Positions 1 to 64,000 of a stretch of 64,000 bases of DNA are shown here, piece after piece; position 1 is the stretch's first letter, and every line of letters starts with the position of its first letter. The position numbers and the translations under genes are program-made. Under the pieces are notes generated by a model. It worked only from the letters and a program-made list of their open reading frames with translations, had not been told where the DNA came from and ran no database searches. The stretch spans positions 21,771-85,770 of the forward strand of contig JAESRE010000014.1 of the NCBI GenBank assembly GCA_016764775.1, written 5' to 3'. The DNA comes from Alphaproteobacteria bacterium (GTDB taxonomy: Bacteria; Pseudomonadota; Alphaproteobacteria; Micavibrionales; Micavibrionaceae).

Positions 1-176
1 GCCGCACATTGTTGCTGGTTTCAACATTCGCCCTGCTCGGCTTCCTCGGGTATTTTACGGAGGAATATTTCGCTGATGTCACCGGCTGGCCTATCGCGCT
101 GATTATCATGGGTTTCATGCTGATCGGGGTGAGTGCGTATGCAATACGTCTGGGCCAAAACATGAAGCGGACATAA
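1..176 (+). CDS. 3' end of a membrane protein gene cut by the window edge
   Basis: Open frame from nt 3 to TAA at 174-176. Translation ..LLLVSTFALLGFLGYF..WPIALIIMGFMLIGVSAYAIRLGQNMKRT is two hydrophobic helices. No start codon inside the window. Confidence 0.35.
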   Translation, partial: RTLLLVSTFALLGFLGYFTEEYFADVTGWPIALIIMGFMLIGVSAYAIRLGQNMKRT

Positions 177-216
177 GAAGCTTTAACAGCTCCGCGCTTT
201 AGCTTAAAACTTTACC

Positions 217-2298
217 ATGGCCCGTCCCTTTGATCTTGATGCCCTGTTTCGTGCATTGACCACACTGCCCGGTGTGGGGCCGCGCAATGGAAAGCTTTTC
301 GAAAAACTGATCGGCGGACCGAAGGTACTGGACCTGCTGTTCCACTTGCCTGTCGATTTTATTGACCGCCGCTTTTCCCCCAAAGTTTCGGACGCCCCTG
401 CAGGGCGCATCGCCACGATGGAGCTGACGGTTATCGAGCACCTGCCCAACCCGCGCCGTAACCTGCCCTATCGTGTGAAAGCGCGGGATGAGAGTGGCGT
501 CATTACACTGACCTTCTTTCATGCCAATAAGGACTGGATACAAAAACAGCTCCCCGACCGCGAAAAGGTCATCGTCAGCGGCAAGGTCGAATTTTATCAG
601 GGCAACCCGCAAATGGTTCACCCCGACATCGCCAAGCCCGAGGAACGGGAAACATTAGAGACGATAGAGCCGATTTATCCGTTAACCGCAGGCCTGACCA
701 ATAAAACAGTGCGCAAAGCCATGCACGGGGCTCTCGGTTTTGTTCAGAAACTGCCCGAATGGCTGGACGAGAGCTATAAGACCAAACATCAATGGGCTGA
801 CTGGCATAAGGCGATCGAACAGGTCCACACGCCCGAGAGCGAGAAAGAGCTCTACCCCGAAAGCCCTGTACGCCAGCGCCTTGCCTATGATGAATTACTG
901 GCAAACCAGCTAACATTGTCCCTCGTTCGTCACCGCCAGCGCCGTATTAACGGACGAAGTTTCGAAGGTGACGGGTCTTTACGCGGCCCTTTTAGGGAAA
1001 ACCTGCCGTTCGAACTGACAGGGGCGCAAGAGCGCGCATTAAACGATATCAACACGGACATGGCCGAGCCCGCCCGTATGTTGCGCCTTCTGCAAGGGGA
1101 TGTGGGTAGCGGTAAAACGGTTGTGGCCGCCCTGGCGATGCTGAATGCCGTCGAGACGGGCGCACAAGCCGCGCTGATGGCGCCCACAGAAATTCTGGCC
1201 CGCCAGCACGCTGAAACACTTAGACCCATGCTGGATGCTCTGGGCGTGCATCATGTTACACTGACGGGACGCGATAAGGGCAAAACACGCGAAACGCTGC
1301 TCCAGCAAATCCGCAGCGGTGCCGCGCAGGTCATTATCGGCACACATGCCATTTTTCAAGACACCATCGAATTTTCCGATCTGGGCTTAGCGGTAATTGA
1401 CGAGCAGCACCGTTTCGGTGTGCATCAACGTTTAAGCCTGTCCTCCAAAGGGCGCGGCACCGATGTTCTGGTCATGACGGCGACCCCTATTCCACGCACG
1501 CTGACCCTTACGGCCTACGGGGACATGGATGTCAGCCGCCTTGATGAAAAGCCGCCGGGGCGCAAACCTGTTGAAACGCTGCTTATCCCGAATGAGAAGA
1601 TCGACAGCATGATTGACGGGCTGGAGCGTAAAATCAAAGACGGCGCACGTGTTTACTGGGTTTGCCCTCTGGTCGAGGAATCCGAAGTCCTCGATCTGGC
1701 GGCCGCTGAAGAACGCTTTGATATCTTACGTTACCGCTTCGGCAAGGTCGGACTTGTTCACGGCCGTATGAAGCCGCAGGAAAAGGACGAAGTCATGCAA
1801 CGCTTTGCCAGCGGCGAGTTGGACATGCTGGTCGCCACAACAGTGATCGAGGTCGGCGTGAATGTGCCCGAGGCGACGATCATGGTGATAGAACATGCGG
1901 AGCGGTTCGGTCTCTCTCAGCTTCACCAGCTGCGCGGGCGCGTGGGACGCGGCGGTGACCAATCCTATTGTTTTCTTGCTTATTCAGGACCACTGGGCGA
2001 AACAGCCAAGGAGCGGCTATCCGTTATGCGGGAAACCGAAGACGGATTTCTGATTGCGGAAAAGGACCTGAAACTGCGTGGTGGTGGGGATATTCTGGGC
2101 GTAAAGCAAAGTGGGTTGCCGCAATTCAAGCTGGCCGATTTAAGCGTACATGGAGAATTACTGGCAGCCGCGCGGGATGATGCCCGCCTGATTATAGAAA
2201 AAGATCCAGATCTCGAAAGTGAGCGTGGACAAGCACTTACTACATTGCTCTACCTTTTTGAGCGAGATCAGGCTATACAATATTTAAGGAGTGGATAG
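217..2298 (+). CDS. recG: ATP-dependent DNA helicase RecG
   Basis: 693-aa ORF with SF2 motifs GDVGSGKT, VIDEQHRFG, MTATPIPRT and QLHQLRGRVGRG. The N-terminal OB/wedge-like region and overall length fit RecG. Confidence 0.9.
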   Translation: MARPFDLDALFRALTTLPGVGPRNGKLFEKLIGGPKVLDLLFHLPVDFIDRRFSPKVSDAPAGRIATMELTVIEHLPNPRRNLPYRVKARDESGVITLTFFHANKDWIQKQLPDREKVIVSGKVEFYQGNPQMVHPDIAKPEERETLETIEPIYPLTAGLTNKTVRKAMHGALGFVQKLPEWLDESYKTKHQWADWHKAIEQVHTPESEKELYPESPVRQRLAYDELLANQLTLSLVRHRQRRINGRSFEGDGSLRGPFRENLPFELTGAQERALNDINTDMAEPARMLRLLQGDVGSGKTVVAALAMLNAVETGAQAALMAPTEILARQHAETLRPMLDALGVHHVTLTGRDKGKTRETLLQQIRSGAAQVIIGTHAIFQDTIEFSDLGLAVIDEQHRFGVHQRLSLSSKGRGTDVLVMTATPIPRTLTLTAYGDMDVSRLDEKPPGRKPVETLLIPNEKIDSMIDGLERKIKDGARVYWVCPLVEESEVLDLAAAEERFDILRYRFGKVGLVHGRMKPQEKDEVMQRFASGELDMLVATTVIEVGVNVPEATIMVIEHAERFGLSQLHQLRGRVGRGGDQSYCFLAYSGPLGETAKERLSVMRETEDGFLIAEKDLKLRGGGDILGVKQSGLPQFKLADLSVHGELLAAARDDARLIIEKDPDLESERGQALTTLLYLFERDQAIQYLRSG

Positions 2299-2631
2299 AT
2301 GATCTTACTCGCATTTATAGCTGCAACCATTTTGCCGTTCATGGCCCCTATCGTGTTCAGGAACGTCGTAAGTCTTGGTATTTACGGCGTTGCCACAGGG
2401 GCGACCTTATCCTTTTTTGCATTTGGTCTTCTGGATGAAACCATGATCATGACGCAGGGGTTGGCATTGACCATTCAATTGCTGCTCGTCATCTCCGCCA
2501 CACACCTGCTGGGTGTGTTTTCCCGCCTTACGGTTCTGTTCTATCAGGAAAAGCATAAACAACCCGCCGTTGACTGGTTAATCACGTTGGCATTTGCTGC
2601 TGTGATGCCTTTGGCAATGATTGCAGCTTAA
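2299..2631 (+). CDS. small integral membrane protein, function unknown
   Basis: 110-aa ORF starting immediately after the recG stop (TAG ATG). About 3-4 hydrophobic helices; no recognisable motif. Confidence 0.45.
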   Translation: MILLAFIAATILPFMAPIVFRNVVSLGIYGVATGATLSFFAFGLLDETMIMTQGLALTIQLLLVISATHLLGVFSRLTVLFYQEKHKQPAVDWLITLAFAAVMPLAMIAA

Positions 2632-3308
2632 GCTTTTTTCTTCGATTTTTTGAGAATTTCTTCTTCGCATTCTTCAGCCGGCAATTGCAGCTCTTTGCGA
2701 ATTTCACCCATCTGGCGAACAATACAATCAATGGTGGATGTGACCTGTTCCATTTCCTCACGGCTCGGAAGACCGTAGCCGCGTGATTTATCATCGCCGC
2801 CGATAACGCGGGCAGGAATACCCAGTGCGGTTTTGCCTTCGGGGATGTCTTGCGTGACTACAGAATTGGCGCCGACCTTGGCCCGCTTACCGACAGTTAC
2901 ATCACCGAGCACTTGCGCGCCGGCACCGATCATAGCGCCGTCGTCGATGGTCGGGTGACGTTTTTGGCCGCGTTCGCCGTTACGTCCAACACCGCCCAGC
3001 GTAACGCCGTGATAAATGGTCACGTCATTGCCGATAACTGCCGTCTGGCCGATGACAACGCCTGTGCCATGGTCAATAAACAGGCGTTCCCCGATTTGTG
3101 CTTCGGGGTGAATTTCAATACCTGTCAGAATACGGGCGAAATTGGCAAAGAAACGGGCCAGACCGCGCAAACCAAGCTTCCAGATCGCATTGTTCATGCG
3201 ATGGAAAAGAAGCGCATGGAAACCGTTATAACCGAAGAACACTTCCATGAAAGTCGGAGCAGCCGGATCGCGTTCGCGGATGGAATTCAAATCATCTATG
3301 AGGCCCAT
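2628..3308 (-). CDS. cysE: serine O-acetyltransferase
   Basis: 226 aa with hexapeptide-repeat core GIEIHPEAQIGERLFIDHGTGVVIGQTAVIGNDVTIYHGVTLGG and the N-terminal DPAA..FHAL..HR SATase helix region. Confidence 0.85.
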   Translation of the reverse strand: MGLIDDLNSIRERDPAAPTFMEVFFGYNGFHALLFHRMNNAIWKLGLRGLARFFANFARILTGIEIHPEAQIGERLFIDHGTGVVIGQTAVIGNDVTIYHGVTLGGVGRNGERGQKRHPTIDDGAMIGAGAQVLGDVTVGKRAKVGANSVVTQDIPEGKTALGIPARVIGGDDKSRGYGLPSREEMEQVTSTIDCIVRQMGEIRKELQLPAEECEEEILKKSKKKA

Positions 3309-3321
3309 GCTATGACTTCTC

Positions 3322-4083
3322 CTACTTGTCCTTTTTGCCCGACTTCACTTCATTGTCCCGGTCCTCAACCAGAACTTTCCTGTCGGGCGGGGTGATAATA
3401 CCCGCGGAAACGACCAGTTTTACGGCCTCTTCGACGGTCATATTCAAATAGGTTAGTTCTTTTTTGGGTACAAACAAGAGATAGCCCGAGGTCGGGTTCG
3501 GTGTCGTCGGCACGAAAACATTCACGGTTTCCTCGGACGTAATGCGTTGGACTTCGCCCTCGGTCACCCCTGTGACAAAGCCGATGGACCACACCCCTCT
3601 TCGGGGGTATTCCAGCATGACGGCCTCACGAAACGCCTGCGATTGGCTGGCCATGATGGTCTCAAAAATCTGTTTGGTCGCGCTGTAAACCGTACGGATA
3701 ACGGGCATGCGGTCCAGAATGAACTCATAGAACTTGATAATCAGGCGACCAAGAAAGTTTGTCGCTAACCACCCAACGGCAACAAAGAAGATCACAGCAA
3801 TGATCAGGCCGAGGCCCGGAACAGCCGTACCACTGTAATAGCCGCCGAAATACTGGTATTTCCACTCATCAGGTAACAGCCTGCCTACGTTCTCATCAAT
3901 GAAGGTCAGGAAGATATATGTCAGATAGATGGTAATGGAGATGGGCGCGGTTACAACAATACCGGTCAACAAATATGCCCGCAGACGTGTCATAACGCTG
4001 CGTTGGGGCAACCTGTAGCTGTCAGGATCGGGGACGTCTTTGTTAATAGCGTCTTCCTGAATATTGCTTTTCTTTTCGCTCAT
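3322..4083 (-). CDS. DUF502 family membrane protein
   Basis: 253 aa with two N-terminal TM helices. Conserved DUF502-like stretches RMPVIRTVYSATKQI and VFVPTTPNPTSGYLLFVPKKE. Confidence 0.65.
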   Translation of the reverse strand: MSEKKSNIQEDAINKDVPDPDSYRLPQRSVMTRLRAYLLTGIVVTAPISITIYLTYIFLTFIDENVGRLLPDEWKYQYFGGYYSGTAVPGLGLIIAVIFFVAVGWLATNFLGRLIIKFYEFILDRMPVIRTVYSATKQIFETIMASQSQAFREAVMLEYPRRGVWSIGFVTGVTEGEVQRITSEETVNVFVPTTPNPTSGYLLFVPKKELTYLNMTVEEAVKLVVSAGIITPPDRKVLVEDRDNEVKSGKKDK

Positions 4084-4155
4084 CGGCGCATCATGCCGTG
4101 GCTTTGCGTCGAAAGCAATGCAGGATTTAACGGTTTTTGATTTTCAGGCGGTATG

Positions 4156-4644
4156 TCAGACCGCCGTCCTAGTGGGGTGTTCCTTGAATATGATGTCAAC
4201 GAACAGCTTCTTTTCGCGGACTGAAAACGAAATATTGATGTCCTCATCATCCTCATCGGCACTTTCCTCAATCGAGGGAATGCCCATCTTCAGGGAATAC
4301 CCTTGGTCATTCAGATAGGTTTTGACCCTGTTGGAGACGATGTTGGCGATCTCCGCTGCGCAGGAATGAAAGCTTTCTTGCGTATTGGCGGCTTCCGGCG
4401 GGTAGATCATTCCCGATACGATTTGCAGAAACGGTTTTTCGAATGACACGAAAACAGCGCCCGACGCGGTCCCGTTTTTAAACACGGTCTTACAGACCAC
4501 GCCGTCGGCGATATTGTCCTCGTTATCCTTGTTCTGGAATTTTCCTATATCAATGTCGAAATAGGTTTTGAATGTGTCGCGCAACGTTTGTGAGACAATA
4601 TTCGTTATTTCATCTTCATGCGCTTTTAAAGTTTTAGCACTCAT
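4156..4644 (-). CDS. CheX-like chemotaxis phosphatase family protein (tentative)
   Basis: 162 aa, directly downstream of a CheY-like receiver. The pattern GTASGAVFVSFEKPFLQIVSGM..AAEIANIVSNRVKTYL..MGIPSI resembles CheX/CheC-type proteins. Confidence 0.45.
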   Translation of the reverse strand: MSAKTLKAHEDEITNIVSQTLRDTFKTYFDIDIGKFQNKDNEDNIADGVVCKTVFKNGTASGAVFVSFEKPFLQIVSGMIYPPEAANTQESFHSCAAEIANIVSNRVKTYLNDQGYSLKMGIPSIEESADEDDEDINISFSVREKKLFVDIIFKEHPTRTAV

Positions 4645-4674
4645 AGATTTTACCTTTACTCAGCCTTTTATATC

Positions 4675-5124
4675 CTAATCTGACAGCCCTTTACGCCAGC
4701 GCATTACGGTATCAATTGCACTTTCTAAATCTTCTCTCGATGCAGGTTTAACAGTATAGGCGGTAGCGCCCGTCTTCATCGCTTCGGAAACACTGCGTTT
4801 CTGGTTTTCCGCCGTTACCATCACGATGGCCATTTTGTGCAGGTCCGTATCCTCACGGCATTGCCGCAGGACTTCAAAACCGCTCATATCCGGCATGTGC
4901 CAATCGAGAAATACAACATCGAAAACACCACCATCGTCCTTGGCCTCCTGAATTCTGGCAAGGCCTTCGCTGCCCGAACGAGCAACCACCACTTCGCCAT
5001 AGCCCAGCTTTGTCAGCATGTCCTGTGTCATGGTGGTCATCATCATATTGTCATCGACAATCAATGCTTTCTGGTTGGACAGATCATGATCGAAATTTGT
5101 TTCTGTGCCTTCTCTTGCGTCCAT
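4675..5124 (-). CDS. single-domain response regulator (CheY-like receiver)
   Basis: 149 aa with acidic pocket IVDDN, phospho-acceptor FLDWHMPDMSG and conserved T (MVTA) and K (VKP). Confidence 0.85.
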   Translation of the reverse strand: MDAREGTETNFDHDLSNQKALIVDDNMMMTTMTQDMLTKLGYGEVVVARSGSEGLARIQEAKDDGGVFDVVFLDWHMPDMSGFEVLRQCREDTDLHKMAIVMVTAENQKRSVSEAMKTGATAYTVKPASREDLESAIDTVMRWRKGLSD

Positions 5125-5150
5125 TGTAAAATCCCTGATGTTTTTCGTAT

Positions 5151-7412
5151 TTAGGCCGCGTAACTGGCCGGATAGATCTTCAGCAATTCTTCCAAATTCC
5201 TGTCGAACTTATCGCTAACCCCCACAACCAGCGTTTCCAGCTCCTCGCTGTTTTCGTCTCTGGCTGCGTATTCTATTTTCGCAGCCAACCCCGCGACATA
5301 TGCCAGTCCGCAGACCTTTGACATGCTTTTCAGCTCGTGAGCCTTATGACGAATATCATCCATATTCTGCTCGATATCGTCGCCCAGCTGTTCCAGCTCG
5401 GTCACGAAGCTTTTCATGTCCGGCAAAAACTTCTCCAAGAAGGATATCACATATGCGCGGTCAAAAGAGGATTCCAATTCCTGAAGGTTTTCCAAATCAA
5501 TTGTGGTTACCGAAACCTCGCCTTCTTCGGGCAGCTGTTCTTCTCCCTCTTCCATGACTTCGGCAAAGGAATCGAAATCATCATCATCAAAATCTTCAAG
5601 AACCTTGTGTGGGAGCGCATTGGCGATTTCATTGATCAAGCGTGCAGGCTCAAACGGTTTGGGCACATAGCCTTGCATTCCTGAATCCGTGCATTTGCTC
5701 CGCTCTCCTTCAAAGGAGTGGGCAGACATAGCCAATACGGGCGTCTTGCCCATAGGTGCGTCGAGCGTTCTGATTTTTTCTGTCGCTTCAAAACCGTTCA
5801 TTTCGGGCATTTCGATATCCATGAGGATAACGTCGAACGGACTGTCTTTTGATTTCTTAACTTGCTCAAATGCCTCAGCCCCGTTAGCTGCAACGACCAC
5901 GTTATGGCCGTATTTTTGCAGTATGTCCTGCCCGACCTGAATGTTGATGGCATTGTCATCCACCAGCAAAATAGACAGGCGCAGCAACTCGGGAAGCTTT
6001 TCCCCGTTCAACTCCGCCATAGTGGCTTGCTGCGCCATATCGATAGGAATGACGAACCAAAAGGTAGAACCTTCGCCCTCCTCACTCTCTACACCGACTG
6101 AGCCGCCCAGAATATAGGCTATCTTCTTACAGATAGATAAGCCGAGCCCCGTGCCGCCAAAACGGCGTGTGATGGAAGAATCGGCCTGTGTAAATTCTTC
6201 GAACAGATTGTGTTGCAGCTCGCGCGGAATGCCGATACCCGTATCAATGATCGAGAATTTCAGCTCCTCTGCCGGATGCATGTTCCCCAAATTCTCAACC
6301 AGAATAGTGACGTCACCGTTCTCCGTAAACTTCACGGCGTTGCTCAGGAAATTCAATATTACCTGCCTCAAACGCGTCGGATCTGTTTTAACAAAGGGCG
6401 GTACTTCGGGGTCAATCCGGACTTTAATATCAATATTCTTCTCATGCGCACGGGAACGCATCAAATCTGCGCAACTGTTAACCAGCTTGATCAAATCGAA
6501 GTCAACGATCTCGACTTCCATACGTCCCGCTTCCGCCTTTGAATAATCCAGAATGTCGTTAAGCATGGTCAGCAAGGTTTCGGCAGAATAGCGGATAGTC
6601 TCCAGATAATTGTGCTGTCTGGTTGTCAGGTCTGTATCGCTCAATAGGTTCGCCATGCCCAGAATGCCGTTCATCGGGGTACGGACCTCGTGGCTCATTG
6701 TTGCCAGGAATTTTGATTTGGACTCACTGGCGCGTTCGGCCTCTTCTCTGGCCACAACGGAGACATATTTCTGCTTGATCAACTGCAGAGCGTTCAAACG
6801 CATCTCCGTTGCCAGCTTTTTCATGAAGACAATTTGTAAAATGGAAGCGAACGCCAGCGCATACATCGGGGTCTGGTCGTAATGGATACCCACATATAAG
6901 ACCGTCACCGCCGTGATCAATATGCGCGGAAACACCTCCAGATACATCAATGGCGGATACGCGCTGCTGGTGAATACGTTCTGTGCGACCGACACAAGGA
7001 CGACCGATACAATAAACATGAAACTTACGAGATCTTCATTGGCCTGATCCCAGCCCCAGATCACCAACGTTGTAAAAACGAGGGAATAGAAAAACCGAAG
7101 CGTGCAGATTTTTTTAATACTGCGCGCAAGCTGCTTTTCCGTAGGATTTTCCATGGCAAAAAATTGCTTACAGAAAATTCTCTGCATGATCGACAAACAG
7201 ATGATGATGCCGAGCCAAATAGCAATATAATCCCATGGGGTCCAAAGCTGGATAATTGCGCCAATAACGATGCAATATGCAGGGACGGCAATTGCACCGT
7301 CTTTGAAGCTTTTTACAACCACCGAGACCAGTTCGTGCTTCACGACCTGCTCAGGCACAAGCTGTGTAATGTCTTGATATAGTTGATTTTGCGTTCGTTG
7401 TTTGAAAATCAT
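5151..7412 (-). CDS. hybrid sensor histidine kinase / response regulator with C-terminal Hpt domain
   Basis: 753 aa with a multi-TM N-terminus. H-box [14 protein letters not shown]; N/G boxes [23 protein letters not shown]. Receiver [21 protein letters not shown]; Hpt motif [14 protein letters not shown]. Confidence 0.85.
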
Positions 7413-7563
7413 AAGATGTTCAGCCCACTAAAAGAGTATCGCATCTTTTAAGCCCTTTAAAGACCTATAATTGTCTGATCTCCTTTAATAAATTATGAAT
7501 AAACCTAAAAAATATATGTTCTAATCAGGAAACCAATATCCACCGTAAGCGTATGATTTAACG

Positions 7564-8475
7564 ATGGCCGATACATATAATATTCTCATAAACCAGCAAT
7601 CGGGAACGGCTCTTGCAGCCGGACAAGAAAAGATCGAACGCTGGTTTTCCGATTCAGGGTTAAACGTTAAAAATTTGTGCTTTGCCGCGTCCGAAGACAT
7701 CCAGGAGCAACATTCGCGCTTTCTGGATACAAACACCCCGCTTTTGATTGGTGGCGGCGATGGCACAATCGCGTCTATCGCACCGGCCTGTATAAAACAT
7801 AAAAAGCCGTTCGGGATATTGCCGATGGGCACCATGAACTTGCTTGCCAAGGACCTCGGCATTCCCGATACATCGCAAGCAGCTATCAAGGCGTATGCCG
7901 AGAATGCCGTCGTAAAAACCATGGATGCGGGATTTGTGAATGATGAGTTGTTCTTATGCAACGCTTCGCTCGGCGCCATCCCAGAAACGACCAAGATCCG
8001 TGAAGGCCACCGCAGCATGAGCGAAACCGTTATCGCCCCGCGCCTTGCGTTGTTCGTTATGGAACATCTGGACGAAATGCATCACCGTCCATACGGTCTA
8101 CATCTTGGCAAAGGTAAAAAGATCAAAATCAAAACGCCGATGCTTGTCATCGCCAATAATTGTTACGAAGATTCCGGCTATAATCGCGACCACAGCTTTA
8201 AACGTGAGTCCCTGAACGCTAACATTATGGGGGTCTACTCAAGTCAGCCCTACACGTTCTGGGACAAAATCAGGTTTTTCCTGCGGCTTTCCCAAGGTGG
8301 GTGGAAAAAAGACCCGATCGTAAAAGAATGGAGAAGTTCGAGCGTGAAGATCACATCGAAAAACGAGACGGAGCTTGTAGCCCTTGATGGTGAGAACAGG
8401 AAGCTGAAGACACCCCTTATGTTCAGGATCGAGCATAACGGCCTGCAGGTTCTTGTCCCCGGAGATGACGCATGA
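7564..8475 (+). CDS. diacylglycerol/lipid kinase catalytic-domain protein (YegS/LCB5-like)
   Basis: 303 aa with the GGGDGT nucleotide-binding motif (LLIGGGDGTIASI) followed by GILPMGTMNLLAKDLG. Confidence 0.7.
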   Translation: MADTYNILINQQSGTALAAGQEKIERWFSDSGLNVKNLCFAASEDIQEQHSRFLDTNTPLLIGGGDGTIASIAPACIKHKKPFGILPMGTMNLLAKDLGIPDTSQAAIKAYAENAVVKTMDAGFVNDELFLCNASLGAIPETTKIREGHRSMSETVIAPRLALFVMEHLDEMHHRPYGLHLGKGKKIKIKTPMLVIANNCYEDSGYNRDHSFKRESLNANIMGVYSSQPYTFWDKIRFFLRLSQGGWKKDPIVKEWRSSSVKITSKNETELVALDGENRKLKTPLMFRIEHNGLQVLVPGDDA

Positions 8476-9047
8476 ATTCAAACCTGACGGAAATACTGAC
8501 CGATATCGATGAACGCACCAAGGGCGATAAGATTGACCTCATCAAAATTGTTGAGGCCTTGAAGCATCGTGGGTTTGGCCCTTTGATCATGGCGCCTGCG
8601 TTGATCACGGTTCTGCCGACCGGCGCAATTCCGGGCATGCCCTTGGTCTGCGGTATATTGATTATTCTTATCGCTACACAGCTTCTGGTTGGCAAAAAAT
8701 ATCCATGGTTGCCCAAGCGTCTGCAATCCGTTTCCTTTGGCCGCAAGCAATACAAGCGCGCACTGGAAAAGGCTAAACCCTACACCAGATGGATCGACGG
8801 CTTTTTTCACCCGCGCCTCAAGTTTTTAACCGGAGAAATTGCCCAAAGAACGATCGCCTTTTTGTGCGTCGGGCTGGCGTTGATGGTGATCGCGTTTGGC
8901 TTTGTGCCCTTTGCCGCCGCCCTGCCCGCAAGTGCTATTTTATTTTTCGGACTGGCGTTGAGTATTCATGACGGATTACTTACGCTGATCGGTATTACAA
9001 TGATGGCGGCCGCGATCATAACCATACCCTATATTTTTCAGCTATGA
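8472..9047 (+). CDS. ExoD-like exopolysaccharide synthesis membrane protein
   Basis: 191 aa, 4-nt overlap with the upstream gene. HRGFGPLIMAPALITVLPTGAIPGMP and a hydrophobic C-terminal half are typical of the ExoD family. Confidence 0.6.
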   Translation: MNSNLTEILTDIDERTKGDKIDLIKIVEALKHRGFGPLIMAPALITVLPTGAIPGMPLVCGILIILIATQLLVGKKYPWLPKRLQSVSFGRKQYKRALEKAKPYTRWIDGFFHPRLKFLTGEIAQRTIAFLCVGLALMVIAFGFVPFAAALPASAILFFGLALSIHDGLLTLIGITMMAAAIITIPYIFQL

Positions 9048-9832
9048 AGATTATCCATTTATCAGATTTACATTTCGGCACAGAAACCGATGACCTTGTT
9101 AACCTCACTCTGGAGCATATACGTGAGGCCAAAGCCGATTTTGTCATTATCTCAGGCGACTTTACCCAAATCGGCAATAAACCCGAATTTGTTGCCGCCA
9201 GACAGTTCATTGACGATATCATCCTGCCGACATTATGCATTCCGGGTAATCACGACGTCCCGCAGCGCAATCTATATGAGCGGTTCACACGGCCTTATAA
9301 AAAGTACAAAGCCCACATTTGCGATGATTTGATGCCGACTTATAACAATGATTTGGTTGAGCTTATCGGCATAAACTCCGCACGCCGTGCCCTGCCGCAC
9401 TGGAACTGGGCCAACGGAGCGGTTTCCTTACAACAGCGCAGCGCGCTGGAATCATTCTTTAAGGATACGCCTGCTGAAAAATGGCGCATCTGTACGATGC
9501 ACCACCCTATTCACAAGATTGCGGATATGCCGATTGATGTTACCGTCTTGGGCCGCAAGCGCACTCTCGAGTGCTTTCATACATTAAAGGTGGACTTGGT
9601 TCTGACCGGTCATGTGCATCACGCCGCATTCGACATGATTGGCGACGAACAGCATAAAACAGCCTTTATCAGTGCCTCTACGGCGCTTTCCTCGCGTAAA
9701 CGCGGGCATGAAAACGGCTTTAATATCATTGAGATTGATGGTCAGCACATGCATGTTCGCATGCTGAATTTTGAAGCACAGGGCTTTGTCGAAACAAGCA
9801 CGCACAGCTTCCGTAAGTCTTCATCCATTTAA
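9044..9832 (+). CDS. metallophosphoesterase
   Basis: 262 aa with calcineurin-like motifs IIHLSDLHFG, ISGDFTQ, GNHD and GHVHH. ATGA overlap with the preceding gene. Confidence 0.75.
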   Translation: MKIIHLSDLHFGTETDDLVNLTLEHIREAKADFVIISGDFTQIGNKPEFVAARQFIDDIILPTLCIPGNHDVPQRNLYERFTRPYKKYKAHICDDLMPTYNNDLVELIGINSARRALPHWNWANGAVSLQQRSALESFFKDTPAEKWRICTMHHPIHKIADMPIDVTVLGRKRTLECFHTLKVDLVLTGHVHHAAFDMIGDEQHKTAFISASTALSSRKRGHENGFNIIEIDGQHMHVRMLNFEAQGFVETSTHSFRKSSSI

Positions 9833-9847
9833 TTCAAATCGGAAAAT

Positions 9848-10582
9848 TTATTCATCGGCCAGATAGGCATCGATCGCACCGGCCTGACGTTCGGTCAGGG
9901 TGATTTCGGTGTTTTGCGTGGTCTGGTCGAAAGCTACATTTATATTGAGCGCGGCAAAGGGGGCTGCAAATATTTGCGTTCTACCTCTGAAACCCGGCTC
10001 TACAGCTTCAAAGTATATTTCATACAAGGCGTTGTCGGCGAAAGATACTCTTTCAACAGTACCTACAAGCTGACCGCCAATATCTCTGATCGGGCTTTCG
10101 GGGAGTGTGCGCAAGCTCACAAGATTTTCGAGTTTGTCTTCATGCTTTTTCTGGTAAGGCCAGTCAAAGAATTCGTTCGTGCTTGCGTTCACAACGATGG
10201 GACCAGCATCTGAAAACTCTTCCACTTCGCCAACAGAAACCAGTATCAGCTCTGCTTCCGCGTCTGTATCTTCAGTGCGTGTTTCTTCTATGTTGACGGA
10301 TATCCATTTGACCTCTCCTGTTTGGGGGTCGGCATAGACGTCGTAAAGAATGCCAAGTACTTCATTATCTGCGCCGTAAACCGTGAGGCCCAGCACACCT
10401 GTCATTTCGTTCAACACATTTTCGGGTGGCTGTTCGGGGGTCGCTGCGGCAGTATCATAGGCTAAAGCCGGTCTCGGCTCTTCCAGAACTTCGTTATCGA
10501 AGGCTTCGTTGTACAGTACGTAGGTCAAAACCACGATACCAAAGAAACATAATAATAACGCTATGGCGGCTGAAGCTCTCAT
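9848..10582 (-). CDS. membrane-anchored protein with PRC-barrel-like repeats (tentative)
   Basis: 244 aa with an N-terminal TM helix. Two segments (NEVLGILYDVYADPQTGEVKWISV; GGQLVGTVERVSFADNALYEIYF) resemble PRC-barrel strands. Confidence 0.4.
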   Translation of the reverse strand: MRASAAIALLLCFFGIVVLTYVLYNEAFDNEVLEEPRPALAYDTAAATPEQPPENVLNEMTGVLGLTVYGADNEVLGILYDVYADPQTGEVKWISVNIEETRTEDTDAEAELILVSVGEVEEFSDAGPIVVNASTNEFFDWPYQKKHEDKLENLVSLRTLPESPIRDIGGQLVGTVERVSFADNALYEIYFEAVEPGFRGRTQIFAAPFAALNINVAFDQTTQNTEITLTERQAGAIDAYLADE

Positions 10583-10591
10583 CGTATCTCC

Positions 10592-10780
10592 CTATTTCTT
10601 GGCGATGATGTAAACGGCGTGAACGATACCCGGAACGTAACCGAGTACAGTCAGCAGAACGTTAATCCAGAAATGCTTGGTAAAGCCGACTTCCATTGCT
10701 ACACCGATTGGCGGCAGCAATACCGATAACAAAATACGGATGAAGTCACCTTGTTCGTTACGTGCTTCTACATGTGCCAT
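10592..10780 (-). CDS. Pmp3/YqaE family small stress membrane protein
   Basis: 62 aa. LLSVLLPPIGVAMEVGFTKHFWINVLLTVLGYVPGIVHAVYII matches the UPF0057/Pmp3 signature. Confidence 0.8.
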   Translation of the reverse strand: MAHVEARNEQGDFIRILLSVLLPPIGVAMEVGFTKHFWINVLLTVLGYVPGIVHAVYIIAKK

Positions 10781-10782
10781 GG

Positions 10783-11049
10783 TTAAATCTCCTTACTTTC
10801 TGTGGTTGTCGGTTCATTGAGTTCATCGAGCAATGATGGCGGAACCTCGCTTCTCGGATCGGATTCCGGCAGCTCTTTCATGTAATTCTCGCGGTAGAAT
10901 TCCTCATCCATCATCTTCTCAACATTTTGCAGTTCAAGAATGGGTTCGGAAAACGGTATCTCTGCATTGTCTTCGACTGAGCCGGAATACGGCATGAAGC
11001 CAAGCAGGAAGAGCGTTCCGGGAATTATCAGTAATTTTCTTGTAAACAT
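10783..11049 (-). CDS. small secreted hypothetical protein
   Basis: 88 aa with an N-terminal signal-like helix. The downstream Pmp3 gene starts 2 nt after its stop. Confidence 0.4.
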   Translation of the reverse strand: MFTRKLLIIPGTLFLLGFMPYSGSVEDNAEIPFSEPILELQNVEKMMDEEFYRENYMKELPESDPRSEVPPSLLDELNEPTTTESKEI

Positions 11050-11102
11050 TGTTTCAATTCCTTCTGGTTTAGTAGGTAGACAACACCCGAAACGCGTAAC
11101 TC

Positions 11103-11615
11103 CTAGCCTTCTTTAGCTTTGAAGTACGGCTCGAACTCGCGGAAGCTGATAGCGTTATCAGCGTTCTTGTCTACGCGCTCGAAAATCTTCTGAGCGTCAG
11201 ACGAGAGTTCGAACAAGAAAAATTCATCCTGGTCCAAAAGACCGTTTTCGCTTTTATCGAAAAAGCTGAATTTTTCACGTGCTTCGCTGACCGGAGGGTT
11301 AATCTCCGGCATTTCACCTGAGCGCATCTGTACCGGTTGCGGCTTCATGGCCGGTTGCGGCTTGGGGAATGATTTTTCGCTCACGATGAAATTCGGGTTG
11401 TCCTGAATTTGTTTGAACTCAGGTTGTGGGGTTAATCCCATAGTGTCGGTATAGACAGTTGTGTCGCTATTGCTTTTACCGACACTCGACAAGGTTTTCG
11501 TCGATGATTGCTCATTGATCGTAATACCTTTGTCTGCGTGTGCCTGATCCGCGAATGTCGCAACGCCAAGAGCGCCGGCACCGAGGATCAGGGTTAACAT
11601 ATAATGGCGTTTCAT
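11103..11615 (-). CDS. secreted EF-hand calcium-binding protein
   Basis: 170 aa with signal peptide MKRHYMLTLILGAGALGVATFADQAHA. EF-hand loops DKSENGLLDQDEF and DKNADNAISFREF. Confidence 0.6.
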   Translation of the reverse strand: MKRHYMLTLILGAGALGVATFADQAHADKGITINEQSSTKTLSSVGKSNSDTTVYTDTMGLTPQPEFKQIQDNPNFIVSEKSFPKPQPAMKPQPVQMRSGEMPEINPPVSEAREKFSFFDKSENGLLDQDEFFLFELSSDAQKIFERVDKNADNAISFREFEPYFKAKEG

Positions 11616-11642
11616 GATGAGAACTCCTTTTAAAAGTCGGCT

Positions 11643-11843
11643 TTAGGCCGCTTTCTTCTCAAATTCTTTAAGCTGTTTTTCAGCTTCGTCTTTGGAAACA
11701 CCGTATTGTTCTTGAATAGCACCAAGAAGTTTTGTGCGGTTACCTTCGATCTGGTCCAATTGATCGTCTGTCAATTTACCCCAGGTCTCCTGGATTTCAC
11801 CTTTAAACTGTTTCCAGTTTCCTTCAAAAATGTCCTTATTCAT
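11643..11843 (-). CDS. CsbD family general stress protein
   Basis: 66 aa. GNWKQFKGEIQETWGKLTDDQLDQIEGNRTKLLGAIQEQYG is the CsbD signature. Confidence 0.85.
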   Translation of the reverse strand: MNKDIFEGNWKQFKGEIQETWGKLTDDQLDQIEGNRTKLLGAIQEQYGVSKDEAEKQLKEFEKKAA

Positions 11844-11878
11844 TGTTCTGTCCTTTCTTTTGTTCAGATACTTACACC

Positions 11879-11904
11879 TACGGATTACGCGGTGCGGAAG
11901 TTCC
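11879..11904 (-). promoter_or_regulatory. ECF (EcfG-type) promoter motif GGAAC-N17-CGTA upstream of csbD
   Basis: Minus strand reads GGAAC ttccgcaccgcgtaatc CGTA, ending 35 nt before the csbD ATG. The -10 is a CGTA variant of CGTT. Confidence 0.45.
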
Positions 11905-11911
11905 GCACCAA

Positions 11912-12175
11912 TTAGTGGGCGCGGATATCAACACGGTCGATATGTCCGATTTGTTGTTCGGCCATCGCTTTCAGATCTTCGAGATCTGTCAGAAGGTCGA
12001 TCAAATATGTATCGAAGCTGTTGAACTCGGTTTCAGCCATGCCGTCTTCACGGTTAATAGTCTGAATGACGAGAACGTCTTCGAAAGTGCGTTGATCACT
12101 GCTGTCTCTTTTAAGATACATATCGGCAACCAGTGGGTGGGATACGCCTCTAATAACTTGTGGTACGGTATTCAT
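11912..12175 (-). CDS. hypothetical acidic protein
   Basis: 87-aa ORF with an AAGGAG-like RBS (taaaggagcaaaa ATG). No recognisable domain. Confidence 0.4.
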   Translation of the reverse strand: MNTVPQVIRGVSHPLVADMYLKRDSSDQRTFEDVLVIQTINREDGMAETEFNSFDTYLIDLLTDLEDLKAMAEQQIGHIDRVDIRAH

Positions 12176-12369
12176 AATTTTTGCTCCTTTAACAAAGTTT
12201 ATGATTCATCTTAGGAACGATTCTGTAACCGGATAACGACTCGGTTGTTTCCGTTTTGCAAAACTCTGTTTCACTTTTGTAACAACGGAAAAACACATTA
12301 TTTTTTCAAGGGTTTAGACGGCAATAAAATTTCACCCACATGCGGAAACGCGCTTTACGCCTGCGTTTA

Positions 12370-12394
12370 GGAACTATCGACACTCTATATCGTT
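12370..12394 (+). promoter_or_regulatory. ECF (EcfG-type) promoter motif GGAAC-N16-CGTT
   Basis: GGAAC tatcgacactctatat CGTT, ending 32 nt upstream of the ATG at 12427. Confidence 0.65.
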
Positions 12395-12426
12395 AGAAAG
12401 GCATAAGCATAAAAAAGGAGATTCTT

Positions 12427-12972
12427 ATGAAAACCAAATATTTAACCTTCAGTGCTGTTGCACTTGTTACCGCTTTGGCAGCGTATCCCGTTGTTGCGGA
12501 AACCGTACATACAAAAACGTATGTTGAAACTTCCGATGTCATTGATGAGCATAAAATCAACTTTTCCGCTTTTGATGTGAACGAAGACGGCATGTATGCC
12601 AAATCTGAAGTCGGTGAAAAGCTGTTCTATGTTTTTGATCAGGACGGCAACGAAGTGATCGATAACCTGGAATGGAGCGACAAAAGCATGTACACCATCA
12701 CGCCGATGGAAAAACAAACCTTTAAATTCGTCGACTATGACGATGACGGTTACACAGACCTGTCTACATATACTTATGAGACCTTTTATAAGGAATCAGG
12801 TTTGATCCGTTTTGATAACGATAAAGACGGTTTGTCTGCCGAAGAGTTTATCGGTGTCGGTTTCCAGGAACTGGATGACAACGATAACAACACTATCGAG
12901 CTGGATGAATGGGCCGAAGCCTATACAGAAATGACAGCTCCGGAAACAGCCGAACAAGAACGTTACAACTAA
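12427..12972 (+). CDS. secreted multi-EF-hand-like calcium-binding protein
   Basis: 181 aa with a signal peptide (ALVTALAAYPVVA). Four DxDxDG-type loops: DVNEDGMYAKSE, DQDGNEVIDNLE, DNDKDGLSAEE, DDNDNNTIELDE. Confidence 0.6.
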   Translation: MKTKYLTFSAVALVTALAAYPVVAETVHTKTYVETSDVIDEHKINFSAFDVNEDGMYAKSEVGEKLFYVFDQDGNEVIDNLEWSDKSMYTITPMEKQTFKFVDYDDDGYTDLSTYTYETFYKESGLIRFDNDKDGLSAEEFIGVGFQELDDNDNNTIELDEWAEAYTEMTAPETAEQERYN

Positions 12973-12999
12973 GAGCGTTCAAAAATAGATAACAAGAAA

Positions 13000-13024
13000 G
13001 GCCGCTGTTACAGCGGCCTTTTTT
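13000..13024. terminator. bidirectional rho-independent terminator
   Basis: Hairpin ggccgctg-tta-cagcggcc followed by a T run on the plus strand. It lies between convergent genes (12427-12972 plus, 13046-13288 minus). Confidence 0.7.
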
Positions 13025-13045
13025 ATGTGAGAGTTTTAAATTGGA

Positions 13046-13288
13046 TCAATGATCATTCGGCATATTGGCTACAGCCAGTCTCATTGCTTCATCAGGGCTG
13101 TTTACAGAGCCACTGGCAACCACTGAGCCGTGATAGGAAATCAACCACTTCCAGCTTTCGCGCTTTTGTGTGCACTCCCAGTCACTCTTCTGCTTTTCAA
13201 CGACCAGTTCATAGTCATCTATATCAGTACAGATCTTCTGTACCTGCCAGTCATGGTCTGCTTTTGTAATTTCTGTCAATGATGACAT
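13046..13288 (-). CDS. hypothetical 80-aa protein
   Basis: Start chosen at the ATG preceded by aaggagaagagact (MSSLTEITKADHDW..). The longer ORF-track start would overlap the promoter motif. Confidence 0.5.
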   Translation of the reverse strand: MSSLTEITKADHDWQVQKICTDIDDYELVVEKQKSDWECTQKRESWKWLISYHGSVVASGSVNSPDEAMRLAVANMPNDH

Positions 13289-13322
13289 AGTCTCTTCTCC
13301 TTGTTTCTCATACACCATTGCA

Positions 13323-13348
13323 AACGTTCGACAATTTGCTTGGGTTCC
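13323..13348 (-). promoter_or_regulatory. ECF (EcfG-type) promoter motif GGAAC-N17-CGTT
   Basis: Minus strand reads GGAAC ccaagcaaattgtcgaa CGTT, ending 34 nt upstream of the ATG at 13288. Confidence 0.65.
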
Positions 13349-13363
13349 CCTCAGGCACAAAAA

Positions 13364-13389
13364 AGCCCGTATAAATATACGGGCTTTTT
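13364..13389 (-). terminator. rho-independent terminator after the entericidin / 53-aa operon
   Basis: Perfect hairpin agcccgtata-aa-tatacgggct flanked by A and T runs, 26 nt downstream of the stop at 13415. Confidence 0.7.
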
Positions 13390-13414
13390 AAATATTTGTT
13401 TTTTGAAGCTAAAT

Positions 13415-13576
13415 TTATGAATCGCTCTTAATTTCATCGGCCATGGTATTGGCTAAATTACTTACGCTATCGCCGACTTTCTCGGCAGGCGTCTTTTCAT
13501 TTATCTGGATCATCATAACTGTGAAGATTCCAATCAACAAAACGGCAATTACGGCTAATAAACCTCTGTTGTCCAT
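13415..13576 (-). CDS. 53-aa single-TM small protein (below ORF-track cutoff)
   Basis: ATG preceded by acggaggttaac. Translation: MDNRGLLAVIAVLLIGIFTVMMIQINEKTPAEKVGDSVSNLANTMADEIKSDS. Confidence 0.5.
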   Translation of the reverse strand: MDNRGLLAVIAVLLIGIFTVMMIQINEKTPAEKVGDSVSNLANTMADEIKSDS

Positions 13577-13605
13577 GTTAACCTCCGTTAGCTATCAATA
13601 GCTTA

Positions 13606-13743
13606 TTATTCAGCGGCGTCCTGAACACTTTCTCCGGCGTGCTCAATATCCTGACCAGCACCTTCAACCGTGTTACACGCGGTTACACTCGCGCCCATAC
13701 CAACAATCATTGCGGCAGTTAGAAGTGTTTTAGTGTTTAGCAT
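13606..13743 (-). CDS. entericidin EcnA/B family lipoprotein (below ORF-track cutoff)
   Basis: 45 aa: MLNTKTLLTAAMIVGMGASVTACNTVEGAGQDIEHAGESVQDAAE. Lipobox VTAC followed by NTVEGAG.D.e.aG is the entericidin signature. RBS is gaggag. Confidence 0.75.
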   Translation of the reverse strand: MLNTKTLLTAAMIVGMGASVTACNTVEGAGQDIEHAGESVQDAAE

Positions 13744-13771
13744 AATAATTATCTCCTCGTTTAGTTAGTCT

Positions 13772-13796
13772 TACGGATTCCGTAAATTAAAGTTCC
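13772..13796 (-). promoter_or_regulatory. ECF (EcfG-type) promoter motif GGAAC-N16-CGTA upstream of the entericidin gene
   Basis: Minus strand reads GGAAC tttaatttacggaatc CGTA, ending 28 nt before the ATG at 13743. It starts right after the stop of the upstream ORF. Confidence 0.45.
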
Positions 13797-14231
13797 CTAT
13801 AATATTCTGTTACCGACAGCCAACCCCAGCGCAGTAGCCAATGCTACAGCCGTTTTCGGGTTTTCTTGTATAGGTTCGCCGAACTCATCGTTGGCGGTAT
13901 CTATAAAGCCCTGAATTTGCTGAATGGTCTCTTGAGTGTTCTTTTCTATCTCTGAGCGCCTGTAATGTGCGAGTACCGCCAAGATTACAAGGCTCAGGAC
14001 GCATAAAGAAAAGCAAACCAGTCCTGTCAGAGCAGCGGCAAGTTCCGGTTCGAAGTTGTTGCCGAACCATATGTGCGCTGCGTAAATAAGGAAGCCGGTA
14101 CCGACAATGAAGAAAAAGCAAGAAAGAGCAAGCAAGCCTATGTTGACCTTACTCTTTCTTGTTATCGGAAATTTATTACTGACGATTCTATCGATCAGTA
14201 ACTTTTCGGCTACCTTTATATAGGGTGTCAT
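13797..14231 (-). CDS. membrane protein, YqjE-like partner of DUF883 (tentative)
   Basis: 144 aa with two central TM helices. 1-nt overlap (TAATG) with the DUF883 gene, the arrangement seen for yqjD-yqjE-type pairs. Confidence 0.4.
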   Translation of the reverse strand: MTPYIKVAEKLLIDRIVSNKFPITRKSKVNIGLLALSCFFFIVGTGFLIYAAHIWFGNNFEPELAAALTGLVCFSLCVLSLVILAVLAHYRRSEIEKNTQETIQQIQGFIDTANDEFGEPIQENPKTAVALATALGLAVGNRIL

Positions 14232-14515
14232 TATCGACGCCCCAGAATGTAGCTAAGGGCCAGACCGGTTGCGAAAGCGATACCGATTGATTCGACCGGC
14301 TTTTGTTTTACTCGCTTTTCAATGACTTCGACCTGTTTGCGACCTGAAGTCTTCAGGGCATCCAGACGTTCTGTAGCCATCTCTCTTAGCTCGTGGGATT
14401 GTTCCTGACCATTGTGTTTCAGATGCTTTGTCAATTCCACAACATTGCTTTTGAGGGAATCCAAATCTTCTCTGATATCATCAATTTCAGGGTATGAAGT
14501 TTTTGCTTTTGGCAT
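14231..14515 (-). CDS. DUF883 (ElaB/YqjD/YgaM) family stress membrane-anchored protein
   Basis: 94 aa with a coiled N-terminus and a C-terminal anchor PVESIGIAFATGLALSYILGRR typical of the family. Confidence 0.8.
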   Translation of the reverse strand: MPKAKTSYPEIDDIREDLDSLKSNVVELTKHLKHNGQEQSHELREMATERLDALKTSGRKQVEVIEKRVKQKPVESIGIAFATGLALSYILGRR

Positions 14516-14542
14516 TTTTCGTTTCCTTTCGTTTGAGAAGAC

Positions 14543-14568
14543 AACGTCCGAAAGCCGAAAAATGTTCC
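14543..14568 (-). promoter_or_regulatory. ECF (EcfG-type) promoter motif GGAAC-N17-CGTT
   Basis: Minus strand reads GGAAC atttttcggctttcgga CGTT, ending 27 nt upstream of the ATG at 14515. Confidence 0.65.
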
Positions 14569-14614
14569 CGATTCATTTTTCAAAAAAAAAGCGCTATTAA
14601 GGAGTGAGGGATAG

Positions 14615-15331
14615 TTAGGCGGCCTCTGCTTTGCCGACATACATATATCCGACACCGCGAATCGTTTTGATGATCTCGCCTTTATCATCCCCGATCTTTT
14701 TACGGATACGGCCGACCTGAATGTCGATGGCGCGGTCATATATATCGTATGCACCGTCACGGGTCAGTTCGAATAACTGTTCTCTCGACAAGGCGCGGTT
14801 CGGCGCCATAACGAGAGCTTCCAAAAGCTGGAACTCTCCTGTTGTGAGGTTTAGAGAAGTCCCGTCTTTGCTGAAGGCTTGATACTGGCCTCTATCCAGA
14901 GTCCATTTCTCCAGCTTGATGACATCGGACTTCGGCTGGCTATCCGCTTTATTCTCTTCGTTATGATCGATACGACGGGCAACGGCCTTAATACGGGCGG
15001 CAAGCTCACGCATTTCAAAGGGTTTGGTCAGGTAGTCGTCGGCGCCCATCTCCAGACACACGATTTTCTCGGTAGTGTCACTTTTGCCTGACACAACCAG
15101 TATAGCCGCATCTGATTTTGCTTTTAATTGCGGGATAAGCGTGAGCCCCTCCCCGTCCGGTAAACCCAGATCGAGAAGAATGACATCGAATTCGGTTGTT
15201 TCTATGGCTTCACCGGCACTTTTAACGTCTCCGGCTTTCAAGACTCTGTATCCCTCGCCTTCGAGATACTGTTCCATGACCATCTGAAGGTCATTATCAT
15301 CGTCAATGGTAAGAACTGTGCCTTTTTTCAT
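14615..15331 (-). CDS. OmpR/PhoB-family DNA-binding response regulator
   Basis: 238 aa. Receiver (TIDDDN..VILLDLGLPDGEG..KP) plus winged-helix output (LTTGEFQLLEALV..IDIQVGRIRKKI..IKTIRGVGYMY). Confidence 0.9.
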   Translation of the reverse strand: MKKGTVLTIDDDNDLQMVMEQYLEGEGYRVLKAGDVKSAGEAIETTEFDVILLDLGLPDGEGLTLIPQLKAKSDAAILVVSGKSDTTEKIVCLEMGADDYLTKPFEMRELAARIKAVARRIDHNEENKADSQPKSDVIKLEKWTLDRGQYQAFSKDGTSLNLTTGEFQLLEALVMAPNRALSREQLFELTRDGAYDIYDRAIDIQVGRIRKKIGDDKGEIIKTIRGVGYMYVGKAEAA

Positions 15332-15506
15332 ATAGATCTCTGTAATGGGCAGATACTCTAATATTTAGCGTTATCGCAGGCCCTATATCAATCACTTTGT
15401 TACATTTTTGATACATTTTTTTTCATTAATGAAACGTAGCAGACAAAGTCAGCTTACGTACGCGGCATAAGCTCATAATTGTAGTAACCGAAAAGGAGCT
15501 TATTAA

Positions 15507-16043
15507 ATGTTTAGCAATGCAGAATTGTTACCCCACAACGACAGACTTGAAAAATTTGCATACAAACTCACACGTAACGAGGCAGATGCTCAAGATCTTC
15601 TGCAATCAACGCTGTTAAGAGCTATTGAAAAGAAAAAGTTATTCAAAGAAGGCAGCAACCTATATAGCTGGCTTTCTAAAATTATGTACAACCTGTTTGT
15701 CTCCGGCTACCGCCGTAAGACAAAGTTTGAAACACAATATGATCCGGAGCCATATCTGGAAAAGCAAAGCATTGAAGCATCACAGGATGTAAAAATGCAA
15801 TTCCGTGACGTTGATAACGCCATGAACGAGCTTTCAGATGATCACAGAGAAATTCTGGTTATGGTTTGCGTTCAAGGCATGCAGTATGCCGAAGTATCAG
15901 AACGTTTGGACATTCCGGTCGGTACTGTACGTTCCCGCCTGTCACGTGCTCGCGAGAACCTTCAAGCCAAACTGGAGGAGACGGATCAAAAGCTTTCTTA
16001 CGTCCCCGCCATGCGAATGCACGAAAATCGCGTCGCAGCTTAA
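15507..16043 (+). CDS. ECF-type RNA polymerase sigma-70 family factor
   Basis: 178 aa. Region 2 (DAQDLLQSTLLRAIEK..NLYSWLSKIMYNLFVSGYRR) and region 4 HTH (MQYAEVSERLDIPVGTVRSRLSRAR). Confidence 0.85.
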   Translation: MFSNAELLPHNDRLEKFAYKLTRNEADAQDLLQSTLLRAIEKKKLFKEGSNLYSWLSKIMYNLFVSGYRRKTKFETQYDPEPYLEKQSIEASQDVKMQFRDVDNAMNELSDDHREILVMVCVQGMQYAEVSERLDIPVGTVRSRLSRARENLQAKLEETDQKLSYVPAMRMHENRVAA

Positions 16044-16065
16044 ACTTAAAAGAAAAGCAGCTTTC

Positions 16066-18300
16066 CTAAGCTGCTTTTTTCTTCTCTTTTAAAAATTTCA
16101 GAATTTCGACTTTTAAGTCTTTCTCGACAACCGGCTTGGGTAAGTATGAATCCATCCCCGCGGCAATACATTTATCCCTGTCACCAACCAAAGCATGTGC
16201 CGTCATACCGATAATAGGCGTGCGCTCACGATCCGAAGTCTTTTCAAGTTTTCTGATTTCATTGGTAGCCGTGAAACCATCCATTTCAGGCATCTGCACA
16301 TCCATCAAAATGATGTCGTAGTGATTCTTTTCCCAGTAGCCGACACCTTCCAGCCCTGTCCTGCCAACGTCATACTCAAAACCCAATTCATCCAGAATGT
16401 AGGTTAGGACAACCACATTACCTTCGTAATCTTCGACGATCAGCGCACGTGAGCTGTCATTGATGGTTTCCTTGATTGTTTCGTTCAGCTTTTTGATGCT
16501 TCGCTTGCCGGTACCTTTTTTCGCCGACTTGGTTCTGATGTTCGCCGGTATCATGAACGAGAATGTCGAACCCTTGCCGTATTCACTACTGAGGAAAATG
16601 TCACCGCCCATAAGCTGTGACAGTTTTTTCGATATCGGCAAACCAAGACCCGTACCGCCGTATTTTCTGGATACGCTTGAATCAGCCTGTTTGAAACGTT
16701 CAAAGACAAGATCAAAATCTTCCGGTTTAATACCGATTCCCGTATCGGTTACATCAACCCGCAGATAATCGGCACCGTCGCGGTCCTCGTAATAGGCTTT
16801 AACGGTTACACCGCCATCATCCGTAAATTTGATAGCATTACCGATCAGGTTCACAAGGACCTGACGCACACGCATGCCGTCTCCGATCAAGGTGTCGCTT
16901 TTATCGATTTCATAATCAAACACAAAGCTGACGCCCTTTTCATTCGCTTTGATGGCCATCATGCTGATTGTCTGTTCGAAAATCTTGTCGAGTTCAAACT
17001 CCTCTTGGTCCAGCTCAATCTCACCGCTTTCAATCTTGGAGAAATCAAGGATATCGTTGATCAGTTCCTTCAGTGAAAGCGTGCTGGAATTCAGAGTTTT
17101 AACGAGTTGTTGTTGCTTTTCGTTGAGCGTATCAGACTGCTTTTGCAAAATCTCGGCAATGCCGCTGATTGCCGTTACAGGCGTTCTGATTTCATGGCTC
17201 ATATGGGCGAGGAATTCACTTTTTGCCCTGTTTGCTGACTGCGCTTCTTCTTTATCCGCTTTCAGCTTTTCCTGTGCCTGTTTGACATGCGTAATGTCAC
17301 TGTGCGCGCCAACAACGCGGTACGCCTTGTTGTTTTTATCAAACAAGCCTTTGGCGCGAGACTGAATCCACAACCACCGGCCGGAGGCATGCTTCATTCT
17401 GAACTCTTGCACATATTCGGAGAGATTGCCGTCGATATACTCTCGCGCGTATTTCTCTACCTGCTCGCGGTCATCTTCGTGAACCATATCCAGCGCATAT
17501 TCCAGCGACTCTTTCTTGCCGGGCGAGTCGATGCCCAACTGGGCAAAGAACTGTCGGGAATAAAAGATTTCATCTGTTTTCGTATCCCAGTCCCAAATAC
17601 CGTCCTGTGTGCCGTCAACAGCCAGTGCAAAGCGATCTTCGGACGCTTTCAGGCTTTCCTCGATCTTTGTACGCTTGCGTTGGGAGTGCAGAAGGAAACC
17701 GTTAAACAACAGCAAAACCCCTGTACCGGCACAAAGCCCGATTAACAGTGTCGTGAAGTATTCTTTTTTCTTGTTATCTAGAGTCAGAATCCGCTGTTCG
17801 AGAACGCTGTATTCTTCTTCCAGCAAGGCTTCGTTCAAGCGGATGATATCGTCGCGTAAACTGTTTACGACAGTTACATCCTTTAACGGGTTTTCAGGGT
17901 CTTCGATGTCACCCACAAACTGGGCCCGCTCCTCCAGCTTTATGGAGAAGTCGTTAAAGTAGTTGCGGATCTCGTTCAAGCGGCTCAGCTGGGCATTGTT
18001 GCTTTCCAGCAATCCAGCCAGATTGGATATCAGATCGGAGCCTTCCTGCTTTCTGGTCTGGTATTCTCTCAGAAAGTCCTGATCACCGGACAATAGATAG
18101 CCACGCTGTGATGACAGCATGCTTCGCACCAGAGCTGAAAACTCTTGCGCCTCGACGATCGTTTTGTGTGATCGTTGAACCCATTCTTCTGTCTGATCAA
18201 GCTGCTTTTCGCCCTCAATGAGGAAGAATCCCAACCAACTCACACACAGAAAAAGGAACACTACGAAAATAGTGTAGTTGCGTATGAAAATTTTATCCAT
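16066..18300 (-). CDS. hybrid sensor histidine kinase (CHASE3-like, PAS, HisKA, HATPase, receiver)
   Basis: 744 aa. TM, then a CHASE3-like region (WVQRSHKTIVEAQEF..SQRGYLLSGDQDFLREY), a second TM and a PAS domain (DGIWDWDTKTDE). H-box MSHEIRTPV; GNAIKFT, DTGIGI, GGTGLGLPIS; receiver ILMDVQMPEMDG..PKP. Confidence 0.85.
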   Translation of the reverse strand: MDKIFIRNYTIFVVFLFLCVSWLGFFLIEGEKQLDQTEEWVQRSHKTIVEAQEFSALVRSMLSSQRGYLLSGDQDFLREYQTRKQEGSDLISNLAGLLESNNAQLSRLNEIRNYFNDFSIKLEERAQFVGDIEDPENPLKDVTVVNSLRDDIIRLNEALLEEEYSVLEQRILTLDNKKKEYFTTLLIGLCAGTGVLLLFNGFLLHSQRKRTKIEESLKASEDRFALAVDGTQDGIWDWDTKTDEIFYSRQFFAQLGIDSPGKKESLEYALDMVHEDDREQVEKYAREYIDGNLSEYVQEFRMKHASGRWLWIQSRAKGLFDKNNKAYRVVGAHSDITHVKQAQEKLKADKEEAQSANRAKSEFLAHMSHEIRTPVTAISGIAEILQKQSDTLNEKQQQLVKTLNSSTLSLKELINDILDFSKIESGEIELDQEEFELDKIFEQTISMMAIKANEKGVSFVFDYEIDKSDTLIGDGMRVRQVLVNLIGNAIKFTDDGGVTVKAYYEDRDGADYLRVDVTDTGIGIKPEDFDLVFERFKQADSSVSRKYGGTGLGLPISKKLSQLMGGDIFLSSEYGKGSTFSFMIPANIRTKSAKKGTGKRSIKKLNETIKETINDSSRALIVEDYEGNVVVLTYILDELGFEYDVGRTGLEGVGYWEKNHYDIILMDVQMPEMDGFTATNEIRKLEKTSDRERTPIIGMTAHALVGDRDKCIAAGMDSYLPKPVVEKDLKVEILKFLKEKKKAA

Positions 18301-18356
18301 TAACGGCCTTTCAAGGAATAACGTATTAGTACTCGAAAAAAGTCAAACAGGCCAAT

Positions 18357-18392
18357 AAAAAAGGCGCTCTCAGCAAAGAAAGCGCCTTTTTT
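18357..18392 (-). terminator. rho-independent terminator after the DUF1328 gene
   Basis: Hairpin aaggcgct-(12 nt)-agcgcctt flanked by A6 and T6 runs, 17 nt downstream of the stop at 18409. Confidence 0.7.
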
Positions 18393-18408
18393 ACAAAATT
18401 GACTATGG

Positions 18409-18585
18409 TTATACGGGTGGAGCACGACCTCTAAGGGCGCCGACCAAGGCAGAAATCAAGAACAGTGCCAAGAATACTACAAAGACAATCTGTGCGATTT
18501 CTACAGATACAGCTGCTACACCACCAAATCCTAATACAGCCGCAATAAGTGCGATGACCAGGAATGTGAGAGCCCAACCGAGCAT
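18409..18585 (-). CDS. DUF1328 (UPF0391/YtjA) small membrane protein (below ORF-track cutoff)
   Basis: 58 aa: [58 protein letters not shown], the family signature. RBS is aaaggagac. Confidence 0.8.
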
Positions 18586-18630
18586 ATTAAGTCTCCTTTC
18601 GCTGCAAGTTGTATTGCTTCTGCCCTAACA

Positions 18631-18655
18631 AACGTATGACGGGGTGTATGGTTCC
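18631..18655 (-). promoter_or_regulatory. ECF (EcfG-type) promoter motif GGAAC-N16-CGTT
   Basis: Minus strand reads GGAAC catacaccccgtcata CGTT, ending 45 nt upstream of the ATG at 18585. Confidence 0.65.
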
Positions 18656-18679
18656 TTGCTAATTTTCCTGAATTCGGCA

Positions 18680-18704
18680 GGAACTCAAGCTGGCCAATTA
18701 CGTA
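18680..18704 (+). promoter_or_regulatory. ECF (EcfG-type) promoter motif GGAAC-N16-CGTA, divergent from the previous one
   Basis: GGAAC tcaagctggccaatta CGTA on the plus strand, upstream of the small ORF ending at 18970. Confidence 0.45.
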
Positions 18705-18784
18705 GGAAGTTATGTATCATGTTTGTAACAGAGACAAATATCAGACGTTTAATGAGAAGGGGCAATCCCCCGGAGCTTATTAGG

Positions 18785-18970
18785 ATGCAGGACAAAACCA
18801 TAACCCGCTACGACGTGGAAGCTTTGGTCGACAACGAATTAACATGGGCTGATGCACAGAACGTAATGCTTCATATAAAGCAAGATAGAGTACTATCCGA
18901 CTATTATGAGCAACTCAGAACCCAGAAAGAGCTTCTTCAGGAATGGTGGGCCGACGTAAAAACCGACTAA
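18785..18970 (+). CDS. small hypothetical protein with an anti-sigma-like N-terminus (start uncertain: 18719, 18752 or 18785)
   Basis: Frame open from 18644. The ATG at 18785 has ggag 10 nt upstream. DVEALVDNELTWADAQNVMLHIKQD..YYEQLRTQKELLQEWW resembles the N-terminal helices of some anti-sigma factors. Confidence 0.4.
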   Translation: MQDKTITRYDVEALVDNELTWADAQNVMLHIKQDRVLSDYYEQLRTQKELLQEWWADVKTD

Positions 18971-18996
18971 AACCGCCAATTCTCTATAGTTTGCAC

Positions 18997-19022
18997 GGAA
19001 CATTTCCGGCGCCTCGAACGTA
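18997..19022 (+). promoter_or_regulatory. ECF (EcfG-type) promoter motif GGAAC-N17-CGTA upstream of the hemerythrin-like gene
   Basis: GGAAC atttccggcgcctcgaa CGTA, ending 23 nt before the ATG at 19046. Confidence 0.45.
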
Positions 19023-19045
19023 TATAGTGGTAAGAGAGGCGCATC

Positions 19046-19540
19046 ATGGATATTAAGAAAAACATAGAATACGACCACGAGAAAATCAGAAAATATATAC
19101 ATGATCTGGACGCTATGGGCCGTTCGGACACGGCTTTGCGAAAGCCGCTTTTCGAGATGCTCAGAAAAGAGCTTCTGATCGTGCAGAAAGCCGAGGAAGA
19201 GACGCTTTATCAAGAGCTCGAAAGGCGCAATGAAGCCAATTCTCTCGTGCACACATTAGAAGATGAAAGTGATACAATTAAATCTTTGCTGAAAAGCTTG
19301 GAAAAATGCGAGCCCAATTCAGAAGATTGGCACAGCGATTTCAAGAAGTTGAAGCGCAAAGTGTTTCAGCATTTCGACAAGGAAGAGCGCAAGCTTCTGC
19401 CGAAAGCCCAAAGAGCGTTGCCGGCTGAAGAGGTTGCGGAAGAATTCGACAACGAGAAGAGAGCCCTTTGGAAAACCAGTACACTGGTCGAGAAGGTTTC
19501 TGCTGTCGAGCATTTCTCGAGAACAGTCCGCGCCGCATAA
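19046..19540 (+). CDS. hemerythrin HHE cation-binding domain protein
   Basis: 164 aa with spaced H/E ligand pattern (YDHEKIRKY, QKAEEETLYQELE, HTLEDESD, FQHFDKEER). Confidence 0.65.
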   Translation: MDIKKNIEYDHEKIRKYIHDLDAMGRSDTALRKPLFEMLRKELLIVQKAEEETLYQELERRNEANSLVHTLEDESDTIKSLLKSLEKCEPNSEDWHSDFKKLKRKVFQHFDKEERKLLPKAQRALPAEEVAEEFDNEKRALWKTSTLVEKVSAVEHFSRTVRAA

Positions 19541-19551
19541 TTTAAGGAAAA

Positions 19552-19600
19552 ATGGTGATCGCGCAGGGATTCGAACCCTGGACCTACTGATTAAAAGTCA
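19552..19600. repeat. attL: 49-bp duplicate of the tRNA-Lys 3' portion
   Basis: atggtgatcgcgcagggattcgaaccctggacctactgattaaaagtca is identical to 34748-34796. It covers the tRNA from the anticodon loop to CCA and diverges immediately afterwards. Confidence 0.9.
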
Positions 19601-19711
19601 TTTGCGATAATAAAGGGTGGTGTGTGAAGCAAAAGACTTTTACTATTTTTCAATAACTTAGCTAATAGAGAGTTAACAAACTTATACCTCAACATTCTCT
19701 AATTCTGTATG

Positions 19712-19733
19712 CAAGTGTCCCATGAGTGTCCCA
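19712..19733 (+). repeat. 22-bp repeat caaGTGTCCCAtgaGTGTCCCA (copy 1), candidate recombinase arm site
   Basis: Identical to 34681-34702, in the same orientation. Each copy contains two GTGTCCCA units spaced 11 bp start to start. Confidence 0.6.
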
Positions 19734-19872
19734 CGGATTCCAGATTTTTCAAAAAAGTTGTACAAAACCACTATCCTGCAATTCACAGGCACTTCGTAAA
19801 ACCTCGCATACAAATCTTTGTTAACCTTTTTGTCTCAAAAGCGCAAATTTTTTAGCAACGATAACAAAACAA

Positions 19873-20581
19873 GGGGCTGTCCCAGATAACCGAGAAAGGT
19901 TATCAATATGGACATGCGAAAAAGCCGTTTAAGCAAATATAAACAGGATCGATTGATCGAGCATTTTGTGTCTGGCTCAACCGCCAGAACAGCCGCCGAA
20001 TTGGTGAATGTAAACAAGACAACAGCGGCTTATTATTTCCATCGTTTGCGAGAAATTATTGCTGCCGAGACGCAAAACCGAGATGTTCTATCAGGAGAAT
20101 TTGAGGTTGATGAGAGCTATTTCGGCGGCACGCGAAAAGGACGCCGCGGACGGGGTGCGGCAGGTAAAGTTCCTGTCTTCGGAATCCTAAAGCGCGGCGG
20201 TAAGGTTTACACACAGGTCATTCCCGACGCATCCGGCAAGACGCTTATTCCGATCATAGAGAAGCGCATTATGCCTGACAGCATCGTCTATTCTGACTGC
20301 TGGAAAGGTTATGATGTGCTCGATGTTTCAGAGTTCAAGCATTACCGGATCAACCATTCGATTTTGTTTGCCGATCAGAAAAATCATATCAACGGGATTG
20401 AGAATTTCTGGAACCAGGCCAAACGGCACATGCGTAAATTTAACGGTATTCCTGCCAAGCATTTTTCGCTATTTTTGAAGGAGTGTGAATGGCGTTTTAA
20501 TAACAGTGATTCTAAAACGCAATTAAAACAGATAAAGCAATGGGTTAATAAATATATTAGCTAATTATCTAGGACAGCCCC
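19873..20581 (+). mobile_element. IS1595-family insertion sequence, intact
   Basis: Terminal inverted repeats GGGGCTGTCCCAGATAA (19873-19889) and GGGGCTGTCCTAGATAA (complement of 20565-20581). 8-bp target duplication CAAAACAA at 19865-19872 and 20582-20589. Single transposase ORF. Confidence 0.85.
19908..20564 (+). CDS. IS1595-family (ISXO2-like DDE) transposase
   Basis: 218 aa with an N-terminal HTH (TARTAAELVNVNKTTAAYYFHRLR). Catalytic region FEVDESYFGG..VPVFGILKRGGKVYT..VYSDCWKGY..HYRINHS..NGIENFWNQAKRHM. Confidence 0.85.
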   Translation: MDMRKSRLSKYKQDRLIEHFVSGSTARTAAELVNVNKTTAAYYFHRLREIIAAETQNRDVLSGEFEVDESYFGGTRKGRRGRGAAGKVPVFGILKRGGKVYTQVIPDASGKTLIPIIEKRIMPDSIVYSDCWKGYDVLDVSEFKHYRINHSILFADQKNHINGIENFWNQAKRHMRKFNGIPAKHFSLFLKECEWRFNNSDSKTQLKQIKQWVNKYIS

Positions 20582-20787
20582 CAAAACAAATATGTCCATC
20601 CCCCATACCCGAGCGACGGGCGTGGGCATATTTGTTCCGTTTAAACGCAGCTCATGTAAATTTTTTTATGCCTTTTTAAGCTAAATTATTACCTCGTAAG
20701 CTTTTGAAATTAAACAAACGATTTTAAAAAGAAATAAAAAAAATATTTTTTTAATATTAAAATCAATAACTTAAACAAATTTTTTGT

Positions 20788-20816
20788 TTGACAGAATCTT
20801 CTTCATTCCGTTACGC
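20788..20816 (+). promoter_or_regulatory. possible sigma-70 promoter for the Xis-like gene
   Basis: TTGACA, 17-nt spacer, then TTACGC, about 30 nt upstream of the ORF. The -10 is weak. Confidence 0.3.
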
Positions 20817-20842
20817 TGAAAGTATGAGGTTGAATTTTTTAA

Positions 20843-21088
20843 ATGCAGGGGAGCTTTGAATTGAGTATTTACACCGTCAAACAATTTGCCATGCGCTATC
20901 CCGCATTTTCTGAAAGCACACTTCGCCGGTTAATCGCAAACGAAGAACAAAACAATTTTGAAATTTGCACAATTCGGCCACCGAATGTGAAGCGTGTTTA
21001 CATTGATGAACAGAAGTTTTTAATATGGGTAAATTCAAACACTCAACAAGAAAAAGATAGCGACAATAGAAGCTCTATTTCATTTTGA
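20843..21088 (+). CDS. AlpA/excisionase-like HTH DNA-binding protein (tentative)
   Basis: IYTVKQFAMRYPAFSESTLRRLI resembles the Xis/AlpA-type HTH start. The real start is more likely the TTG at 20861, behind GGGGAG. Confidence 0.45.
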   Translation: MQGSFELSIYTVKQFAMRYPAFSESTLRRLIANEEQNNFEICTIRPPNVKRVYIDEQKFLIWVNSNTQQEKDSDNRSSISF

Positions 21089-21131
21089 GAGCGTCATCTA
21101 AAACCTGAACTAATTATAATTATGACTGTGC

Positions 21132-21434
21132 TTATTTTTCAGCTTTTCTATCAAGACTTACAATTCCACCGCCACGGCTTACACGAGTCCAAACAACAGT
21201 TTTGATTTCTTCGTCTTCTCCGTCTTCCACAACATATCCGAGTTCGCTCAATGTGGTGTCGTCTTGAACCATTGTCCAAGTTCGGCCTTTGCATTTATCT
21301 AACAAAATATCACCATGAAGTGGTTTACCAGCCTCAACAATTTCAAAACATGGAGCATTTGCATCGTATGTTTCAATAAAGTGTACGGCGACACCTAGAA
21401 TAGCTAACCCAATAAATATATGTGTTTTTTTCAT
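21132..21434 (-). CDS. small secreted hypothetical protein
   Basis: 100 aa with a signal-like N-terminus MKKTHIFIGLAILGVAVHF. No recognised domain. Confidence 0.4.
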   Translation of the reverse strand: MKKTHIFIGLAILGVAVHFIETYDANAPCFEIVEAGKPLHGDILLDKCKGRTWTMVQDDTTLSELGYVVEDGEDEEIKTVVWTRVSRGGGIVSLDRKAEK

Positions 21435-21467
21435 TGGTAGTCCTTTCTAGGGCTTATTTTAATTCTT

Positions 21468-23336
21468 CTAATAAGCCCACAGTTTTATGATGTCTTCCGA
21501 CAAGTTTTCGCCTCTGGCATCTATGTCTTCTTCATCCCATTTATTAGCGTTGGCGACACTCTGATTAACCTTTAGCAAAGAATTTTTAATACGCTTTTGT
21601 TTCTCTGGCCAAGATTCATTGCCTAAAGAGGTATTCAAACTGCCTGTAATTACCGTTAGATTGCCAATACAATGCTTTTTAAGTTCTCTGTTTTCCATTA
21701 AAGCCCTTGTTGTTTCATCAATCTGGTCGCCTTCTCGAAAAGCTTCGTAGTAATCTTCGTTAGATGGTTGGAATGAATTCGATAAAGGCCAGTAATTTGC
21801 CCATTTTTGAGGCATTATGTGTTCTACATTTAAATCATCTGTACTGATAACAACAGTTTCATCAAATTTTGTTCGTAGAGCCAGTTCGATATTTTCAAAG
21901 AGATACCTTATTTTTTTGGAATTCATATGAAGGTAAATTGGCCGCTGAATTAAATTTCGCTTTAATTCGCTATCAGAAGGCATTACCGAGATTTCGCTTT
22001 TATAACCTTCGATTTCATTTTTTAAAGCCACAGAAATATTGTCAGATTTCGATAATACTCTAATTAAAGATGGTACAGTTTTATTATAGCTTTTATTTGT
22101 ATAGCCGCATATATCGCGCCTGATTATGTAGTTTTCTATAGTTTGGTAAGCTTCTTTCTTTTCTTCGTCAGAAATGTCTTTCACACCTATCCAGAAAACC
22201 AAAGGGTGGAAAGCGGACATATCCCATATATCTAAAAAATTACCGATGCGGGATTCAGGTTTGTTTTTCTTTTGAGTTTCAAGATTCTGGTAAACTTCGG
22301 AATATTTTAAAAGACTTTCTACTTCCTCTGAAACACTACCGAAACCTTTAGATTCGGAGTAGTTTTTATATTCGTGGACAACTCTGCCGGTGCTAATTTC
22401 TTTAGCCATTTCTGATACAAGAGAGTGAGTTATAAGATGGTCGGTTCTTGGACGCTTTAATCTTCCTTGTTTAACTTCTTCTTTCCAAAAATCAGTTTCT
22501 AAATTTTTCCATTTTTCTTCAAACAGTTCATCATTGTCTTCTCCTTTTTTAGCCGCCCTGTGAAATATATCGTTTCTGATTAAGTCAAAGGCGGTGAGTG
22601 GTTCTGCGTTTCCGTTTAAAGAGGAGAAGATAGATTGCGCATCGTCATGCTCATCCAGTTGTACAACGACAATCTGAAAGCCATTTAAAAAGCCGTGCAA
22701 TATTGCGCTTAGAGAATCTTCGGGCGTAACATCGACTCTTTTTTGATCTTCCAAGAATTCTCTAACAGCCTTTAAGAGATGCCAATAAGCTTGTAACATC
22801 TTGGGCGCATTAGAATTCAGGTTGCCATTTTTATAGAAGCAATCTGGAAAGCTTTTTCTTAGTTCTTCAAGATTTTGCGTTGCAGTTTTCAGGTAATACG
22901 GCCTGTCGTAGCTAGATGACCATAATTTAAATTTTTCTCGTTCAGGATCAGCCATAGAATTGCTTAAAGCATTAAATAAATAATCATCTATAGAATTTAT
23001 GATCCCACTGCATTCATATTCACGAGCAATTTGACGGATTGCGCATAAAGTTAAGCTAAAGGTTGTTATGCGCTGCTGTCCATCAACGAGAAACCTCTGG
23101 CTTACTGTTCCGAACTGTTGGTTTTTGGGTTCAGAGTATATTATAGCCCCAACAAAATGCGGACTAACCTTCCCCTCTTCTAGGTATTCTAAGGCTCTTT
23201 CTTCAAGATCATTCCAAAGCTTAGGAATTTGCTTACCTTCTTTTGTTTCCCAAGCGTAATGCCTCTGGTAAACCGGAATTACCCATTGTTGTTTTTCTTT
23301 CAAGACATCATTGAGGGAGTGATCTTTAGCGTGCAT
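21468..23336 (-). CDS. GmrSD-type DUF262/DUF1524 protein (putative type IV modification-dependent restriction enzyme)
   Basis: 622 aa. N-terminal DUF262 motifs IPVYQRHYAWE and LVDGQQRITT. C-terminal DUF1524 His-Me-like motifs VEHIMPQKW and GNLTVITGSLNTSLGN. Confidence 0.8.
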   Translation of the reverse strand: MHAKDHSLNDVLKEKQQWVIPVYQRHYAWETKEGKQIPKLWNDLEERALEYLEEGKVSPHFVGAIIYSEPKNQQFGTVSQRFLVDGQQRITTFSLTLCAIRQIAREYECSGIINSIDDYLFNALSNSMADPEREKFKLWSSSYDRPYYLKTATQNLEELRKSFPDCFYKNGNLNSNAPKMLQAYWHLLKAVREFLEDQKRVDVTPEDSLSAILHGFLNGFQIVVVQLDEHDDAQSIFSSLNGNAEPLTAFDLIRNDIFHRAAKKGEDNDELFEEKWKNLETDFWKEEVKQGRLKRPRTDHLITHSLVSEMAKEISTGRVVHEYKNYSESKGFGSVSEEVESLLKYSEVYQNLETQKKNKPESRIGNFLDIWDMSAFHPLVFWIGVKDISDEEKKEAYQTIENYIIRRDICGYTNKSYNKTVPSLIRVLSKSDNISVALKNEIEGYKSEISVMPSDSELKRNLIQRPIYLHMNSKKIRYLFENIELALRTKFDETVVISTDDLNVEHIMPQKWANYWPLSNSFQPSNEDYYEAFREGDQIDETTRALMENRELKKHCIGNLTVITGSLNTSLGNESWPEKQKRIKNSLLKVNQSVANANKWDEEDIDARGENLSEDIIKLWAY

Positions 23337-23394
23337 TCTTTCCTAACCTGTATTTAAATGATTTTGTTAAAGCCATTGTTATTAAAACTGTGTC

Positions 23395-23757
23395 CTATTT
23401 CAGCTTCATATATTTTTTGAATGGTATGCTAAACCAATCATAATCTAAGCAATTTTCATTTTGTTTTTCTGGCATTGCCATCATATGCTCGACAATATCA
23501 GTACCGAATAAGAATTCAGCTTCGTGCGTTAAATCTAGCAAATCTTCGACCGTCATGGGCGGTGTATCATGAGGGCTTTCTATGTGAGCGCAGAATCCAT
23601 TCCAGAGCATTTTGAAAAACCGGTATCGTTTATCAAATAATTGCTGCTTTCGGGCTTCTTCTGCTGTTCGCCATTGTTGGAATGCGATTAAAGCTACAGC
23701 CAGAGCGATTGCCGGTGTTAAAAGTGCAGATAATATATCAATCCAGTCTTTTTCCAT
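23395..23757 (-). CDS. hypothetical N-terminally membrane-anchored protein (last gene of the operon)
   Basis: 120 aa with a TM helix ILSALLTPAIALAVALIAF. The ATG is 1 nt after the stop of the upstream ORF. No recognised domain. Confidence 0.45.
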   Translation of the reverse strand: MEKDWIDILSALLTPAIALAVALIAFQQWRTAEEARKQQLFDKRYRFFKMLWNGFCAHIESPHDTPPMTVEDLLDLTHEAEFLFGTDIVEHMMAMPEKQNENCLDYDWFSIPFKKYMKLK

Positions 23758-23758
23758 A

Positions 23759-24673
23759 CTAATCGCCCTGATACCCTAGAAGATACTGACTACTTGCATC
23801 CGGAGCGATTACGTTCATAACATCATAAATGAAGAAATACCGGTCGGTTTCAAAACCCTGATTATCTTTTTGGATTTGAATATCACCTCGTACTTTTAGG
23901 ACGGTTTTCGGAAAAGGAAACTCTTCTTGGCTGAGTTGGCCGTTCTGGAATTTTTCCAGCCATTCAGTGTCCAAGATTTTGGCCTTATAATTGTGGCCGT
24001 CTGTATCTTGCACTGACCAACGACTTTCTCCTTCATAAGCTAGTTGTTTAATCCGGATCAGTTTCTCCTGATTGCGCCATGTTTCTTCTGAAGCCATGAG
24101 GATTTCTTCAACATCCGCAGATTTGTAACGAAAGTTTCGATTGACTTCATGTTCCTTCCCTTGGGCTATGACCGTAATCTTTTGGGAAGAATTCAATCCC
24201 TTATCAGGTGGTGATAAGCCACCAATAGCTTCTGCTACAGACCGTTCGGACAAACCTTGAATAGCGGTTGTATTTTGGCTTCCAGCACTTTCTGCAACCT
24301 GTTTTAATTTGTCTTTTACTTCGCGCAAATCCTCAATTTTGTCGATCTTTTCATGATCGTCTATGTAATCGAGCAATGCTTCACGGCCATCTACTAAGGC
24401 TTGGCGCATGAATGCTGTAAAACCTTTGTCCTTTATTTCTTTCTGATCGGTGTTTTTGAGGACGTTTTTTATAAAAAGCTTTATAGAACTGTGCTGAATA
24501 TCTTCCATTAAAATGGTTGATTCAACTTGCTGGTCGAAGGCTTTGGCTAGAATAGCGTTAGTTTGTGCGTGGCCTTCAACTATTTTTGAAAGAGCAAGAA
24601 GACTTCCGGCCAGATCGTCTTTGGCCGGATCATAGTCGATTTTGATGATATATTTGTCTTCTATTTCTTCCAC
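23759..24673 (-). CDS. hypothetical 304-aa protein, no recognised domain
   Basis: GTG start behind AAGGA, 5 nt after the T5orf172 gene stop. Natural-looking amino-acid composition over its whole length. Confidence 0.5.
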   Translation of the reverse strand: MEEIEDKYIIKIDYDPAKDDLAGSLLALSKIVEGHAQTNAILAKAFDQQVESTILMEDIQHSSIKLFIKNVLKNTDQKEIKDKGFTAFMRQALVDGREALLDYIDDHEKIDKIEDLREVKDKLKQVAESAGSQNTTAIQGLSERSVAEAIGGLSPPDKGLNSSQKITVIAQGKEHEVNRNFRYKSADVEEILMASEETWRNQEKLIRIKQLAYEGESRWSVQDTDGHNYKAKILDTEWLEKFQNGQLSQEEFPFPKTVLKVRGDIQIQKDNQGFETDRYFFIYDVMNVIAPDASSQYLLGYQGD

Positions 24674-24678
24674 AATCC

Positions 24679-25875
24679 CTATCCTTTTCTTAATTTTGCC
24701 GAAGCGGGATCGTAATAGTAATCGCTAATCGTGCCATCTTTGATTTTTTCGACCATTTCATCAATCACGAATATCGGCACTAAAAACCATTCCCGCGCCG
24801 TGACCGGCTTTCCGAAGCGGTCTTTAATTTCAATGTCCAGCTTGGCCGTGCTAAAAAACCGATGAATGATATTCTCAAGTTTTGACCGGCTTATATTTGC
24901 AAGTTTGTATGTGGCAATGATTTCAACATCGGCCATGAGGAATGTCGGATCGTTTTTAGCATTTGTAATGCGTTTTTGGACATCACCGCCGGTCACGCCA
25001 ATTTTATGAACAACATCCCTGTTTTCTTTGACGGTCGGATGATCGGATAGACTGCGCAGTACATAAATTGTGCCGCTTTCCAGATCACCTTCGCTATTCT
25101 CACCGGAAAAAAGCGGGCCAGCCTTGGGATTTGTAATCCGGCGGCCTGTTTTGTCCTTATTCAAAGCCCGTTGTAGTGAGCGCATAAGAATGTTGCTTTC
25201 TGTGCCATTGTCATAAATTGCGCGCAAACGACTATCTTTCTTTTCATTTTGGTTTAAGAACTCTTCCCCTTTTTGAGCAATGAAAACAATCTGGCCAGAT
25301 AGAATGAATAAATCCCCCTCAGCAACACTAGCATCGTCTTTGAACGGTCTTGTTTCTCTAATCCCGTTTTCCAAATCTTTTTGCACGGCCACAAACACTG
25401 GTTTAAATTTTTCAAAATCTTCGCATCTTGAGCGATTGGCAATTTCTTCGGCAGCCCTGATTTCGGCACGAGGTTTTACGTGCTTCAACGTAGTGATGGA
25501 ATTATCGGAGTTTATATCCACGCCGAGTTGCGCCAGCAATTCATCATCGTCAATATCATCCGGAACATCTGTGTCTGGCTCGTATGTGCCATCCAGAAGG
25601 TTCTGGTCGTCCATATTTGCAAGTAAGGTTCTACATTCTTCCTGCTTGCGGATTTGATCGAGCCTGACGGCATAGAGCCGTTCAAAAATATCTTTATCTT
25701 CGCCATGTTCTGGCAACCGGCCATGTTCCCCGACAAATTTTTGAATCTCTTCGAAACCGGCAATGATACGTTCCTCACGCGGCGTGTGTGTGACAACCTT
25801 TTTGGCTTCGACCTCGATGCCGAGTTCTGCCAATAGTGCATCGTCTTCTTCTGTGAACGCCTGTTTTTTAACCAT
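24679..25875 (-). CDS. T5orf172 (GIY-YIG-like) domain protein
   Basis: 398 aa. The C-terminal half, GTIYVLRSLSDHP..VHKIGVTGGDVQKRI..EIIATYKL..LENIIHRFF..REWFLVP, matches the T5orf172/MUG113 pattern. The N-terminal half has two DDxLLAxLG repeats. Confidence 0.6.
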   Translation of the reverse strand: MVKKQAFTEEDDALLAELGIEVEAKKVVTHTPREERIIAGFEEIQKFVGEHGRLPEHGEDKDIFERLYAVRLDQIRKQEECRTLLANMDDQNLLDGTYEPDTDVPDDIDDDELLAQLGVDINSDNSITTLKHVKPRAEIRAAEEIANRSRCEDFEKFKPVFVAVQKDLENGIRETRPFKDDASVAEGDLFILSGQIVFIAQKGEEFLNQNEKKDSRLRAIYDNGTESNILMRSLQRALNKDKTGRRITNPKAGPLFSGENSEGDLESGTIYVLRSLSDHPTVKENRDVVHKIGVTGGDVQKRITNAKNDPTFLMADVEIIATYKLANISRSKLENIIHRFFSTAKLDIEIKDRFGKPVTAREWFLVPIFVIDEMVEKIKDGTISDYYYDPASAKLRKG

Positions 25876-27952
25876 TTGCCGCCTCTGCTTTCATACGGGC
25901 AAGAAACGCAATGCCTTGTGCCATGCGTTGTTCCCAAGGATCGGCAGACTTAATATCCGGCAACCGGCCACGTTCTTGTTTGAATTTTAATGCCCGTTTA
26001 GAAAGTTCCCGCGCTTCTTCTGCGGATATATTCGGCTTTCTGGCCGATATGACCTCTGCCATAGCTTTTAAGCTTTGTTCGGTCATGGACTTGGCCAGAA
26101 TTGCATAGGCTTCGCTAAACGGGTTTATGCTATCAATCCAATCAACATCCAGGTCACGCACATCCATTGTGAATTTACGCACACCGTCAATCAGGGCGGT
26201 ATTACCCCGACCGCCTAATTCATCATCATTGTTGAGCGTTTCCTTGGCTTTTTGGGTCAGGTTTAAAGCTGCAATTGCGTGTTGGCGCACGGCTTCCTGA
26301 TCGTCTTCATCCAGTTCCGGATATTTGTCTTTTATGATTTTTCCCATACGGAGTTGAGTCAGTTCTTCCGGCACCATTTCTTCATCGAACAAGCCGCGCT
26401 CAATTGCTTGTTTGTCCTGCGCGAAAGCAGCAATAACCTCATTCAAGTCTTCTTGGCAAATGCGCTGTGCATTATCGCTTTTGGGCATAGCCAGCCCTTT
26501 AATCTCAATCTGAAATTCACCGGTATTGTCATTAAAACCAATATTACATTGATCGGGGTCGTAGCCGCCTTCACCGTAATTAAAGTCAGGGTCAGCATCA
26601 TTTTGCGGGTTTTTAGGTACAAAATTGAATTTTGGCGCGAGGACTTGTTCCATAAGCAAGCTTGCGGAAATAGCTTTGAGCGTGTCGTTCACGGCATCGG
26701 TGACGGCATCTTCCGAAGCATCCGGTTCTGCAATCAGGTTTGTAAATCGTGCATGGGTTTTTTCCGGCGCATCCCGTGTGGCGCGGCCAATAATCTGCAC
26801 AATTTCAGTCAGGCTGGAACGATAGCCTACGGTCAAAGCATGTTCACACCAAATCCAGTCAAAGCCCTCTTTGGCCATGCCGAGCGCGATAATAATATCA
26901 ACATGGTCACGGTTCTTTTTGGCTTCCGGCATTTTCAATGCTGCGGAAACCTTATTCCGCTTGCCAGCATCATCCTCGACCAGATCGGCAATACGCAGGG
27001 TTTTACCTTCTGCTGTTTTGACCAAGTGAAAGCCGGTGTCTGGATCAATACCTTGCCAGTCACCGAGTTCATCAATGATATGTTGCACCTCTTTGATCTT
27101 GTCGCCCATACTTTCACGGGAATTGACGTTCGGAATATGAATGATGGTTTTTTCGTTCGGATTCAGAACGCTTAAAATTTCATCGGCATATGCACCGCTA
27201 TAAAAATAATAGCCGATATTCAGGGTTTTCAGATATTCATAGCCGTTGAGCTGCTCGTAATAGGTATAAGTAACCGTATCAAATTTTGCTTCATCTTCCG
27301 GCATGAGAACGGGGTTTGCATCTCCGCGAAAGTAAGAGCCGGTCATAGCCACGATATGCACCTTATCCCGTGCAACCAGTTGCTTGATCTGCGATCCAAG
27401 CACGTTATCTTCATCCGCACTGACATGGTGAAATTCGTCAATCGCAATGAGCCGGTCGTCAAAAGCCTCTACCCCGAAACGCTCGATTGCAAAGCGGAAT
27501 GTGGAATGTGTGCAAACCAGCACCTTGTCTTCGCTTTCAAGGAACGACTTGACCGAATTGACCTTGCTGCCATCTTCGCCAGGCGCGTTGCACAAATTCC
27601 ACTTTGGCTCTAAATGCCAGTCATAATAAAAGCCGAATTTTGTAAGCGGTTCATCGGCAAAGCTTGAGCCGATAGACTTTTCCGGCACGGCGATAATGGC
27701 CTGTTTCACGCCTTGGTTTTCCAGCTTATCAAGGGCTATAAACATAAGCGCACGGCTCTTACCGGAGGCCGGAGGCGACTTAATCAGCAAATATTGTTCA
27801 CCGCGCTTTTCATAGGCGCGTTCCTGCATCGGGCGCATACCCAACTCATTCGATGTGGTCGAGCTACCAGTGCTTTTATAATTAACGGTAACGGATGGTA
27901 TGGCTTTATTTTCAGTCATAATAGTTTCTATAGCTCCTAAATTACTAAACAA
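25868..27952 (-). CDS. SF2 (DEAD/DEAH-like) helicase
   Basis: 694 aa with motif I SPPASGKS, motif II AIDEFHH, motif III MTGS and motif VI QIIGRATR. The track start is a TTG overlapping the upstream stop; the ATG at 27919 is an alternative. Confidence 0.8.
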   Translation of the reverse strand: MFSNLGAIETIMTENKAIPSVTVNYKSTGSSTTSNELGMRPMQERAYEKRGEQYLLIKSPPASGKSRALMFIALDKLENQGVKQAIIAVPEKSIGSSFADEPLTKFGFYYDWHLEPKWNLCNAPGEDGSKVNSVKSFLESEDKVLVCTHSTFRFAIERFGVEAFDDRLIAIDEFHHVSADEDNVLGSQIKQLVARDKVHIVAMTGSYFRGDANPVLMPEDEAKFDTVTYTYYEQLNGYEYLKTLNIGYYFYSGAYADEILSVLNPNEKTIIHIPNVNSRESMGDKIKEVQHIIDELGDWQGIDPDTGFHLVKTAEGKTLRIADLVEDDAGKRNKVSAALKMPEAKKNRDHVDIIIALGMAKEGFDWIWCEHALTVGYRSSLTEIVQIIGRATRDAPEKTHARFTNLIAEPDASEDAVTDAVNDTLKAISASLLMEQVLAPKFNFVPKNPQNDADPDFNYGEGGYDPDQCNIGFNDNTGEFQIEIKGLAMPKSDNAQRICQEDLNEVIAAFAQDKQAIERGLFDEEMVPEELTQLRMGKIIKDKYPELDEDDQEAVRQHAIAALNLTQKAKETLNNDDELGGRGNTALIDGVRKFTMDVRDLDVDWIDSINPFSEAYAILAKSMTEQSLKAMAEVISARKPNISAEEARELSKRALKFKQERGRLPDIKSADPWEQRMAQGIAFLARMKAEAANG

Positions 27953-28625
27953 TGGATGGTATATCGCACCATTTGTTGTTCAAAATATTCTCAATTAGCA
28001 AATCCTTTGGATAAACACCTACGATGCCTTGCTTACTTTTTGGTTCAAAACCCACAAGAACCCATAACATGGGCTTGCCAGTGTAAAACTCATCTCCAAA
28101 ATCAAAGAAAACTCTAGAATTGGCCTCTGACCAATTGTGCATTATTCGGCTTTTTCCTAACCACTTGAATGAATGCGCTTGTGGCCCGTCAGCATTGATA
28201 GGTTTTCTACTCAAGCCCATGTTGAAATAGTTAACATCTAAGTCATTTCTAAGGCCATCAACTATCCATATCATGTTTTTATAAAAAGCTTCCCGCGCCC
28301 TCATTTCTTCAAGACGCATCGGAGAATGTTGAAATTCTATAGTAAAACCATCCGGTGTTTTCACGTCCGCGATATGACGTTCTCCTGTCATATCATCAAA
28401 TGCAGAAATTTCCTGCCAATCTACTGGAAACTTATTTTTCCAGTTTCGATGCCACACGGTTTCATTTTCCCACCATGGATCACAAACTTCTCGTGATTTA
28501 TGCGCCCAGTGCCAGACTTTAGTTCTTCCACATTTTGAAATCATAACTTCACCGCAGTGGGGACAAACACCATGTAATTTAGGCTGTGGCTCGACTTTTA
28601 CATTATCTACCAAGGCAAATCTCAT
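27945..28625 (-). CDS. CoiA-like family protein (predicted PD-(D/E)xK-type nuclease with N-terminal zinc ribbon)
   Basis: 226 aa with CPHCGEVMISKCG..WHWAHK, WENETVWHRNWKNKF and GERHIADVKTPDGFTIEFQHS. ATGA overlap with the methyltransferase gene. Confidence 0.65.
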   Translation of the reverse strand: MRFALVDNVKVEPQPKLHGVCPHCGEVMISKCGRTKVWHWAHKSREVCDPWWENETVWHRNWKNKFPVDWQEISAFDDMTGERHIADVKTPDGFTIEFQHSPMRLEEMRAREAFYKNMIWIVDGLRNDLDVNYFNMGLSRKPINADGPQAHSFKWLGKSRIMHNWSEANSRVFFDFGDEFYTGKPMLWVLVGFEPKSKQGIVGVYPKDLLIENILNNKWCDIPSIV

Positions 28626-31378
28626 GCGGCTTTCCCCTTGGTTGTCATTTGCGTATATAGATCGAAGAGTTTTTCGAGGCGTTCGGTGTCATTTTTGAAC
28701 CGGCGGCCAATGTAAATGCGTTCCAGCACTTCGTCATTGCGGTCATGGGCGCGGCGCAAATCTTCTGGCATATTTTCTGCATCATAAAGATCGGCAATAG
28801 TGGCCGGAAAATGCCGCTCACGGGCAATAAGTATTTCTTCGGCACAGGCTGTTAAATCTTCCCTATTTTTCTCAGTAAAAGGCGGGGTGGGGAAAGTATT
28901 CCATGCCAAGGTGTTCGTAAATCGATAGCGCATTTCCATGCGTGAACATACAGTTGCAACCCAAACAAGATTCATGCGAGATGCAATAAGAGATAGAACC
29001 CAGAGATCATTGCAAGGCATACTGAAAGAAGAGTTAGAAACTGCGGTTTCTGCTTGTAATAGTCCAACCGGTAAATATTCTCTATTTTCTGAACTTGTTA
29101 CTGGTACACAAATTGATGGTTCAGATGGAAGTGGTTTACGTTCATCAAATCTATGAGGCCATTCAGCCGCAGCCACAGTAGCTTTTTTGCTGCTTTGAAG
29201 GCGAAAATCCCTCACCGCTCGAATTCTCTGGTTTAGAGTTTCAATATCTGCCGCTTCGTCAATATCTTCATCATTTATCCAGATACAATATCTGTAGATA
29301 CCATAAATAAGCTCGTTTGAGCCTACAAATGGACGTATATATTTTTCTGTTTGCGCCGGTGTAAGTTTTAAATCTTTTAATTCATGTGATTCTAGGAGCA
29401 AATGGCCACCATCAGTGGGAGAATTTCCTCGGCTAAATTCTGGCAATTTACTAATATGACTTCTGCTTCCCTCTACAATAGTGTTTTTTCCGGCCACCAA
29501 GTATGGGTTAATGTTATCGACCGAGCGAGATACAGTTTGGCCGGTGTGATCTAAGTAATATAACTTTTTCTTCTGTCCTGATTTGTTAGAAATTCCAATT
29601 ATAACAACGGTTACACCAGCATTGTGACTGGCTAAATTCGCCCATTTGAAAGAAGTATGTGCAAAAGAAATTTCATGGCCAGAATTAAGAATTAAAGGCC
29701 ACAATAAAGGGACTTGTTGTCCTTGACAAATCGAGTTAGTGGACACGAAAGCGGAAGCTGCATTTGTGTGTTGGCCAAATTCCACGGCCTTCATAAACCA
29801 GCCAGCTACATAGTCTAAAGGCTTCCATCCAGAAATGTATCTTTCAAAGATATTTTTAAGATCGTTCTTATGATGATTTTTTTGTTTTTTACTTCCTAAG
29901 TATGGTGGATTTCCACATATATAGGTTTCACCACCTTCATTCTCAAAATCAATTTCTGATTGATCTAAAGGCGTGTTGAATAAATCATCGCCATGAAGTT
30001 TAACACTTGTGCCGGTTGGTGGGCAGACAGAAAGCCAGTTAATTTGTAATGCATTTCCGCATGTAATCCAATTTTGGGCATTGAGCGGTAAAAATTCTGC
30101 CAAGGCCAATTTTTGGCCTCGATACAGAACGTCACACTGATACTCGGCAATAATAAGGGCAAGCCGCGCCACTTCTGCGGAAAAATCCCGTAATTCAATG
30201 CCCCTGAAATTGGTTAGGGGTATTTCGGTAGATAAGTCACTCTCCCCGCGCCGTTTGTTGATTTCGGCTTCGATTTCCCGCATTTGCTTGTACGCAATCA
30301 CAAGAAAGTTGCCAGAGCCACAGGCCGGATCAAACACGCGAATGCGCGATATGCGCTTGCGCAGGTTCAAAAGCTTTCTGGCATTGTCACCGGCTTCTTC
30401 GAGCTGCGCCCGAAGATCATCAAGGAATAGCGGGTTTAAGACTTTCAGGATATTCGGCACGGACGTATAGTGCATCCCCAATGCGCCGCGTTCATCTTCA
30501 TCGGCTACGGCCTGAATCATCGAGCCGAAAATGTCCGGATTGATTTGTTTCCAATCCAGATTTCCTACTTGGAATAAATACGCGCGCGCAATTTTTGTGA
30601 ATTTAGGCACTTCTGTTGAACCGGAAAACAACTCTCCGTTTACATACGGAAAATCTTTCGCCCAATTTTTGATATTCTTTTCAGGTCGTTCTTCCCTTTT
30701 TGTATCCATCGCGCGGAATAGTTCGCTTATAACCTCATGCGCATCAGACGCATCACCGGCACTCATTTTTTGCACGGTTGCGGTGAAAAGATTATCGCCC
30801 ACGAAAATATCAGTATCTTCGGCAAAGAAACAGAAGATTAAACGTGCCAGGAAATGGTTCATGTCATGACGGCGTTCTTCTGTCGCCCAATCTGGATTAT
30901 GGCGCAGTAATTCAATGTATAGCTTGTTCAGGCGGCTTGTGGCCTTAATATCAAAGGCGTTTTCACGAATTTGTTTGACGGTGCTTATACCGGCCAAAGG
31001 CAGGAAGAAGCCAAAATGGTCATGAAAATCCGGATAATTACATGCGACCGTTTCACCGCTGTTGATGTCCTCGGCTTGAAATTCCTTGCCATCCGTGGCA
31101 AGAATGAATTTGGCTTTTTGCTTTACTGTGGCGGGGCTTTCTTTCAGGGCGGCCAAAGAATCTGCGACCGTACCCTCTTCACATACCAGCATATGAATGT
31201 TGTTGCGTTGAAGAATCCCGCCTTCAATATCCGATTTGTTGGATGTGCCTTTTCTGAGTTGCTTGAGAGTAGTGGCTTTGTTTCCGAAAGCCTCCAAAAA
31301 CGCATACGGAAATTCAGCCGGATCAAAGGGCTGTTCGGCTAATAAGGATATGGCTTCTTCTATTTCTACTGCGTTCAC
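28622..31378 (-). CDS. MmeI/PglX/YeeA-family gamma-class N6-adenine DNA methyltransferase (type IIG/IIL-like architecture)
   Basis: 918 aa. Helical spacer FLARLIFCFFAEDTDIF, PYVNGELF, GMHYTSVPNILKVLNPLFLDDL. Motif I VFDPACGSGNFLV at about aa 348-360; motif IV GNPPYLGSKKQ. Long C-terminal TRD-like region. Confidence 0.85.
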   Translation of the reverse strand: MNAVEIEEAISLLAEQPFDPAEFPYAFLEAFGNKATTLKQLRKGTSNKSDIEGGILQRNNIHMLVCEEGTVADSLAALKESPATVKQKAKFILATDGKEFQAEDINSGETVACNYPDFHDHFGFFLPLAGISTVKQIRENAFDIKATSRLNKLYIELLRHNPDWATEERRHDMNHFLARLIFCFFAEDTDIFVGDNLFTATVQKMSAGDASDAHEVISELFRAMDTKREERPEKNIKNWAKDFPYVNGELFSGSTEVPKFTKIARAYLFQVGNLDWKQINPDIFGSMIQAVADEDERGALGMHYTSVPNILKVLNPLFLDDLRAQLEEAGDNARKLLNLRKRISRIRVFDPACGSGNFLVIAYKQMREIEAEINKRRGESDLSTEIPLTNFRGIELRDFSAEVARLALIIAEYQCDVLYRGQKLALAEFLPLNAQNWITCGNALQINWLSVCPPTGTSVKLHGDDLFNTPLDQSEIDFENEGGETYICGNPPYLGSKKQKNHHKNDLKNIFERYISGWKPLDYVAGWFMKAVEFGQHTNAASAFVSTNSICQGQQVPLLWPLILNSGHEISFAHTSFKWANLASHNAGVTVVIIGISNKSGQKKKLYYLDHTGQTVSRSVDNINPYLVAGKNTIVEGSRSHISKLPEFSRGNSPTDGGHLLLESHELKDLKLTPAQTEKYIRPFVGSNELIYGIYRYCIWINDEDIDEAADIETLNQRIRAVRDFRLQSSKKATVAAAEWPHRFDERKPLPSEPSICVPVTSSENREYLPVGLLQAETAVSNSSFSMPCNDLWVLSLIASRMNLVWVATVCSRMEMRYRFTNTLAWNTFPTPPFTEKNREDLTACAEEILIARERHFPATIADLYDAENMPEDLRRAHDRNDEVLERIYIGRRFKNDTERLEKLFDLYTQMTTKGKAA

Positions 31379-31397
31379 TGATTACCCAAGATTTTAT

Positions 31398-32453
31398 TCA
31401 TAACGTATACCATGTTGCCCGTGCTTTGCCGTGGCGTTTGATGCGTCCGGCCTCGACTAACTCGCGCAAGCGCACTTTTAACGTGTTCTGATTTGCGCCT
31501 GTATGTTCTACAATTTCTGAAATTCCCAAGCGTTCATGCTCTTTGAGCAATTTCAATATTTGCAATGATAGTTCCGGCACGGCCGCATCGCCTTCCTGTT
31601 CTGACTTTTCCTTATCAAGCTTTCTTTGCAACTGGTCTTTCTGCTTTTTCAGGCAGCGCAGGAAAAAACCAATCCACGGCTCCCAATCATGATTTTCAGA
31701 TTTTAGAGATTTTTGCGTCCGGCGTAATGCTTTGTAATAAAGGTCTTTGTTTTCTTCAATAATGCGCTCCATAGACGCATATGGCACATAGGCGTATCCG
31801 GCGCGTAACATCATAAGAGTTGTTAAAATACGTGATAATCTACCGTTACCATCTTGAAATGGGTGTATCGCCAAAAACACAACGATGAATACGGCAACGA
31901 TCAGCAACGGATGCATGGCTTCTTCATCTATGGCTTTATTCAGCCAGTGAACCAGTTCTTCCATTTCGCGCGGCGTATCAAACGGCGTTGTGGTTTCAAA
32001 AACAACCCCGATTTCTTTGCCATCTGCACTTTTTGCAACGACATGATTATCCAGTTTTTTATAATCGCCACGATGCCGCTCGTCTTTGGCGCTGTGCTTG
32101 AGCAAAACTTGGTGAAGTTGGCGAATATGATTTTCAGTGATCCGCATATCATCGAATGCCTGAAACACTAAATCCATGCTTTCCGCATATCCGGCAACTT
32201 CCTGTTCGTCCCTGCTTTCAAACGATGTGCTTTGCAGGTTGGAAAGTAACGTTTCAACTTGCATGTCTGTGAGGGTTGCACCCTCAATACGCGTTGAAGA
32301 GCCTATGCTTTCAATCGTAGCAATTTTTCGCAATGCGTTTAGGCGTTCTGGCGATAAGTTCTTCAATGCCTCCCATTTGCCCTTAAATTCGTCAATCTCT
32401 GCAATAAGCTTAACGAGGTCTTGGGTGAGCGATATTTTCGGGTCTGTAATCAT
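31398..32453 (-). CDS. Fic family protein with C-terminal winged-helix domain
   Basis: 351 aa. Fic motif HPFQDGNGRLSR; N-terminal inhibitory-type motif STRIEG, matching (S/T)xxxE(G/N). C-terminal wHTH-like LGISEIVEHTGANQNTLKVRLRELVEAGRI. Confidence 0.85.
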   Translation of the reverse strand: MITDPKISLTQDLVKLIAEIDEFKGKWEALKNLSPERLNALRKIATIESIGSSTRIEGATLTDMQVETLLSNLQSTSFESRDEQEVAGYAESMDLVFQAFDDMRITENHIRQLHQVLLKHSAKDERHRGDYKKLDNHVVAKSADGKEIGVVFETTTPFDTPREMEELVHWLNKAIDEEAMHPLLIVAVFIVVFLAIHPFQDGNGRLSRILTTLMMLRAGYAYVPYASMERIIEENKDLYYKALRRTQKSLKSENHDWEPWIGFFLRCLKKQKDQLQRKLDKEKSEQEGDAAVPELSLQILKLLKEHERLGISEIVEHTGANQNTLKVRLRELVEAGRIKRHGKARATWYTL

Positions 32454-32527
32454 AGCTATATCCGATTCAATACCCGATTATACCCGATAATATCTGATTG
32501 GCTACTCCCTAATATAAAAACGCTATT

Positions 32528-32860
32528 TCATTTTTTAGGAAATGGACCGATATCTACGCGAATATTATCATCTATTTTGGTCATTTTTATATATCCGTTA
32601 TCTTCCAAAATTTTGAGGTTTTGCTTTACTGATTTCCAATGTTTGTAATGAGTAAAGCTGGGGTCTTTGTCTTTTATAGTGCAATACAGTCTTCTCTTTT
32701 CATGTGAGTAAATACTGATGGCGATAAGATTGAGAGCAAATGTAATCATATTTCCCGGCAAATCGCTTGAGCGGTTTATCGGCAATACAAAATCACTTTG
32801 TAGTTCCACAATATATTCTTCTTCACCCTTCGGAACGTTGGATGTAACACCATAAAGCAT
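32528..32860 (-). CDS. hypothetical 110-aa protein with a possible C-terminal winged-helix
   Basis: The ATG directly abuts the stop of the upstream ORF. WKSVKQNLKILEDNGYIKMTKID is wHTH-like. AT-rich. Confidence 0.4.
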   Translation of the reverse strand: MLYGVTSNVPKGEEEYIVELQSDFVLPINRSSDLPGNMITFALNLIAISIYSHEKRRLYCTIKDKDPSFTHYKHWKSVKQNLKILEDNGYIKMTKIDDNIRVDIGPFPKK

Positions 32861-33283
32861 TTATGCCTCCTCTTTTATGTTTGGTATTTCAAAAGGAACG
32901 CTTTCAATTATGAAATCCAATATCTCCGAAGCAATCATGCTGTAGAGCAACCACTCCGCAAATACGAAGAAAATAGCCATGAGATTGAACGAGAATAAAA
33001 CGGCTATAACGACACATACGCGATTGTAGAAATATCTGGCACAGAATACCGCTATCGCCTTCAGGCAGCTCCATATCACTTTCAAAGCATGCTTTATGAT
33101 GCGTTTTTTAGTGCGCGTTTCCTCTAGCTGCCCAGTGTCATTGACAGTCGCAGATAATTTTTCTGGATTTTCTATTGTTACGAACCTTTTGTCTGTTGAA
33201 CGAAAACGGCTCCTGAGCACTTGCTCTGGAGCCGAGGAGTTCGTAACCGCACTAGGTACGGTGCAGCGTATTCCAGCTTTCAC
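32861..33283 (-). CDS. hypothetical membrane protein (start uncertain)
   Basis: 140-aa ORF with two hydrophobic helices in its C-terminal half (AIAVFCARYF..VCVVIAVLFSFNLMAIFFVFAEWLLYSMI). Confidence 0.35.
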   Translation of the reverse strand: MKAGIRCTVPSAVTNSSAPEQVLRSRFRSTDKRFVTIENPEKLSATVNDTGQLEETRTKKRIIKHALKVIWSCLKAIAVFCARYFYNRVCVVIAVLFSFNLMAIFFVFAEWLLYSMIASEILDFIIESVPFEIPNIKEEA

Positions 33284-33446
33284 CGTATTATATTTCGCTG
33301 CCTCCTCGACAAACGAGAAAGCAGCATCATCTTTATCGGCCTGATGCTGATTAGGCCGCCTAGTAGAGGTTACGACACCTCAGAGTTCAAACCTGAACTC
33401 ATAACTCAAGGCTATGGCATATCCTTTAAGTCGTCAATTCCAAGAC

Positions 33447-34535
33447 TTATTCAGCCGGAAGCTGTTCAGAAGTTTTTGCTCCAAACATTTTAGTATTCAT
33501 GCTAGCAACAACTTTTTTAGTGTGCGCTTCGGATAAATGGGAATAACGCCTGACCATCTGTAGGGTTTTATGCCCCAATATCTCGGCTATATCTGTCGCA
33601 CTTGCGCCATCCATCGCTAAATATGAGGCCGCAGTATGGCGTAAATCATGAAAACGAAAGTCTTCAATCTTTGCCTGTTTAATTGCTTTCATCCATGATT
33701 TTTTAATGTCCCGAAGCGGTACGTCATAGTTCAAGCTGGGGAACAGATAATCACTGAAAATCACGCGGTTTTTAAACAGTTCGCAAAGGAGATCATACGC
33801 ATGCCCCTCAAGAGGCAAACTGCGTTGATCTCCGTTCTTGGTTTCATCAAGACGGATCGCTCCGCGCTCAAAATCTACGTTATCCCATTTTAATGTTAGG
33901 ATTTCAGTTTTTCGAGCGCCAGTACTTAACGCAAGCACAACAATGAAATAGAGGTATTTGTTTTCACTTTTCTTACAGGCGGCTAAAAGGCGCTTGATTT
34001 CGTTTTCTGATAAAAAGCGTGTGCGGCCTCTATTTTCCTGTAGTCGACTGACACGCATAGTTGGATTATCAGATAACCATTCCCACTCTTTGACAGCTAC
34101 GGAATAGACATGGCTTAGGGCTGCCAAATATCTGTTCACTGTCGCGCGGCTTCGAATACCGCGCGTTGTTTTTCCTGTTGAAAGCTCATTCTTGATCGCG
34201 TTGATGTTGGATGATCCGACATCATTTAGTGTTATATGCCCAAGCTTTTCCTTCCAGTATTCAAGCTGCTGAGTTTGTGTTTTCATCGACTTGGGTTTGA
34301 GCGGCATGATCTCTTCCAAGTATCGATCAATCATGTCGCCAAATGTCTTTTTCTTTGATTGTGTGTTGGTAAAATAGCGTCCTTCATGGATTGCAGATTC
34401 AGTCGATTGCGCCCATTTCTTAGCATCCGTTTTGCGCTTAAAAGTTGCCGTTTGAACCGGATAACCTTTTATGCGAACCTTCACGCGAAATGTCGTTTCA
34501 CCTTTTGAATTTTGGCGTTCTTCTATAGCTGGCAT
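33447..34535 (-). CDS. int: tyrosine-type site-specific integrase
   Basis: Start taken at the ATG behind AAGGAGG (MPAIEERQ..), giving 362 aa. Catalytic residues lie in TGARKTE, HDLRHTAAS and LGHKTLQMVRRYSHL. The gene is adjacent to the tRNA 3' end. Confidence 0.9.
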   Translation of the reverse strand: MPAIEERQNSKGETTFRVKVRIKGYPVQTATFKRKTDAKKWAQSTESAIHEGRYFTNTQSKKKTFGDMIDRYLEEIMPLKPKSMKTQTQQLEYWKEKLGHITLNDVGSSNINAIKNELSTGKTTRGIRSRATVNRYLAALSHVYSVAVKEWEWLSDNPTMRVSRLQENRGRTRFLSENEIKRLLAACKKSENKYLYFIVVLALSTGARKTEILTLKWDNVDFERGAIRLDETKNGDQRSLPLEGHAYDLLCELFKNRVIFSDYLFPSLNYDVPLRDIKKSWMKAIKQAKIEDFRFHDLRHTAASYLAMDGASATDIAEILGHKTLQMVRRYSHLSEAHTKKVVASMNTKMFGAKTSEQLPAE

Positions 34536-34680
34536 TTTTTCCTCCTTAATATGTTTAGGATAACGCAATCGCGTTAACCTTTTGAAAACAAAGAATTAAG
34601 AGAAGGTGAGGAAAGTTTATCTGGCGTGTTTTCTACGGTCAAAATCACCGAAAACCGCATTAACTCTATCTTTACGCGCT

Positions 34681-34702
34681 CAAGTGTCCCATGAGTGTCC
34701 CA
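34681..34702 (+). repeat. 22-bp repeat caaGTGTCCCAtgaGTGTCCCA (copy 2), candidate recombinase arm site
   Basis: Identical to 19712-19733. Lies 46 bp inside attR, between the integrase gene and the tRNA. Confidence 0.6.
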
Positions 34703-34748
34703 AGAACACAAAAGCCACCTTTGAGAGGTGGCTAAGTCATTGAAATTA

Positions 34749-34824
34749 TGGTGATCGCGCAGGGATTCGAACCCTGGACCTACTGATTAAAAGTCAGTTG
34801 CTCTACCAGCTGAGCTACGCGATC
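34749..34824 (-). tRNA. tRNA-Lys (anticodon UUU)
   Basis: 76-nt cloverleaf. Acceptor GATCGCG/CGCGATC; D arm GCTC-AGCTGGTA-GAGC; anticodon stem ACTGA/TCAGT with loop CTTTTAA. T arm CAGGG-TTCGAAT-CCCTG; discriminator A; encoded CCA. Confidence 0.9.
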
Positions 34825-34920
34825 ATCTTGAAAATGGTGCGGAAACACCAAGATTTTGCAGCAACATATGGATTTCAGACACAAAGGTCAAGCTTTTCTA
34901 ATGCTCAATATGGGGCTGTT

Positions 34921-35427
34921 TTAATCTGAAAATTTGGAGCTTAGCATTTCAGCCACATGCGGCGTGACAAACTCGTCGACATTTCCACCTAAGGAGCTGA
35001 TTTCCTTAACAAAACTAGCAGACACAAATTGCCATTTATCCGAAGCCATCAAAAACACCGTCTCCAGTTCGGGATCAAGTTTGGCGTTCATACCGGTTAA
35101 CTGGAATTCATATTCAAAATCAGAAACGGCGCGCAAACCTCTGAAAATGCAGGAGGCTTTCTCTTCCTGCGCGAAATCCACAAGAAGCGTATCAAATCCG
35201 TGGACTTCTATAACACAGCCCTTTTCATTCATATTTTTGATATCGGTTTTGACCATCTCCATGCGCTCATCAAAGCTAAACAATGGCCCTTTGCGGCTAT
35301 TCACTGCCACACCGATGATGAGCCTGTCCACCATCTTGCTGGCGCGCTGAATCAGGTGCAGGTGCCCTTTGGTAACGGGGTCGAAAGTTCCCGGGTAAAC
35401 ACCTGTCAAAAATTTTCCGTTTTTCAT
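34921..35427 (-). CDS. coaD: phosphopantetheine adenylyltransferase
   Basis: 168 aa with GVYPGTFDPVTKGHLHLIQRA (T/HxGH motif) and a conserved C-terminal SSLVKEI-like ASFVKEIS. Confidence 0.9.
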   Translation of the reverse strand: MKNGKFLTGVYPGTFDPVTKGHLHLIQRASKMVDRLIIGVAVNSRKGPLFSFDERMEMVKTDIKNMNEKGCVIEVHGFDTLLVDFAQEEKASCIFRGLRAVSDFEYEFQLTGMNAKLDPELETVFLMASDKWQFVSASFVKEISSLGGNVDEFVTPHVAEMLSSKFSD

Positions 35428-35502
35428 AGTCCGAACTTTTTATTCAATTATGCGTTGGTTTAAATGCCATACAAAAAAAATGGCCAAAAAGAAAGATAGA
35501 TC

Positions 35503-35712
35503 ATGTCATTCAGACCATTTACATTTTTAGTTACCCTACCCGCTATCACACTTTTAGTCGCAGGTAGCAGTCTGGTGCTGGCTTTCAGCCGTATGCCACC
35601 GGCCGAAAATATTGTCGGCATGAGTGATATGTACGAAGTCGCCGAAACAGAAAAAGGCATAGACCTCAACAAAGACGGCGAGCGCTTGGCTATGCTCGAC
35701 ACAAAAAGCTAG
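35503..35712 (+). CDS. possible small secreted protein
   Basis: 69-aa ORF between coaD and gyrA with a signal-like N-terminus. Weak RBS, so uncertain. Confidence 0.3.
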   Translation: MSFRPFTFLVTLPAITLLVAGSSLVLAFSRMPPAENIVGMSDMYEVAETEKGIDLNKDGERLAMLDTKS

Positions 35713-35715
35713 AGC

Positions 35716-38505
35716 TTATTCTTCGCCCGAATCTTCTTCGGGTGCAGCTTTCTCTTCAGCGTCTTCAGATGCCTCTACAGCTTCCGCAGTCCCTTCGAGA
35801 GCCTCTTCGCCCTCGGCCACATCAGCATCTTCGTCTTCATCTTCCTGAATAAGCCACGCGACAGAAACCACATTCTCATTATCAGCAACCTTGAACACCG
35901 TCACACCTTGGGCGCTACGTCCCGTTACACGGATGTTTTCGACCGGTGTGCGGATCAGTTTCCCCTGGTCGGTCACCAGCATGATCTGGTGGCTGTCGGT
36001 GACCGGGAATGTCGCAACAACTTCACCACCGTTTTTCTTGGTCAGGTTCATGTTGGTAACGCCCTGCCCGCCACGTCCGGAGACACGGTACTCGTAGGCT
36101 GATGTGCGCTTACCGTACCCCTTGTTGGAAATGGTCAGAACAATCTGCTCTTTCTCCAGCAATTCGCGGAAGCGGTCCTCGGACAGTTCCAGATCCGTTT
36201 CCTCATATTCGAAACCTTCGTCGTCACTGCCGACAATCTGTGAGGCCGCTTTGAGGTAAGCGTTACGTTCATCAGGCGTGATATCGACATGCTTGAGGAT
36301 AGACATAGAGATAACCTCGTCGTCCTTGTCCTTCATCTTCACGCCGCGAACACCTGTGGATGTACGGCCCGAGAAGACACGAATATCGTTTACAGGGAAA
36401 CGGATCGCCTTACCGAGCTTGGTCGCCAACATGACGTCTTCATCCTCTGTACAAATCTTAACCGAAACCAGTTTCTCGTCATCGCCCAGCTTCATGGCAA
36501 TCAAACCGTTTGCACGGATATTCTTGAAATCGGAAAGCTTATTACGGCGAACCGAGCCATGCGAAGTCGCGAACATGATGTCCAACTCTTTCCAGCGTTC
36601 CTCATCTTCCGGCAAGCGCATGTAAACCGAAACGGTTTCATCCTTTTCCAGCGGCAGAAGGTTCACGAGCGCCTTACCCTTTGATGTCGGGTTACCCAGC
36701 GGCAGCTGGAAGACCTTCATACGGTGAACGATACCGCGACTGGTAAAGAACAGGATCGGCGTGTGGGTGGAGGCCACAAACAGGTCGGATACGAAATCCT
36801 CATCTTTTGTGCTCATACCCGAACGACCTTTACCACCTCGGCGTTGCGCACGGTATGTGTCGAGAGGAACACGCTTGACGTAGCCGCCGCCCGTAATGGT
36901 CACGACCATATCTTCACGTTGGATCAGGTCTTCGATATCCATTTCGAATTCAGCGTCACACAGCTCCGTACGGCGCGGTGTGCCGAATTTGTCTTTAACG
37001 TCCTGAAGCTCTTCAACCAGAACCTCCAGCAATTTGGCACGGTCGGCCAGAATCGCGAGGTATTCGGCAATCTTGTCTGTGATCTCTTTCAGTTCACCGG
37101 CGATCTTGTCACGCTCCAGCCCTGTCAGACGGTGCAGGCGCAAATCAAGAATAGCTTTGGCCTGAACTTCGGACATCTGGTATGTGCCATCATCGTTCAG
37201 AGGGTGTTCGGGATCGTCGATCAATTCGATTAGCGGTGCAACATCCTTGGCGGGCCATGCTTTCGCCAGCAGGCCTTCTTTCGCATCGGCGGGGCTCGGC
37301 GCATTACGGATTAAGGCAATGATTTCATCAATATTGGCCACAGCCACAGCCAGACCGGCCAACACATGGGCACGGTCGCGGGCTTTGCCGAGTTCATAAA
37401 CCGTACGGCGGGTAATGACGTCTTCGCGAAATTTCACGAAGGCTTTGATCATGTCCTTGATCAGCATCATCTGCGGCTTGCCGTTATGCAGCGCCACCAT
37501 GTTGCAGGCAAAGTTGGTTTGCAGAGCCGTGTGTTTAAACAGCTGGTTCAGCACGACATCGGCGTTGGCGTTCGTTTTCAGTTCGATCACGATGCGCACA
37601 CCCTGACGGTCGGATTCATCGCGGATTTCGGCAATATCTTCGACGATTTTCTCGCGGCCGACTTCGCCCAGACGTTCGAGCAACTTACCTTTGTTCACCT
37701 GATACGGCACTTCATGAACGATGATGGCTTCGCGCTTGCCGATTTCCTCAACGGAGGTTTTGGCACGCATCACAACGGAGCCGTTGCCCGTATGATAGGC
37801 TTTGTGAATGCCGTTCTTACCCATGATCTGCGCCCCTGTCGGGAAGTCAGGTCCGGGAATAATCTCCAGAATTTCTTCGGTCGTCAGCGCAGGGTTTTCA
37901 ACCATTGCCATACAGGCGTCGATCACCTCGCCCAGATTGTGCGGCGGAATGTTGGTCGCCATACCCACGGCAATACCGCCGGCACCATTCACCAGCAAGT
38001 TAGGCACACGGGACGGCAATACTGTCGGCTCGCTCAAGCTTTCATCGTAGTTCGGGCGGAAATCGACGGTTTCCTTGTCGATGTCCTCGAGAAGTGTTTC
38101 CGCGGCCTTGTTCAGGCGCGCTTCAGTATAACGCATGGCCGCGGGAGCGTCCCCGTCCATGGAACCGAAGTTCCCTTGCCCGTCGACGAGCGGCAGGCGC
38201 AGCGACCAATGCTGGGCCATACGCACCATAGCGTCATAAATCGCGGAGTCACCGTGCGGGTGATATTTACCCATGACGTCACCGACGATACGGGCTGACT
38301 TTTTGTAAGGTTTATCAGAGGCGTATCCGCCTTCGCGCATTGCATACAGAATGCGGCGGTGCACGGGTTTAAGGCCGTCACGGACATCCGGCAAAGCACG
38401 GGATACGATCACGCTCATGGCATAATCGAGATAGCTTTGTTTCATCTCTTCTTCGAGAGAGATTGTCGGGAAATTTTCGTCTTCGGATACGGTTGAATCA
38501 GTCAT
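35716..38505 (-). CDS. gyrA: DNA gyrase subunit A
   Basis: 929 aa with the canonical N-terminus ([31 protein letters not shown]), active-site region AAMRYTE and [14 protein letters not shown]. Beta-pinwheel repeats and an acidic C-terminal tail. Confidence 0.95.
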
Positions 38506-38534
38506 CTGTACTCTTTGGTTTTATGGCAGTTTTC

Positions 38535-39947
38535 TTACGTTTTCTGCGATTCTGGTTTAACATACTTTTCTAGCAAATATGAGACGCCGAAGATAGCAAA
38601 ACCTGTAATCATTCCGGGCACCAAATCCATCAATTGTGCGTTCATTTCAAGGCCGTAACGCCAGAACAATGTCATACCGAAACCACCCGCCATCATGGAC
38701 ACGGATAAACGCTGTCCCGGCTTGCCTCCACAGAGGTTTATGACAACCAACGGCGCGACTGCAGCGGCCATCCACCCCCACGCCAGAACCACCAATGCCA
38801 GCACGTTATCGCTTGCGAACAGCGCGATTGCGACGACTAATACAATCACGACAACCGTGCCGAGCCGCGCAAGCATGTAGGAATTACGCAATTGGGGGAA
38901 AATATGTTGTGTCATCGCAGAGGATGCAGAAAGCAGCAACGAGTCCGCCGTGGACATGGTTGCGGAGAATAATCCGGCAACAAGAAAGCCGACAAAAACG
39001 GGGGATAAGAGATCAGCCCACAGTGCGGGAATGGAAAGCTCGGCATCAAAAGCGCCTCCGCCTTCGGGAATCATCACACGGGCGATAAACCCGACCAGCG
39101 TCGCAAGCAATAAAACCGTCCACCGCCATCCGAGATATATACGCCTTGCATGCAGCAAGCTGTCATCGTCCCGAGCGACCATATGTCGCACCATCAATTG
39201 CGGCTGGCCCAGCACGCCGATACCGAAAAACACCCAACCCACGAAGACAGGCAGAAATTTGAACTGGAACGGATCGACCAGTGACGGGTCAATCGCCTTC
39301 AAGGCTTCATAGAGGCCTGTAAAGCCGCCGACCTCATCCATCGCGACATAGACCAGCACCAACAGCGAGAGCAGGATCATCACGGCTTGCACGGCATCCG
39401 TCCAAATGGACGCGCGAATACCACCCGCCCAGCAATACGCCAACAGAACCCCTGCCCCGACCAAAATGAAGATGTTGTAATCCCAGTCGAACAGCGCGAC
39501 ACCGACCTTCGCTCCGGCGACGAGTTGGGCGCTGCAATAGGTCCCCATAAAGACAACCGTCATCATAGCCATCAGCAAGGTCACGATCGGCAGGTCGCGC
39601 CCGCCAAGCTTGCCCACCAATGAAGGATATGTATGCGCCTTGGTTTCAATCGCTTTACGGCGGATACGATTCCCCGCGATCGCCCAGCCTATATGGTCGC
39701 CGATGGTCAAACCGACAATGGCAAACAAGGCCGTGAGGCCCGTAGTGTATGCCAAGCCTGCAAACCCAATGAAGGTCGCGCCGCTGGAAATCGTCGCGCC
39801 ATAGGACAACGCCACGAGCCATGCAGGAACATCGCGGCTGGCGAGAAAATAATCCTCGATGGTGTTTTTGCGAAAAAAGGAAGAGGCCAGCCCTACGCCG
39901 GTAAAGAAAATAAAAAACGCCAGAAAGCTGATGAGCATCACATCCAT
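38535..39947 (-). CDS. sodium:solute symporter (SSS) family transporter
   Basis: 470 aa with about 12-13 TM helices. N-terminal EDYFLASRDVPAW is typical of the SSS family. Confidence 0.7.
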   Translation of the reverse strand: MDVMLISFLAFFIFFTGVGLASSFFRKNTIEDYFLASRDVPAWLVALSYGATISSGATFIGFAGLAYTTGLTALFAIVGLTIGDHIGWAIAGNRIRRKAIETKAHTYPSLVGKLGGRDLPIVTLLMAMMTVVFMGTYCSAQLVAGAKVGVALFDWDYNIFILVGAGVLLAYCWAGGIRASIWTDAVQAVMILLSLLVLVYVAMDEVGGFTGLYEALKAIDPSLVDPFQFKFLPVFVGWVFFGIGVLGQPQLMVRHMVARDDDSLLHARRIYLGWRWTVLLLATLVGFIARVMIPEGGGAFDAELSIPALWADLLSPVFVGFLVAGLFSATMSTADSLLLSASSAMTQHIFPQLRNSYMLARLGTVVVIVLVVAIALFASDNVLALVVLAWGWMAAAVAPLVVINLCGGKPGQRLSVSMMAGGFGMTLFWRYGLEMNAQLMDLVPGMITGFAIFGVSYLLEKYVKPESQKT

Positions 39948-39958
39948 GACGACGCTCC

Positions 39959-40390
39959 TTACTTGGGATCTGTGCGCAACCGTATCAATGCACGGTCCAT
40001 CATGTTGGCAATCTCAGGGCCGATCCTTGAGTTCAGCTGCCGCTGTTTGTCGCTCGCGCTTTGTGCTTCGGGCTTGCTGTAGTAATCGACCATAGCTTCC
40101 AGCTCTTCGAGCGTGAACGTCTCGGCATACGCATCGACAGCCACTTTTTCCAACGCCTTCGGATTCATCAGGCGCTTCATGGCCGTGCGGAAGACTTCCT
40201 TATCTTCTTCGGCGGCATTGAACATGTAGTTTTTAACGTAGGTGTCGATGGCGCGGTCGATCTGCTTTTCCGCCGGGCGGATTTCCAACATACGTTCGGC
40301 CAGAACCAGCCTTTGCGCAAAATCATCGTCCTGCGCAAAGACGGTTACAGGCAAAAAAAGTATGAGGAATGTGAGCAGGCGAATAAGCAT
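39959..40390 (-). CDS. DUF2059 family periplasmic protein
   Basis: 143 aa with a signal peptide. FTLEELEAMVDYYSKPE resembles the DUF2059 core. Confidence 0.5.
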   Translation of the reverse strand: MLIRLLTFLILFLPVTVFAQDDDFAQRLVLAERMLEIRPAEKQIDRAIDTYVKNYMFNAAEEDKEVFRTAMKRLMNPKALEKVAVDAYAETFTLEELEAMVDYYSKPEAQSASDKQRQLNSRIGPEIANMMDRALIRLRTDPK

Positions 40391-40393
40391 GCC

Positions 40394-40885
40394 TTAGAAC
40401 GGGATCTCGTCTTCCAGCTCGTCCATTGGCGCGGCCTGAGTCTGAGACTGTGCAGGCTGTGCCGGAGCACCTTGGGAATAACCGCCGCTTTGGTTGTCGT
40501 TGAATGAACGACCGCCGCCCATGCTGTCACCGCTGTTGCGGGAATCCAGCATTGTCAGCTCACCACGGTAAGGGCGAAGCACGACTTCGGTTGTGTATTT
40601 CTTCTGACCGTCTTGCTCCCATGAACGGGTTTCAAGCTGGCCTTCGATGTACACTTTGGAGCCTTTTTTCAGGTAGTTTTTACAAACATTCACGAGGCCC
40701 TGATTGAAAATAACAACGCGGTGCCATTCCGTTTTTTCACGGCGCTCACCGGTGGACTTATCCTTCCAGTTTTCAGATGTCGCGACAGAGAGGTTCACAA
40801 CCTCGTCTCCGCTCTGCATGCTGCGCACTTCGGGGTCGTTCCCGAGATTACCTACTAAAATGACTTTATTGACTGAACCGGCCAC
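40394..40885 (-). CDS. ssb: single-stranded DNA-binding protein
   Basis: Start taken at the GTG behind AAGGAG, giving [23 protein letters not shown] fold, Gly/Gln-rich linker and an acidic tail ending DEIPF. Confidence 0.9.
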
Positions 40886-41228
40886 GTCTTTACTCCTTAG
40901 AATCTGTGATTGAACCCCTACTATAGACCTCACCGAACGTGGGCAAAAGCCTTAATTTACAGTTATACCGAAGCAGCTTGTTGACCGAATACTGAGATTC
41001 CATTGACGGGAAAATTTCGAATCCCATATCATATATATAACGTCAACGTATATGAAAGGAGGTGATCAGATGAGTGATCAAGAACAGAGTTTAAAGGCCG
41101 GATACGGCGCTAAACCGAAAGTTGGAACGATCGGCATTTGGTCCTCCCTGAAAGGGGCGGCGCGCTAGCCAGAGTTATTCAGGCTACATAATCCGGCCTG
41201 AAACATAGTTAAGATCAAAGTATCTACG

Positions 41229-41264
41229 GAAAACCCTGCGGGAAATGCCCTCGCAGGGTTTTTC
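41229..41264. terminator. bidirectional rho-independent terminator
   Basis: Hairpin aaccctgcg-(11 nt)-cgcagggtt flanked by A and T runs. It lies downstream of the GST gene (minus) and the small plus-strand ORF at 41070. Confidence 0.65.
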
Positions 41265-41288
41265 TGTACCAGAAGTATCTAAACGAGT

Positions 41289-41906
41289 TTAGGCCGCTGC
41301 TTTATACTCGATTTGCTCGGTCGCAATAGCGCGTTGATATGCGGGGCGGGAAGACACCGCATTAATCAGCTTCTGCGTACGCGGGCCGAATGTTGGTAGA
41401 TGTTCGAGGAAATCCCAGTTGGCACAGACAGTGGCATAAATATCACCTGCTGTTGGCTCATCTCCGGCAAGGAAAGGCTTATCATTCCGCTCCAGTTCTC
41501 GTTCGATTGCATCCCATTTGGCTTGCACGTCATCGCACGCTTGCTTGCTGGCCTCTTCTCCATATTCGGATGCAAATTTCGCCTTGCCGTAGGCAGGGTG
41601 CAGTGTCGAGTTTACGAACATCAGCCATTGCAATGCTTTGCCGCGGGCAAATCCGTCTGCGGGGATGACCTTATGGCCGTGTTTATCATTGAGGTAGATA
41701 ATCATAGCCGCATTTTCAGACATCAAACCGTCTTCGGTTTGCAGTGCCCCCACCTGCCCGCGCGGGTTAATCTCCAGATACCAGTCGCTTTTATGTTCCC
41801 CTTTTTTCAGGTTCACCTCTTTGGCTTCGAATTCAATACCAAGCTCTTCCAGAGTGACATGGACGGACATGGAACATGCGCCCGGTGAATAATATAACGT
41901 ATACAT
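41289..41906 (-). CDS. glutathione S-transferase
   Basis: Start at the ATG behind AAGGAG (MYTLYYSPGACSMSVHV). N-terminal thioredoxin-like domain with INPRGQVGAL; the helical C-terminal domain follows. Confidence 0.85.
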   Translation of the reverse strand: MYTLYYSPGACSMSVHVTLEELGIEFEAKEVNLKKGEHKSDWYLEINPRGQVGALQTEDGLMSENAAMIIYLNDKHGHKVIPADGFARGKALQWLMFVNSTLHPAYGKAKFASEYGEEASKQACDDVQAKWDAIERELERNDKPFLAGDEPTAGDIYATVCANWDFLEHLPTFGPRTQKLINAVSSRPAYQRAIATEQIEYKAAA

Positions 41907-41999
41907 ATGTGATCTCCTTCCCACCCATGTTTTGCGGATGGACTATTAAAAGTAATTCAGGCTTTGCTTTTGGCCAGTGCTGCACCTATATATTTTCTC

Positions 42000-44855
42000 A
42001 TGCTTAAGGAAATCAGCGTCCGTGGTGCGCGAGAACATAACCTGAAAGACATTGATGTCGACATGCCCCGTGATCAGTTGATCGTTATTACGGGACTTTC
42101 GGGTTCTGGGAAATCTTCTCTCGCCTTCGATACGATTTATGCGGAAGGCCAGCGGCGATATGTCGAAAGCCTGTCCGCCTATGCGCGCCAGTTCCTCGAG
42201 CTAATGCAAAAGCCGGATGTGGATTCCATTGAAGGCTTATCGCCCGCGATTTCAATCGAGCAGAAAACGACGTCGCGTAACCCACGTTCCACCGTCGGTA
42301 CGGTAACGGAAATCCATGATTATATGCGCCTTCTTTGGGTACGTGTGGGTGTGCCCTACTCTCCCGCCACAGGAAAGCCGATTACATCGCAAACCGTGTC
42401 GGAGATTGTCGACCGTATCCTCGCCATGGGTGAAGGAACGAAGCTGTATATCCTCGCGCCGATTGTGAGAGGCCGTAAGGGTGAGTACCGCAAAGAATTT
42501 AAAGAGCTGCAAGCCAAGGGTTTCCAGCGTGTAAAAGTGGACGGCGAGCTTTACGAGATTGCCGAGGCCCCAGCGCTCGATAAAAAGCTGAAGCACGATA
42601 TTGAGGTAGTCGTTGACCGTCTGGTTGTGCGCGAAGATTTGGGTAACCGTTTGGCGGACTCTGTTGAGACTGCGTTGCGCCTCGCCGATGGTTTGGTTAT
42701 TACCGAAGATGCGTCTTCGGGTGATCAGGAAATTTTCAGCGAGAAATATGCCTGTCCCGTTTCCGGGTTCACGATTGCGGAGATCGAGCCGCGCTTATTC
42801 TCATTCAACTCGCCGCACGGTGCCTGCCCGCAATGTGACGGTCTGGGCGTGAAGATGTATATGGATGAAGCGCTGATCGTGCCTGATGACTCGAAGTCTA
42901 TCCTGAAAGGTGCGGTCGAGCCGTGGTCGAAAAACTTCGCCCCGTTTTACATGCAGGCGATGGAAGGTGTCGCCAAACATTACGGGTTCAGCGTCGCCGA
43001 CCCGTGGAAAAAGCTGAAGCGCGAGCATCAGGAAAAAATCCTCTATGGATCGGGTGACGAGATCATTCCGATTACCTATGAGACAAAATCTGAAAGCACA
43101 TGGAAGAGTAACAAACCGTTCGAAGGGGTAATCCCTTCCCTCGAGCGTCGCTTGATTGAAACAGATTCCAATTCCGCCCGCGAAGACATTGCGAAGTATC
43201 AAGCCAGCGCGTGGTGCGAGAGCTGCGAAGGCTACCGACTAAAACCCGAAGCCTTGGCCGTAAAGATCGACAGCAAGCATATCGGCGAGATCAGCCAGTT
43301 GAGCATCGAGGATGCGGGGAACTGGTTCGACACGGTTGAAGACAGTTTGACCGAGCAGCAAAAGCAGATCGGTGAGAAAATCCTTAAAGAGATTAACGAG
43401 CGCCTGACATTCCTGCGCAATGTCGGATTGGATTACCTCAACCTTTCCCGCGCTTCCGGCACATTATCGGGTGGGGAAAGCCAGCGTATCCGTCTAGCCT
43501 CACAGATCGGTTCGGGACTAACAGGTGTCTTGTATGTTCTGGATGAACCTTCTATCGGCCTGCACCAGCGTGATAATAACCGCTTGCTCGAAACACTCAC
43601 TCGCCTGCGCGATATGGGGAATACCGTGATTGTGGTTGAGCATGACGAAGATGCGATCCGTAGTGCCGACTACCTGATCGACATGGGTCCGGGTGCCGGT
43701 GTACATGGTGGCCGCGTGGTTGCCAGCGGACCACCCGAAGAGGTGTTCAAGTCCCAGCGCTCGATGACCGCCGCATATATGACCGGCAAAAAGGAAATTG
43801 CCGTGCCCGCCAAACGCCGCAAGGGCAAAAAGGGTCAGAACCTCGAAGTCATTGAGGCCAGCGGTAACAACTTGCAGAAAGTCAGCGCCTCTATTCCGCT
43901 TGGTACATTTACCTGCGTGACGGGTGTGTCGGGCTCAGGAAAATCGACCTTCACAATTGATACGCTGTACAAGGCGGCTGCAAAAACCTTAATGAAATCG
44001 AAGGAACTACCGCTTGAGCATAAAGCGATCAAAGGTCTCGCCTTTGTTGATAAAGTCATCGACATCGACCAGTCCCCGATCGGTCGTACACCGCGCTCCA
44101 ACCCCGCGACATATACAGGCGCGTTTACGCCAATCCGTGAATGGTATGCAGGCCTGCCTGAAGCCAAAGCACGTGGGTACAACCCCGGCCGCTTCAGCTT
44201 TAACGTTAAAGGCGGACGCTGCGAGGCATGCAAAGGCGATGGTGTCATCAAGATCGAGATGCACTTTCTGCCCGATGTCTATGTCGAGTGCGAAACATGT
44301 CACGGCAAGCGTTACAACCGCGAAACGCTGGAGATTAAATACAAAGACAAATCGATTGCCGATGTGCTGGACATGACGGTGGAAGAAGCGGCTGATTTCT
44401 TTAAGGCTGTGCCGAGCATTCGCGACAAGATGGAAACGCTGAAAGATGTCGGTCTGACTTATATTAAAGTCGGCCAGCAAGCGAACACGCTTTCAGGCGG
44501 TGAGGCACAGCGTGTGAAGCTTTCGAAAGAGCTTTCCAAACGTTCAACGGGCAAGACGCTGTATATTCTGGATGAGCCGACAACGGGTCTGCATTTCGAA
44601 GATGTCCGCAAATTGCTGGAGGTTCTGCATAAGCTGGTTGATCAGGGGAATACGGTTGTCGTCATCGAGCATAACCTGGATGTCATTAAGACGGCAGATT
44701 ACATCATCGATATAGGCCCCGAAGGCGGACATAAAGGCGGCGAAATCATCGCAACAGGCACGCCCGAAGAGATTTGTAAGGTCAAAAAATCCTATACAGG
44801 TGAATATCTCAAGCCGATGCTGGAGAAGGTTCAGACTTCACAGGCGGCCGAATAA
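42000..44855 (+). CDS. uvrA: excinuclease ABC subunit A
   Basis: Start at [16 protein letters not shown]. Two ABC ATPase modules ([35 protein letters not shown]) and zinc fingers CPQCDG and CEACKGDG. Confidence 0.95.
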
Positions 44856-45424
44856 AACAGAGGGGCCCTGTCCCAACCGGCCTCGCCCAATTCCAAAGAC
44901 AAGACGGATGTATCAATCTCTGCGTTCTCCAAGAGCGCACGCATGGTTTTCTGGCAGTTCACATCCTGCGCACCGAATGCGTAGCGTACATACGGAAAGC
45001 GTATCGCATCATAAACACGTGCGCTTGATGTGAGATGTTGCCAAACCTCTTGCGTTTCCTCTCCCGAAACCAGTTCGCTTTCACGCGCGGCCAGTTTGTA
45101 TTGACGATTACCCTGAAGCTCCACCATGCGGTTCACCGGAAAGCTTTTCGGAAAGGTCGCTTCAAAGACAGATGAAAGCCTGGGGGCTTGCCCCGTAATG
45201 CTGGCAACCGCCAAGGAAAGCTCCAGCTTTTTCGATAGCTTGGGTTGGTTATCATTCACGCAACAACGGGCGCTCCATGTACCATGCAACTCCGACACGA
45301 CGTCTTCACCGTCCTTCATAACCAGAAAAGGATGCGACAAAGGTTTACCCAATACGCGGCGATCAAGCGCCTGACCGCGGATAACGCCCCTTTCACAAAA
45401 AATGATACTCAGATCTTTTAACAT
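44831..45424 (-). CDS. hypothetical protein
   Basis: 197-aa ORF convergent with uvrA and overlapping its last 25 nt. No recognised domain. Confidence 0.35.
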
Positions 45425-45611
45425 CGCCCCTGTTTTTCATAATGCTATTAAAATGTCAAGATTTTAGCTGTAAAACAGGGGTTTTAGTCCTTAGAGCCTG
45501 ATATTTTATTACTTTGAATCAATGCCTTAGCATATATTCTTGTATTTTCCTTAATTGTTTGTTAAGGTCTACACAATCATGAACGACAAACGGTAGTAAC
45601 GGAGAAAAACT

Positions 45612-45812
45612 ATGGCAGCAGGCAATGTTGCATCAAATGTAGTGATATGGGGAGCTGTCGCGTTTACAGCATTTACTGGTGTAGGCGCTGTATTTGGCCC
45701 GGCCGCAGCAGGTACTATGGGTACAGCCGGTAACGGTCTTCAAATCATAGCCGGCACAGGTGCAGACGGACTCTCATGGGGTGCTGAAGCACTACAAAGC
45801 GCCCTCGGCTAA
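45612..45812 (+). CDS. small Gly/Ala-rich hydrophobic protein
   Basis: 66 aa behind a GGAG RBS: MAAGNVASNVVIWGAVAFTAFTGVGAVFGPAAAGTMGTAGNGLQIIAGTGADGLSWGAEALQSALG. Confidence 0.35.
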   Translation: MAAGNVASNVVIWGAVAFTAFTGVGAVFGPAAAGTMGTAGNGLQIIAGTGADGLSWGAEALQSALG

Positions 45813-45826
45813 TCAATTATCAGATA

Positions 45827-46378
45827 TTATTTATAACGACTAAGGCCCTGTTCGATCGCCGAGCAGGCCGTAGCTTTGTCCAGACATTGAACAGCACCGA
45901 CGAGTAGCTGATACTGCGACTGGTCGGGAAGCATGCCCGTCGCCTTCACCGTATCAACAACATGATTCACACATTCGACATAGGCGCTGCGCATAGCATT
46001 CGCAGGATATTCCCCTTTTGTCGCAGCCGTAGACGCCGCACATTTTTGCTTAACCATTTCGCCTTGCTGCTTCTTACCGGCTTCATCCAGAGCAGCGATA
46101 TAATTCGAAGCCATCACCAGATTGTTTTCCGACACAGCCTTCAAGCAGGGTTGTTGCTCCCATTTACCGCTGACACATGCCTGAGCGATACGTTGCGCAA
46201 AGCTCGTAGCTGTCGAACTTGGCTGGCTTTCTGTTGGCTGCGCCTGCTGCTTTTTCTTCTTCACGTAGGCGGCATCAACATGGCTGCTCGTTGCCAACAC
46301 GCCAACCATGGCAAAAACTGATAATGCTAATAATGAAATTCTGGATAAGGTCACAATTTTCTCCTGCTTTTCGGGCAT
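45827..46378 (-). CDS. secreted hypothetical protein (start uncertain)
   Basis: Start placed at MPEKQEKIVTLSRISLLALSVFAMVGVLA (signal/anchor). Several Cys residues in the mature part. Confidence 0.4.
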   Translation of the reverse strand: MPEKQEKIVTLSRISLLALSVFAMVGVLATSSHVDAAYVKKKKQQAQPTESQPSSTATSFAQRIAQACVSGKWEQQPCLKAVSENNLVMASNYIAALDEAGKKQQGEMVKQKCAASTAATKGEYPANAMRSAYVECVNHVVDTVKATGMLPDQSQYQLLVGAVQCLDKATACSAIEQGLSRYK

Positions 46379-46501
46379 TGTGCACCCTTCGTAATTCACA
46401 TGCAAGTTATGTCCGAACGCCGCCCTGAGCGCGATATATATTAGAAAAGTTGACATTTACCATAAGAGTATGCAAAAAACGCTGATCTGGAGATTACTAT
46501 T

Positions 46502-47557
46502 GTGAACAACCGCTTACTCAGATCATTTACCGATTTTGCCGCAGGCTGGCGCAGTCCCAAGGACCCGACGCCTGAAGAGCTTGCGCGTGTACGCGAAGAA
46601 ATCCGTGCGCACCGCGAGGCGTTGACGCAACTTGAAACCCGTGAAACCGAAATAAGCGACTATTTGCGTGACTCTGTTCAGTTTGAACAGGTGCTGCCCG
46701 GTAAAGAATATGCGGAGATTCACAAACAGCTTCTGGGCAATGAACGCGTTCACCCGCTGGATTCCGTTGAAGAGCTGGTTGAAATGCGTATTGGCGGTAC
46801 GGATGATAACAAGCGTTGCTTCGCCCGCATCACCCCCGGTAAGAAACCGAAGCTGACCGCCGGTATTTACACAGCCCTTGTCGACATTACCCCGGAAGAA
46901 GGCAGCCCGCTGACGTACCGTGACATTCCGGGTGACATCGACGCCATTAAAGACATGCCCGTTGAACCGTTTGCGGTTGAAGGCGAAAACAGAACCGTTG
47001 CGGTCATTTTGTATACGATTTCCGGTAATCAGGACCAGACATGGGACAGAGGCGGCCGTCCATTGGCCGAGGCCCTGCACGGTTACCTTAACGGTCAGGC
47101 ACAACAACAAGGGTTTAATCTGGTCATATCTACACTGTCACCGCTCAGAGACTTCGGACCATGGTTGGCTCAACAAAAAGGATATGAAGGCGTCGTCAAT
47201 GACGAAGGCCTGTTGGATCCCGACTTTGCCGCTTATTTGCAGGACGGTGAGTCACATGACCAGCTCCGCCGTATGGCACTACAGTATCTTTTGACAGAAA
47301 GAGACGGCGTGATGAATTTTCACCTTGGTAACGGTGCGTATGTCGGTGACATCAAGTTCAATCCGGACAACGGTCAGGACTGGATCATGGCTAACTACGT
47401 GTATCCGAATGATGTTGACCAACTGACACAACAGAAACAGTTCTACAAAACATCAAACCTGAGAATTCTGGCACCGCACTTACAGCAAATCCTTGGCTAT
47501 GAAGCCGAGCTACAGCAAAAAGCAACCGTTCTGCCGCGCGCCGCTATCAGTGCTTAG
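46502..47557 (+). CDS. malonyl-CoA decarboxylase-like protein (tentative)
   Basis: 351 aa with a GTG start. AVILYTISGNQ..ISTLSPLRDFGPWL and NFHLGNGAYVGDI..IMANYVY resemble the MCD catalytic domain. Confidence 0.45.
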   Translation: MNNRLLRSFTDFAAGWRSPKDPTPEELARVREEIRAHREALTQLETRETEISDYLRDSVQFEQVLPGKEYAEIHKQLLGNERVHPLDSVEELVEMRIGGTDDNKRCFARITPGKKPKLTAGIYTALVDITPEEGSPLTYRDIPGDIDAIKDMPVEPFAVEGENRTVAVILYTISGNQDQTWDRGGRPLAEALHGYLNGQAQQQGFNLVISTLSPLRDFGPWLAQQKGYEGVVNDEGLLDPDFAAYLQDGESHDQLRRMALQYLLTERDGVMNFHLGNGAYVGDIKFNPDNGQDWIMANYVYPNDVDQLTQQKQFYKTSNLRILAPHLQQILGYEAELQQKATVLPRAAISA

Positions 47558-48333
47558 AAATGGTAGTAGGTTCTGCCGCTTTGTGCGGTAAGGACGTTTG
47601 ACGGCTCCGCGTCATAAACTTCAACTAACAGACTTTCCTGCAACGCCTGCTCGCTTATCCGATGTGCGCCGAGCATGCGGCCTCCTTTGAGCAGAACAGC
47701 ATGATCCGCAATTTCACAGGACACATTGATGTCATGCATAACGGCAAGGATGCTCAGCCCCTTGCTGCGAAGTTCATCGATAAGACCCAACACCATTCTT
47801 TGGTGCTTAACATCCAAAGCAGACGTCGGCTCATCCAGAAACAGATATTTGCCGCTCAAATCATCGCTCATGAAATCCAGTTGGGACAATACACGCGCCA
47901 GTTGGACGCGTTGCTTCTCACCGCCGGAGAGGGTCGAGTATATTCTGTCTTTCAGCTCGTAAGCGCCCAGTCTTTCCAGGGCTGCGTGTGCAACATCGAC
48001 ATCGTAGGGTTTTTCATTCGTTACAATGAACGGTGCGCGCCCCATCATCACAATATCCATAGCACGGAACGGGAAGCCGACATTCAGGCTCTGCCCCAGC
48101 ACGGCGCGTTTTTGCGCGAGTTGACGGATATTGCACTGAGACAGGTCCTGCCCTTCAAATTCTATAACGCCCTCATCGACAGCAATGCCACCGGACAGGC
48201 ACTGCAACAATGTCGATTTACCCGCACCGTTCTGGCCCAGAATACAGGTGACGCCTCTTGAAAGACTGCAGCTAATGTCCTGCAGGATCGGCTTGTCGTC
48301 AAAACTAACGGAAATGTTTTTGGCTTCGATCAT
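47554..48333 (-). CDS. heme/iron-siderophore ABC transporter ATP-binding protein (HmuV/FecE-like)
   Basis: 259 aa with Walker A GQNGAGKST, signature LSGGEKQR, Walker B LFLDEPTSALD and H-loop MHD. Confidence 0.8.
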   Translation of the reverse strand: MIEAKNISVSFDDKPILQDISCSLSRGVTCILGQNGAGKSTLLQCLSGGIAVDEGVIEFEGQDLSQCNIRQLAQKRAVLGQSLNVGFPFRAMDIVMMGRAPFIVTNEKPYDVDVAHAALERLGAYELKDRIYSTLSGGEKQRVQLARVLSQLDFMSDDLSGKYLFLDEPTSALDVKHQRMVLGLIDELRSKGLSILAVMHDINVSCEIADHAVLLKGGRMLGAHRISEQALQESLLVEVYDAEPSNVLTAQSGRTYYHF

Positions 48334-48767
48334 ATTGTGAAGCCTTTCTTGTACTGGCGAACCAAAAGCCAGAGGAAATACGGACCACCGATTAGCGCCG
48401 TCAGAATACCGACAGGCATTTCAGCAGGTGCAACAATCGTGCGGGCGGTGGTGTCAGCAATGATCAGCAAAGCCGCACCAAGCAGAGCAGAAAGCGGTAG
48501 CAACGCACGGTGGTCAGGGCCTATAGACAAGCGAATAAGATGCGGAATAACGAGACCGACAAAGCCGATGACGCCACTAACCGCGACACAGACGCCGACG
48601 CATAAGGCAATCGCGACAATGGTGATGTTCTTTGTACGCTCTGGATCGGTGCCGGAGTACAGGCTTTGCTCTTCGCCGAGTTGCAACAGGTTGAGGGCTT
48701 GCGATTGCTTGTAAATAACGAGAGCAGACGGAATAACAACTAACGCCGCGATAATCACAGACGGCCA
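48330..48767 (-). pseudogene. 5'-truncated FecCD/HmuU-family ABC permease gene (C-terminal about 145 codons only)
   Basis: The frame stays open up to the IS3 end at 48768. LQLGEEQSLYSG..GVIGFVGLVIPHLIRL..EMPVGILTALIGGPYFLWLL is the last third of a roughly 330-aa permease. Confidence 0.7.
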
Positions 48768-48840
48768 CTGTACGTCGTCAGAGTATTTTGGACACAGGGC
48801 GTAAGAATATAAGGTGTGCTTCTGGCTCCTTTGTTTGATT

Positions 48841-49815
48841 TTAGGCAGCTTTTTTCTGCCGGTACAGTTCTTTTCGTAAACGCAGTGTTTGTGTCTTGAT
48901 TTTGCGGCGCTGTTCGAGAATGTCTTTTCCTCTCCCCAGCCACATATCTTCGGGCGTTAAATTGTTCAGGCTCTCATGATATCTCCTTGTGTTGTAATGA
49001 TTGATAAATTCCCCGATCCGGCTCTCAAGCTCTGAGGGAAGGTAATAATGCTCCAGCAGGATACGGTCCTTCATCGTGCGATGCCATCGCTCGATCTTAC
49101 CTTGGGTCATCGGATGATACGGCTTGCCACGCGTATGATCCATGCCGTGATCGTCGAGCCAGCCTTTAAGTTCGGATGAGACGTAACACGGACCATTATC
49201 GCTTAAGAGGCGCGGCCTTTGTTTGCGTGATAACCCGGCAACCTTCAACGCATCGGCCAATGTCGCACTCACATCACTGGCCGCCATGCCGGTGCATAGC
49301 CGCCAGGTGATGATATAACGGCTGTAATCATCCATGATGGTGGACAGGTAATACCAGCCCCAGCCTGTGACCTTCAGATAGGTGAAGTCGGTTTGCCAGA
49401 GCTGGTTAATGGCTGTCGTTGGCTTGTCGAACTTGTCTTTCGCCTTCATCACAATCCACGCCGGAGAGGTCAACAGATTTTGTTCTTTCAGGATGCGGTA
49501 GGCTGTAGCTTCAGAGACGAAGTACCCGCGCTCTTCGGTAAAGCGTACCGCCAGCTCCCTGGGCGATAGCTCCGGCTCATCCAGGGCCAGATCAACAAGC
49601 GCTTTACGCTGCGTATCCGGTACCTTGTTCCATACAGCAGCCGGACGGGGTTTCTGATCTTGAAGAGCATCATAACCACCTGACAGATACCGATCATACC
49701 AGTTATAAAAGGTTGAGCGCGATATGCCGAGTTTCTCGCACGTTCTGCGAATGCCCAGGGCACTGTCTTCTACAGTGCGGATAATCTCGTATTTACTGGC
49801 CGCTGAATATCTCAT
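48841..49815 (-). CDS. IS3-family transposase OrfB (DDE integrase-like catalytic domain)
   Basis: 324 aa with WQTDFTYL, LSDNGPCYVS and a conserved E in the rve domain. It lies in the -1 frame relative to orfA. Confidence 0.9.
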   Translation of the reverse strand: MRYSAASKYEIIRTVEDSALGIRRTCEKLGISRSTFYNWYDRYLSGGYDALQDQKPRPAAVWNKVPDTQRKALVDLALDEPELSPRELAVRFTEERGYFVSEATAYRILKEQNLLTSPAWIVMKAKDKFDKPTTAINQLWQTDFTYLKVTGWGWYYLSTIMDDYSRYIITWRLCTGMAASDVSATLADALKVAGLSRKQRPRLLSDNGPCYVSSELKGWLDDHGMDHTRGKPYHPMTQGKIERWHRTMKDRILLEHYYLPSELESRIGEFINHYNTRRYHESLNNLTPEDMWLGRGKDILEQRRKIKTQTLRLRKELYRQKKAA

Positions 49816-50183
49816 ATACCGTCCTCCCCATCCGCTGACCCGCTTTTTTTAAGCAAACGGTGCTCGAGGATCTCTTCAGCCAAAGCTTCTTTGAGCTCTG
49901 CGTTTTGTTTGCGCAGTTCCTTCACCTCACTCGTGCTGGCTTCACGCATCGTGTCGCCTTCAAGGCGCTTCTTGCCGGCCTCTAAAAACTCGCGGCTCCA
50001 ACGATAGTATAAATTCTGGTGAATACCTTCACGGCGGCACAGCTCGGCAATGCTCTCCTCGCCGCGCAATCCGGCCAGAACAATCCGTATCTTCTCTTCG
50101 CTGTTGAATTTGCGGCGGGTCTGGCGCTTGATGTTACGGACAACCTTATCGGCTGTTTCTTTGGAGTTTTGTTTTTTGCTCAT
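49812..50183 (-). CDS. IS3-family transposase OrfA (HTH, leucine zipper)
   Basis: 123 aa. FNSEEKIRIVLAGLRGEESIAELCRREGIHQNLYYRWSREFLEAGKKRL is the typical IS3 OrfA. Confidence 0.85.
   Translation of the reverse strand: MSKKQNSKETADKVVRNIKRQTRRKFNSEEKIRIVLAGLRGEESIAELCRREGIHQNLYYRWSREFLEAGKKRLEGDTMREASTSEVKELRKQNAELKEALAEEILEHRLLKKSGSADGEDGI
49844..49850 (-). other. programmed -1 ribosomal frameshift slippery site (A7, read as A AAA AAG)
   Basis: The minus strand reads CTT AAA AAA AGC. In the -1 frame, AAG CGG GTC AGC GGA TGG.. runs open into orfB, giving an OrfAB fusion. Confidence 0.7.
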
Positions 50184-50224
50184 CTTCGATCCTTTCAGTC
50201 TCTCGATAAGCCAAAAACATCACC

Positions 50225-53200
50225 TTAACAATGACGCTCTATCTGTCCAACTTGTGCTGACGGGGTACAGTGCGCCGCCTGCACCCATTCCTGAGACTCT
50301 CCGTCTACACAGTTGTCTTTCAGAATATTCAGGCTTTCCTGACTCTGACGCAGGAACACGTCCACGAAGTCTTTTATCTCTTCCGGTGTTTCCGCGTATT
50401 CATTCAGCAAGGTTAAGTCTACGGGTTTATCCGCACTCTTTTCCTGCGCTTTCTTCTTTTCGGCTTTCTGCCTTTTTGCGCCGGATTCGTCCGAAAAAAT
50501 TACCCATTGCGCGAGAATTTCATATAGCTCATTCGCATCGATCGGTTTGCTGAGATAATCATTCATGCCCGCTTCCAAGCATCTTTCCTTGGTCCCGATC
50601 ATCGCATCGGCTGTCAACGCAACGATCGGTATGGAGCCCGCGTTATCCTTGTCACTCCTGCGAATTTCACGCGTCGCTTCATACCCGCTTTTCTTGGGCA
50701 TGTGGCAATCCATGAGAATGATATCCGCATTACCATCCTTGAACTGCTCACATGCCAGCTCGCCGTTTTCGACGATTTCAACATTCTCCAAGCCCATGCG
50801 ACGAAGAAGACGGGATATAAAGTCTTGGTTCAACTGGTGGTCTTCTGCGACCAGTATTCTGGCTTTATCGGCAGGCAGATACGCTCCGCTCTTGTCTCTT
50901 TCCTCGATACCGGCATTTTCAGCCGCTGCGGCAATCATTTTTTCATCTGCAATTTTCAGCGGTATCCTGAACCAGAAAGTAGAGCCCTCTCCTTCTTTGC
51001 TTCGCACCCCTATGGTGCCGTCCATCATTTCAACCAGATCTTTGGTAATGGCGAGGCCTAAACCTGTGCCGCCGTATTTTCTGGTTGTTGATACGTCTGC
51101 CTGTGCAAACTTTTCGAATATTGCTTCGAGTTTGTCTTCGGGAATACCGATACCCGTGTCCGTAACTTCGCAGTAGACCTCTATATGTGTTTCATCCAGT
51201 TGTTCGGTTTTTACTTTTACCTGCACGCCGTCTTCGTCATAGCGCAACGTTTTATCATCTTTGGTCTTTGCAGACTTTTCATTTCTGATATTGACGTCGA
51301 TGTTACCGCTATCGGTGTATTTGATAGCATTGGAGATCAAATTCGTCAGGATGCGGCTGACACGTAAAGGGTCACCAACAACATAGTGAAGCTGATCGTC
51401 ACTAAAGTTAGACCGTAACGATATTCCCTTTTGGCTCGCTATCGGAGCCATTGCGTCAATAATGTTTGAAACAACATCATGGAAATTAAATGTAATTTCT
51501 TCCAGAACGATGTTGCCGGATTCAATTTTGGAAAGGTCGAGAACATCGTTCACGATATCCAGCAGGTTCTCGGCAGACTTATGGACATTTCCAACCATGA
51601 CCCTGTCGTCATTCTGAAACTTCGCATCGTCCAACAACATTTGTGTCAGCCCGATAATACTGTTTAACGGCGTGCGCAGTTCATGCGACATATTGGCCAA
51701 AAATTCGCTTTTCGCCATATTGGCCCTTTCAGCCTCAGCATGGGCAGCCTCCATTACATGTACACCTGCTTTAAGCTGATCGTTCAACCGTTCGGCCTTG
51801 TTCTTTTCGTTCATAAGGTCGGCTGTTTTTTCCAGCACCATTTTCTGAAGGTTTTCGCGGTGCCCCTCCAGTTCTTTGCGGGATTTGTCTATCGCATTGG
51901 CAATAAAGAATCGTGCGTAAAGCAATGTCAGCAAGAACACTACAGCGCCCATAAGCAAAATTACGCGTGACTGCCAAACCAACATGGCCTCATGCTTATC
52001 CAACTGATCCTGAAGCTGTTGCAAAAGCTCATTCTGACTTTCAGTGACTTTGAACAGTTGCCCCTCAAACTCTTCATACTCGGGGTAATCGGTAAGCGTT
52101 TTGACGTCAGACTTCAGTATCTCGGCCGCCTGTGCCTTCAATTCCTCCCATTCGGCCCTGACCTTTAAAGCAACTTCTCTTGTTTGCCGGTCCTGTATCG
52201 GCGCGACAACCTTGCGAAAATCACCTTCGGTCGTGATGATCACTTCGCCGCCCTTCAGAAGCCCGTCGAAAATATCCTCGATATGAGCGGAATCGTCCCT
52301 GAACCCTTTATTGTGTTCAATAACTTCGTTCCAGTTACCGACCGCTTGCGAGGACAGGATAATCGATGTTCGCACAACATACTGCACCGTCAGGGTCTGC
52401 TGTGTACTGGTCGCCGTCAGAAGGTGATGACCGTTTTCTTCCCGTTGTATGGAGTTGCTGAGAAAAATATATGATCCCACCATGAGCACCAGAAAAATGC
52501 CCAACAGGCCCGAAAGGTGTAAAAACGCGGCATTGCCTGTGTAAACGCCTTCTTCCCTATTGGTCGTTTCACTCCTATCGAAGCTCAGCACGAGGGCCAG
52601 CGCAAAAACCAGACTGCTGACAATCGCGACAAACAAAGCCAGCGTGTCGAAACGTTGATTAGGGTCATAACGGCAATCGGCCCACGGAATGAACACCGAT
52701 GCCTCAATGCCCGTGTAATGCATCCCGCAAATTCCGGCGCCCATAATCAACGCGGCTACGATTTGTAACGGTAATTTCCAGCGTCCTGTGTGTCGTGCAA
52801 TTTTAAAGATAATCCAGAGGGCGGCGGCAGACGCCGTTACAGCGATCACAAAAGACAGGAAAAACAAGGACGGGATGTACCGCAAATCCCCATCCATTTG
52901 CATTGCGGCCATTCCGGTATAATGCATGGCGCATATGGCTGTGCCGAGTAAAACCGCTCCGGCAGCAAGCCATATAAAATTGAGCTTTTGCGATCGCAAA
53001 ATCAGCAAGACGCCATATGCAATCGCAACAGCGATGACCATAGATAAAAATGTAAGAAAAGCATCGTAGGAAAGTGCCATGTCCATTTTGTAGGCAAGCA
53101 TACCGATAAAATGCATGGACCAGATTCCTGCACCGAAAGCTAAGGCACCACCGAGGTGAAGTGTTTCCCTTAGCTTCTTAGATGTGGCGGCATGAATGTT

Positions 53201-53353
53201 GGTTGCGAGACGGACACCGGTGAAGGAGCCCAGCGAGGCTATCACATATGACAACAGCACGAGATAAGGGATGTAATACCCTTTTTCTGCGTAAGGGGGC
53301 ACTGCCCCAAACAAAAAGAAATGTTCCAACAATGATTGCGGTTCTGGCAACAT
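50225..53353 (-). CDS. MHYT-domain hybrid sensor histidine kinase / receiver, C-terminal Hpt domain disrupted by the IS3 element
   Basis: Three MHYT motifs ([33 protein letters not shown]). H-box [12 protein letters not shown]; [21 protein letters not shown]; receiver [12 protein letters not shown]. The Hpt region ends at ..EWVQAAH, and the last 15 codons (50225-50269) are IS-derived. Confidence 0.8.
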
Positions 53354-53778
53354 AAGCTCTACTTTACGTTCATAAAGTTAGCACCGACAGCCATTTTTAT
53401 ATTTTTCTCTCAGGCTGACGTCGACGCTTGAAGTTTTTTCGCAAAAACGTCTGTAAGCATTGCTTTCCCACAGGGCCTTCACGCACCTACAGGAAATTGA
53501 AAAAACAATAAAGGAGGATAAAATGTTGCTAAAGCTCTCGAAATTAGCGTCTTTTATTTCTCCATCCGAATACTGGTGATTATTCGCTCACCTTCAATTA
53601 TTATTTTACCGCGAGAGCCGTTAACAACCCCTTATAAAACATGCGTTTACATCACTAAAATTTACATAAAATTTTAACCTCTTTAGGATACCCTAATATA
53701 AGAGCATATAAGAACTCGAAACGCATAATAACGCCGCAAAAAAACAATAAGCTCGGCACCAGTGAAGGAGAAGCAGTC

Positions 53779-54153
53779 ATGAAGATTCTGGCAGTCGACG
53801 ACGACGAGCTCATGCTCAAATTTATCAACACAGCCTTAAATTCAGAAAATCACGAAGTTCAAAACGCCAGCAGCGTTGATGAAGCGCTGATGATGCTACA
53901 GAACAACAGTTATGACCTTGTCATTACCGATATCGTCATGCCCGGTTATGACGGTACTACTTTGATGCAGTATATCCGTGAAGGTGAGCAGCATATCCCC
54001 ATCCTCGCCATAACAGCAGGCGTTGAAAACGCTGTTTCCGATTATAAGTATTACGCAGACTTCTTTTCCGATGAAACATTAACCAAGCCCTTCAAGAAAG
54101 ATGATTTGCTCAACAGCGTTAAAAAACTGACGGCGGTAGAAGCCGCCCACTAG
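53779..54153 (+). CDS. single-domain response regulator
   Basis: 124 aa with AVDDDE, VITDIVMPGYDG and TKP. RBS is gaaggag. Confidence 0.85.
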   Translation: MKILAVDDDELMLKFINTALNSENHEVQNASSVDEALMMLQNNSYDLVITDIVMPGYDGTTLMQYIREGEQHIPILAITAGVENAVSDYKYYADFFSDETLTKPFKKDDLLNSVKKLTAVEAAH

Positions 54154-54241
54154 CAGTTCCCACCTTCGTTTCAAGATTCCACGATTGTAATATTCGTCGA
54201 ATTCATGCAAGGTGTTGCCCTTACACACAGGGCAGAGACAT

Positions 54242-55441
54242 ATGAACATTCGTGATGAAATACTCAGTGCACATGGCGAAATGATCGAGTGGCGCCATGA
54301 ATTGCACAAAAATCCTCAGACGGCTTTTGAGGAAACTTTTGCAGCAAATTTTATTCAAGAAAAACTCACCGAATTCGGAATCCCCTTTAAAACAGGCTAC
54401 GGCAAGACAGGCATTGTCGCGAAGATCGAAGGTAAAACCAACACATCCGGTAAGTCTGTTGCATTCCGCGCAGACACAGACGCGTTGGATATCAATGAAG
54501 AATCCGGCAAAACCTGGAGGTCAAAGACGGACGGCAAGATGCATGGATGCGGCCATGACGGGCATATGACGATGTTGTTGGGGGCGGCGCGACACTTGCA
54601 AAACAACCCCGAATTTGACGGCACTCTGAACCTGATTTTCCAACCCGCAGAAGAAACGCTGCAAGGTGCCCGCGCAATGATCAAAGACGGCCTGTTCAAA
54701 GATTTTCCATCCGATGAAATATACGGCATGCATAACTGGCCGTGGGTAAACCGCGGAAAATTTGCAACATGCAACGGGACATTGATGGCCTCAGTTTCCA
54801 ACATCGAGGTCACCATAATCGGTAAAGCCGGCCATTCAGGCATGATCAATCATGCGAACGATCCTGTTATTATCGGCGCGGAAATCCTTACCTCCATGCA
54901 AACACTTATTTCACAGCGGACCAACCCATTTGACCCCGCCGTCATCTATTTCCCGATTTTTGAAACGGATGTGCAGGATACCGGGATTGTTCCGGAAAAG
55001 GCCGTTCTTAAAGGCATCATCCGTGCGCTGAATGCCGGTTTGAGGGCTGAACTCGAGCAACGTGCACGTGATTTATGTAATAATATCGCTGCAGCACACG
55101 GCGCAACCGCTTCGGTAGAAATCCATCAGGATGGCGATGAGGTTTACAACAGCAAAGCCCCGACTAAAAAAGCGTGTAGCGTCGCAACATCGATTGTAGG
55201 TGAAGGGCAGGTTGACGATCAGTACATGCCGACAATGTCGGGGGAAGACTTCGGTTCCTATGTCTGTGAAGTACCGGGAAACTTTATCTTTATCGGCCAA
55301 GGTGAGCCGGGCGACCCAAACAATTCATCGTCTTTTTCTCTACACTCTCCCTATTATGATTTTAATGACGAGATCATCCCGATCGGCGTCGAGTACTGGG
55401 TCCGTCTGGCTGAGACAACGATGCCTTTGGCTCAGAAATAA
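54242..55441 (+). CDS. M20D family amidohydrolase (hippurate hydrolase / N-acyl-amino acid deacylase-like)
   Basis: MHGCGHDGHMTMLLGAA, IFQPAEE and GEDF motifs. ATG start at 54242 preferred over the upstream GTG of the track. Confidence 0.8.
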   Translation: MNIRDEILSAHGEMIEWRHELHKNPQTAFEETFAANFIQEKLTEFGIPFKTGYGKTGIVAKIEGKTNTSGKSVAFRADTDALDINEESGKTWRSKTDGKMHGCGHDGHMTMLLGAARHLQNNPEFDGTLNLIFQPAEETLQGARAMIKDGLFKDFPSDEIYGMHNWPWVNRGKFATCNGTLMASVSNIEVTIIGKAGHSGMINHANDPVIIGAEILTSMQTLISQRTNPFDPAVIYFPIFETDVQDTGIVPEKAVLKGIIRALNAGLRAELEQRARDLCNNIAAAHGATASVEIHQDGDEVYNSKAPTKKACSVATSIVGEGQVDDQYMPTMSGEDFGSYVCEVPGNFIFIGQGEPGDPNNSSSFSLHSPYYDFNDEIIPIGVEYWVRLAETTMPLAQK

Positions 55442-55455
55442 GGGTGTCAGAGCGT

Positions 55456-55953
55456 ATGATGAAGCCTGACAAAATTGATTTCAAAATCATCGAGACGTTA
55501 CAACGTCACGGTCGCATGACAAACAAAGAGCTGGCCGAGCATGTCTCGCTATCACCCAGCGCTTGTCTGGAACGTCACAAGCGGCTCGAGCAGGAAGGAA
55601 TCCTGCACAGCTACGGTGCGCAGGTCGCGCTAGAAAAAATCACGCCCTACTCTGCCGTGCTTGTCGAAGTCACCTTGAAAAACCACCTGTCCGCAGACTT
55701 CCAGCGCTTTGAAAACGCGATCATCAAAATTCCTGAAATCGTTGAATGCTACGCTGTCGGCGGCGGCATTGATTACGTGCTGAAATTCGTTGCACGCAGC
55801 ATCGAGCATTACCAGCAGATGATGGAGCAGCTTTTAAACGATGATATCGGCATTGACCGATACTTTTCATACTTCATTACACAGCAAGTCAAAAAGACTC
55901 CCTACCCCGTTTCCCGTTTCGTTCAAGACACAAAAGCCACTGATTCCGAATAA
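55456..55953 (+). CDS. Lrp/AsnC family transcriptional regulator
   Basis: DFKIIETLQRHGRMTNKELAEHVSLSPSACLERHKRLEQEGIL HTH plus a RAM/AsnC_trans_reg domain. An alternative GTG start lies at 55444. Confidence 0.85.
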   Translation: MMKPDKIDFKIIETLQRHGRMTNKELAEHVSLSPSACLERHKRLEQEGILHSYGAQVALEKITPYSAVLVEVTLKNHLSADFQRFENAIIKIPEIVECYAVGGGIDYVLKFVARSIEHYQQMMEQLLNDDIGIDRYFSYFITQQVKKTPYPVSRFVQDTKATDSE

Positions 55954-56085
55954 TATTCGGCCAAAGCTTTTATTCTCCATATTTAATTCTGAAAATGGCC
56001 TTCAGTTCCGTGCCACCTTTGCCCGTTCGCGTGAGAGAATACTCATAACCATACAGACAACGTCATGCGAACAGATGAGGTCCCA

Positions 56086-57606
56086 ATGTTGCACGTAAAA
56101 GAGAAAGCCACATTGAACGCCACGCCGAACGGTTCCGAGAATGTAGAGCGGTTACTTCAAGCTCCGGCACTATTTAAGCAGCAAGCTTATATTAACGGTG
56201 CGTGGACAGACGGCGAGGACACACTCGACGTCACCAATCCTGCCGACGGATCATTGCTCGGCACCATCCCCGATTTAGGCCCGAAGGAAACGCACGTCGC
56301 GATTGATGCAGCCGAACGCGCATTTCCAGAATGGTCATCCATGCTGGCCAAGGACCGCGCCGTTATATTACGCCGATGGGCCGATTTAATGCGCGCCCAC
56401 AGCAACGACCTCGCGCTAATCATGACCTTGGAACAAGGTAAGCCGCTGTCGGAATCCGAAGGCGAGATTGAATATGCCGCGAGCTTTTTTGAATGGTTCG
56501 GTGAGGAAGGCAAACGTGCCTATGGCGATACCATTCCATCACACCTGCACGGCTCGCAAATGACCGTTTACAAAAACCCCGTTGGCGTAACGGCGGCGAT
56601 CACACCATGGAATTTCCCGTCCGCCATGATCACCCGCAAGGCAGGAGCAGCCTTAGCCGCAGGATGCACTATGGTAGTGCGCCCCGCGTCCGAAACCCCG
56701 TTTTCAGCGCTGGCGTTGGCCGTTCTCGCCGAAGAGGCAGGCGTGCCCGAAGGCGTATTTTCCGTGATCACAGGCCGTGCAGCCCCGATTAGCAAGACAC
56801 TGTGCGATAGCGAAACCGTGCGAAAAATCAGTTTCACAGGCTCGACGGAAATCGGGCGACTGTTGCTCGAACAATCCGCGCAAAACGTCAAAAAACTGTC
56901 GATGGAGCTGGGCGGCCACGCCCCGTTTATCGCCTTTGCCGATTGCCATGTAGACAAAGCTGTTGAGGGGGCAATCGGCGCCAAATTCGCCACTACGGGA
57001 CAAGACTGTCTCGCGGCCAACCGCATTTATGTGCATGAAGACATTTACGATGAATTCGCACGCAAATACGCCGACGCGACCAAAGCCATGAAGCTTGGTA
57101 ACGGGCTGGAGGACGGTGTCGAACTCGGCCCGTTGATGAATGAAGCGGCGGTTCAAAAATGCGAAGAGCATGTGAATGATGCACTTGTTAATGGTGCTTC
57201 GCTGCTTTGTGGCGGTGAGCGCGCCTATAATAAAGGCGAGTTGTTTTATCAAGCGACTGTACTTGGCGACGTCACAACCGATATGAAAATCGCCAAAGAA
57301 GAAACATTCGGTCCCGTCGCCCCACTGATCAAATTCAGTGATGAAGAAGCCGTTATCAAATCCGCAAACGACACGATTTACGGGCTGGCTGCCTATGTTT
57401 ACAGCGAGAATATCCGCCGCTGCCACCGTGTCGCCCGCGCACTCGAATACGGCATGGTCGGTGTAAACACTCCTAAATTTACAGGTGCCTCCATCCCGTT
57501 CGGCGGGGTGAAACAATCAGGCCTTGGCCGCGAAGGCGGACATCAGGGTTTGGATGACTACATGGAAACGCAATATATCTGCCTCGGCGGTTTGAACGAG
57601 CAGTAA
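56086..57606 (+). CDS. NAD(P)-dependent succinate-semialdehyde dehydrogenase-like aldehyde dehydrogenase
   Basis: ITPWNFP, FTGSTEIGR, ELGGHAPF, catalytic Cys in GQDCLAANR, and EETFGPVAPL. The ATG at 56086 has GAGG 7 nt upstream. Confidence 0.85.
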   Translation: MLHVKEKATLNATPNGSENVERLLQAPALFKQQAYINGAWTDGEDTLDVTNPADGSLLGTIPDLGPKETHVAIDAAERAFPEWSSMLAKDRAVILRRWADLMRAHSNDLALIMTLEQGKPLSESEGEIEYAASFFEWFGEEGKRAYGDTIPSHLHGSQMTVYKNPVGVTAAITPWNFPSAMITRKAGAALAAGCTMVVRPASETPFSALALAVLAEEAGVPEGVFSVITGRAAPISKTLCDSETVRKISFTGSTEIGRLLLEQSAQNVKKLSMELGGHAPFIAFADCHVDKAVEGAIGAKFATTGQDCLAANRIYVHEDIYDEFARKYADATKAMKLGNGLEDGVELGPLMNEAAVQKCEEHVNDALVNGASLLCGGERAYNKGELFYQATVLGDVTTDMKIAKEETFGPVAPLIKFSDEEAVIKSANDTIYGLAAYVYSENIRRCHRVARALEYGMVGVNTPKFTGASIPFGGVKQSGLGREGGHQGLDDYMETQYICLGGLNEQ

Positions 57607-57630
57607 TTCATATAAGAAAGGATCACAACT

Positions 57631-59034
57631 ATGACTGACTTTAAACATCTGGAACAAGCCGACAAAGACCACGTGCTGCACCCGTTTACGGTGCTGAAAG
57701 ATTTTTCAGAAGGAAAAACAGGAGATCCGCGCATCGTAACGGGCGGAAAAGGCATTCATATTCAGGATCAAAATGGCAATGATTTGATCGATGCCTTTGC
57801 AGGACTGTACTGCATGAATATCGGTTATGGCCGCGAAGGAGTCGCCGAAGCGATGTATGAACAAGCAAAAAAACTGGCGTATTGCCACACTTACGCGCAG
57901 CAATCGAACGAGCCCGTTATCCGCTTGTCAGAGCGTTTGTGCAAGATGGCGCCCGGTAATATGGAGCGGGTGTTTTACGGCATGTCCGGATCAGATGCCA
58001 ATGAAACCCAGATCAAGCTGGTCTGGTATTACCACAATGTTCTGGGCAAGCCGGAGAAGAAGAAGATCATCGCGCGTGAGCGCGGCTATCACGGCTCGTC
58101 CATTATGTCGGGAAGCCTGACGGGTCTGCCCGTATACCACACGCTGTTCGACCAGCCGTTGAAGCCGATGATGCACACAGGCTCGCCGCATTATTACTGG
58201 AACGCCGAAGACGGCGAGAGCGAATTGGAGTTCTCAAAGCGCCGTGCCAAAGAACTTGAGGACCTAATCCTCGCACAAGGGCCAGACACGATTGGCGGAT
58301 TTATCGCCGAACCCGTTCTGGGTACGGGCGGTATTACCCCGCCGCCGGAAGGATACTGGAAAGAGATTCAGGCCGTGTTGAAAAAGTATGACATCCTGTT
58401 GATCGCAGACGAAGTTGTCACAGGCTTTGGCCGTACGGGTGAGATGTTCGGTTGTTTTAAATACGATATCGAGCCGGACCTTATTACCGCTGCCAAAGGC
58501 CTGACCAGCGCCTATGTCCCTCTTTCTGCGGCGATCGTCTCCAAGAAAGTCAGTGATGTATTGAAGCAAGGTTCAGACATGGCGGGCATGTTCTCCCACG
58601 GCTACACCTATTCCGGTCACCCTGTCGGTGCGGCTTGTGCGAATGCCGTGCTGGATATTGTCGAGAATGAAGACCTGCCCGGCAATGCACGTGACACGGG
58701 TGCATATTTCCAAAAACGTTTACAGGAAACATTCGCGGACAAACCGTTGGTCGGTGAAGTGCGCGGTGTCGGATTGATGGGCGCGATTGAATTCGTTGCC
58801 GATAAGGATAAGAAAGTCGCGTTCGAACCGTCCATGAAGGTCGGAGCGCGTATTTCCAAAGCCGCGCTCGACGAAGGCATTATCGCCCGCGGCATGCCGC
58901 ATGGTGATATTCTCGGATTTTCTCCCCCGCTATGCGTTACTAAAGAGGAAGTGGATGTTATCATCGAGAGAGCCGAAAAGGCCATTGATACAGTTGCAGA
59001 CGAGTTGAGCCGCGAAGGCTTGCTCGCCGCATAA
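57631..59034 (+). CDS. class III (omega) aminotransferase, DoeD/SpuC-like
   Basis: 467 aa with [25 protein letters not shown] and the PLP lysine in [10 protein letters not shown]. Confidence 0.85.
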
Positions 59035-59060
59035 CCAAGTACACACAAAAGGATGATAAT

Positions 59061-59450
59061 ATGATCGTACGCAAACTTTCCGACATACTCGGCACTGACC
59101 GTGATGTCGACACCGAAGGCTGGACCAGCCGCCGTTTGATTTTAAAAGACGATCAGATGGGGTATTCCGTCCATGACACGGTCATCAAGGAAGGCGCGGA
59201 ATTAAAGATGTGGTACAAGCATCACCTTGAAACCGTGTACCTGACCGAAGGTGCGGGCGAGATTGAAGATTTGAAAACGGGTGAAATCCATGCGTTGGAA
59301 AAGGATACGATCTACGCCCTGAATGATCATGATCAGCATATCCTGCGGGCCAATAAAGGCACGCACATGCGTATGGTCTGCGTCTTTAACCCGCCCGTAA
59401 CGGGACAGGAAGTTCATGACGAAGACGGGGCTTATCTTCCTGACGATTAA
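59061..59450 (+). CDS. ectC: EctC-type cupin (L-ectoine synthase family)
   Basis: 129 aa. [87 protein letters not shown] matches EctC end to end. Confidence 0.8.
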
Positions 59451-59480
59451 TTCACATAGGTTTCACTTCCCTGTTCTAAA

Positions 59481-59494
59481 TTGACCTTGGTCAA
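59481..59494. promoter_or_regulatory. FixK/FNR-type box TTGACCTTGGTCAA upstream of hemN
   Basis: Perfect palindrome TTGA-N6-TCAA, 36-49 nt upstream of the hemN ATG. Confidence 0.65.
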
Positions 59495-59529
59495 GGATTG
59501 CTTATAGCAATGCTCGCAAACTGCTATGT

Positions 59530-60897
59530 ATGAGCAATCCGATCCGAAACGACATACTGAAACATGACGTTAACGTCCCGCGGTATACCAGCTACCCTAC
59601 CGCGCCGCACTTCACGATGGCTTCGGAATACCAAGACTATATAGATGCCTTGCAGGCCGTGAGCTCTGACGACGGTCTTTCGATATATATCCATGTGCCG
59701 TTTTGCCAGAAAATGTGCTGGTATTGCGGCTGTCATACCAAAATCTCGAGACGCTATGCCCCTGTCGAGGATTACCTGTATTTACTGCTCCGCGAGATTG
59801 ATATCCTCGCCGATACATTTACAGAAGAACCTCTGGTCAAGCTTGTGCATCTGGGTGGTGGTTCGCCCGGCCTGTTAAGAGCGCGTGACTTTGAACTGCT
59901 GATCACAAAGCTCAAGCAGCGTTTCAGGTTTACGAAGGATACGGATATCGCGATCGAGCTTGACCCCAGAGGCGTAACCGAAGGACGGGTCGCTTCATAT
60001 GCCAAGAACGGCGTAACAAGGGTTAGCCTCGGCGTTCAGGATTTCAGCCATGATGTGATGAAGGCGGTAAACCGCGAGCAGCCCTTTCATGTCAGCTATG
60101 AAGCCGTAAAACTTTTACGGCGGTATGGCGTTGACCATATCAATGTAGATTTGATGTATGGCTTGCCGCATCAAAATCTTCAAACGGCTAAAGAGACGTT
60201 TTCAAAATTACTTTACATCGACCCTGACCGTGTTTCCTATTTCGGCTACGCGCATGTGCCGTGGATGAAGAAACATATGCGGCTCATACAAGAAGACACG
60301 CTTCCGCAGAAAGACCTGCGGTTTGATTTATTCGAAGCCGGGCAAGAATACTTGCTTGGGCTTGGATACGAGCCTATCGGCATCGACCATTTCGCTAAAG
60401 CTGAAGACAGTTTATGTGCGGCTTTAAAAGACAAAACTTTACACAGAAACTTTCAAGGCTACACAGACGATAATTCACAAGCATTAATCGGCTTGGGCGC
60501 CTCCTCTATTGGGGAAACACCTGATACTTTCTTTCAAAACCAGCCGGACATGCCGATATATAAAGACGCTATATTGTCAGGCCATCTTCCGATCAAGAAA
60601 ATGTATTTAAAAAGCGCGGATGACAAAATGCGCGCCAAAATCATTGAGCATGTGATGTGTTATCTGTCCGTGGATATGGAAGCCTTCTGTGACACTCTGG
60701 AGTGCTCGGTAGACCTATTTAAGAAGGAACTGGACGAGATCAAGAAGCTGGAGAAGTTTGGTTTTGTGCATTTCGCCACCCCCTACGCCTTCACTATTCC
60801 GCAATCTGCAAAACTCATGACCCGTCTGATCGCAAGCACGTTCGATACGAACTTTGATAACGACCAGACAATCAATCGGCACGCCGCCGCCATATAA
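59530..60897 (+). CDS. hemN: oxygen-independent coproporphyrinogen III oxidase (radical SAM)
   Basis: 455 aa with PRYTSYPTAPHF, radical SAM cluster motif CQKMCWYCGC, and GGGSP. Confidence 0.9.
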   Translation: MSNPIRNDILKHDVNVPRYTSYPTAPHFTMASEYQDYIDALQAVSSDDGLSIYIHVPFCQKMCWYCGCHTKISRRYAPVEDYLYLLLREIDILADTFTEEPLVKLVHLGGGSPGLLRARDFELLITKLKQRFRFTKDTDIAIELDPRGVTEGRVASYAKNGVTRVSLGVQDFSHDVMKAVNREQPFHVSYEAVKLLRRYGVDHINVDLMYGLPHQNLQTAKETFSKLLYIDPDRVSYFGYAHVPWMKKHMRLIQEDTLPQKDLRFDLFEAGQEYLLGLGYEPIGIDHFAKAEDSLCAALKDKTLHRNFQGYTDDNSQALIGLGASSIGETPDTFFQNQPDMPIYKDAILSGHLPIKKMYLKSADDKMRAKIIEHVMCYLSVDMEAFCDTLECSVDLFKKELDEIKKLEKFGFVHFATPYAFTIPQSAKLMTRLIASTFDTNFDNDQTINRHAAAI

Positions 60898-60924
60898 AAA
60901 AACCCGGCTATTAGGCCGGGTTTT
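60896..60924. terminator. bidirectional rho-independent terminator between hemN and ompW
   Basis: An A run, hairpin cccggc-tattag-gccggg, then a T run. Confidence 0.7.
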
Positions 60925-60944
60925 CATCGAGGAAGCTTAGAGCT

Positions 60945-61589
60945 TTAAAACCTGTAAGATACGCCTGTACCGATAATCCAGGGATTAAGGTCTACATCGC
61001 GGGCTGCCAACGGCGTGGCGCCAAGATTAACGTCCACATCAACATCCAGATCGACATATTTAACGTCGAGGTTCAGACCGAGATTGTCATTGAACCAGTA
61101 GTCGAAACCGGCTTGCAGCGCGTAACCGACACCACCGTCAACATCAAGATCGCTAAAGCCTGTGCCTGCATCTTCACCGTAGAAGTATGAGTAGTTCAAA
61201 CCAGCACCAACATAGGGGCTGAATTTCTCATCTCTTTGGAAATGATATTGCAGCGTCAAAGTCGGCGGCAAAATCCATGTTTCACCAAGATCGTTAGAGC
61301 CTGCGCTAATAGAGTGCTGGGCTGTCGCGGCGATCAACTCGGCTGCGATATGGTCGTTGAAGAAATATGTCACGTCCAGCTCGGGCGTAACGGCGTCCCC
61401 GACATCTGTTTGCAAAGCAGTGCCGTTTACGACACCGTCACCATCGGCAAAAATACCGATACCACGAAGACGCACTTGAAAACGCTCCTTCGCCAAGTAG
61501 TCATTGCTCCAGTCTTCGGCTTGGGCAGGTTGCCCAAAGGCCACTAAAGCAGCCCCCGCCATAAGCGCATATTTAGATAGATTTTTCAT
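60945..61589 (-). CDS. ompW: OmpW family outer membrane protein
   Basis: Start taken at MKNLSKYALMAGAALVAFGQPAQA (signal peptide). Beta-barrel pattern ending in GTGVSYRF. Confidence 0.8.
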   Translation of the reverse strand: MKNLSKYALMAGAALVAFGQPAQAEDWSNDYLAKERFQVRLRGIGIFADGDGVVNGTALQTDVGDAVTPELDVTYFFNDHIAAELIAATAQHSISAGSNDLGETWILPPTLTLQYHFQRDEKFSPYVGAGLNYSYFYGEDAGTGFSDLDVDGGVGYALQAGFDYWFNDNLGLNLDVKYVDLDVDVDVNLGATPLAARDVDLNPWIIGTGVSYRF

Positions 61590-61653
61590 TGTATTATCCT
61601 CTCTATAAACATCATCCATACTTGGAGTATCCCGCATTTTGCAGTGCGGCAAA

Positions 61654-61667
61654 TTGACAAAAGTCAA
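61654..61667. promoter_or_regulatory. FixK/FNR-type box TTGACAAAAGTCAA upstream of ompW
   Basis: Perfect TTGA-N6-TCAA palindrome centred about 71 nt upstream of the ompW ATG. It overlaps the ccoS stop codon. Confidence 0.6.
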
Positions 61668-61822
61668 CTATCAGAGGGATTTTCGTCATCATCTATGAGA
61701 ATTCTGTGTGCTGCGCCGTCCAAATCATCATATTGGCCCGACTTCAGCGTCCATATGAACGCGCACAGGCCGATCAGCCCGAGAAAAAGCGCAATAGGAA
61801 TAAGGTACATAAGAACACTCAT
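61664..61822 (-). CDS. ccoS: cbb3-type cytochrome oxidase assembly protein CcoS/FixS (below ORF-track cutoff)
   Basis: 52 aa: MSVLMYLIPIALFLGLIGLCAFIWTLKSGQYDDLDGAAHRILIDDDENPSDS. ATGA overlap with the ccoI stop. Confidence 0.8.
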   Translation of the reverse strand: MSVLMYLIPIALFLGLIGLCAFIWTLKSGQYDDLDGAAHRILIDDDENPSDS

Positions 61823-64000
61823 GTGAAGAACTTTATCCTGAAAGAGTTAGCAATTACCAGCAATGAAGATCCCGACATTGCCAACGCCGCGACAAGCGGT
61901 GTGACCATACCGGCAACCGCCAGCGGCACAGCAACGAGATTGTAAATCACAGCGAGAGCAAAGTTTTGCAGCACCAGTTTTTGTGATGTTTGCGATAACG
62001 CGTAGGCTTCATAAACGCTGGACAGCTTGTCGCCCAAGAAAACGATATCCGCGCTCTGTTGCGCAAGGTCTATGGCTGTTCCGGGTGCTATGGAGACATC
62101 AGCCTGTGACAGTACAGGCGCATCATTCAGGCCATCACCCACCATCAAAACCTTATGGCCATCGTTTTGTAGCGCCTGAATTTCGCGAAACTTTTGCGCC
62201 GGATCATACTGCGCCATGCGTTTTTCTATACCCACTTTATCGGCCACAGCGTCGACGATCTGTTTTTGGTCGCCCGACAGAAGCATTGAACCCACGCCCG
62301 CCTTATCGAATTTTTCCACTGTCTGTGCAGCGTCTTCGCGCACAACATCGGTTAGCAAAAACCTCGTTTTGTTGGCACTGTCCGTCTCGAACCATATTTC
62401 AATGTGATCCGATGCGGGTGCTTTTTCATCCCCGCACCATGCGCGGCTACCGAGTTTGACCGGCTGATCGTTTATAACGCCAGACAGGCCACAGCCTTCG
62501 ATTTCCCGTATGTCATCAACCTGTAGCAATTCGCCCGCAAACGAATTCACCAACCCGCGGGATACGGGGTGTGAACTTGCAGCGGCCAATGAAGCTGCCA
62601 CCTGCAAGCTTTGTGGATTATGGGGACCAACGATCCTAAGCTCGCCATATGTGAGTGTGCCTGTTTTATCGAACACGGCAGTATCGATTGATGAAAGACG
62701 TTCAAGGGCATCGCCTGATTTTACGAATATCCCTTTTTTCATTAAACGCGCTATTGAGAGAACCTGCACGACGGGAACGGCCAACCCCAGTGCACAGGGG
62801 CATGTGATGATCAGCACGGTGACGGCAATCAGCAATGCGTCTTGCCATGCCATGCCCGCCAGAAAGAACCAACCGCAAAATGCCGCGATGGCCATGACAT
62901 GCACCACAGGTGTATAAAGTCGTGCCGCCTTATCCGCGATCTGAACATATGCCGCTTGCGACTGCCCCGCCTGATCCATCAGCTTCACGATGTCGGCAAG
63001 CAACGTGTCGTCCGCCGCTTTTGCGACCTGCACTTTTAAAGGCGCGGATAAATTCAGTGTCCCCGCATGGACGTATGCGTTTTTCTCAACGTCTTGCGGG
63101 AGCGTCTCCCCCGTGATGAGCGATGTGTCTATTGTACTTCGCCCCTCTATAATTTCTCCGTCTGCGGGTATTGTTTCACCTGCGGGCACGGCGACGATCA
63201 TGCCTTCCTGTAAGTCCTTGATCAGTACACGGCTGGTCTTTCCGCCTTCGATGACTGTTGCAAATCCTTGAACGCTTTTCAGCAGATCATTCGCCGATGA
63301 CCGCGCGCTCTGGCGGGCTTTAAAATCCAGAAAGCGGCCAACCAGCAGAAAAAATGTGAGCATCACCGCTGAGTCAAAAAAGACATGCTCGCCGTGATTG
63401 ATAACTTCGAAAAGGCTCATACCGCTTGCCAAAAGAATGGCGAGCGAGATCGGCACATCCATATTCGTCTGCGCCTTAGACAGCGCTTTGAGAGCCGACC
63501 TGAAAAACGGACGGCCGGAAAACACAATTGTCGGCAGCGCGATGATTGCGGAAATCCAGTGCAGGAAATCTCTGGTCGCGCCGCCCATGGTTTCAGCAGA
63601 CGTGCTCCATACGCCGACAGACAGCAGCATAATATTGCCAAGCGCAAAACCAGCCACCCCGAGACACAATAGCAGGAAGCGTTCTTCTTTCTTTTGCGCC
63701 GTATCATAGGTCGAGGGATCAAACGGTTTTACGCCATAGCCCAGACCTTCAACCAAGGCCGCAAAGTCATTTGCGCGGTCTTCGTTCCCTTTCCATGTGA
63801 TTGCCAGTTGTCCCGAAGAGAAATTCAATCTGACGCTTTCGATATCGTCCTGCGCCTTCAACGTGCCTTCGATTTTCTGGATACAGGCCGCGCAATGCAC
63901 ACCCGACACGATGACGTTGAGCGATAACGCTCCGTCGTCGTTCTTTTTAACCAGATTTTGATAGCCTGTTTCTACGTTCGCAGCGTCTAGTTGGCCACGA
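61819..64000 (-). CDS. ccoI: heavy-metal (copper) translocating P-type ATPase CcoI/FixI, 5' end outside the window
   Basis: HMA-like GVHCAACIQKIE, CPC in ITCPCALGLA, DKTGT, and MVGDGLNDAP. The frame stays open to the window edge. Confidence 0.85.
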   Translation of the reverse strand, partial: RGQLDAANVETGYQNLVKKNDDGALSLNVIVSGVHCAACIQKIEGTLKAQDDIESVRLNFSSGQLAITWKGNEDRANDFAALVEGLGYGVKPFDPSTYDTAQKKEERFLLLCLGVAGFALGNIMLLSVGVWSTSAETMGGATRDFLHWISAIIALPTIVFSGRPFFRSALKALSKAQTNMDVPISLAILLASGMSLFEVINHGEHVFFDSAVMLTFFLLVGRFLDFKARQSARSSANDLLKSVQGFATVIEGGKTSRVLIKDLQEGMIVAVPAGETIPADGEIIEGRSTIDTSLITGETLPQDVEKNAYVHAGTLNLSAPLKVQVAKAADDTLLADIVKLMDQAGQSQAAYVQIADKAARLYTPVVHVMAIAAFCGWFFLAGMAWQDALLIAVTVLIITCPCALGLAVPVVQVLSIARLMKKGIFVKSGDALERLSSIDTAVFDKTGTLTYGELRIVGPHNPQSLQVAASLAAASSHPVSRGLVNSFAGELLQVDDIREIEGCGLSGVINDQPVKLGSRAWCGDEKAPASDHIEIWFETDSANKTRFLLTDVVREDAAQTVEKFDKAGVGSMLLSGDQKQIVDAVADKVGIEKRMAQYDPAQKFREIQALQNDGHKVLMVGDGLNDAPVLSQADVSIAPGTAIDLAQQSADIVFLGDKLSSVYEAYALSQTSQKLVLQNFALAVIYNLVAVPLAVAGMVTPLVAALAMSGSSLLVIANSFRIKFFT

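Follow-up and report, generated by a model that had tools for sequence, protein, structure and literature searches.

We have analysed a window of 64 kb of DNA (64,000 nt) from an alphaproteobacterium of the Micavibrio type, in which a gene for an ECF sigma factor (15507-16043, plus strand) lies between two genes on the minus strand. Divergent from the sigma gene is that of an OmpR-family response regulator (RR; 14615-15331), comprising a REC domain and a winged helix (Pfam Response_reg, 7e-26, and Trans_reg_C, 4e-21). Downstream is that of a hybrid histidine kinase (HK; 16066-18300) with CHASE3, PAS, HisKA, HATPase and REC domains. A pattern search of the window found eight exact GGAAC-N16/17-CGT(T/A) sites between positions 11879 and 19022, where and in the orientations in which a prior sequence-only reading had placed them. 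That reading had taken the region as a compact stress regulon of ECF type grouped around the sigma gene, and our analysis supports it in this.

Promoter 1 (GGAAC-N17-CGTAgG; 11879-11904, minus strand) lies 35 nt before csbD (11643-11843, minus; Pfam CsbD, 1.2e-18), and the same motif precedes csbD in the related locus L009. Downstream of csbD on the same strand are an EF-hand gene (11103-11615), orf88 (10783-11049), pmp3 (10592-10780; Pfam Pmp3, 1.7e-22) and a PRC-barrel gene (9848-10582; Pfam PRC, 8.9e-8). Judging solely by spacing, with gaps of 2-53 nt, csbD and these four genes may be co-transcribed. Promoter 2 (12370-12394, plus) is 32 nt before a gene for an EF-hand-like secreted protein (12427-12972, plus), followed by a terminator (12994-13024), and promoter 3 (13323-13348, minus) is 34 nt before an 80-aa ORF (13046-13288, minus) that is conserved in seven other loci. 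Promoter 4 (13772-13796, minus) stands 28 nt before an entericidin gene (13606-13743, minus; Pfam Entericidin, 3e-9), after which come a 53-aa ORF (13415-13576, minus) and a terminator (13360-13389). Promoter 5 (14543-14568, minus) is 27 nt before a DUF883-like gene (14231-14515, minus), which overlaps the gene of a 144-aa membrane protein (13797-14231, minus). Promoter 6 (18631-18655, minus) precedes a DUF1328 gene (18409-18585, minus; terminator at 18356-18393) by 45 nt. It is back-to-back with promoter 7 (18680-18704, plus), an arrangement also present in L009 and one further locus, and promoter 7 is upstream of a gene for a protein of about 61 aa (18785-18970, plus; alternative starts at 18719 and 18752). 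Lastly, promoter 8 (18997-19022, plus) is 23 nt before a hemerythrin gene (19046-19540, plus).

The CsbD, entericidin, DUF1328, hemerythrin, Pmp3 and PRC assignments are above the Pfam cut-offs; both EF-hand and DUF883 matches are below them. The proposal that these families are typical of the EcfG regulon holds for csbD, ecnAB and PRC-barrel genes, which are documented EcfG targets (PMC7083833, PMC6599016). The suggestion that the motifs lend weight to several very small ORFs is borne out by the conservation of the 80-aa, 53-aa, 61-aa and 45-aa genes in other genomes. No RNA family was found in the island using Rfam.

Nine exact motif matches occur in the complete window, compared with a mean of 1.76 in dinucleotide shuffles of it. 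The densest cluster in 7.2 kb among 300 such shuffles contained four matches, against eight in the real sequence, and 2000 shuffles of the island alone averaged 0.19 matches and never exceeded three. Of the 7,203 bases of the island stretch 1,278 are intergenic, and all eight sites fall within these, each oriented towards the adjacent gene. It had been claimed that every motif ends 14-45 nt before a start codon. This is correct for seven of them (23-45 nt), but the start codon behind motif 7 is probably that at 18785 (i.e. 61 aa) and not that at 18719, as indicated by homologues and by the gene calls of two related loci, and the motif is therefore about 80 nt upstream rather than 14. Promoters resembling those of sigma-70 are depleted across the region (6 found, 15.2 expected).

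In more than 15 related genomes, i.e. uncultured Micavibrio, alphaproteobacterial MAGs and Sneathiella, the motif again precedes the orthologues, while the spacers diverge. It precedes the orthologues of DUF883 in 12 of 13 loci, of DUF1328 in 13 of 17, of entericidin in 10 of 13 and of the EF-hand-like gene in six of seven. These counts were anchored on the motif, which MAFFT failed to align correctly across the short promoter regions of the orthologues. The motif is absent before the genes of the sigma factor (0 of 27 loci), the RR (0 of 23), the HK (0 of 18) and orf87 (0 of 7). A further position that was not part of the search pattern is also conserved, such that the -10 element reads CGTWnG, with G in 28 of 34 sites. 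This G is found in most sites of the loci that carry the RR, sigma and HK genes together and in few sites of PhyR-linked loci; Sneathiella and locus L037 have the variant TGTTnG. From these comparisons we predict that the eight motifs are genuine, evolutionarily conserved promoters of an alternative sigma factor.

The core of the motif is that of the general stress sigma factor EcfG, as had been pointed out, and equals the published consensus GGAAC-N16-CGTT (PMC3892343, PMC7083833). The sigma factor encoded in the island is less easily assigned. The five NCBIfam models that fit it best are also those that best fit 5uxx_A, a solved sigma factor of EcfG type, listed simply as 'RNA polymerase sigma factor', that we take to be Bartonella EcfG. 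All five are EcfG-type models, and the island sigma is below the cut-off in each, with 125 bits for PRK12511 (cut-off 185), 116 for PRK12546 (270), 104 for PRK12547 (219), 96 for PRK12540 (307) and 84 for PRK12516 (321). By comparison 5uxx_A scores 318 bits on PRK12547. The island sigma is 35% identical to 5uxx_A and 31-38% identical to PhyR-linked sigma factors, and is hardly closer to the latter than to ECF sigma factors from outside the alphaproteobacteria. Its clade is monophyletic in 60 of 60 bootstraps. Neighbor-joining places it among the EcfG-like sequences of alphaproteobacteria, with the split from the outgroups recovered in only 39 of 60.

The partners of EcfG are missing from this locus. 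A search of the whole 64 kb and of 30 related loci, each to a distance of 10 kb, found neither nepR nor phyR, and the 175-nt region between the RR and sigma genes contains no ORF, as is also the case in four related loci. Using Caulobacter PhyR as a probe, validated first on 3n0r_A, no full-length PhyR match was obtained in the window or in any locus of the island sigma clade. The same search was positive next to other sigma factors in eight loci, one of which (L036) is from a Sneathiellaceae genome carrying a PhyR-linked sigma. Operons of nepR and ecfG are typically autoregulated from an EcfG-type promoter (PMC7083833). In none of 27 loci of the island type do the 250 nt preceding the sigma gene contain such a GGAAC..CGTT site; a GAAAC-N21-CGTA sequence before the gene was rejected as an ECF promoter on grounds of wrong spacing and lack of conservation. 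The EcfG interpretation of the island thus stands for the core motif and the kinds of target, and fails for the sigma factor itself, which by its sequence we assign as a probable divergent relative of EcfG, not a canonical EcfG. A search of the literature and supplements on PhyR or ECF sigma factors in Micavibrio and Sneathiella returned nothing useful.

The RR gene is adjacent to and divergent from the sigma gene in about 20 loci. The downstream position of the HK gene is also conserved, and both RR and HK are linked to the sigma clade in about 20 genomes; six members of the clade have no adjacent RR or HK. The kinase is a HisKA/CHASE3 hybrid without an Hpt domain, so that direct phosphotransfer to the RR is uncertain. 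Between the RR and sigma genes six TGwwACA-like heptamers, 10-11 bp apart, form an array (15398-15458, plus strand) that is conserved in at least 15 loci and overlaps the -35 position of the presumed promoter of the sigma gene. The box TGTTACA-N4-TGWWACA has three exact copies in the 64 kb, all of them within the island. The second (12267-12284, minus) is located 91 nt before orf87 (11912-12175, minus), an 87-aa ORF that has no ECF motif, and the third (18713-18730, minus) is in the leader of the 61-aa gene, just past the -10 element of promoter 7. The box is found upstream of the sigma gene in 17 of 27 loci and of orf87 in five of seven, and the upstream regions of the two genes have a common architecture of about 95 bp with the same distance of 91 nt to the ATG. 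A repeat of 7 bp with a spacer of 4 bp is the geometry of sites bound by OmpR/PhoB-family regulators. From its adjacency and this geometry the array is a candidate binding site for the RR, and its conservation before both the sigma gene and orf87 suggests that the RR controls transcription of the sigma gene. The product of orf87 has nine homologues and no Pfam family; its AF2 model has a pLDDT of 74, and the Foldseek matches are uninformative (TM about 0.4 to unrelated alpha/beta domains).

The 61-aa protein has 440 homologues, several of which are named 'anti-sigma factor RsiW' by JGI. Its gene is present in 13 sigma loci, in one of which (L029) it directly follows the sigma gene. Searches of Pfam and of PDB sequences gave nothing significant (zf-HC2 only at E = 0.1) and no match to NepR; matches to an adhesin and to SRP54 were spurious. 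The AF2 model has a pLDDT of 91. In Foldseek the 15 best PDB matches are all chains of ECF anti-sigma factors, at E values of 1.1 or more that are not significant. The predicted three-helix fold best matches the class I anti-sigma domains of ChrR, RslA, RsiW and RskA, on which it superposes with a query-normalised TM of 0.6-0.7 (for ChrR 1.1 Å rmsd over 48 columns). Unlike these proteins it is only about 60 residues long and has no zinc motif, transmembrane segment, sensor domain or Pfam match. From the model it may be an anti-sigma-domain protein and is a putative partner of the island sigma.

These features can be combined into a model of the regulation. The sigma factor would direct RNA polymerase to the eight GGAAC-N16/17-CGT(T/A)nG promoters, a recognition that we infer because of the conserved linkage and the clade-specific extension of the motif. 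From each promoter a short unit would be transcribed, and the products would be small proteins of envelope or stress type, i.e. CsbD, the secreted EF-hand protein, the 80-aa protein, entericidin with the 53-aa protein, DUF883 with the 144-aa membrane protein, DUF1328, and hemerythrin. Promoter 7 would drive the 61-aa soluble protein, which would bind the sigma factor and provide negative feedback. The array reaching the -35 position before the sigma gene resembles the sites of activators of PhoB/OmpR type, and the CHASE3 hybrid kinase would act through the divergent OmpR-family RR to activate the sigma gene and the co-regulated orf87. Taken together these steps would place promoters and genes of EcfG type under two-component control of transcription and a conventional mini anti-sigma factor. 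At least at the island locus, control thus seems to be exerted in this way and not by the PhyR-NepR partner switch. We consider this combined model to be probable, with room for serious alternatives.

Elsewhere in its genome the bacterium may have a canonical EcfG, complete with PhyR and NepR, that recognises a motif with this core. If so, the island promoters could belong to that factor, and the role of the island sigma, as a secondary paralogue comparable to SigU or EcfG2, would be confined to amplifying or modulating the response. In favour of this, the motif has exactly the core of the EcfG consensus, and about half of alphaproteobacterial genomes have additional EcfG-like copies without adjacent nepR or phyR (PMC3892343). 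The motif is moreover enriched at three of the PhyR-linked loci of other alphaproteobacteria, and the PhyR-linked sigma of L036 comes from a Sneathiellaceae genome. Such an arrangement would leave unexplained why the regulon genes are physically linked to an island-type sigma in more than 15 genomes, and why the CGTWnG extension is found in those loci and not in PhyR-linked ones. The island also has an anti-sigma-like gene of its own behind one of the motifs, and no GGAAC..CGTT site stands before the sigma gene, as would be expected if a master EcfG controlled it. On this evidence we think it unlikely, if still a serious contender, that a distant EcfG is the reader.

It is less likely again that the island sigma does read the promoters but owes its level of activity chiefly to post-translational control by the 61-aa protein and some signal, with the RR, HK and array forming a separate circuit or the array binding another factor. 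In two of the loci that lack an adjacent RR and HK (L028 and L031) the box upstream of the sigma gene is nevertheless kept, and the gene order in L029 is the classical one of sigma and anti-sigma. This has to be set against the divergent RR gene in about 20 loci, the location of the array exactly within the shared intergenic region, and repeats whose geometry fits a regulator of the OmpR/PhoB family. That the motif cluster is an artefact of chance or composition, or the remains of a repeat element, is contradicted by the comparative data, and we give it almost no credence. Among 100 dinucleotide shuffles of the window one did reach nine matches in total, yet none of the 300 examined for clustering placed more than four in 7.2 kb, and the real sites are all intergenic and correctly oriented. 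The motif is kept before orthologues in many genomes despite divergent spacers, together with a position for which there was no selection in the search. The promoter regions have no extended similarity to each other, and are therefore not copies of a repeat element.

The island can be compared with known systems. It shares with the EcfG (ECF15)/NepR/PhyR response the core promoter, the class of host, and targets that include csbD, entericidin, PRC-barrel, outer-membrane and small secreted proteins (PMC3892343, PMC7083833, PMC6599016), and the nearest HMM models of its sigma are those of EcfG. It differs in the distance of its sigma from PhyR-linked ones, below all family cut-offs, in the absence of nepR and phyR at the locus and of an autoregulatory motif, in a kinase of HisKA/CHASE3 rather than HWE/HisKA_2 type, and in the additional G of the -10 element. 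The non-canonical paralogues EcfG2 of R. etli, SigU of Caulobacter and EcfG2 of Sphingomonas are likewise EcfG-like with no adjacent anti-sigma or PhyR, and they recognise an identical or closely similar motif and have targets in common (PMC3892343). They co-exist with a canonical EcfG1 and usually depend on it, whereas in the island clade an RR, an HK and a putative mini anti-sigma are conserved with the sigma, and the regulon lies alongside. Two-component systems are known to switch on ECF sigma factors, as in SigE-CseBC of Streptomyces. In that system, in SigQ-AfsQ1/Q2 (ECF39) and in ECF234 the sigma gene adjoins genes of an OmpR-family RR and a sensor kinase, and control is exerted on sigma-gene transcription (PMC8999054), as the conserved repeats suggest for the island. 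Those systems belong to another phylum and other ECF groups; the island adds an anti-sigma-like protein and a CHASE3 hybrid kinase.

We put forward tentatively, as a possibility with the balance somewhat against it, that the sigma factor defines a previously undescribed Micavibrio- and Sneathiella-like ECF group. It would be derived from EcfG or sister to it and would have kept the promoter code (CGTWnG) and the stress genes, with PhyR-NepR replaced by control through the CHASE3 kinase, OmpR-family regulator and array and by feedback from an anti-sigma of some 60 residues. If this is true, it would show that the response has an input layer (signal integration) and an output layer (sigma specificity together with the regulon) that evolve independently, the same promoter code and kind of regulon having been coupled to a two-component system of ordinary type and a minimal anti-sigma. 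The island would then be a compact and tractable module of about 10 kb, with eight promoters, one sigma, an RR, an HK and an anti-sigma. It would also give a functional context to families of tiny unannotated proteins (61, 80, 87, 53 and 144 aa), with promoter evidence that short ORFs are real genes. In the predatory Micavibrio lineage, cells might have no general stress response other than such a portable island.

Outside the island, the ninth exact match (42266-42290, minus) is inside a 963-aa ORF and scores poorly with a matrix that takes account of the flanks; it is probably due to chance and not a promoter. A candidate for a ninth promoter is CGAAC-N16-CGTTgG at 35432-35456 (plus), with a matrix score of 18.3 that is within the range of the true sites. 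It lies 46 nt upstream of a 69-aa ORF for a membrane or secreted protein (35503-35712).

The eight GGAAC-N16/17-CGT(T/A) sites proposed as stress promoters by the sequence-only reading are all exact matches on the strands claimed, both on reading the region and by pattern search: 11879-11904 (−), 12370-12394 (+), 13323-13348 (−), 13772-13796 (−), 14543-14568 (−), 18631-18655 (−), 18680-18704 (+) and 18997-19022 (+). All eight are intergenic, falling within the 1,278 intergenic bases of a 7,203-base stretch, and each is oriented toward the adjacent gene. They had been placed 14-45 nt before a start codon. Seven end 23-45 nt before an ATG, but the site at 18680-18704 (motif 7) lies ~80 nt upstream, not 14, because the start of the small ORF that follows (ambiguous between 18719, 18752 and 18785) is most probably 18785, giving 61 aa, as in its homologues.

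Chance occurrence was assessed in three ways. The pattern search of the 64 kb gives nine exact matches in total, compared with a mean of 1.76 in dinucleotide shuffles of the window. The densest 7.2-kb stretch in each of 300 shuffles contained no more than four sites, against the eight observed, and shuffling only the island (the stress-gene cluster around the ECF sigma gene; n = 2000) yielded 0.19 sites on average and never more than 3. The ninth match, at 42266-42290 (−), was rejected as a promoter; it lies inside a 963-aa ORF and is lost once flanking preferences are scored. There is no extended similarity among the promoter regions, and these are therefore not copies of a mobile repeat. The transcription units of the island are set apart by strong terminators. 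Matches to sigma-70-like promoters are scarce at 9500-20000 (6 found, 15.2 ± 4.1 expected), which fits transcription mainly from alternative promoters. We regard all eight as real promoters of an alternative sigma factor, on the strength of their conservation.

The ECF sigma gene in the cluster (15507-16043, +) was correctly recognised, the protein having ECF sigma regions 2 and 4. Homologous proteins occur by the hundred in metagenome assemblies assigned to Micavibrio and Alphaproteobacteria. The contigs around them share the gene order OmpR-type regulator, sigma, CHASE3 hybrid kinase, flanked by small ORFs and by genes for CsbD, Pmp3, PRC, entericidin, DUF883, a 144-aa membrane protein, DUF1328 and OmpA. 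A scan of species-representative genomes added sigmas of 45-67% identity from Sneathiella spp., uncultured Micavibrio spp. and alphaproteobacterial MAGs. Exact matches to the motif are more numerous in such loci than expected (6 sites with 0.23 expected in L001, 5 with 0.19 in L004 and 8 with 0.53 in L029). Counting loci with a motif no more than 250 nt upstream of each orthologue, it precedes DUF883 in 12/13, DUF1328 in 13/17, entericidin in 10/13, the EF-hand gene in 6/7 and pmp3 in 3/5, and is found upstream of the sigma in 0/27, the response regulator in 0/23, the kinase in 0/18 and orf87 (an 87-aa ORF) in 0/7. The families named by the sequence-only reading were borne out above Pfam cut-off for CsbD, entericidin, DUF1328, hemerythrin, Pmp3 and PRC, while EF-hand and DUF883 scored below it. 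We note a 27-nt inverted repeat (11637-11663 / 14532-14558; 85% complementary) between the 3′ end of csbD and the −10 and leader of the DUF883 promoter, which may be due to chance.

The spacer sequences of the motif vary freely from genome to genome; of 34 sites, 24 have a 16-nt spacer and 10 a 17-nt one, and there is an A/T-rich stretch upstream of the −35 element. A G is found two bases past CGTW in 28 of the 34, at a position outside the search pattern. Loci in which the sigma is linked to PhyR are likewise enriched for GGAAC..CGTT, but the additional G that is common in the regulator-sigma-kinase loci is rare in them (2/8 sites in L038, 2/7 in L054 and 1/12 in L070). In Sneathiella and one Micavibrio-like MAG (L024, L020, L037) the −10 element is TGTTnG and not CGTWnG, at the sites that precede the homologues of DUF883, entericidin and DUF1328, and the conserved core is therefore GTTnG. 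L024 is Sneathiella sedimenti CAU 1612, a cultured member of the clade that carries the island. Divergent ECF promoters placed back to back are frequent, with −35 elements just 2-24 bp apart, as at 18631-18655 (−) / 18680-18704 (+) in the window and at 284-342, 5508-5559 and 7014-7068 in the distant relative L029.

The sequence-only reading had attributed the promoters to EcfG, the general stress sigma factor. The five best NCBIfam models for the island sigma are PRK12511, PRK12546, PRK12547, PRK12540 and PRK12516, each far under its cut-off. The same five rank best for the solved chain 5uxx_A, which passes PRK12547 with 318 bits (cut-off 219); we take this chain to be Bartonella EcfG, and motifs characteristic of rhizobial EcfG are present in its sequence. 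Identity between the window sigma and 5uxx_A is 35%, and M. tuberculosis SigH scores slightly ahead of that chain in the PDB. By neighbour joining, the sigmas that have the regulator and kinase linked to them group as one clade (60/60 bootstraps), placed among alphaproteobacterial EcfG-like sequences with a split from the outgroups in 39/60 bootstraps only. Mean identity in the tree alignment is 32.5% between the clade and PhyR-adjacent sigmas and 30.3% between the clade and outgroups, compared with 42.7% among the PhyR-adjacent sigmas themselves. A search with a Caulobacter PhyR sequence (validated against 3n0r_A) detected no full-length PhyR in the 64-kb window or in any clade locus, yet readily found PhyR adjoining other sigmas, in a Sneathiellaceae genome among others. 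The interval between regulator and sigma contains no ORF that could be nepR. With model scores under the cut-offs, low identities and no PhyR or nepR at the locus, the island sigma is, by model ranking and promoter code, EcfG-related rather than a canonical member of ECF15. The EcfG attribution thus survives for the promoters and the type of regulon, and not for the canonical assignment.

The published EcfG core consensus is the same as the core motif of the island (PMC3892343, PMC7083833). In Sphingopyxis, csbD and ecnAB are under direct EcfG control (PMC7083833), and targets in Sphingomonas include PRC-barrel, outer-membrane and small secreted proteins (PMC6599016). Additional EcfG-like copies without an adjacent nepR or phyR are already known (PMC3892343). 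The island differs from known EcfG systems in the conserved association of its sigma with a response regulator, a histidine kinase and a putative mini anti-sigma domain, in the lack of an autoregulatory promoter at the sigma gene, in the extended −10 element, and in having much of the regulon physically grouped about its sigma. The module was not found described in the papers searched, and the clade may already have a group number in the ECF Hub classification.

The ORF behind motif 7 (18785-18970, +) is one of a family of 440 proteins, about 58-83 aa long and all without a Pfam domain; several are labelled 'anti-sigma factor RsiW' by JGI. For many of them the length of the longest contig is identical to that of a sigma homologue, which suggests that both genes are encoded on the same contigs. 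The family profile is present in 13 clade loci, in each case on the sigma strand, usually just past the kinase and DUF1328, and in L029 directly 3′ of the sigma gene with a motif of its own. An AlphaFold model of the 61-aa protein has three helices (pLDDT 91), and its 15 best Foldseek matches in the PDB are all anti-sigma chains of ECF sigma/anti-sigma complexes, namely ChrR (TM 0.71, 1.1 Å rmsd over 48 columns), RslA, RsiW and RskA. The E-values are at least 1.1, so the fold match is suggestive but falls short of significance; searches of Pfam and the PDB by sequence returned only zf-HC2, at E = 0.1. The protein is probably a minimal soluble anti-sigma, and expression of its gene from a promoter of the sigma itself would provide negative feedback.

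The intergenic block between the response regulator (14615-15331, −) and the sigma is conserved in at least 15 loci. It contains six heptamers at 15398-15458 (TGTTACA, TGATACA, TTTTTCA, TGAAACG, AGACAAA and GCTTACG), with starts 10-11 bp apart, the sixth being at the presumed −35 position relative to CATAAT at 15474-15479 (read by eye). Exact copies of TGTTACA-N4-TGWWACA number three in the 64 kb, all of them within the island, and a repeat finder recovered the family independently. One copy lies in the heptamer array upstream of the sigma gene, a second (12267-12284) is 91 nt before the ATG of orf87 (11912-12175, −), a gene without an ECF motif, and the third (18713-18730) is in the leader of the anti-sigma-like gene. 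Across other genomes, 17/27 loci have the box ahead of the sigma gene and 5/7 have it ahead of the orf87 homologue. The sigma and orf87 upstream regions align across ~95 bp, with the box 91 nt from the ATG in both. orf87 encodes an acidic protein conserved beside the island in several genomes; it has no family assignment, and structure prediction was uninformative.

Regulators of the OmpR/PhoB family use a geometry of this kind, a 7-bp direct repeat with a 4-bp spacer, and the OmpR-type regulator is transcribed divergently from this block, making it the obvious candidate to bind the array. Judged from these sequences, the box family probably binds this regulator. The CHASE3-PAS hybrid kinase (16066-18300, −) is its likely sensor, and the regulator would in turn control transcription of the sigma gene. 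Such wiring would parallel SigE-CseBC, where an ECF sigma is activated transcriptionally by a two-component system (PMC8999054). The CHASE3 kinase has no Hpt domain; a neighbouring hybrid kinase (5151-7412) does have one, which could serve it. The latter is part of a second signalling cluster, upstream of the island (4156-7412, −), with a CheX-like phosphatase and a single-domain receiver, which is kept in L007 and L009.

Immediately past the island is a stretch of low GC content (19908-34824; 38-46%) that looks like an acquired defence island. It contains an IS1595-family transposase (19908-20564), GmrSD (21468-23336), a helicase/ResIII protein (25868-27952) and an MmeI-type restriction-modification enzyme (28622-31378), and ends with tRNA-Lys (34749-34824, −). 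In the closest relatives, L007 and L009, the contigs break straight after the hemerythrin gene. A near-consensus candidate site, CGAAC-N16-CGTTgG, is found at 35432-35456 (+), 46 nt before a 69-aa ORF (35503-35712, +) with a hydrophobic N-terminus that lies between coaD-like and gyrA-like genes and may be a member of the regulon outside the island.

Follow-up and report, generated by a model that had tools for sequence, protein, structure and literature searches.

An integrative island with predicted defence cargo at the tRNA-Lys(UUU) gene of an uncultured marine bacterium

A 15-kb segment of an alphaproteobacterial genome lies between a tRNA-Lys gene and a copy of part of that gene. Did the segment arrive as a mobile element, by what machinery, and could it still move? 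We addressed these questions by computational analysis of the 64-kb stretch of DNA around the segment (called the window below) and of related genomes and metagenome contigs.

Insertion at the tRNA-Lys(UUU) gene

A repeat finder returned 19552-19600 and 34748-34796 as an exact direct repeat of 49 nt, the second copy lying within the intact tRNA-Lys(UUU) gene, in agreement with the perfect att duplication of the original prediction. The match extends to 54 nt if one mismatch is allowed, 19601 being T and 34797 being G. A search of the whole 2.38-Mb assembly tolerating up to three mismatches recovered exactly two copies of the 49-mer, and a repeat of this kind cannot be explained by chance. ARAGORN detected one tRNA in the window, this tRNA-Lys on the minus strand. 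From its coordinates and those of the repeat, the repeat comprises tRNA positions 29 to 76, i.e., three bases of the 5' strand of the anticodon stem, the loop and all that follows up to the CCA end, plus one flanking base. Within the genus, 17 or more genomes have this tRNA gene next to coaD. No third, degenerate att remnant indicative of tandem accretion was found inside the island.

The check suggested with the original prediction, a search for an empty site in related genomes, was positive twice. In G018, a genome of the same genus, the hemerythrin gene, tRNA-Lys, coaD and gyrA are contiguous and collinear with the flanks of the window (71% and 84% identity); the island is absent, and nothing corresponds to 19601-34747. 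In metagenome contig L044 (GCA_029936055.1), window positions 17873-19600 are joined directly to 34797-34960 with 100% identity. In both sequences the flank at 19552-19600 runs on into a complete tRNA. L044 represents an empty site in the same population, although this short contig (1.9 kb) comes from a low-coverage assembly, in which the 49-nt repeat could conceivably have led to a false join. Exact-identity look-ups of the integrase, orf81, orf110 and orf100 gave 14 other samples in total, which is the minimum number of island-bearing samples besides that of the window, and retrieved none of the four from the assembly containing L044.

The genome is a 128-contig assembly, and several other assemblies break within the 49-nt core or at the insertion sequence, as might be expected if assembly or binning had placed a foreign segment here. 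Nevertheless, the left junction was reproduced independently in one contig and the right junction in six, with 99.8 to 100% identity, in independent assemblies from different projects and in one case on a contig of 182 kb. These junction contigs effectively refute an artefact.

The GC content of the island, 42.0% compared with 49.95% for the genome, is among the lowest 1.9% of 15-kb windows, and by tetranucleotide distance the island ranks in the top 2.7%. The compositional break that had been predicted is thus real, but with flanks at 45.3% (left) and 51.9% (right) GC, the strong contrast is with the right flank only. The possibility that the low-GC left flank (11-19.5 kb) belongs to an older island was rejected, as this flank is collinear with G018.

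Table 1. Features of the island and its insertion site (positions in the window)
Feature	Position	Strand	Basis
Int-distal att core, displaced tRNA-Lys 3' fragment (48 nt of tRNA + 1 nt)	19552..19600	-	Exact copy of 34748-34796
Island body, 15,147 bp, 42.0% GC	19601..34747		Missing from G018 and L044; composition outlier
P' arm: tandem AGTGTCCCA pair, 11 bp apart, 112 nt inside distal core, candidate arm-type sites	19712..19733	+	Same as 34681-34702
IS1595-family (IS1016-like) insertion sequence, 709 bp	19873..20581	+	Transposase profiles, ends read
IS1595 transposase	19908..20564	+	Pfam DDE_Tnp_IS1595 9.6e-32; NCBIfam transpos_IS1595 2.5e-49
orf81, 81-aa winged-helix, candidate recombination directionality factor or regulator	20843..21088	+	AlphaFold2 fold, int linkage
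orf100, 100-aa ORF, hydrophobic N-terminus	21132..21434	-	Gene call in 7 other assemblies
GmrSD-type type IV (modification-dependent) restriction enzyme, 622 aa	21468..23336	-	Pfam GmrSD_N 8e-32, GmrSD_C 4e-23
Seven-gene same-strand cluster	23395..32453	-	Pfam and PADLOC
120-aa ORF	23395..23757	-	In seven-gene cluster
304-aa ORF	23759..24673	-	LAPAL_fam match, below its cut-off
T5orf172 protein	24679..25875	-	Pfam/PADLOC
DEAD/ResIII helicase	25868..27952	-	Pfam/PADLOC
CoiA_N-like zinc-finger protein	27945..28625	-	Pfam/PADLOC
MmeI-family type IIG enzyme	28622..31378	-	REase_MTase_IIG 2.3e-288
SoFic-like Fic + wHTH	31398..32453	-	SoFic 1.7e-53
orf110, 110-aa ORF	32528..32860	-	Gene calls in other assemblies
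Tyrosine integrase, 362 aa, three-domain (arm-binding, core-binding, catalytic)	33447..34535	-	Pfam, PHROG, structure comparison
P arm: tandem AGTGTCCCA pair, 46 nt inside proximal core	34681..34702	+	Repeat and motif search
Terminator-like hairpin, island-supplied, just 3' of regenerated tRNA	34713..34733	-	Consensus scan
Int-proximal att core, within intact tRNA	34748..34796	-	Repeat finder
tRNA-Lys(UUU), intact, attB target	34749..34824	-	ARAGORN

Integrase, candidate arm sites and proposed recombination

The integrase (Pfam Phage_integrase, 2.4e-36; PHROG 1 integrase, 2.5e-72) was correctly placed beside the intact tRNA by the original prediction, its start being 213 nt from the tRNA. The ATG at 34535 is the start called in other assemblies as well. 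P2 (2e-17) and HP1 (9e-17) integrases are its nearest solved structures, and all Xer and integron NCBIfam models scored far under their cut-offs. The protein has the catalytic R-K-H-R-H/W-Y set of heterobivalent (lambda/P2-type) integrases; R208, K233, H296, R299 and Y331 are the same in all of 27 sequences, and H322 in nearly all. Its AlphaFold2 model starts with strands at residues 3-8, 14-20 and 28-32 followed by a helix (pLDDT 78-92) and aligns with full-length lambda Int over 350-356 columns in Foldseek, and the N-terminus is predicted to form an arm-binding domain made of a three-strand sheet and a helix. Of 67 relatives for which the sequence upstream of int spans 400 nt or more, 47 have a tRNA on the same strand no more than 450 nt upstream of that gene, with 15 tRNA species represented.

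Candidate arm sites, a 22-nt double TGGGACACT, are present in identical form inside both ends of the island, and the exact 9-mer occurs at only these four places in the 64 kb. Of 39 related tRNA-int spacers, 31 contain an equivalent pair with 11-bp phasing, where 1.4 would be expected. The 20-nt arm motif was absent from IMG/VR. Should contig L046 be real, the two arm repeats may also recombine with each other and so remove the cargo, leaving a miniature element of approximately 230 bp that keeps both att cores.

The gene near the far end had been described as Xis/AlpA-like. orf81 itself matched nothing in Pfam (even at E ≤ 10), including the AlpA/Xis families PF05930 and PF12728 (HTH_17), nor in PHROGs, NCBIfam or PADLOC; a PDB profile search gave chance-level matches only, and Foldseek retrieved generic winged-helix proteins with non-significant scores (E of 0.17 or worse). 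What survives of the description is remote homology and gene linkage. In its family, 6 of 20 members have weak HTH_17 matches (best E, 0.002) and 7 of 20 match DUF6462, the AlphaFold2 model has a beta-alpha-alpha-wing-alpha fold (pLDDT 79.7), and 35 of the 54 related loci have an orf81 relative downstream of int, at a distance of no more than 3.5 kb. In the window, orf81 is at the far end from int and on the opposite strand. It is a small winged-helix protein with genetic linkage to an integrase, only remotely excisionase-like, which may serve as the directionality factor.

We propose that the island, as a circle, had an attP containing the last 48 nt of tRNA-Lys(UUU), and that its own tyrosine integrase recombined this attP with the chromosomal tRNA gene, with a crossover probably in the anticodon loop. 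Island sequence would thereby have restored the tRNA and supplied a terminator, while the original 3' fragment was pushed 15.2 kb away, beside the hemerythrin gene. The integrase would be heterobivalent, with its catalytic and core-binding domains acting at the anticodon stem-loop and its N-terminal domain recognizing the TGGGACACT pairs that lie within the two ends. Excision, which may still take place today, would need the integrase together with orf81 as directionality factor. The IS1595 copy would have entered the island later. We consider it likely that the segment is an integrative genomic island of 15.1 kb, one of those that combine an integrase with defence cargo, and that it arrived in this manner.

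We think it unlikely that the island is instead a fixed relic, integrated once and now immobile, with L044 and G018 derived from lineages that were never invaded. An exact search of JGI metagenome contigs for the core/left-end junction that would reveal attP found none, the insertion sequence sits 140 bp from the P' arm sites, and the island has no transfer genes, all of which fit a relic. So do the population variants in which orf81 is truncated by a deletion of 17 nt or the GmrSD gene is frameshifted by one of 11 nt, which show that decay is under way. Such a relic is at odds, however, with the perfect identity of the two att cores and of both 22-nt arm repeats, and with an intact integrase that retains its complete catalytic residues. 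Moreover, the flanks of the empty site are 100% identical to those of the occupied genome over 1.9 kb, leaving essentially no divergence time since gain or loss. The island is inserted at tRNA-Lys and its parts are intact, while a sister species lacks it, as does part of the same population; we regard it as a recently mobile, non-self-transmissible integrative defence island.

Cargo and routes of transfer

Profile matches in Pfam and PADLOC bore out the identities first given to the main cargo genes, namely IS1595, GmrSD, the methyltransferase (an MmeI-family enzyme) and Fic. The accompanying claim that the cargo has only defence or mobile functions is not demonstrable for all of it, five ORFs having no assignable function. 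The GmrSD enzyme also matched PADLOC mREase_IV (9.8e-94). No family match was obtained for orf100 in Pfam, PADLOC, PHROGs or NCBIfam, and profile searches with orf110 gave no significant match; a 140-aa GTG ORF upstream of orf110 (32861-33283) is absent from the output of other gene callers. The IS1595 copy is intact and has the transposase, inverted repeats (GGGGCTGTCC(C/T)AGATAA) and 8-bp target duplication (CAAAACAA at 19865-19872 and 20582-20589) that define its family. It is the single copy in the assembly, and other assemblies break at its ends.

Judging by family names, the cargo would protect the host from phages by means of GmrSD, the MmeI-family enzyme with its helicase and accessory genes, and SoFic. 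The seven-gene MmeI-family cluster may be an undescribed defence system.

Profile scans detected no conjugation, replication or packaging genes among the island ORFs. With no relaxase, coupling protein, type IV secretion genes or oriT among them (Pfam, NCBIfam, PHROGs), an ICE or integrative mobilisable element was rejected. A prophage was rejected as well, since PHROG and Pfam searches yielded no capsid, tail, terminase or lysis genes, the sole hint being the sub-threshold LAPAL_fam match of the 304-aa ORF. Because transfer, replication and packaging genes are missing, movement from cell to cell would rely on transduction, a helper phage, transformation or another route.

The helper phage route would be the rule if the Int/orf81 backbone were that of a PICI- or P4-like satellite, excised and packaged upon helper infection. 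G015, another genome of the genus, contains a related element whose integrase is 56% identical and whose candidate arm sites are laid out alike, and it has orf81-like, Toprim, AAA_25 and small terminase subunit (TerS) genes; AAA_25 or DUF3987 primase-helicase genes occur in a few other relatives. In PICMI, a small AlpA protein beside int triggers excision (PMC10803314). However, the island in the window has no recognisable primase/replicase, terminase or capsid-redirecting gene, and such genes are missing from most relatives too. A contig from a Malaspina viral-fraction sample does carry the tRNA, int, orf110 and Fic, but beside gyrA and coaD; as it includes these chromosomal flanks, it is not the excised element. 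On this evidence a helper-dependent satellite seems to us quite improbable, and we retain the integrative defence island.

Wider context and comparison with known systems

The integrase may belong to a large P2/HP1-like module found on at least 15 tRNA species and forming a common chassis for satellite-like elements and defence islands, a generalization that we offer tentatively and with more doubt than confidence. Its parts may be a heterobivalent integrase, a DUF6462/HTH_17-like winged-helix partner and 11-bp-phased TGGnnCAC arm-site pairs, the central dinucleotide of which would co-vary with the integrase. Its cargo may be either satellite-like (Toprim, AAA_25, TerS) or purely of the defence type. 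We did not find a description of such a module in the literature.

Presence/absence polymorphism of defence islands is thought to drive fast turnover of phage resistance and has so far been documented mainly in cultured Vibrio and Pseudomonas. The present locus provides a clean, fully delimited defence island that is polymorphic in a natural population of an uncultured marine bacterium, being present in at least 14 samples and missing from one with identical flanks. Its attB, attP core, arm sites, integrase and candidate directionality factor make up a compact, directly testable recombination module.

In sequence, the catalytic domain of the integrase is nearest to those of P2 and HP1, the latter of which also targets a tRNA gene. 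The attP of P2 has two direct arm-type repeats per arm, and its excisionase, Cox, is a small winged-helix protein, to which the orf81 model bears a weak, non-significant resemblance (4lhf; TM, 0.44). The island differs from both phages in that catalytic-domain identity is only 26-32%, phage genes are lacking and TGGGACACT is the arm motif. Among catalogued phage integrases, even the best matches do not exceed 35% identity to that of the island.

Like the PICMI/PICI satellites (PMC10803314), the island is small and combines int and defence cargo with a short DNA-binding gene of the AlpA type. Four genes are mandatory in the model used to search for PICMI (PMC10803314). Here, in contrast, the primase is missing, Pfam scans gave no Fis-domain match, orf81 itself matches neither PF05930 nor PF12728, and the target is a tRNA gene rather than fis. 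In Pseudomonas, jumbo phages move the tmRNA-linked intY islands, which carry defence cargo (Zhao et al. 2025, PMC12595487). They share with this island the direct repeats, a single tyrosine integrase, restriction-type and other defence cargo and the lack of autonomous-transfer genes, and differ in their target, tmRNA instead of tRNA-Lys.

The closest correspondence is with the Islander catalogue of tRNA-gene genomic islands, which includes an anticodon-centred attP class (PMC4383910). A displaced tDNA repeat, a tyrosine integrase that is neither Xer nor integron type and a precise empty site, the features by which Islander recognizes tDNA islands, are all present. As in those islands, the integrase lies beside the intact tDNA and a displaced 3' fragment marks the far end, and the identity block, which runs from the anticodon stem to the CCA end, fits the anticodon-centred class. 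The island follows a textbook design. It is well proven but ordinary among mobile elements of this known kind, with no essential difference from Islander islands; it is a new instance, with its own cargo, in an uncultured marine bacterium.

Boundaries and target site of the island

The original prediction placed an integrative island in tRNA-Lys(UUU), flanked by a perfect 49-nt duplication of the 3′ portion of that gene. The duplication was borne out as stated. A repeat finder returned an exact direct repeat, which can be extended to 54 nt if a single mismatch is allowed (19601 is T, 34797 is G). The exact repeat comprises tRNA positions 29 to 76 plus one flanking base, so that it takes in the last part of the 5′ anticodon stem (three bases), the loop, and the remainder through CCA. 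In the entire assembly (2.38 Mb, 128 contigs), the 49-mer occurs exactly twice, with up to three mismatches permitted. Directly after the regenerated tRNA-Lys lies a terminator-like hairpin that the island contributes.

Features of the island and collinear segments of the same-genus genome G018 (window coordinates)
Feature	Position	Remarks
Distal att core	19552-19600	49 nt
Distal 22-nt repeat	19712-19733	112 nt inside distal core
IS1595-family element	19873-20581	709 bp; inverted repeats and 8-bp target duplication
orf81	20843-21088	81 aa
GmrSD-type type IV enzyme		PADLOC mREase_IV, 9.8e-94
MmeI-family type IIG enzyme		full-length; 2.3e-288
Small ORFs		100 aa and 110 aa; no assigned function
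Sigma-70-like promoter match	34642-34614	upstream of int
Proximal 22-nt repeat	34681-34702	46 nt inside proximal core
Terminator-like hairpin	34713-34733	minus strand
Proximal att core	34748-34796	49 nt
tRNA-Lys(UUU)	34749-34824	minus strand; sole tRNA gene found in window
G018 42-7292	11360-18639	71% identity
G018 7665-8231	19043-19605	
G018 8178-14761	34748-41348	84% identity

Empty sites were found both in another species and within the species. Over 15 kb, G018 aligns collinearly with the window and contains no counterpart of 19601-34747. The orthologue of the left-flank hemerythrin (67% protein identity) is followed 20 nt further on by tRNA-Lys(UUU), as detected by ARAGORN, and in a three-way alignment G018 matched the left junction of the window up to the core and the right junction beyond it. 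Exact-protein look-up of the hemerythrin led to a 1,892-nt contig (L044, NCBI GCA_029936055.1) in which window 17873-19600 is joined to 34797-34960 with zero mismatches. This contig has the sequence of a precise attB, and it is stronger evidence than G018. The integrase, orf81, orf110, and orf100 proteins were found by the same look-up in 14 other samples in total, and none of them in the L044 assembly.

The possibility of an assembly artefact is excluded because both junctions recur in independent assemblies, the left one on a separate 182-kb contig (L042) and the right one on L047, L048, L050, L053, L058, and L059 at 99.8-100% identity. Several assemblies end at the IS or within the att core; repeats are expected to cause such breaks. 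Taken together, the repeat, the two empty sites, and the independent junctions bear out integration in tRNA-Lys.

The GC content of the island is 42.0%, compared with 49.95% for the genome, which puts it among the lowest 1.9% of 15-kb windows; its tetranucleotide distance is among the top 2.7%. The anticipated AT-richness relative to the flanks was clear on the right (51.9% GC) but smaller on the left (45.3%), where the low-GC DNA is core, being syntenic in G018. Contigs C123 (~4-39 kb) and C10 (~2-25 kb) contain the 15-kb windows with the least GC in the assembly (40-43%, at or below the value of the island), and these regions are candidates for further islands.

In two other species of the genus, 19- to 20-nt copies of the tRNA-Lys 3′ end (L092 of G005, 1191-1209; L084 of G014, 1192-1210) are separated from the intact tRNA upstream of them by ~125-145 nt that include a terminator hairpin. 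They look like the scar of a different element using the T-stem sublocation, and hence tRNA-Lys(UUU) may be a repeated insertion target.

The integrase, its putative arm sites, and orf81

Pfam (2.4e-36) and PHROG 1 integrase (2.5e-72) matches confirmed that the ORF adjoining the intact tRNA encodes a tyrosine recombinase. Gene callers in other assemblies start it at the ATG at 34535, yielding 362 aa. By sequence, the nearest solved structures are the P2 and HP1 integrases, and none of the catalogued phage integrases exceeds 35% identity to it. An alignment of 27 family members showed R208, K233, H296, R299, and Y331 to be invariant and H322 nearly so. In the AlphaFold2 model (pLDDT 83.6), the N terminus forms a three-strand sheet followed by a helix, and Foldseek aligned the model with full-length lambda integrase over 350-356 columns. 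On the basis of these two features, the enzyme is predicted to be of the three-domain, arm-binding type.

A second exact repeat, the 22-nt CAAGTGTCCCATGAGTGTCCCA, is found inside each core. The 9-mer AGTGTCCCA has only four sites in the 64-kb window, all within the two 22-nt repeats. Same-genus integrase relatives (53-56% identity) adjoin tRNA-Asn, Phe, Lys, and Ser genes; all of them possess, close to the tRNA end, a corresponding pair with 11-bp spacing, which in many is joined by an inverted pair deeper inside. Of 67 metagenome and genome relatives for which the upstream sequence spans 400 nt or more, 47 have a same-strand tRNA within 450 nt upstream of int, representing 15 tRNA species. 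An exact 7-mer tandem with 10- to 12-bp spacing, of the form TGGnnCA(CT), is present in 31 of the 39 tRNA-int spacers (1.4 expected from shuffles). These patterns support the paired repeats as candidate arm-type sites, which the integrase would bind. Scaffold L058 (ERZ23495384) is interrupted by a 10-N gap where the proximal arm site lies, near 34694-34702; the 13 nt that follow, CGCGATTAAGCCG, are absent from the window and may reflect an arm-repeat number variant or a scaffolding artefact.

The gene at the far end originally described as Xis/AlpA-like, orf81, had no match in Pfam (even at E≤10), PHROGs, NCBIfam, or PADLOC. AlphaFold2 predicts a small winged helix (pLDDT 79.7), for which all Foldseek winged-helix matches were non-significant, including P2 Cox (4lhf, TM 0.44, E 0.65). 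A profile built from few homologues placed an orf81 relative no more than 3.5 kb downstream of int at 35 of the 54 related loci; 30 of these relatives share the strand of int, usually 0.2-1.3 kb past it, whereas orf81 itself is on the opposite strand at the far end. HTH_17, the excisionase-type helix-turn-helix, matched 6 of 20 family members weakly (best E 0.002), and DUF6462 matched 7 of 20. The linkage to int and these matches thus mark orf81 as a core partner for integrases of this family and make it a plausible candidate directionality factor or regulator. Membership of the AlpA or Xis families, the initial description, could not be demonstrated.

Cargo, variants, and mobility

The expectation that the cargo consists only of defence or mobile functions fits the family assignments of the IS1595 element, GmrSD, the MmeI-family methyltransferase operon, and Fic, but several ORFs have no assigned function. 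The seven-gene MmeI cluster begins with a SoFic-like Fic protein and also includes a CoiA_N-like zinc-finger protein, a DEAD/ResIII helicase, a T5orf172 protein, and two ORFs without an assigned function. No D...ExK nuclease motif was visible by eye in the N-terminal part of the MmeI-family enzyme. The IS1595 element, single copy in its assembly and 140 bp beyond the P′ arm sites, is a later insertion into the island, given its inverted repeats and target duplication. No relaxase, secretion, replication, terminase, or capsid genes were detected in the island.

Cargo is heterogeneous across 26 relatives. An 8.9-kb island of G015 in tRNA-Asn (L065, G015:C10 3679-12643), with a 50-nt bounding repeat, a 56% identical integrase, and the same two-arm layout, carries an orf81-like gene, Toprim, AAA_25, and a small terminase (TerS), which is the gene set of a phage satellite. 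A satellite lifestyle of the window island is suggested only by relatives such as this one. In contig G010:C17 (L016/L066), a related integrase adjoins a tRNA fragment rather than an intact tRNA, and the fragment is flanked on its far side by a Fic gene that shares 58% identity with that of the window, a layout suggesting tandem islands at a single site.

Recent and probably still ongoing mobility is supported by the perfect cores and arm repeats, the intact integrase, and a presence/absence polymorphism in which the flanks are identical. No attP junction turned up in the contig sets searched. Two population variants show some decay of the island: a 17-nt deletion in L079 (versus 19754-21505) replaces orf81 by a 48-aa product, and an 11-nt deletion in L077 (versus 20527-22828) splits GmrSD.

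Contig L046 (ERZ23878889 NODE_58961, 969 nt, coverage 1.3) corresponds to window 18797-19733 followed by 34703-34734. Its sequence passes from the hemerythrin flank across the distal core and the 22-nt arm repeat and resumes at 34703, so that the entire island interior is skipped via the two arm-site repeats. The interior is present in that sample as well (L079, coverage 2.7). The contig represents either a genuine mini-element or deletion variant lacking the cargo, or a mis-join at low coverage. A 7-kb contig from a deep-ocean viral-fraction sample (L048, ENA ERZ14211873, Malaspina_Vir_5971; window 31296-38302) carries gyrA, coaD, tRNA-Lys, the integrase, and Fic, and could stem from small cells passing through the filter, vesicles, or transduced DNA.

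The element is a clearly bounded defence island in tRNA-Lys that was recently mobile and is not self-transmissible. Its anatomy conforms to the standard scheme of tRNA-gene islands, in the anticodon-centred attP class (PMC4383910). For its movement between cells, the closest concept is that of integrase-plus-defence islands without transfer genes that are transduced by jumbo phages (PMC12595487).
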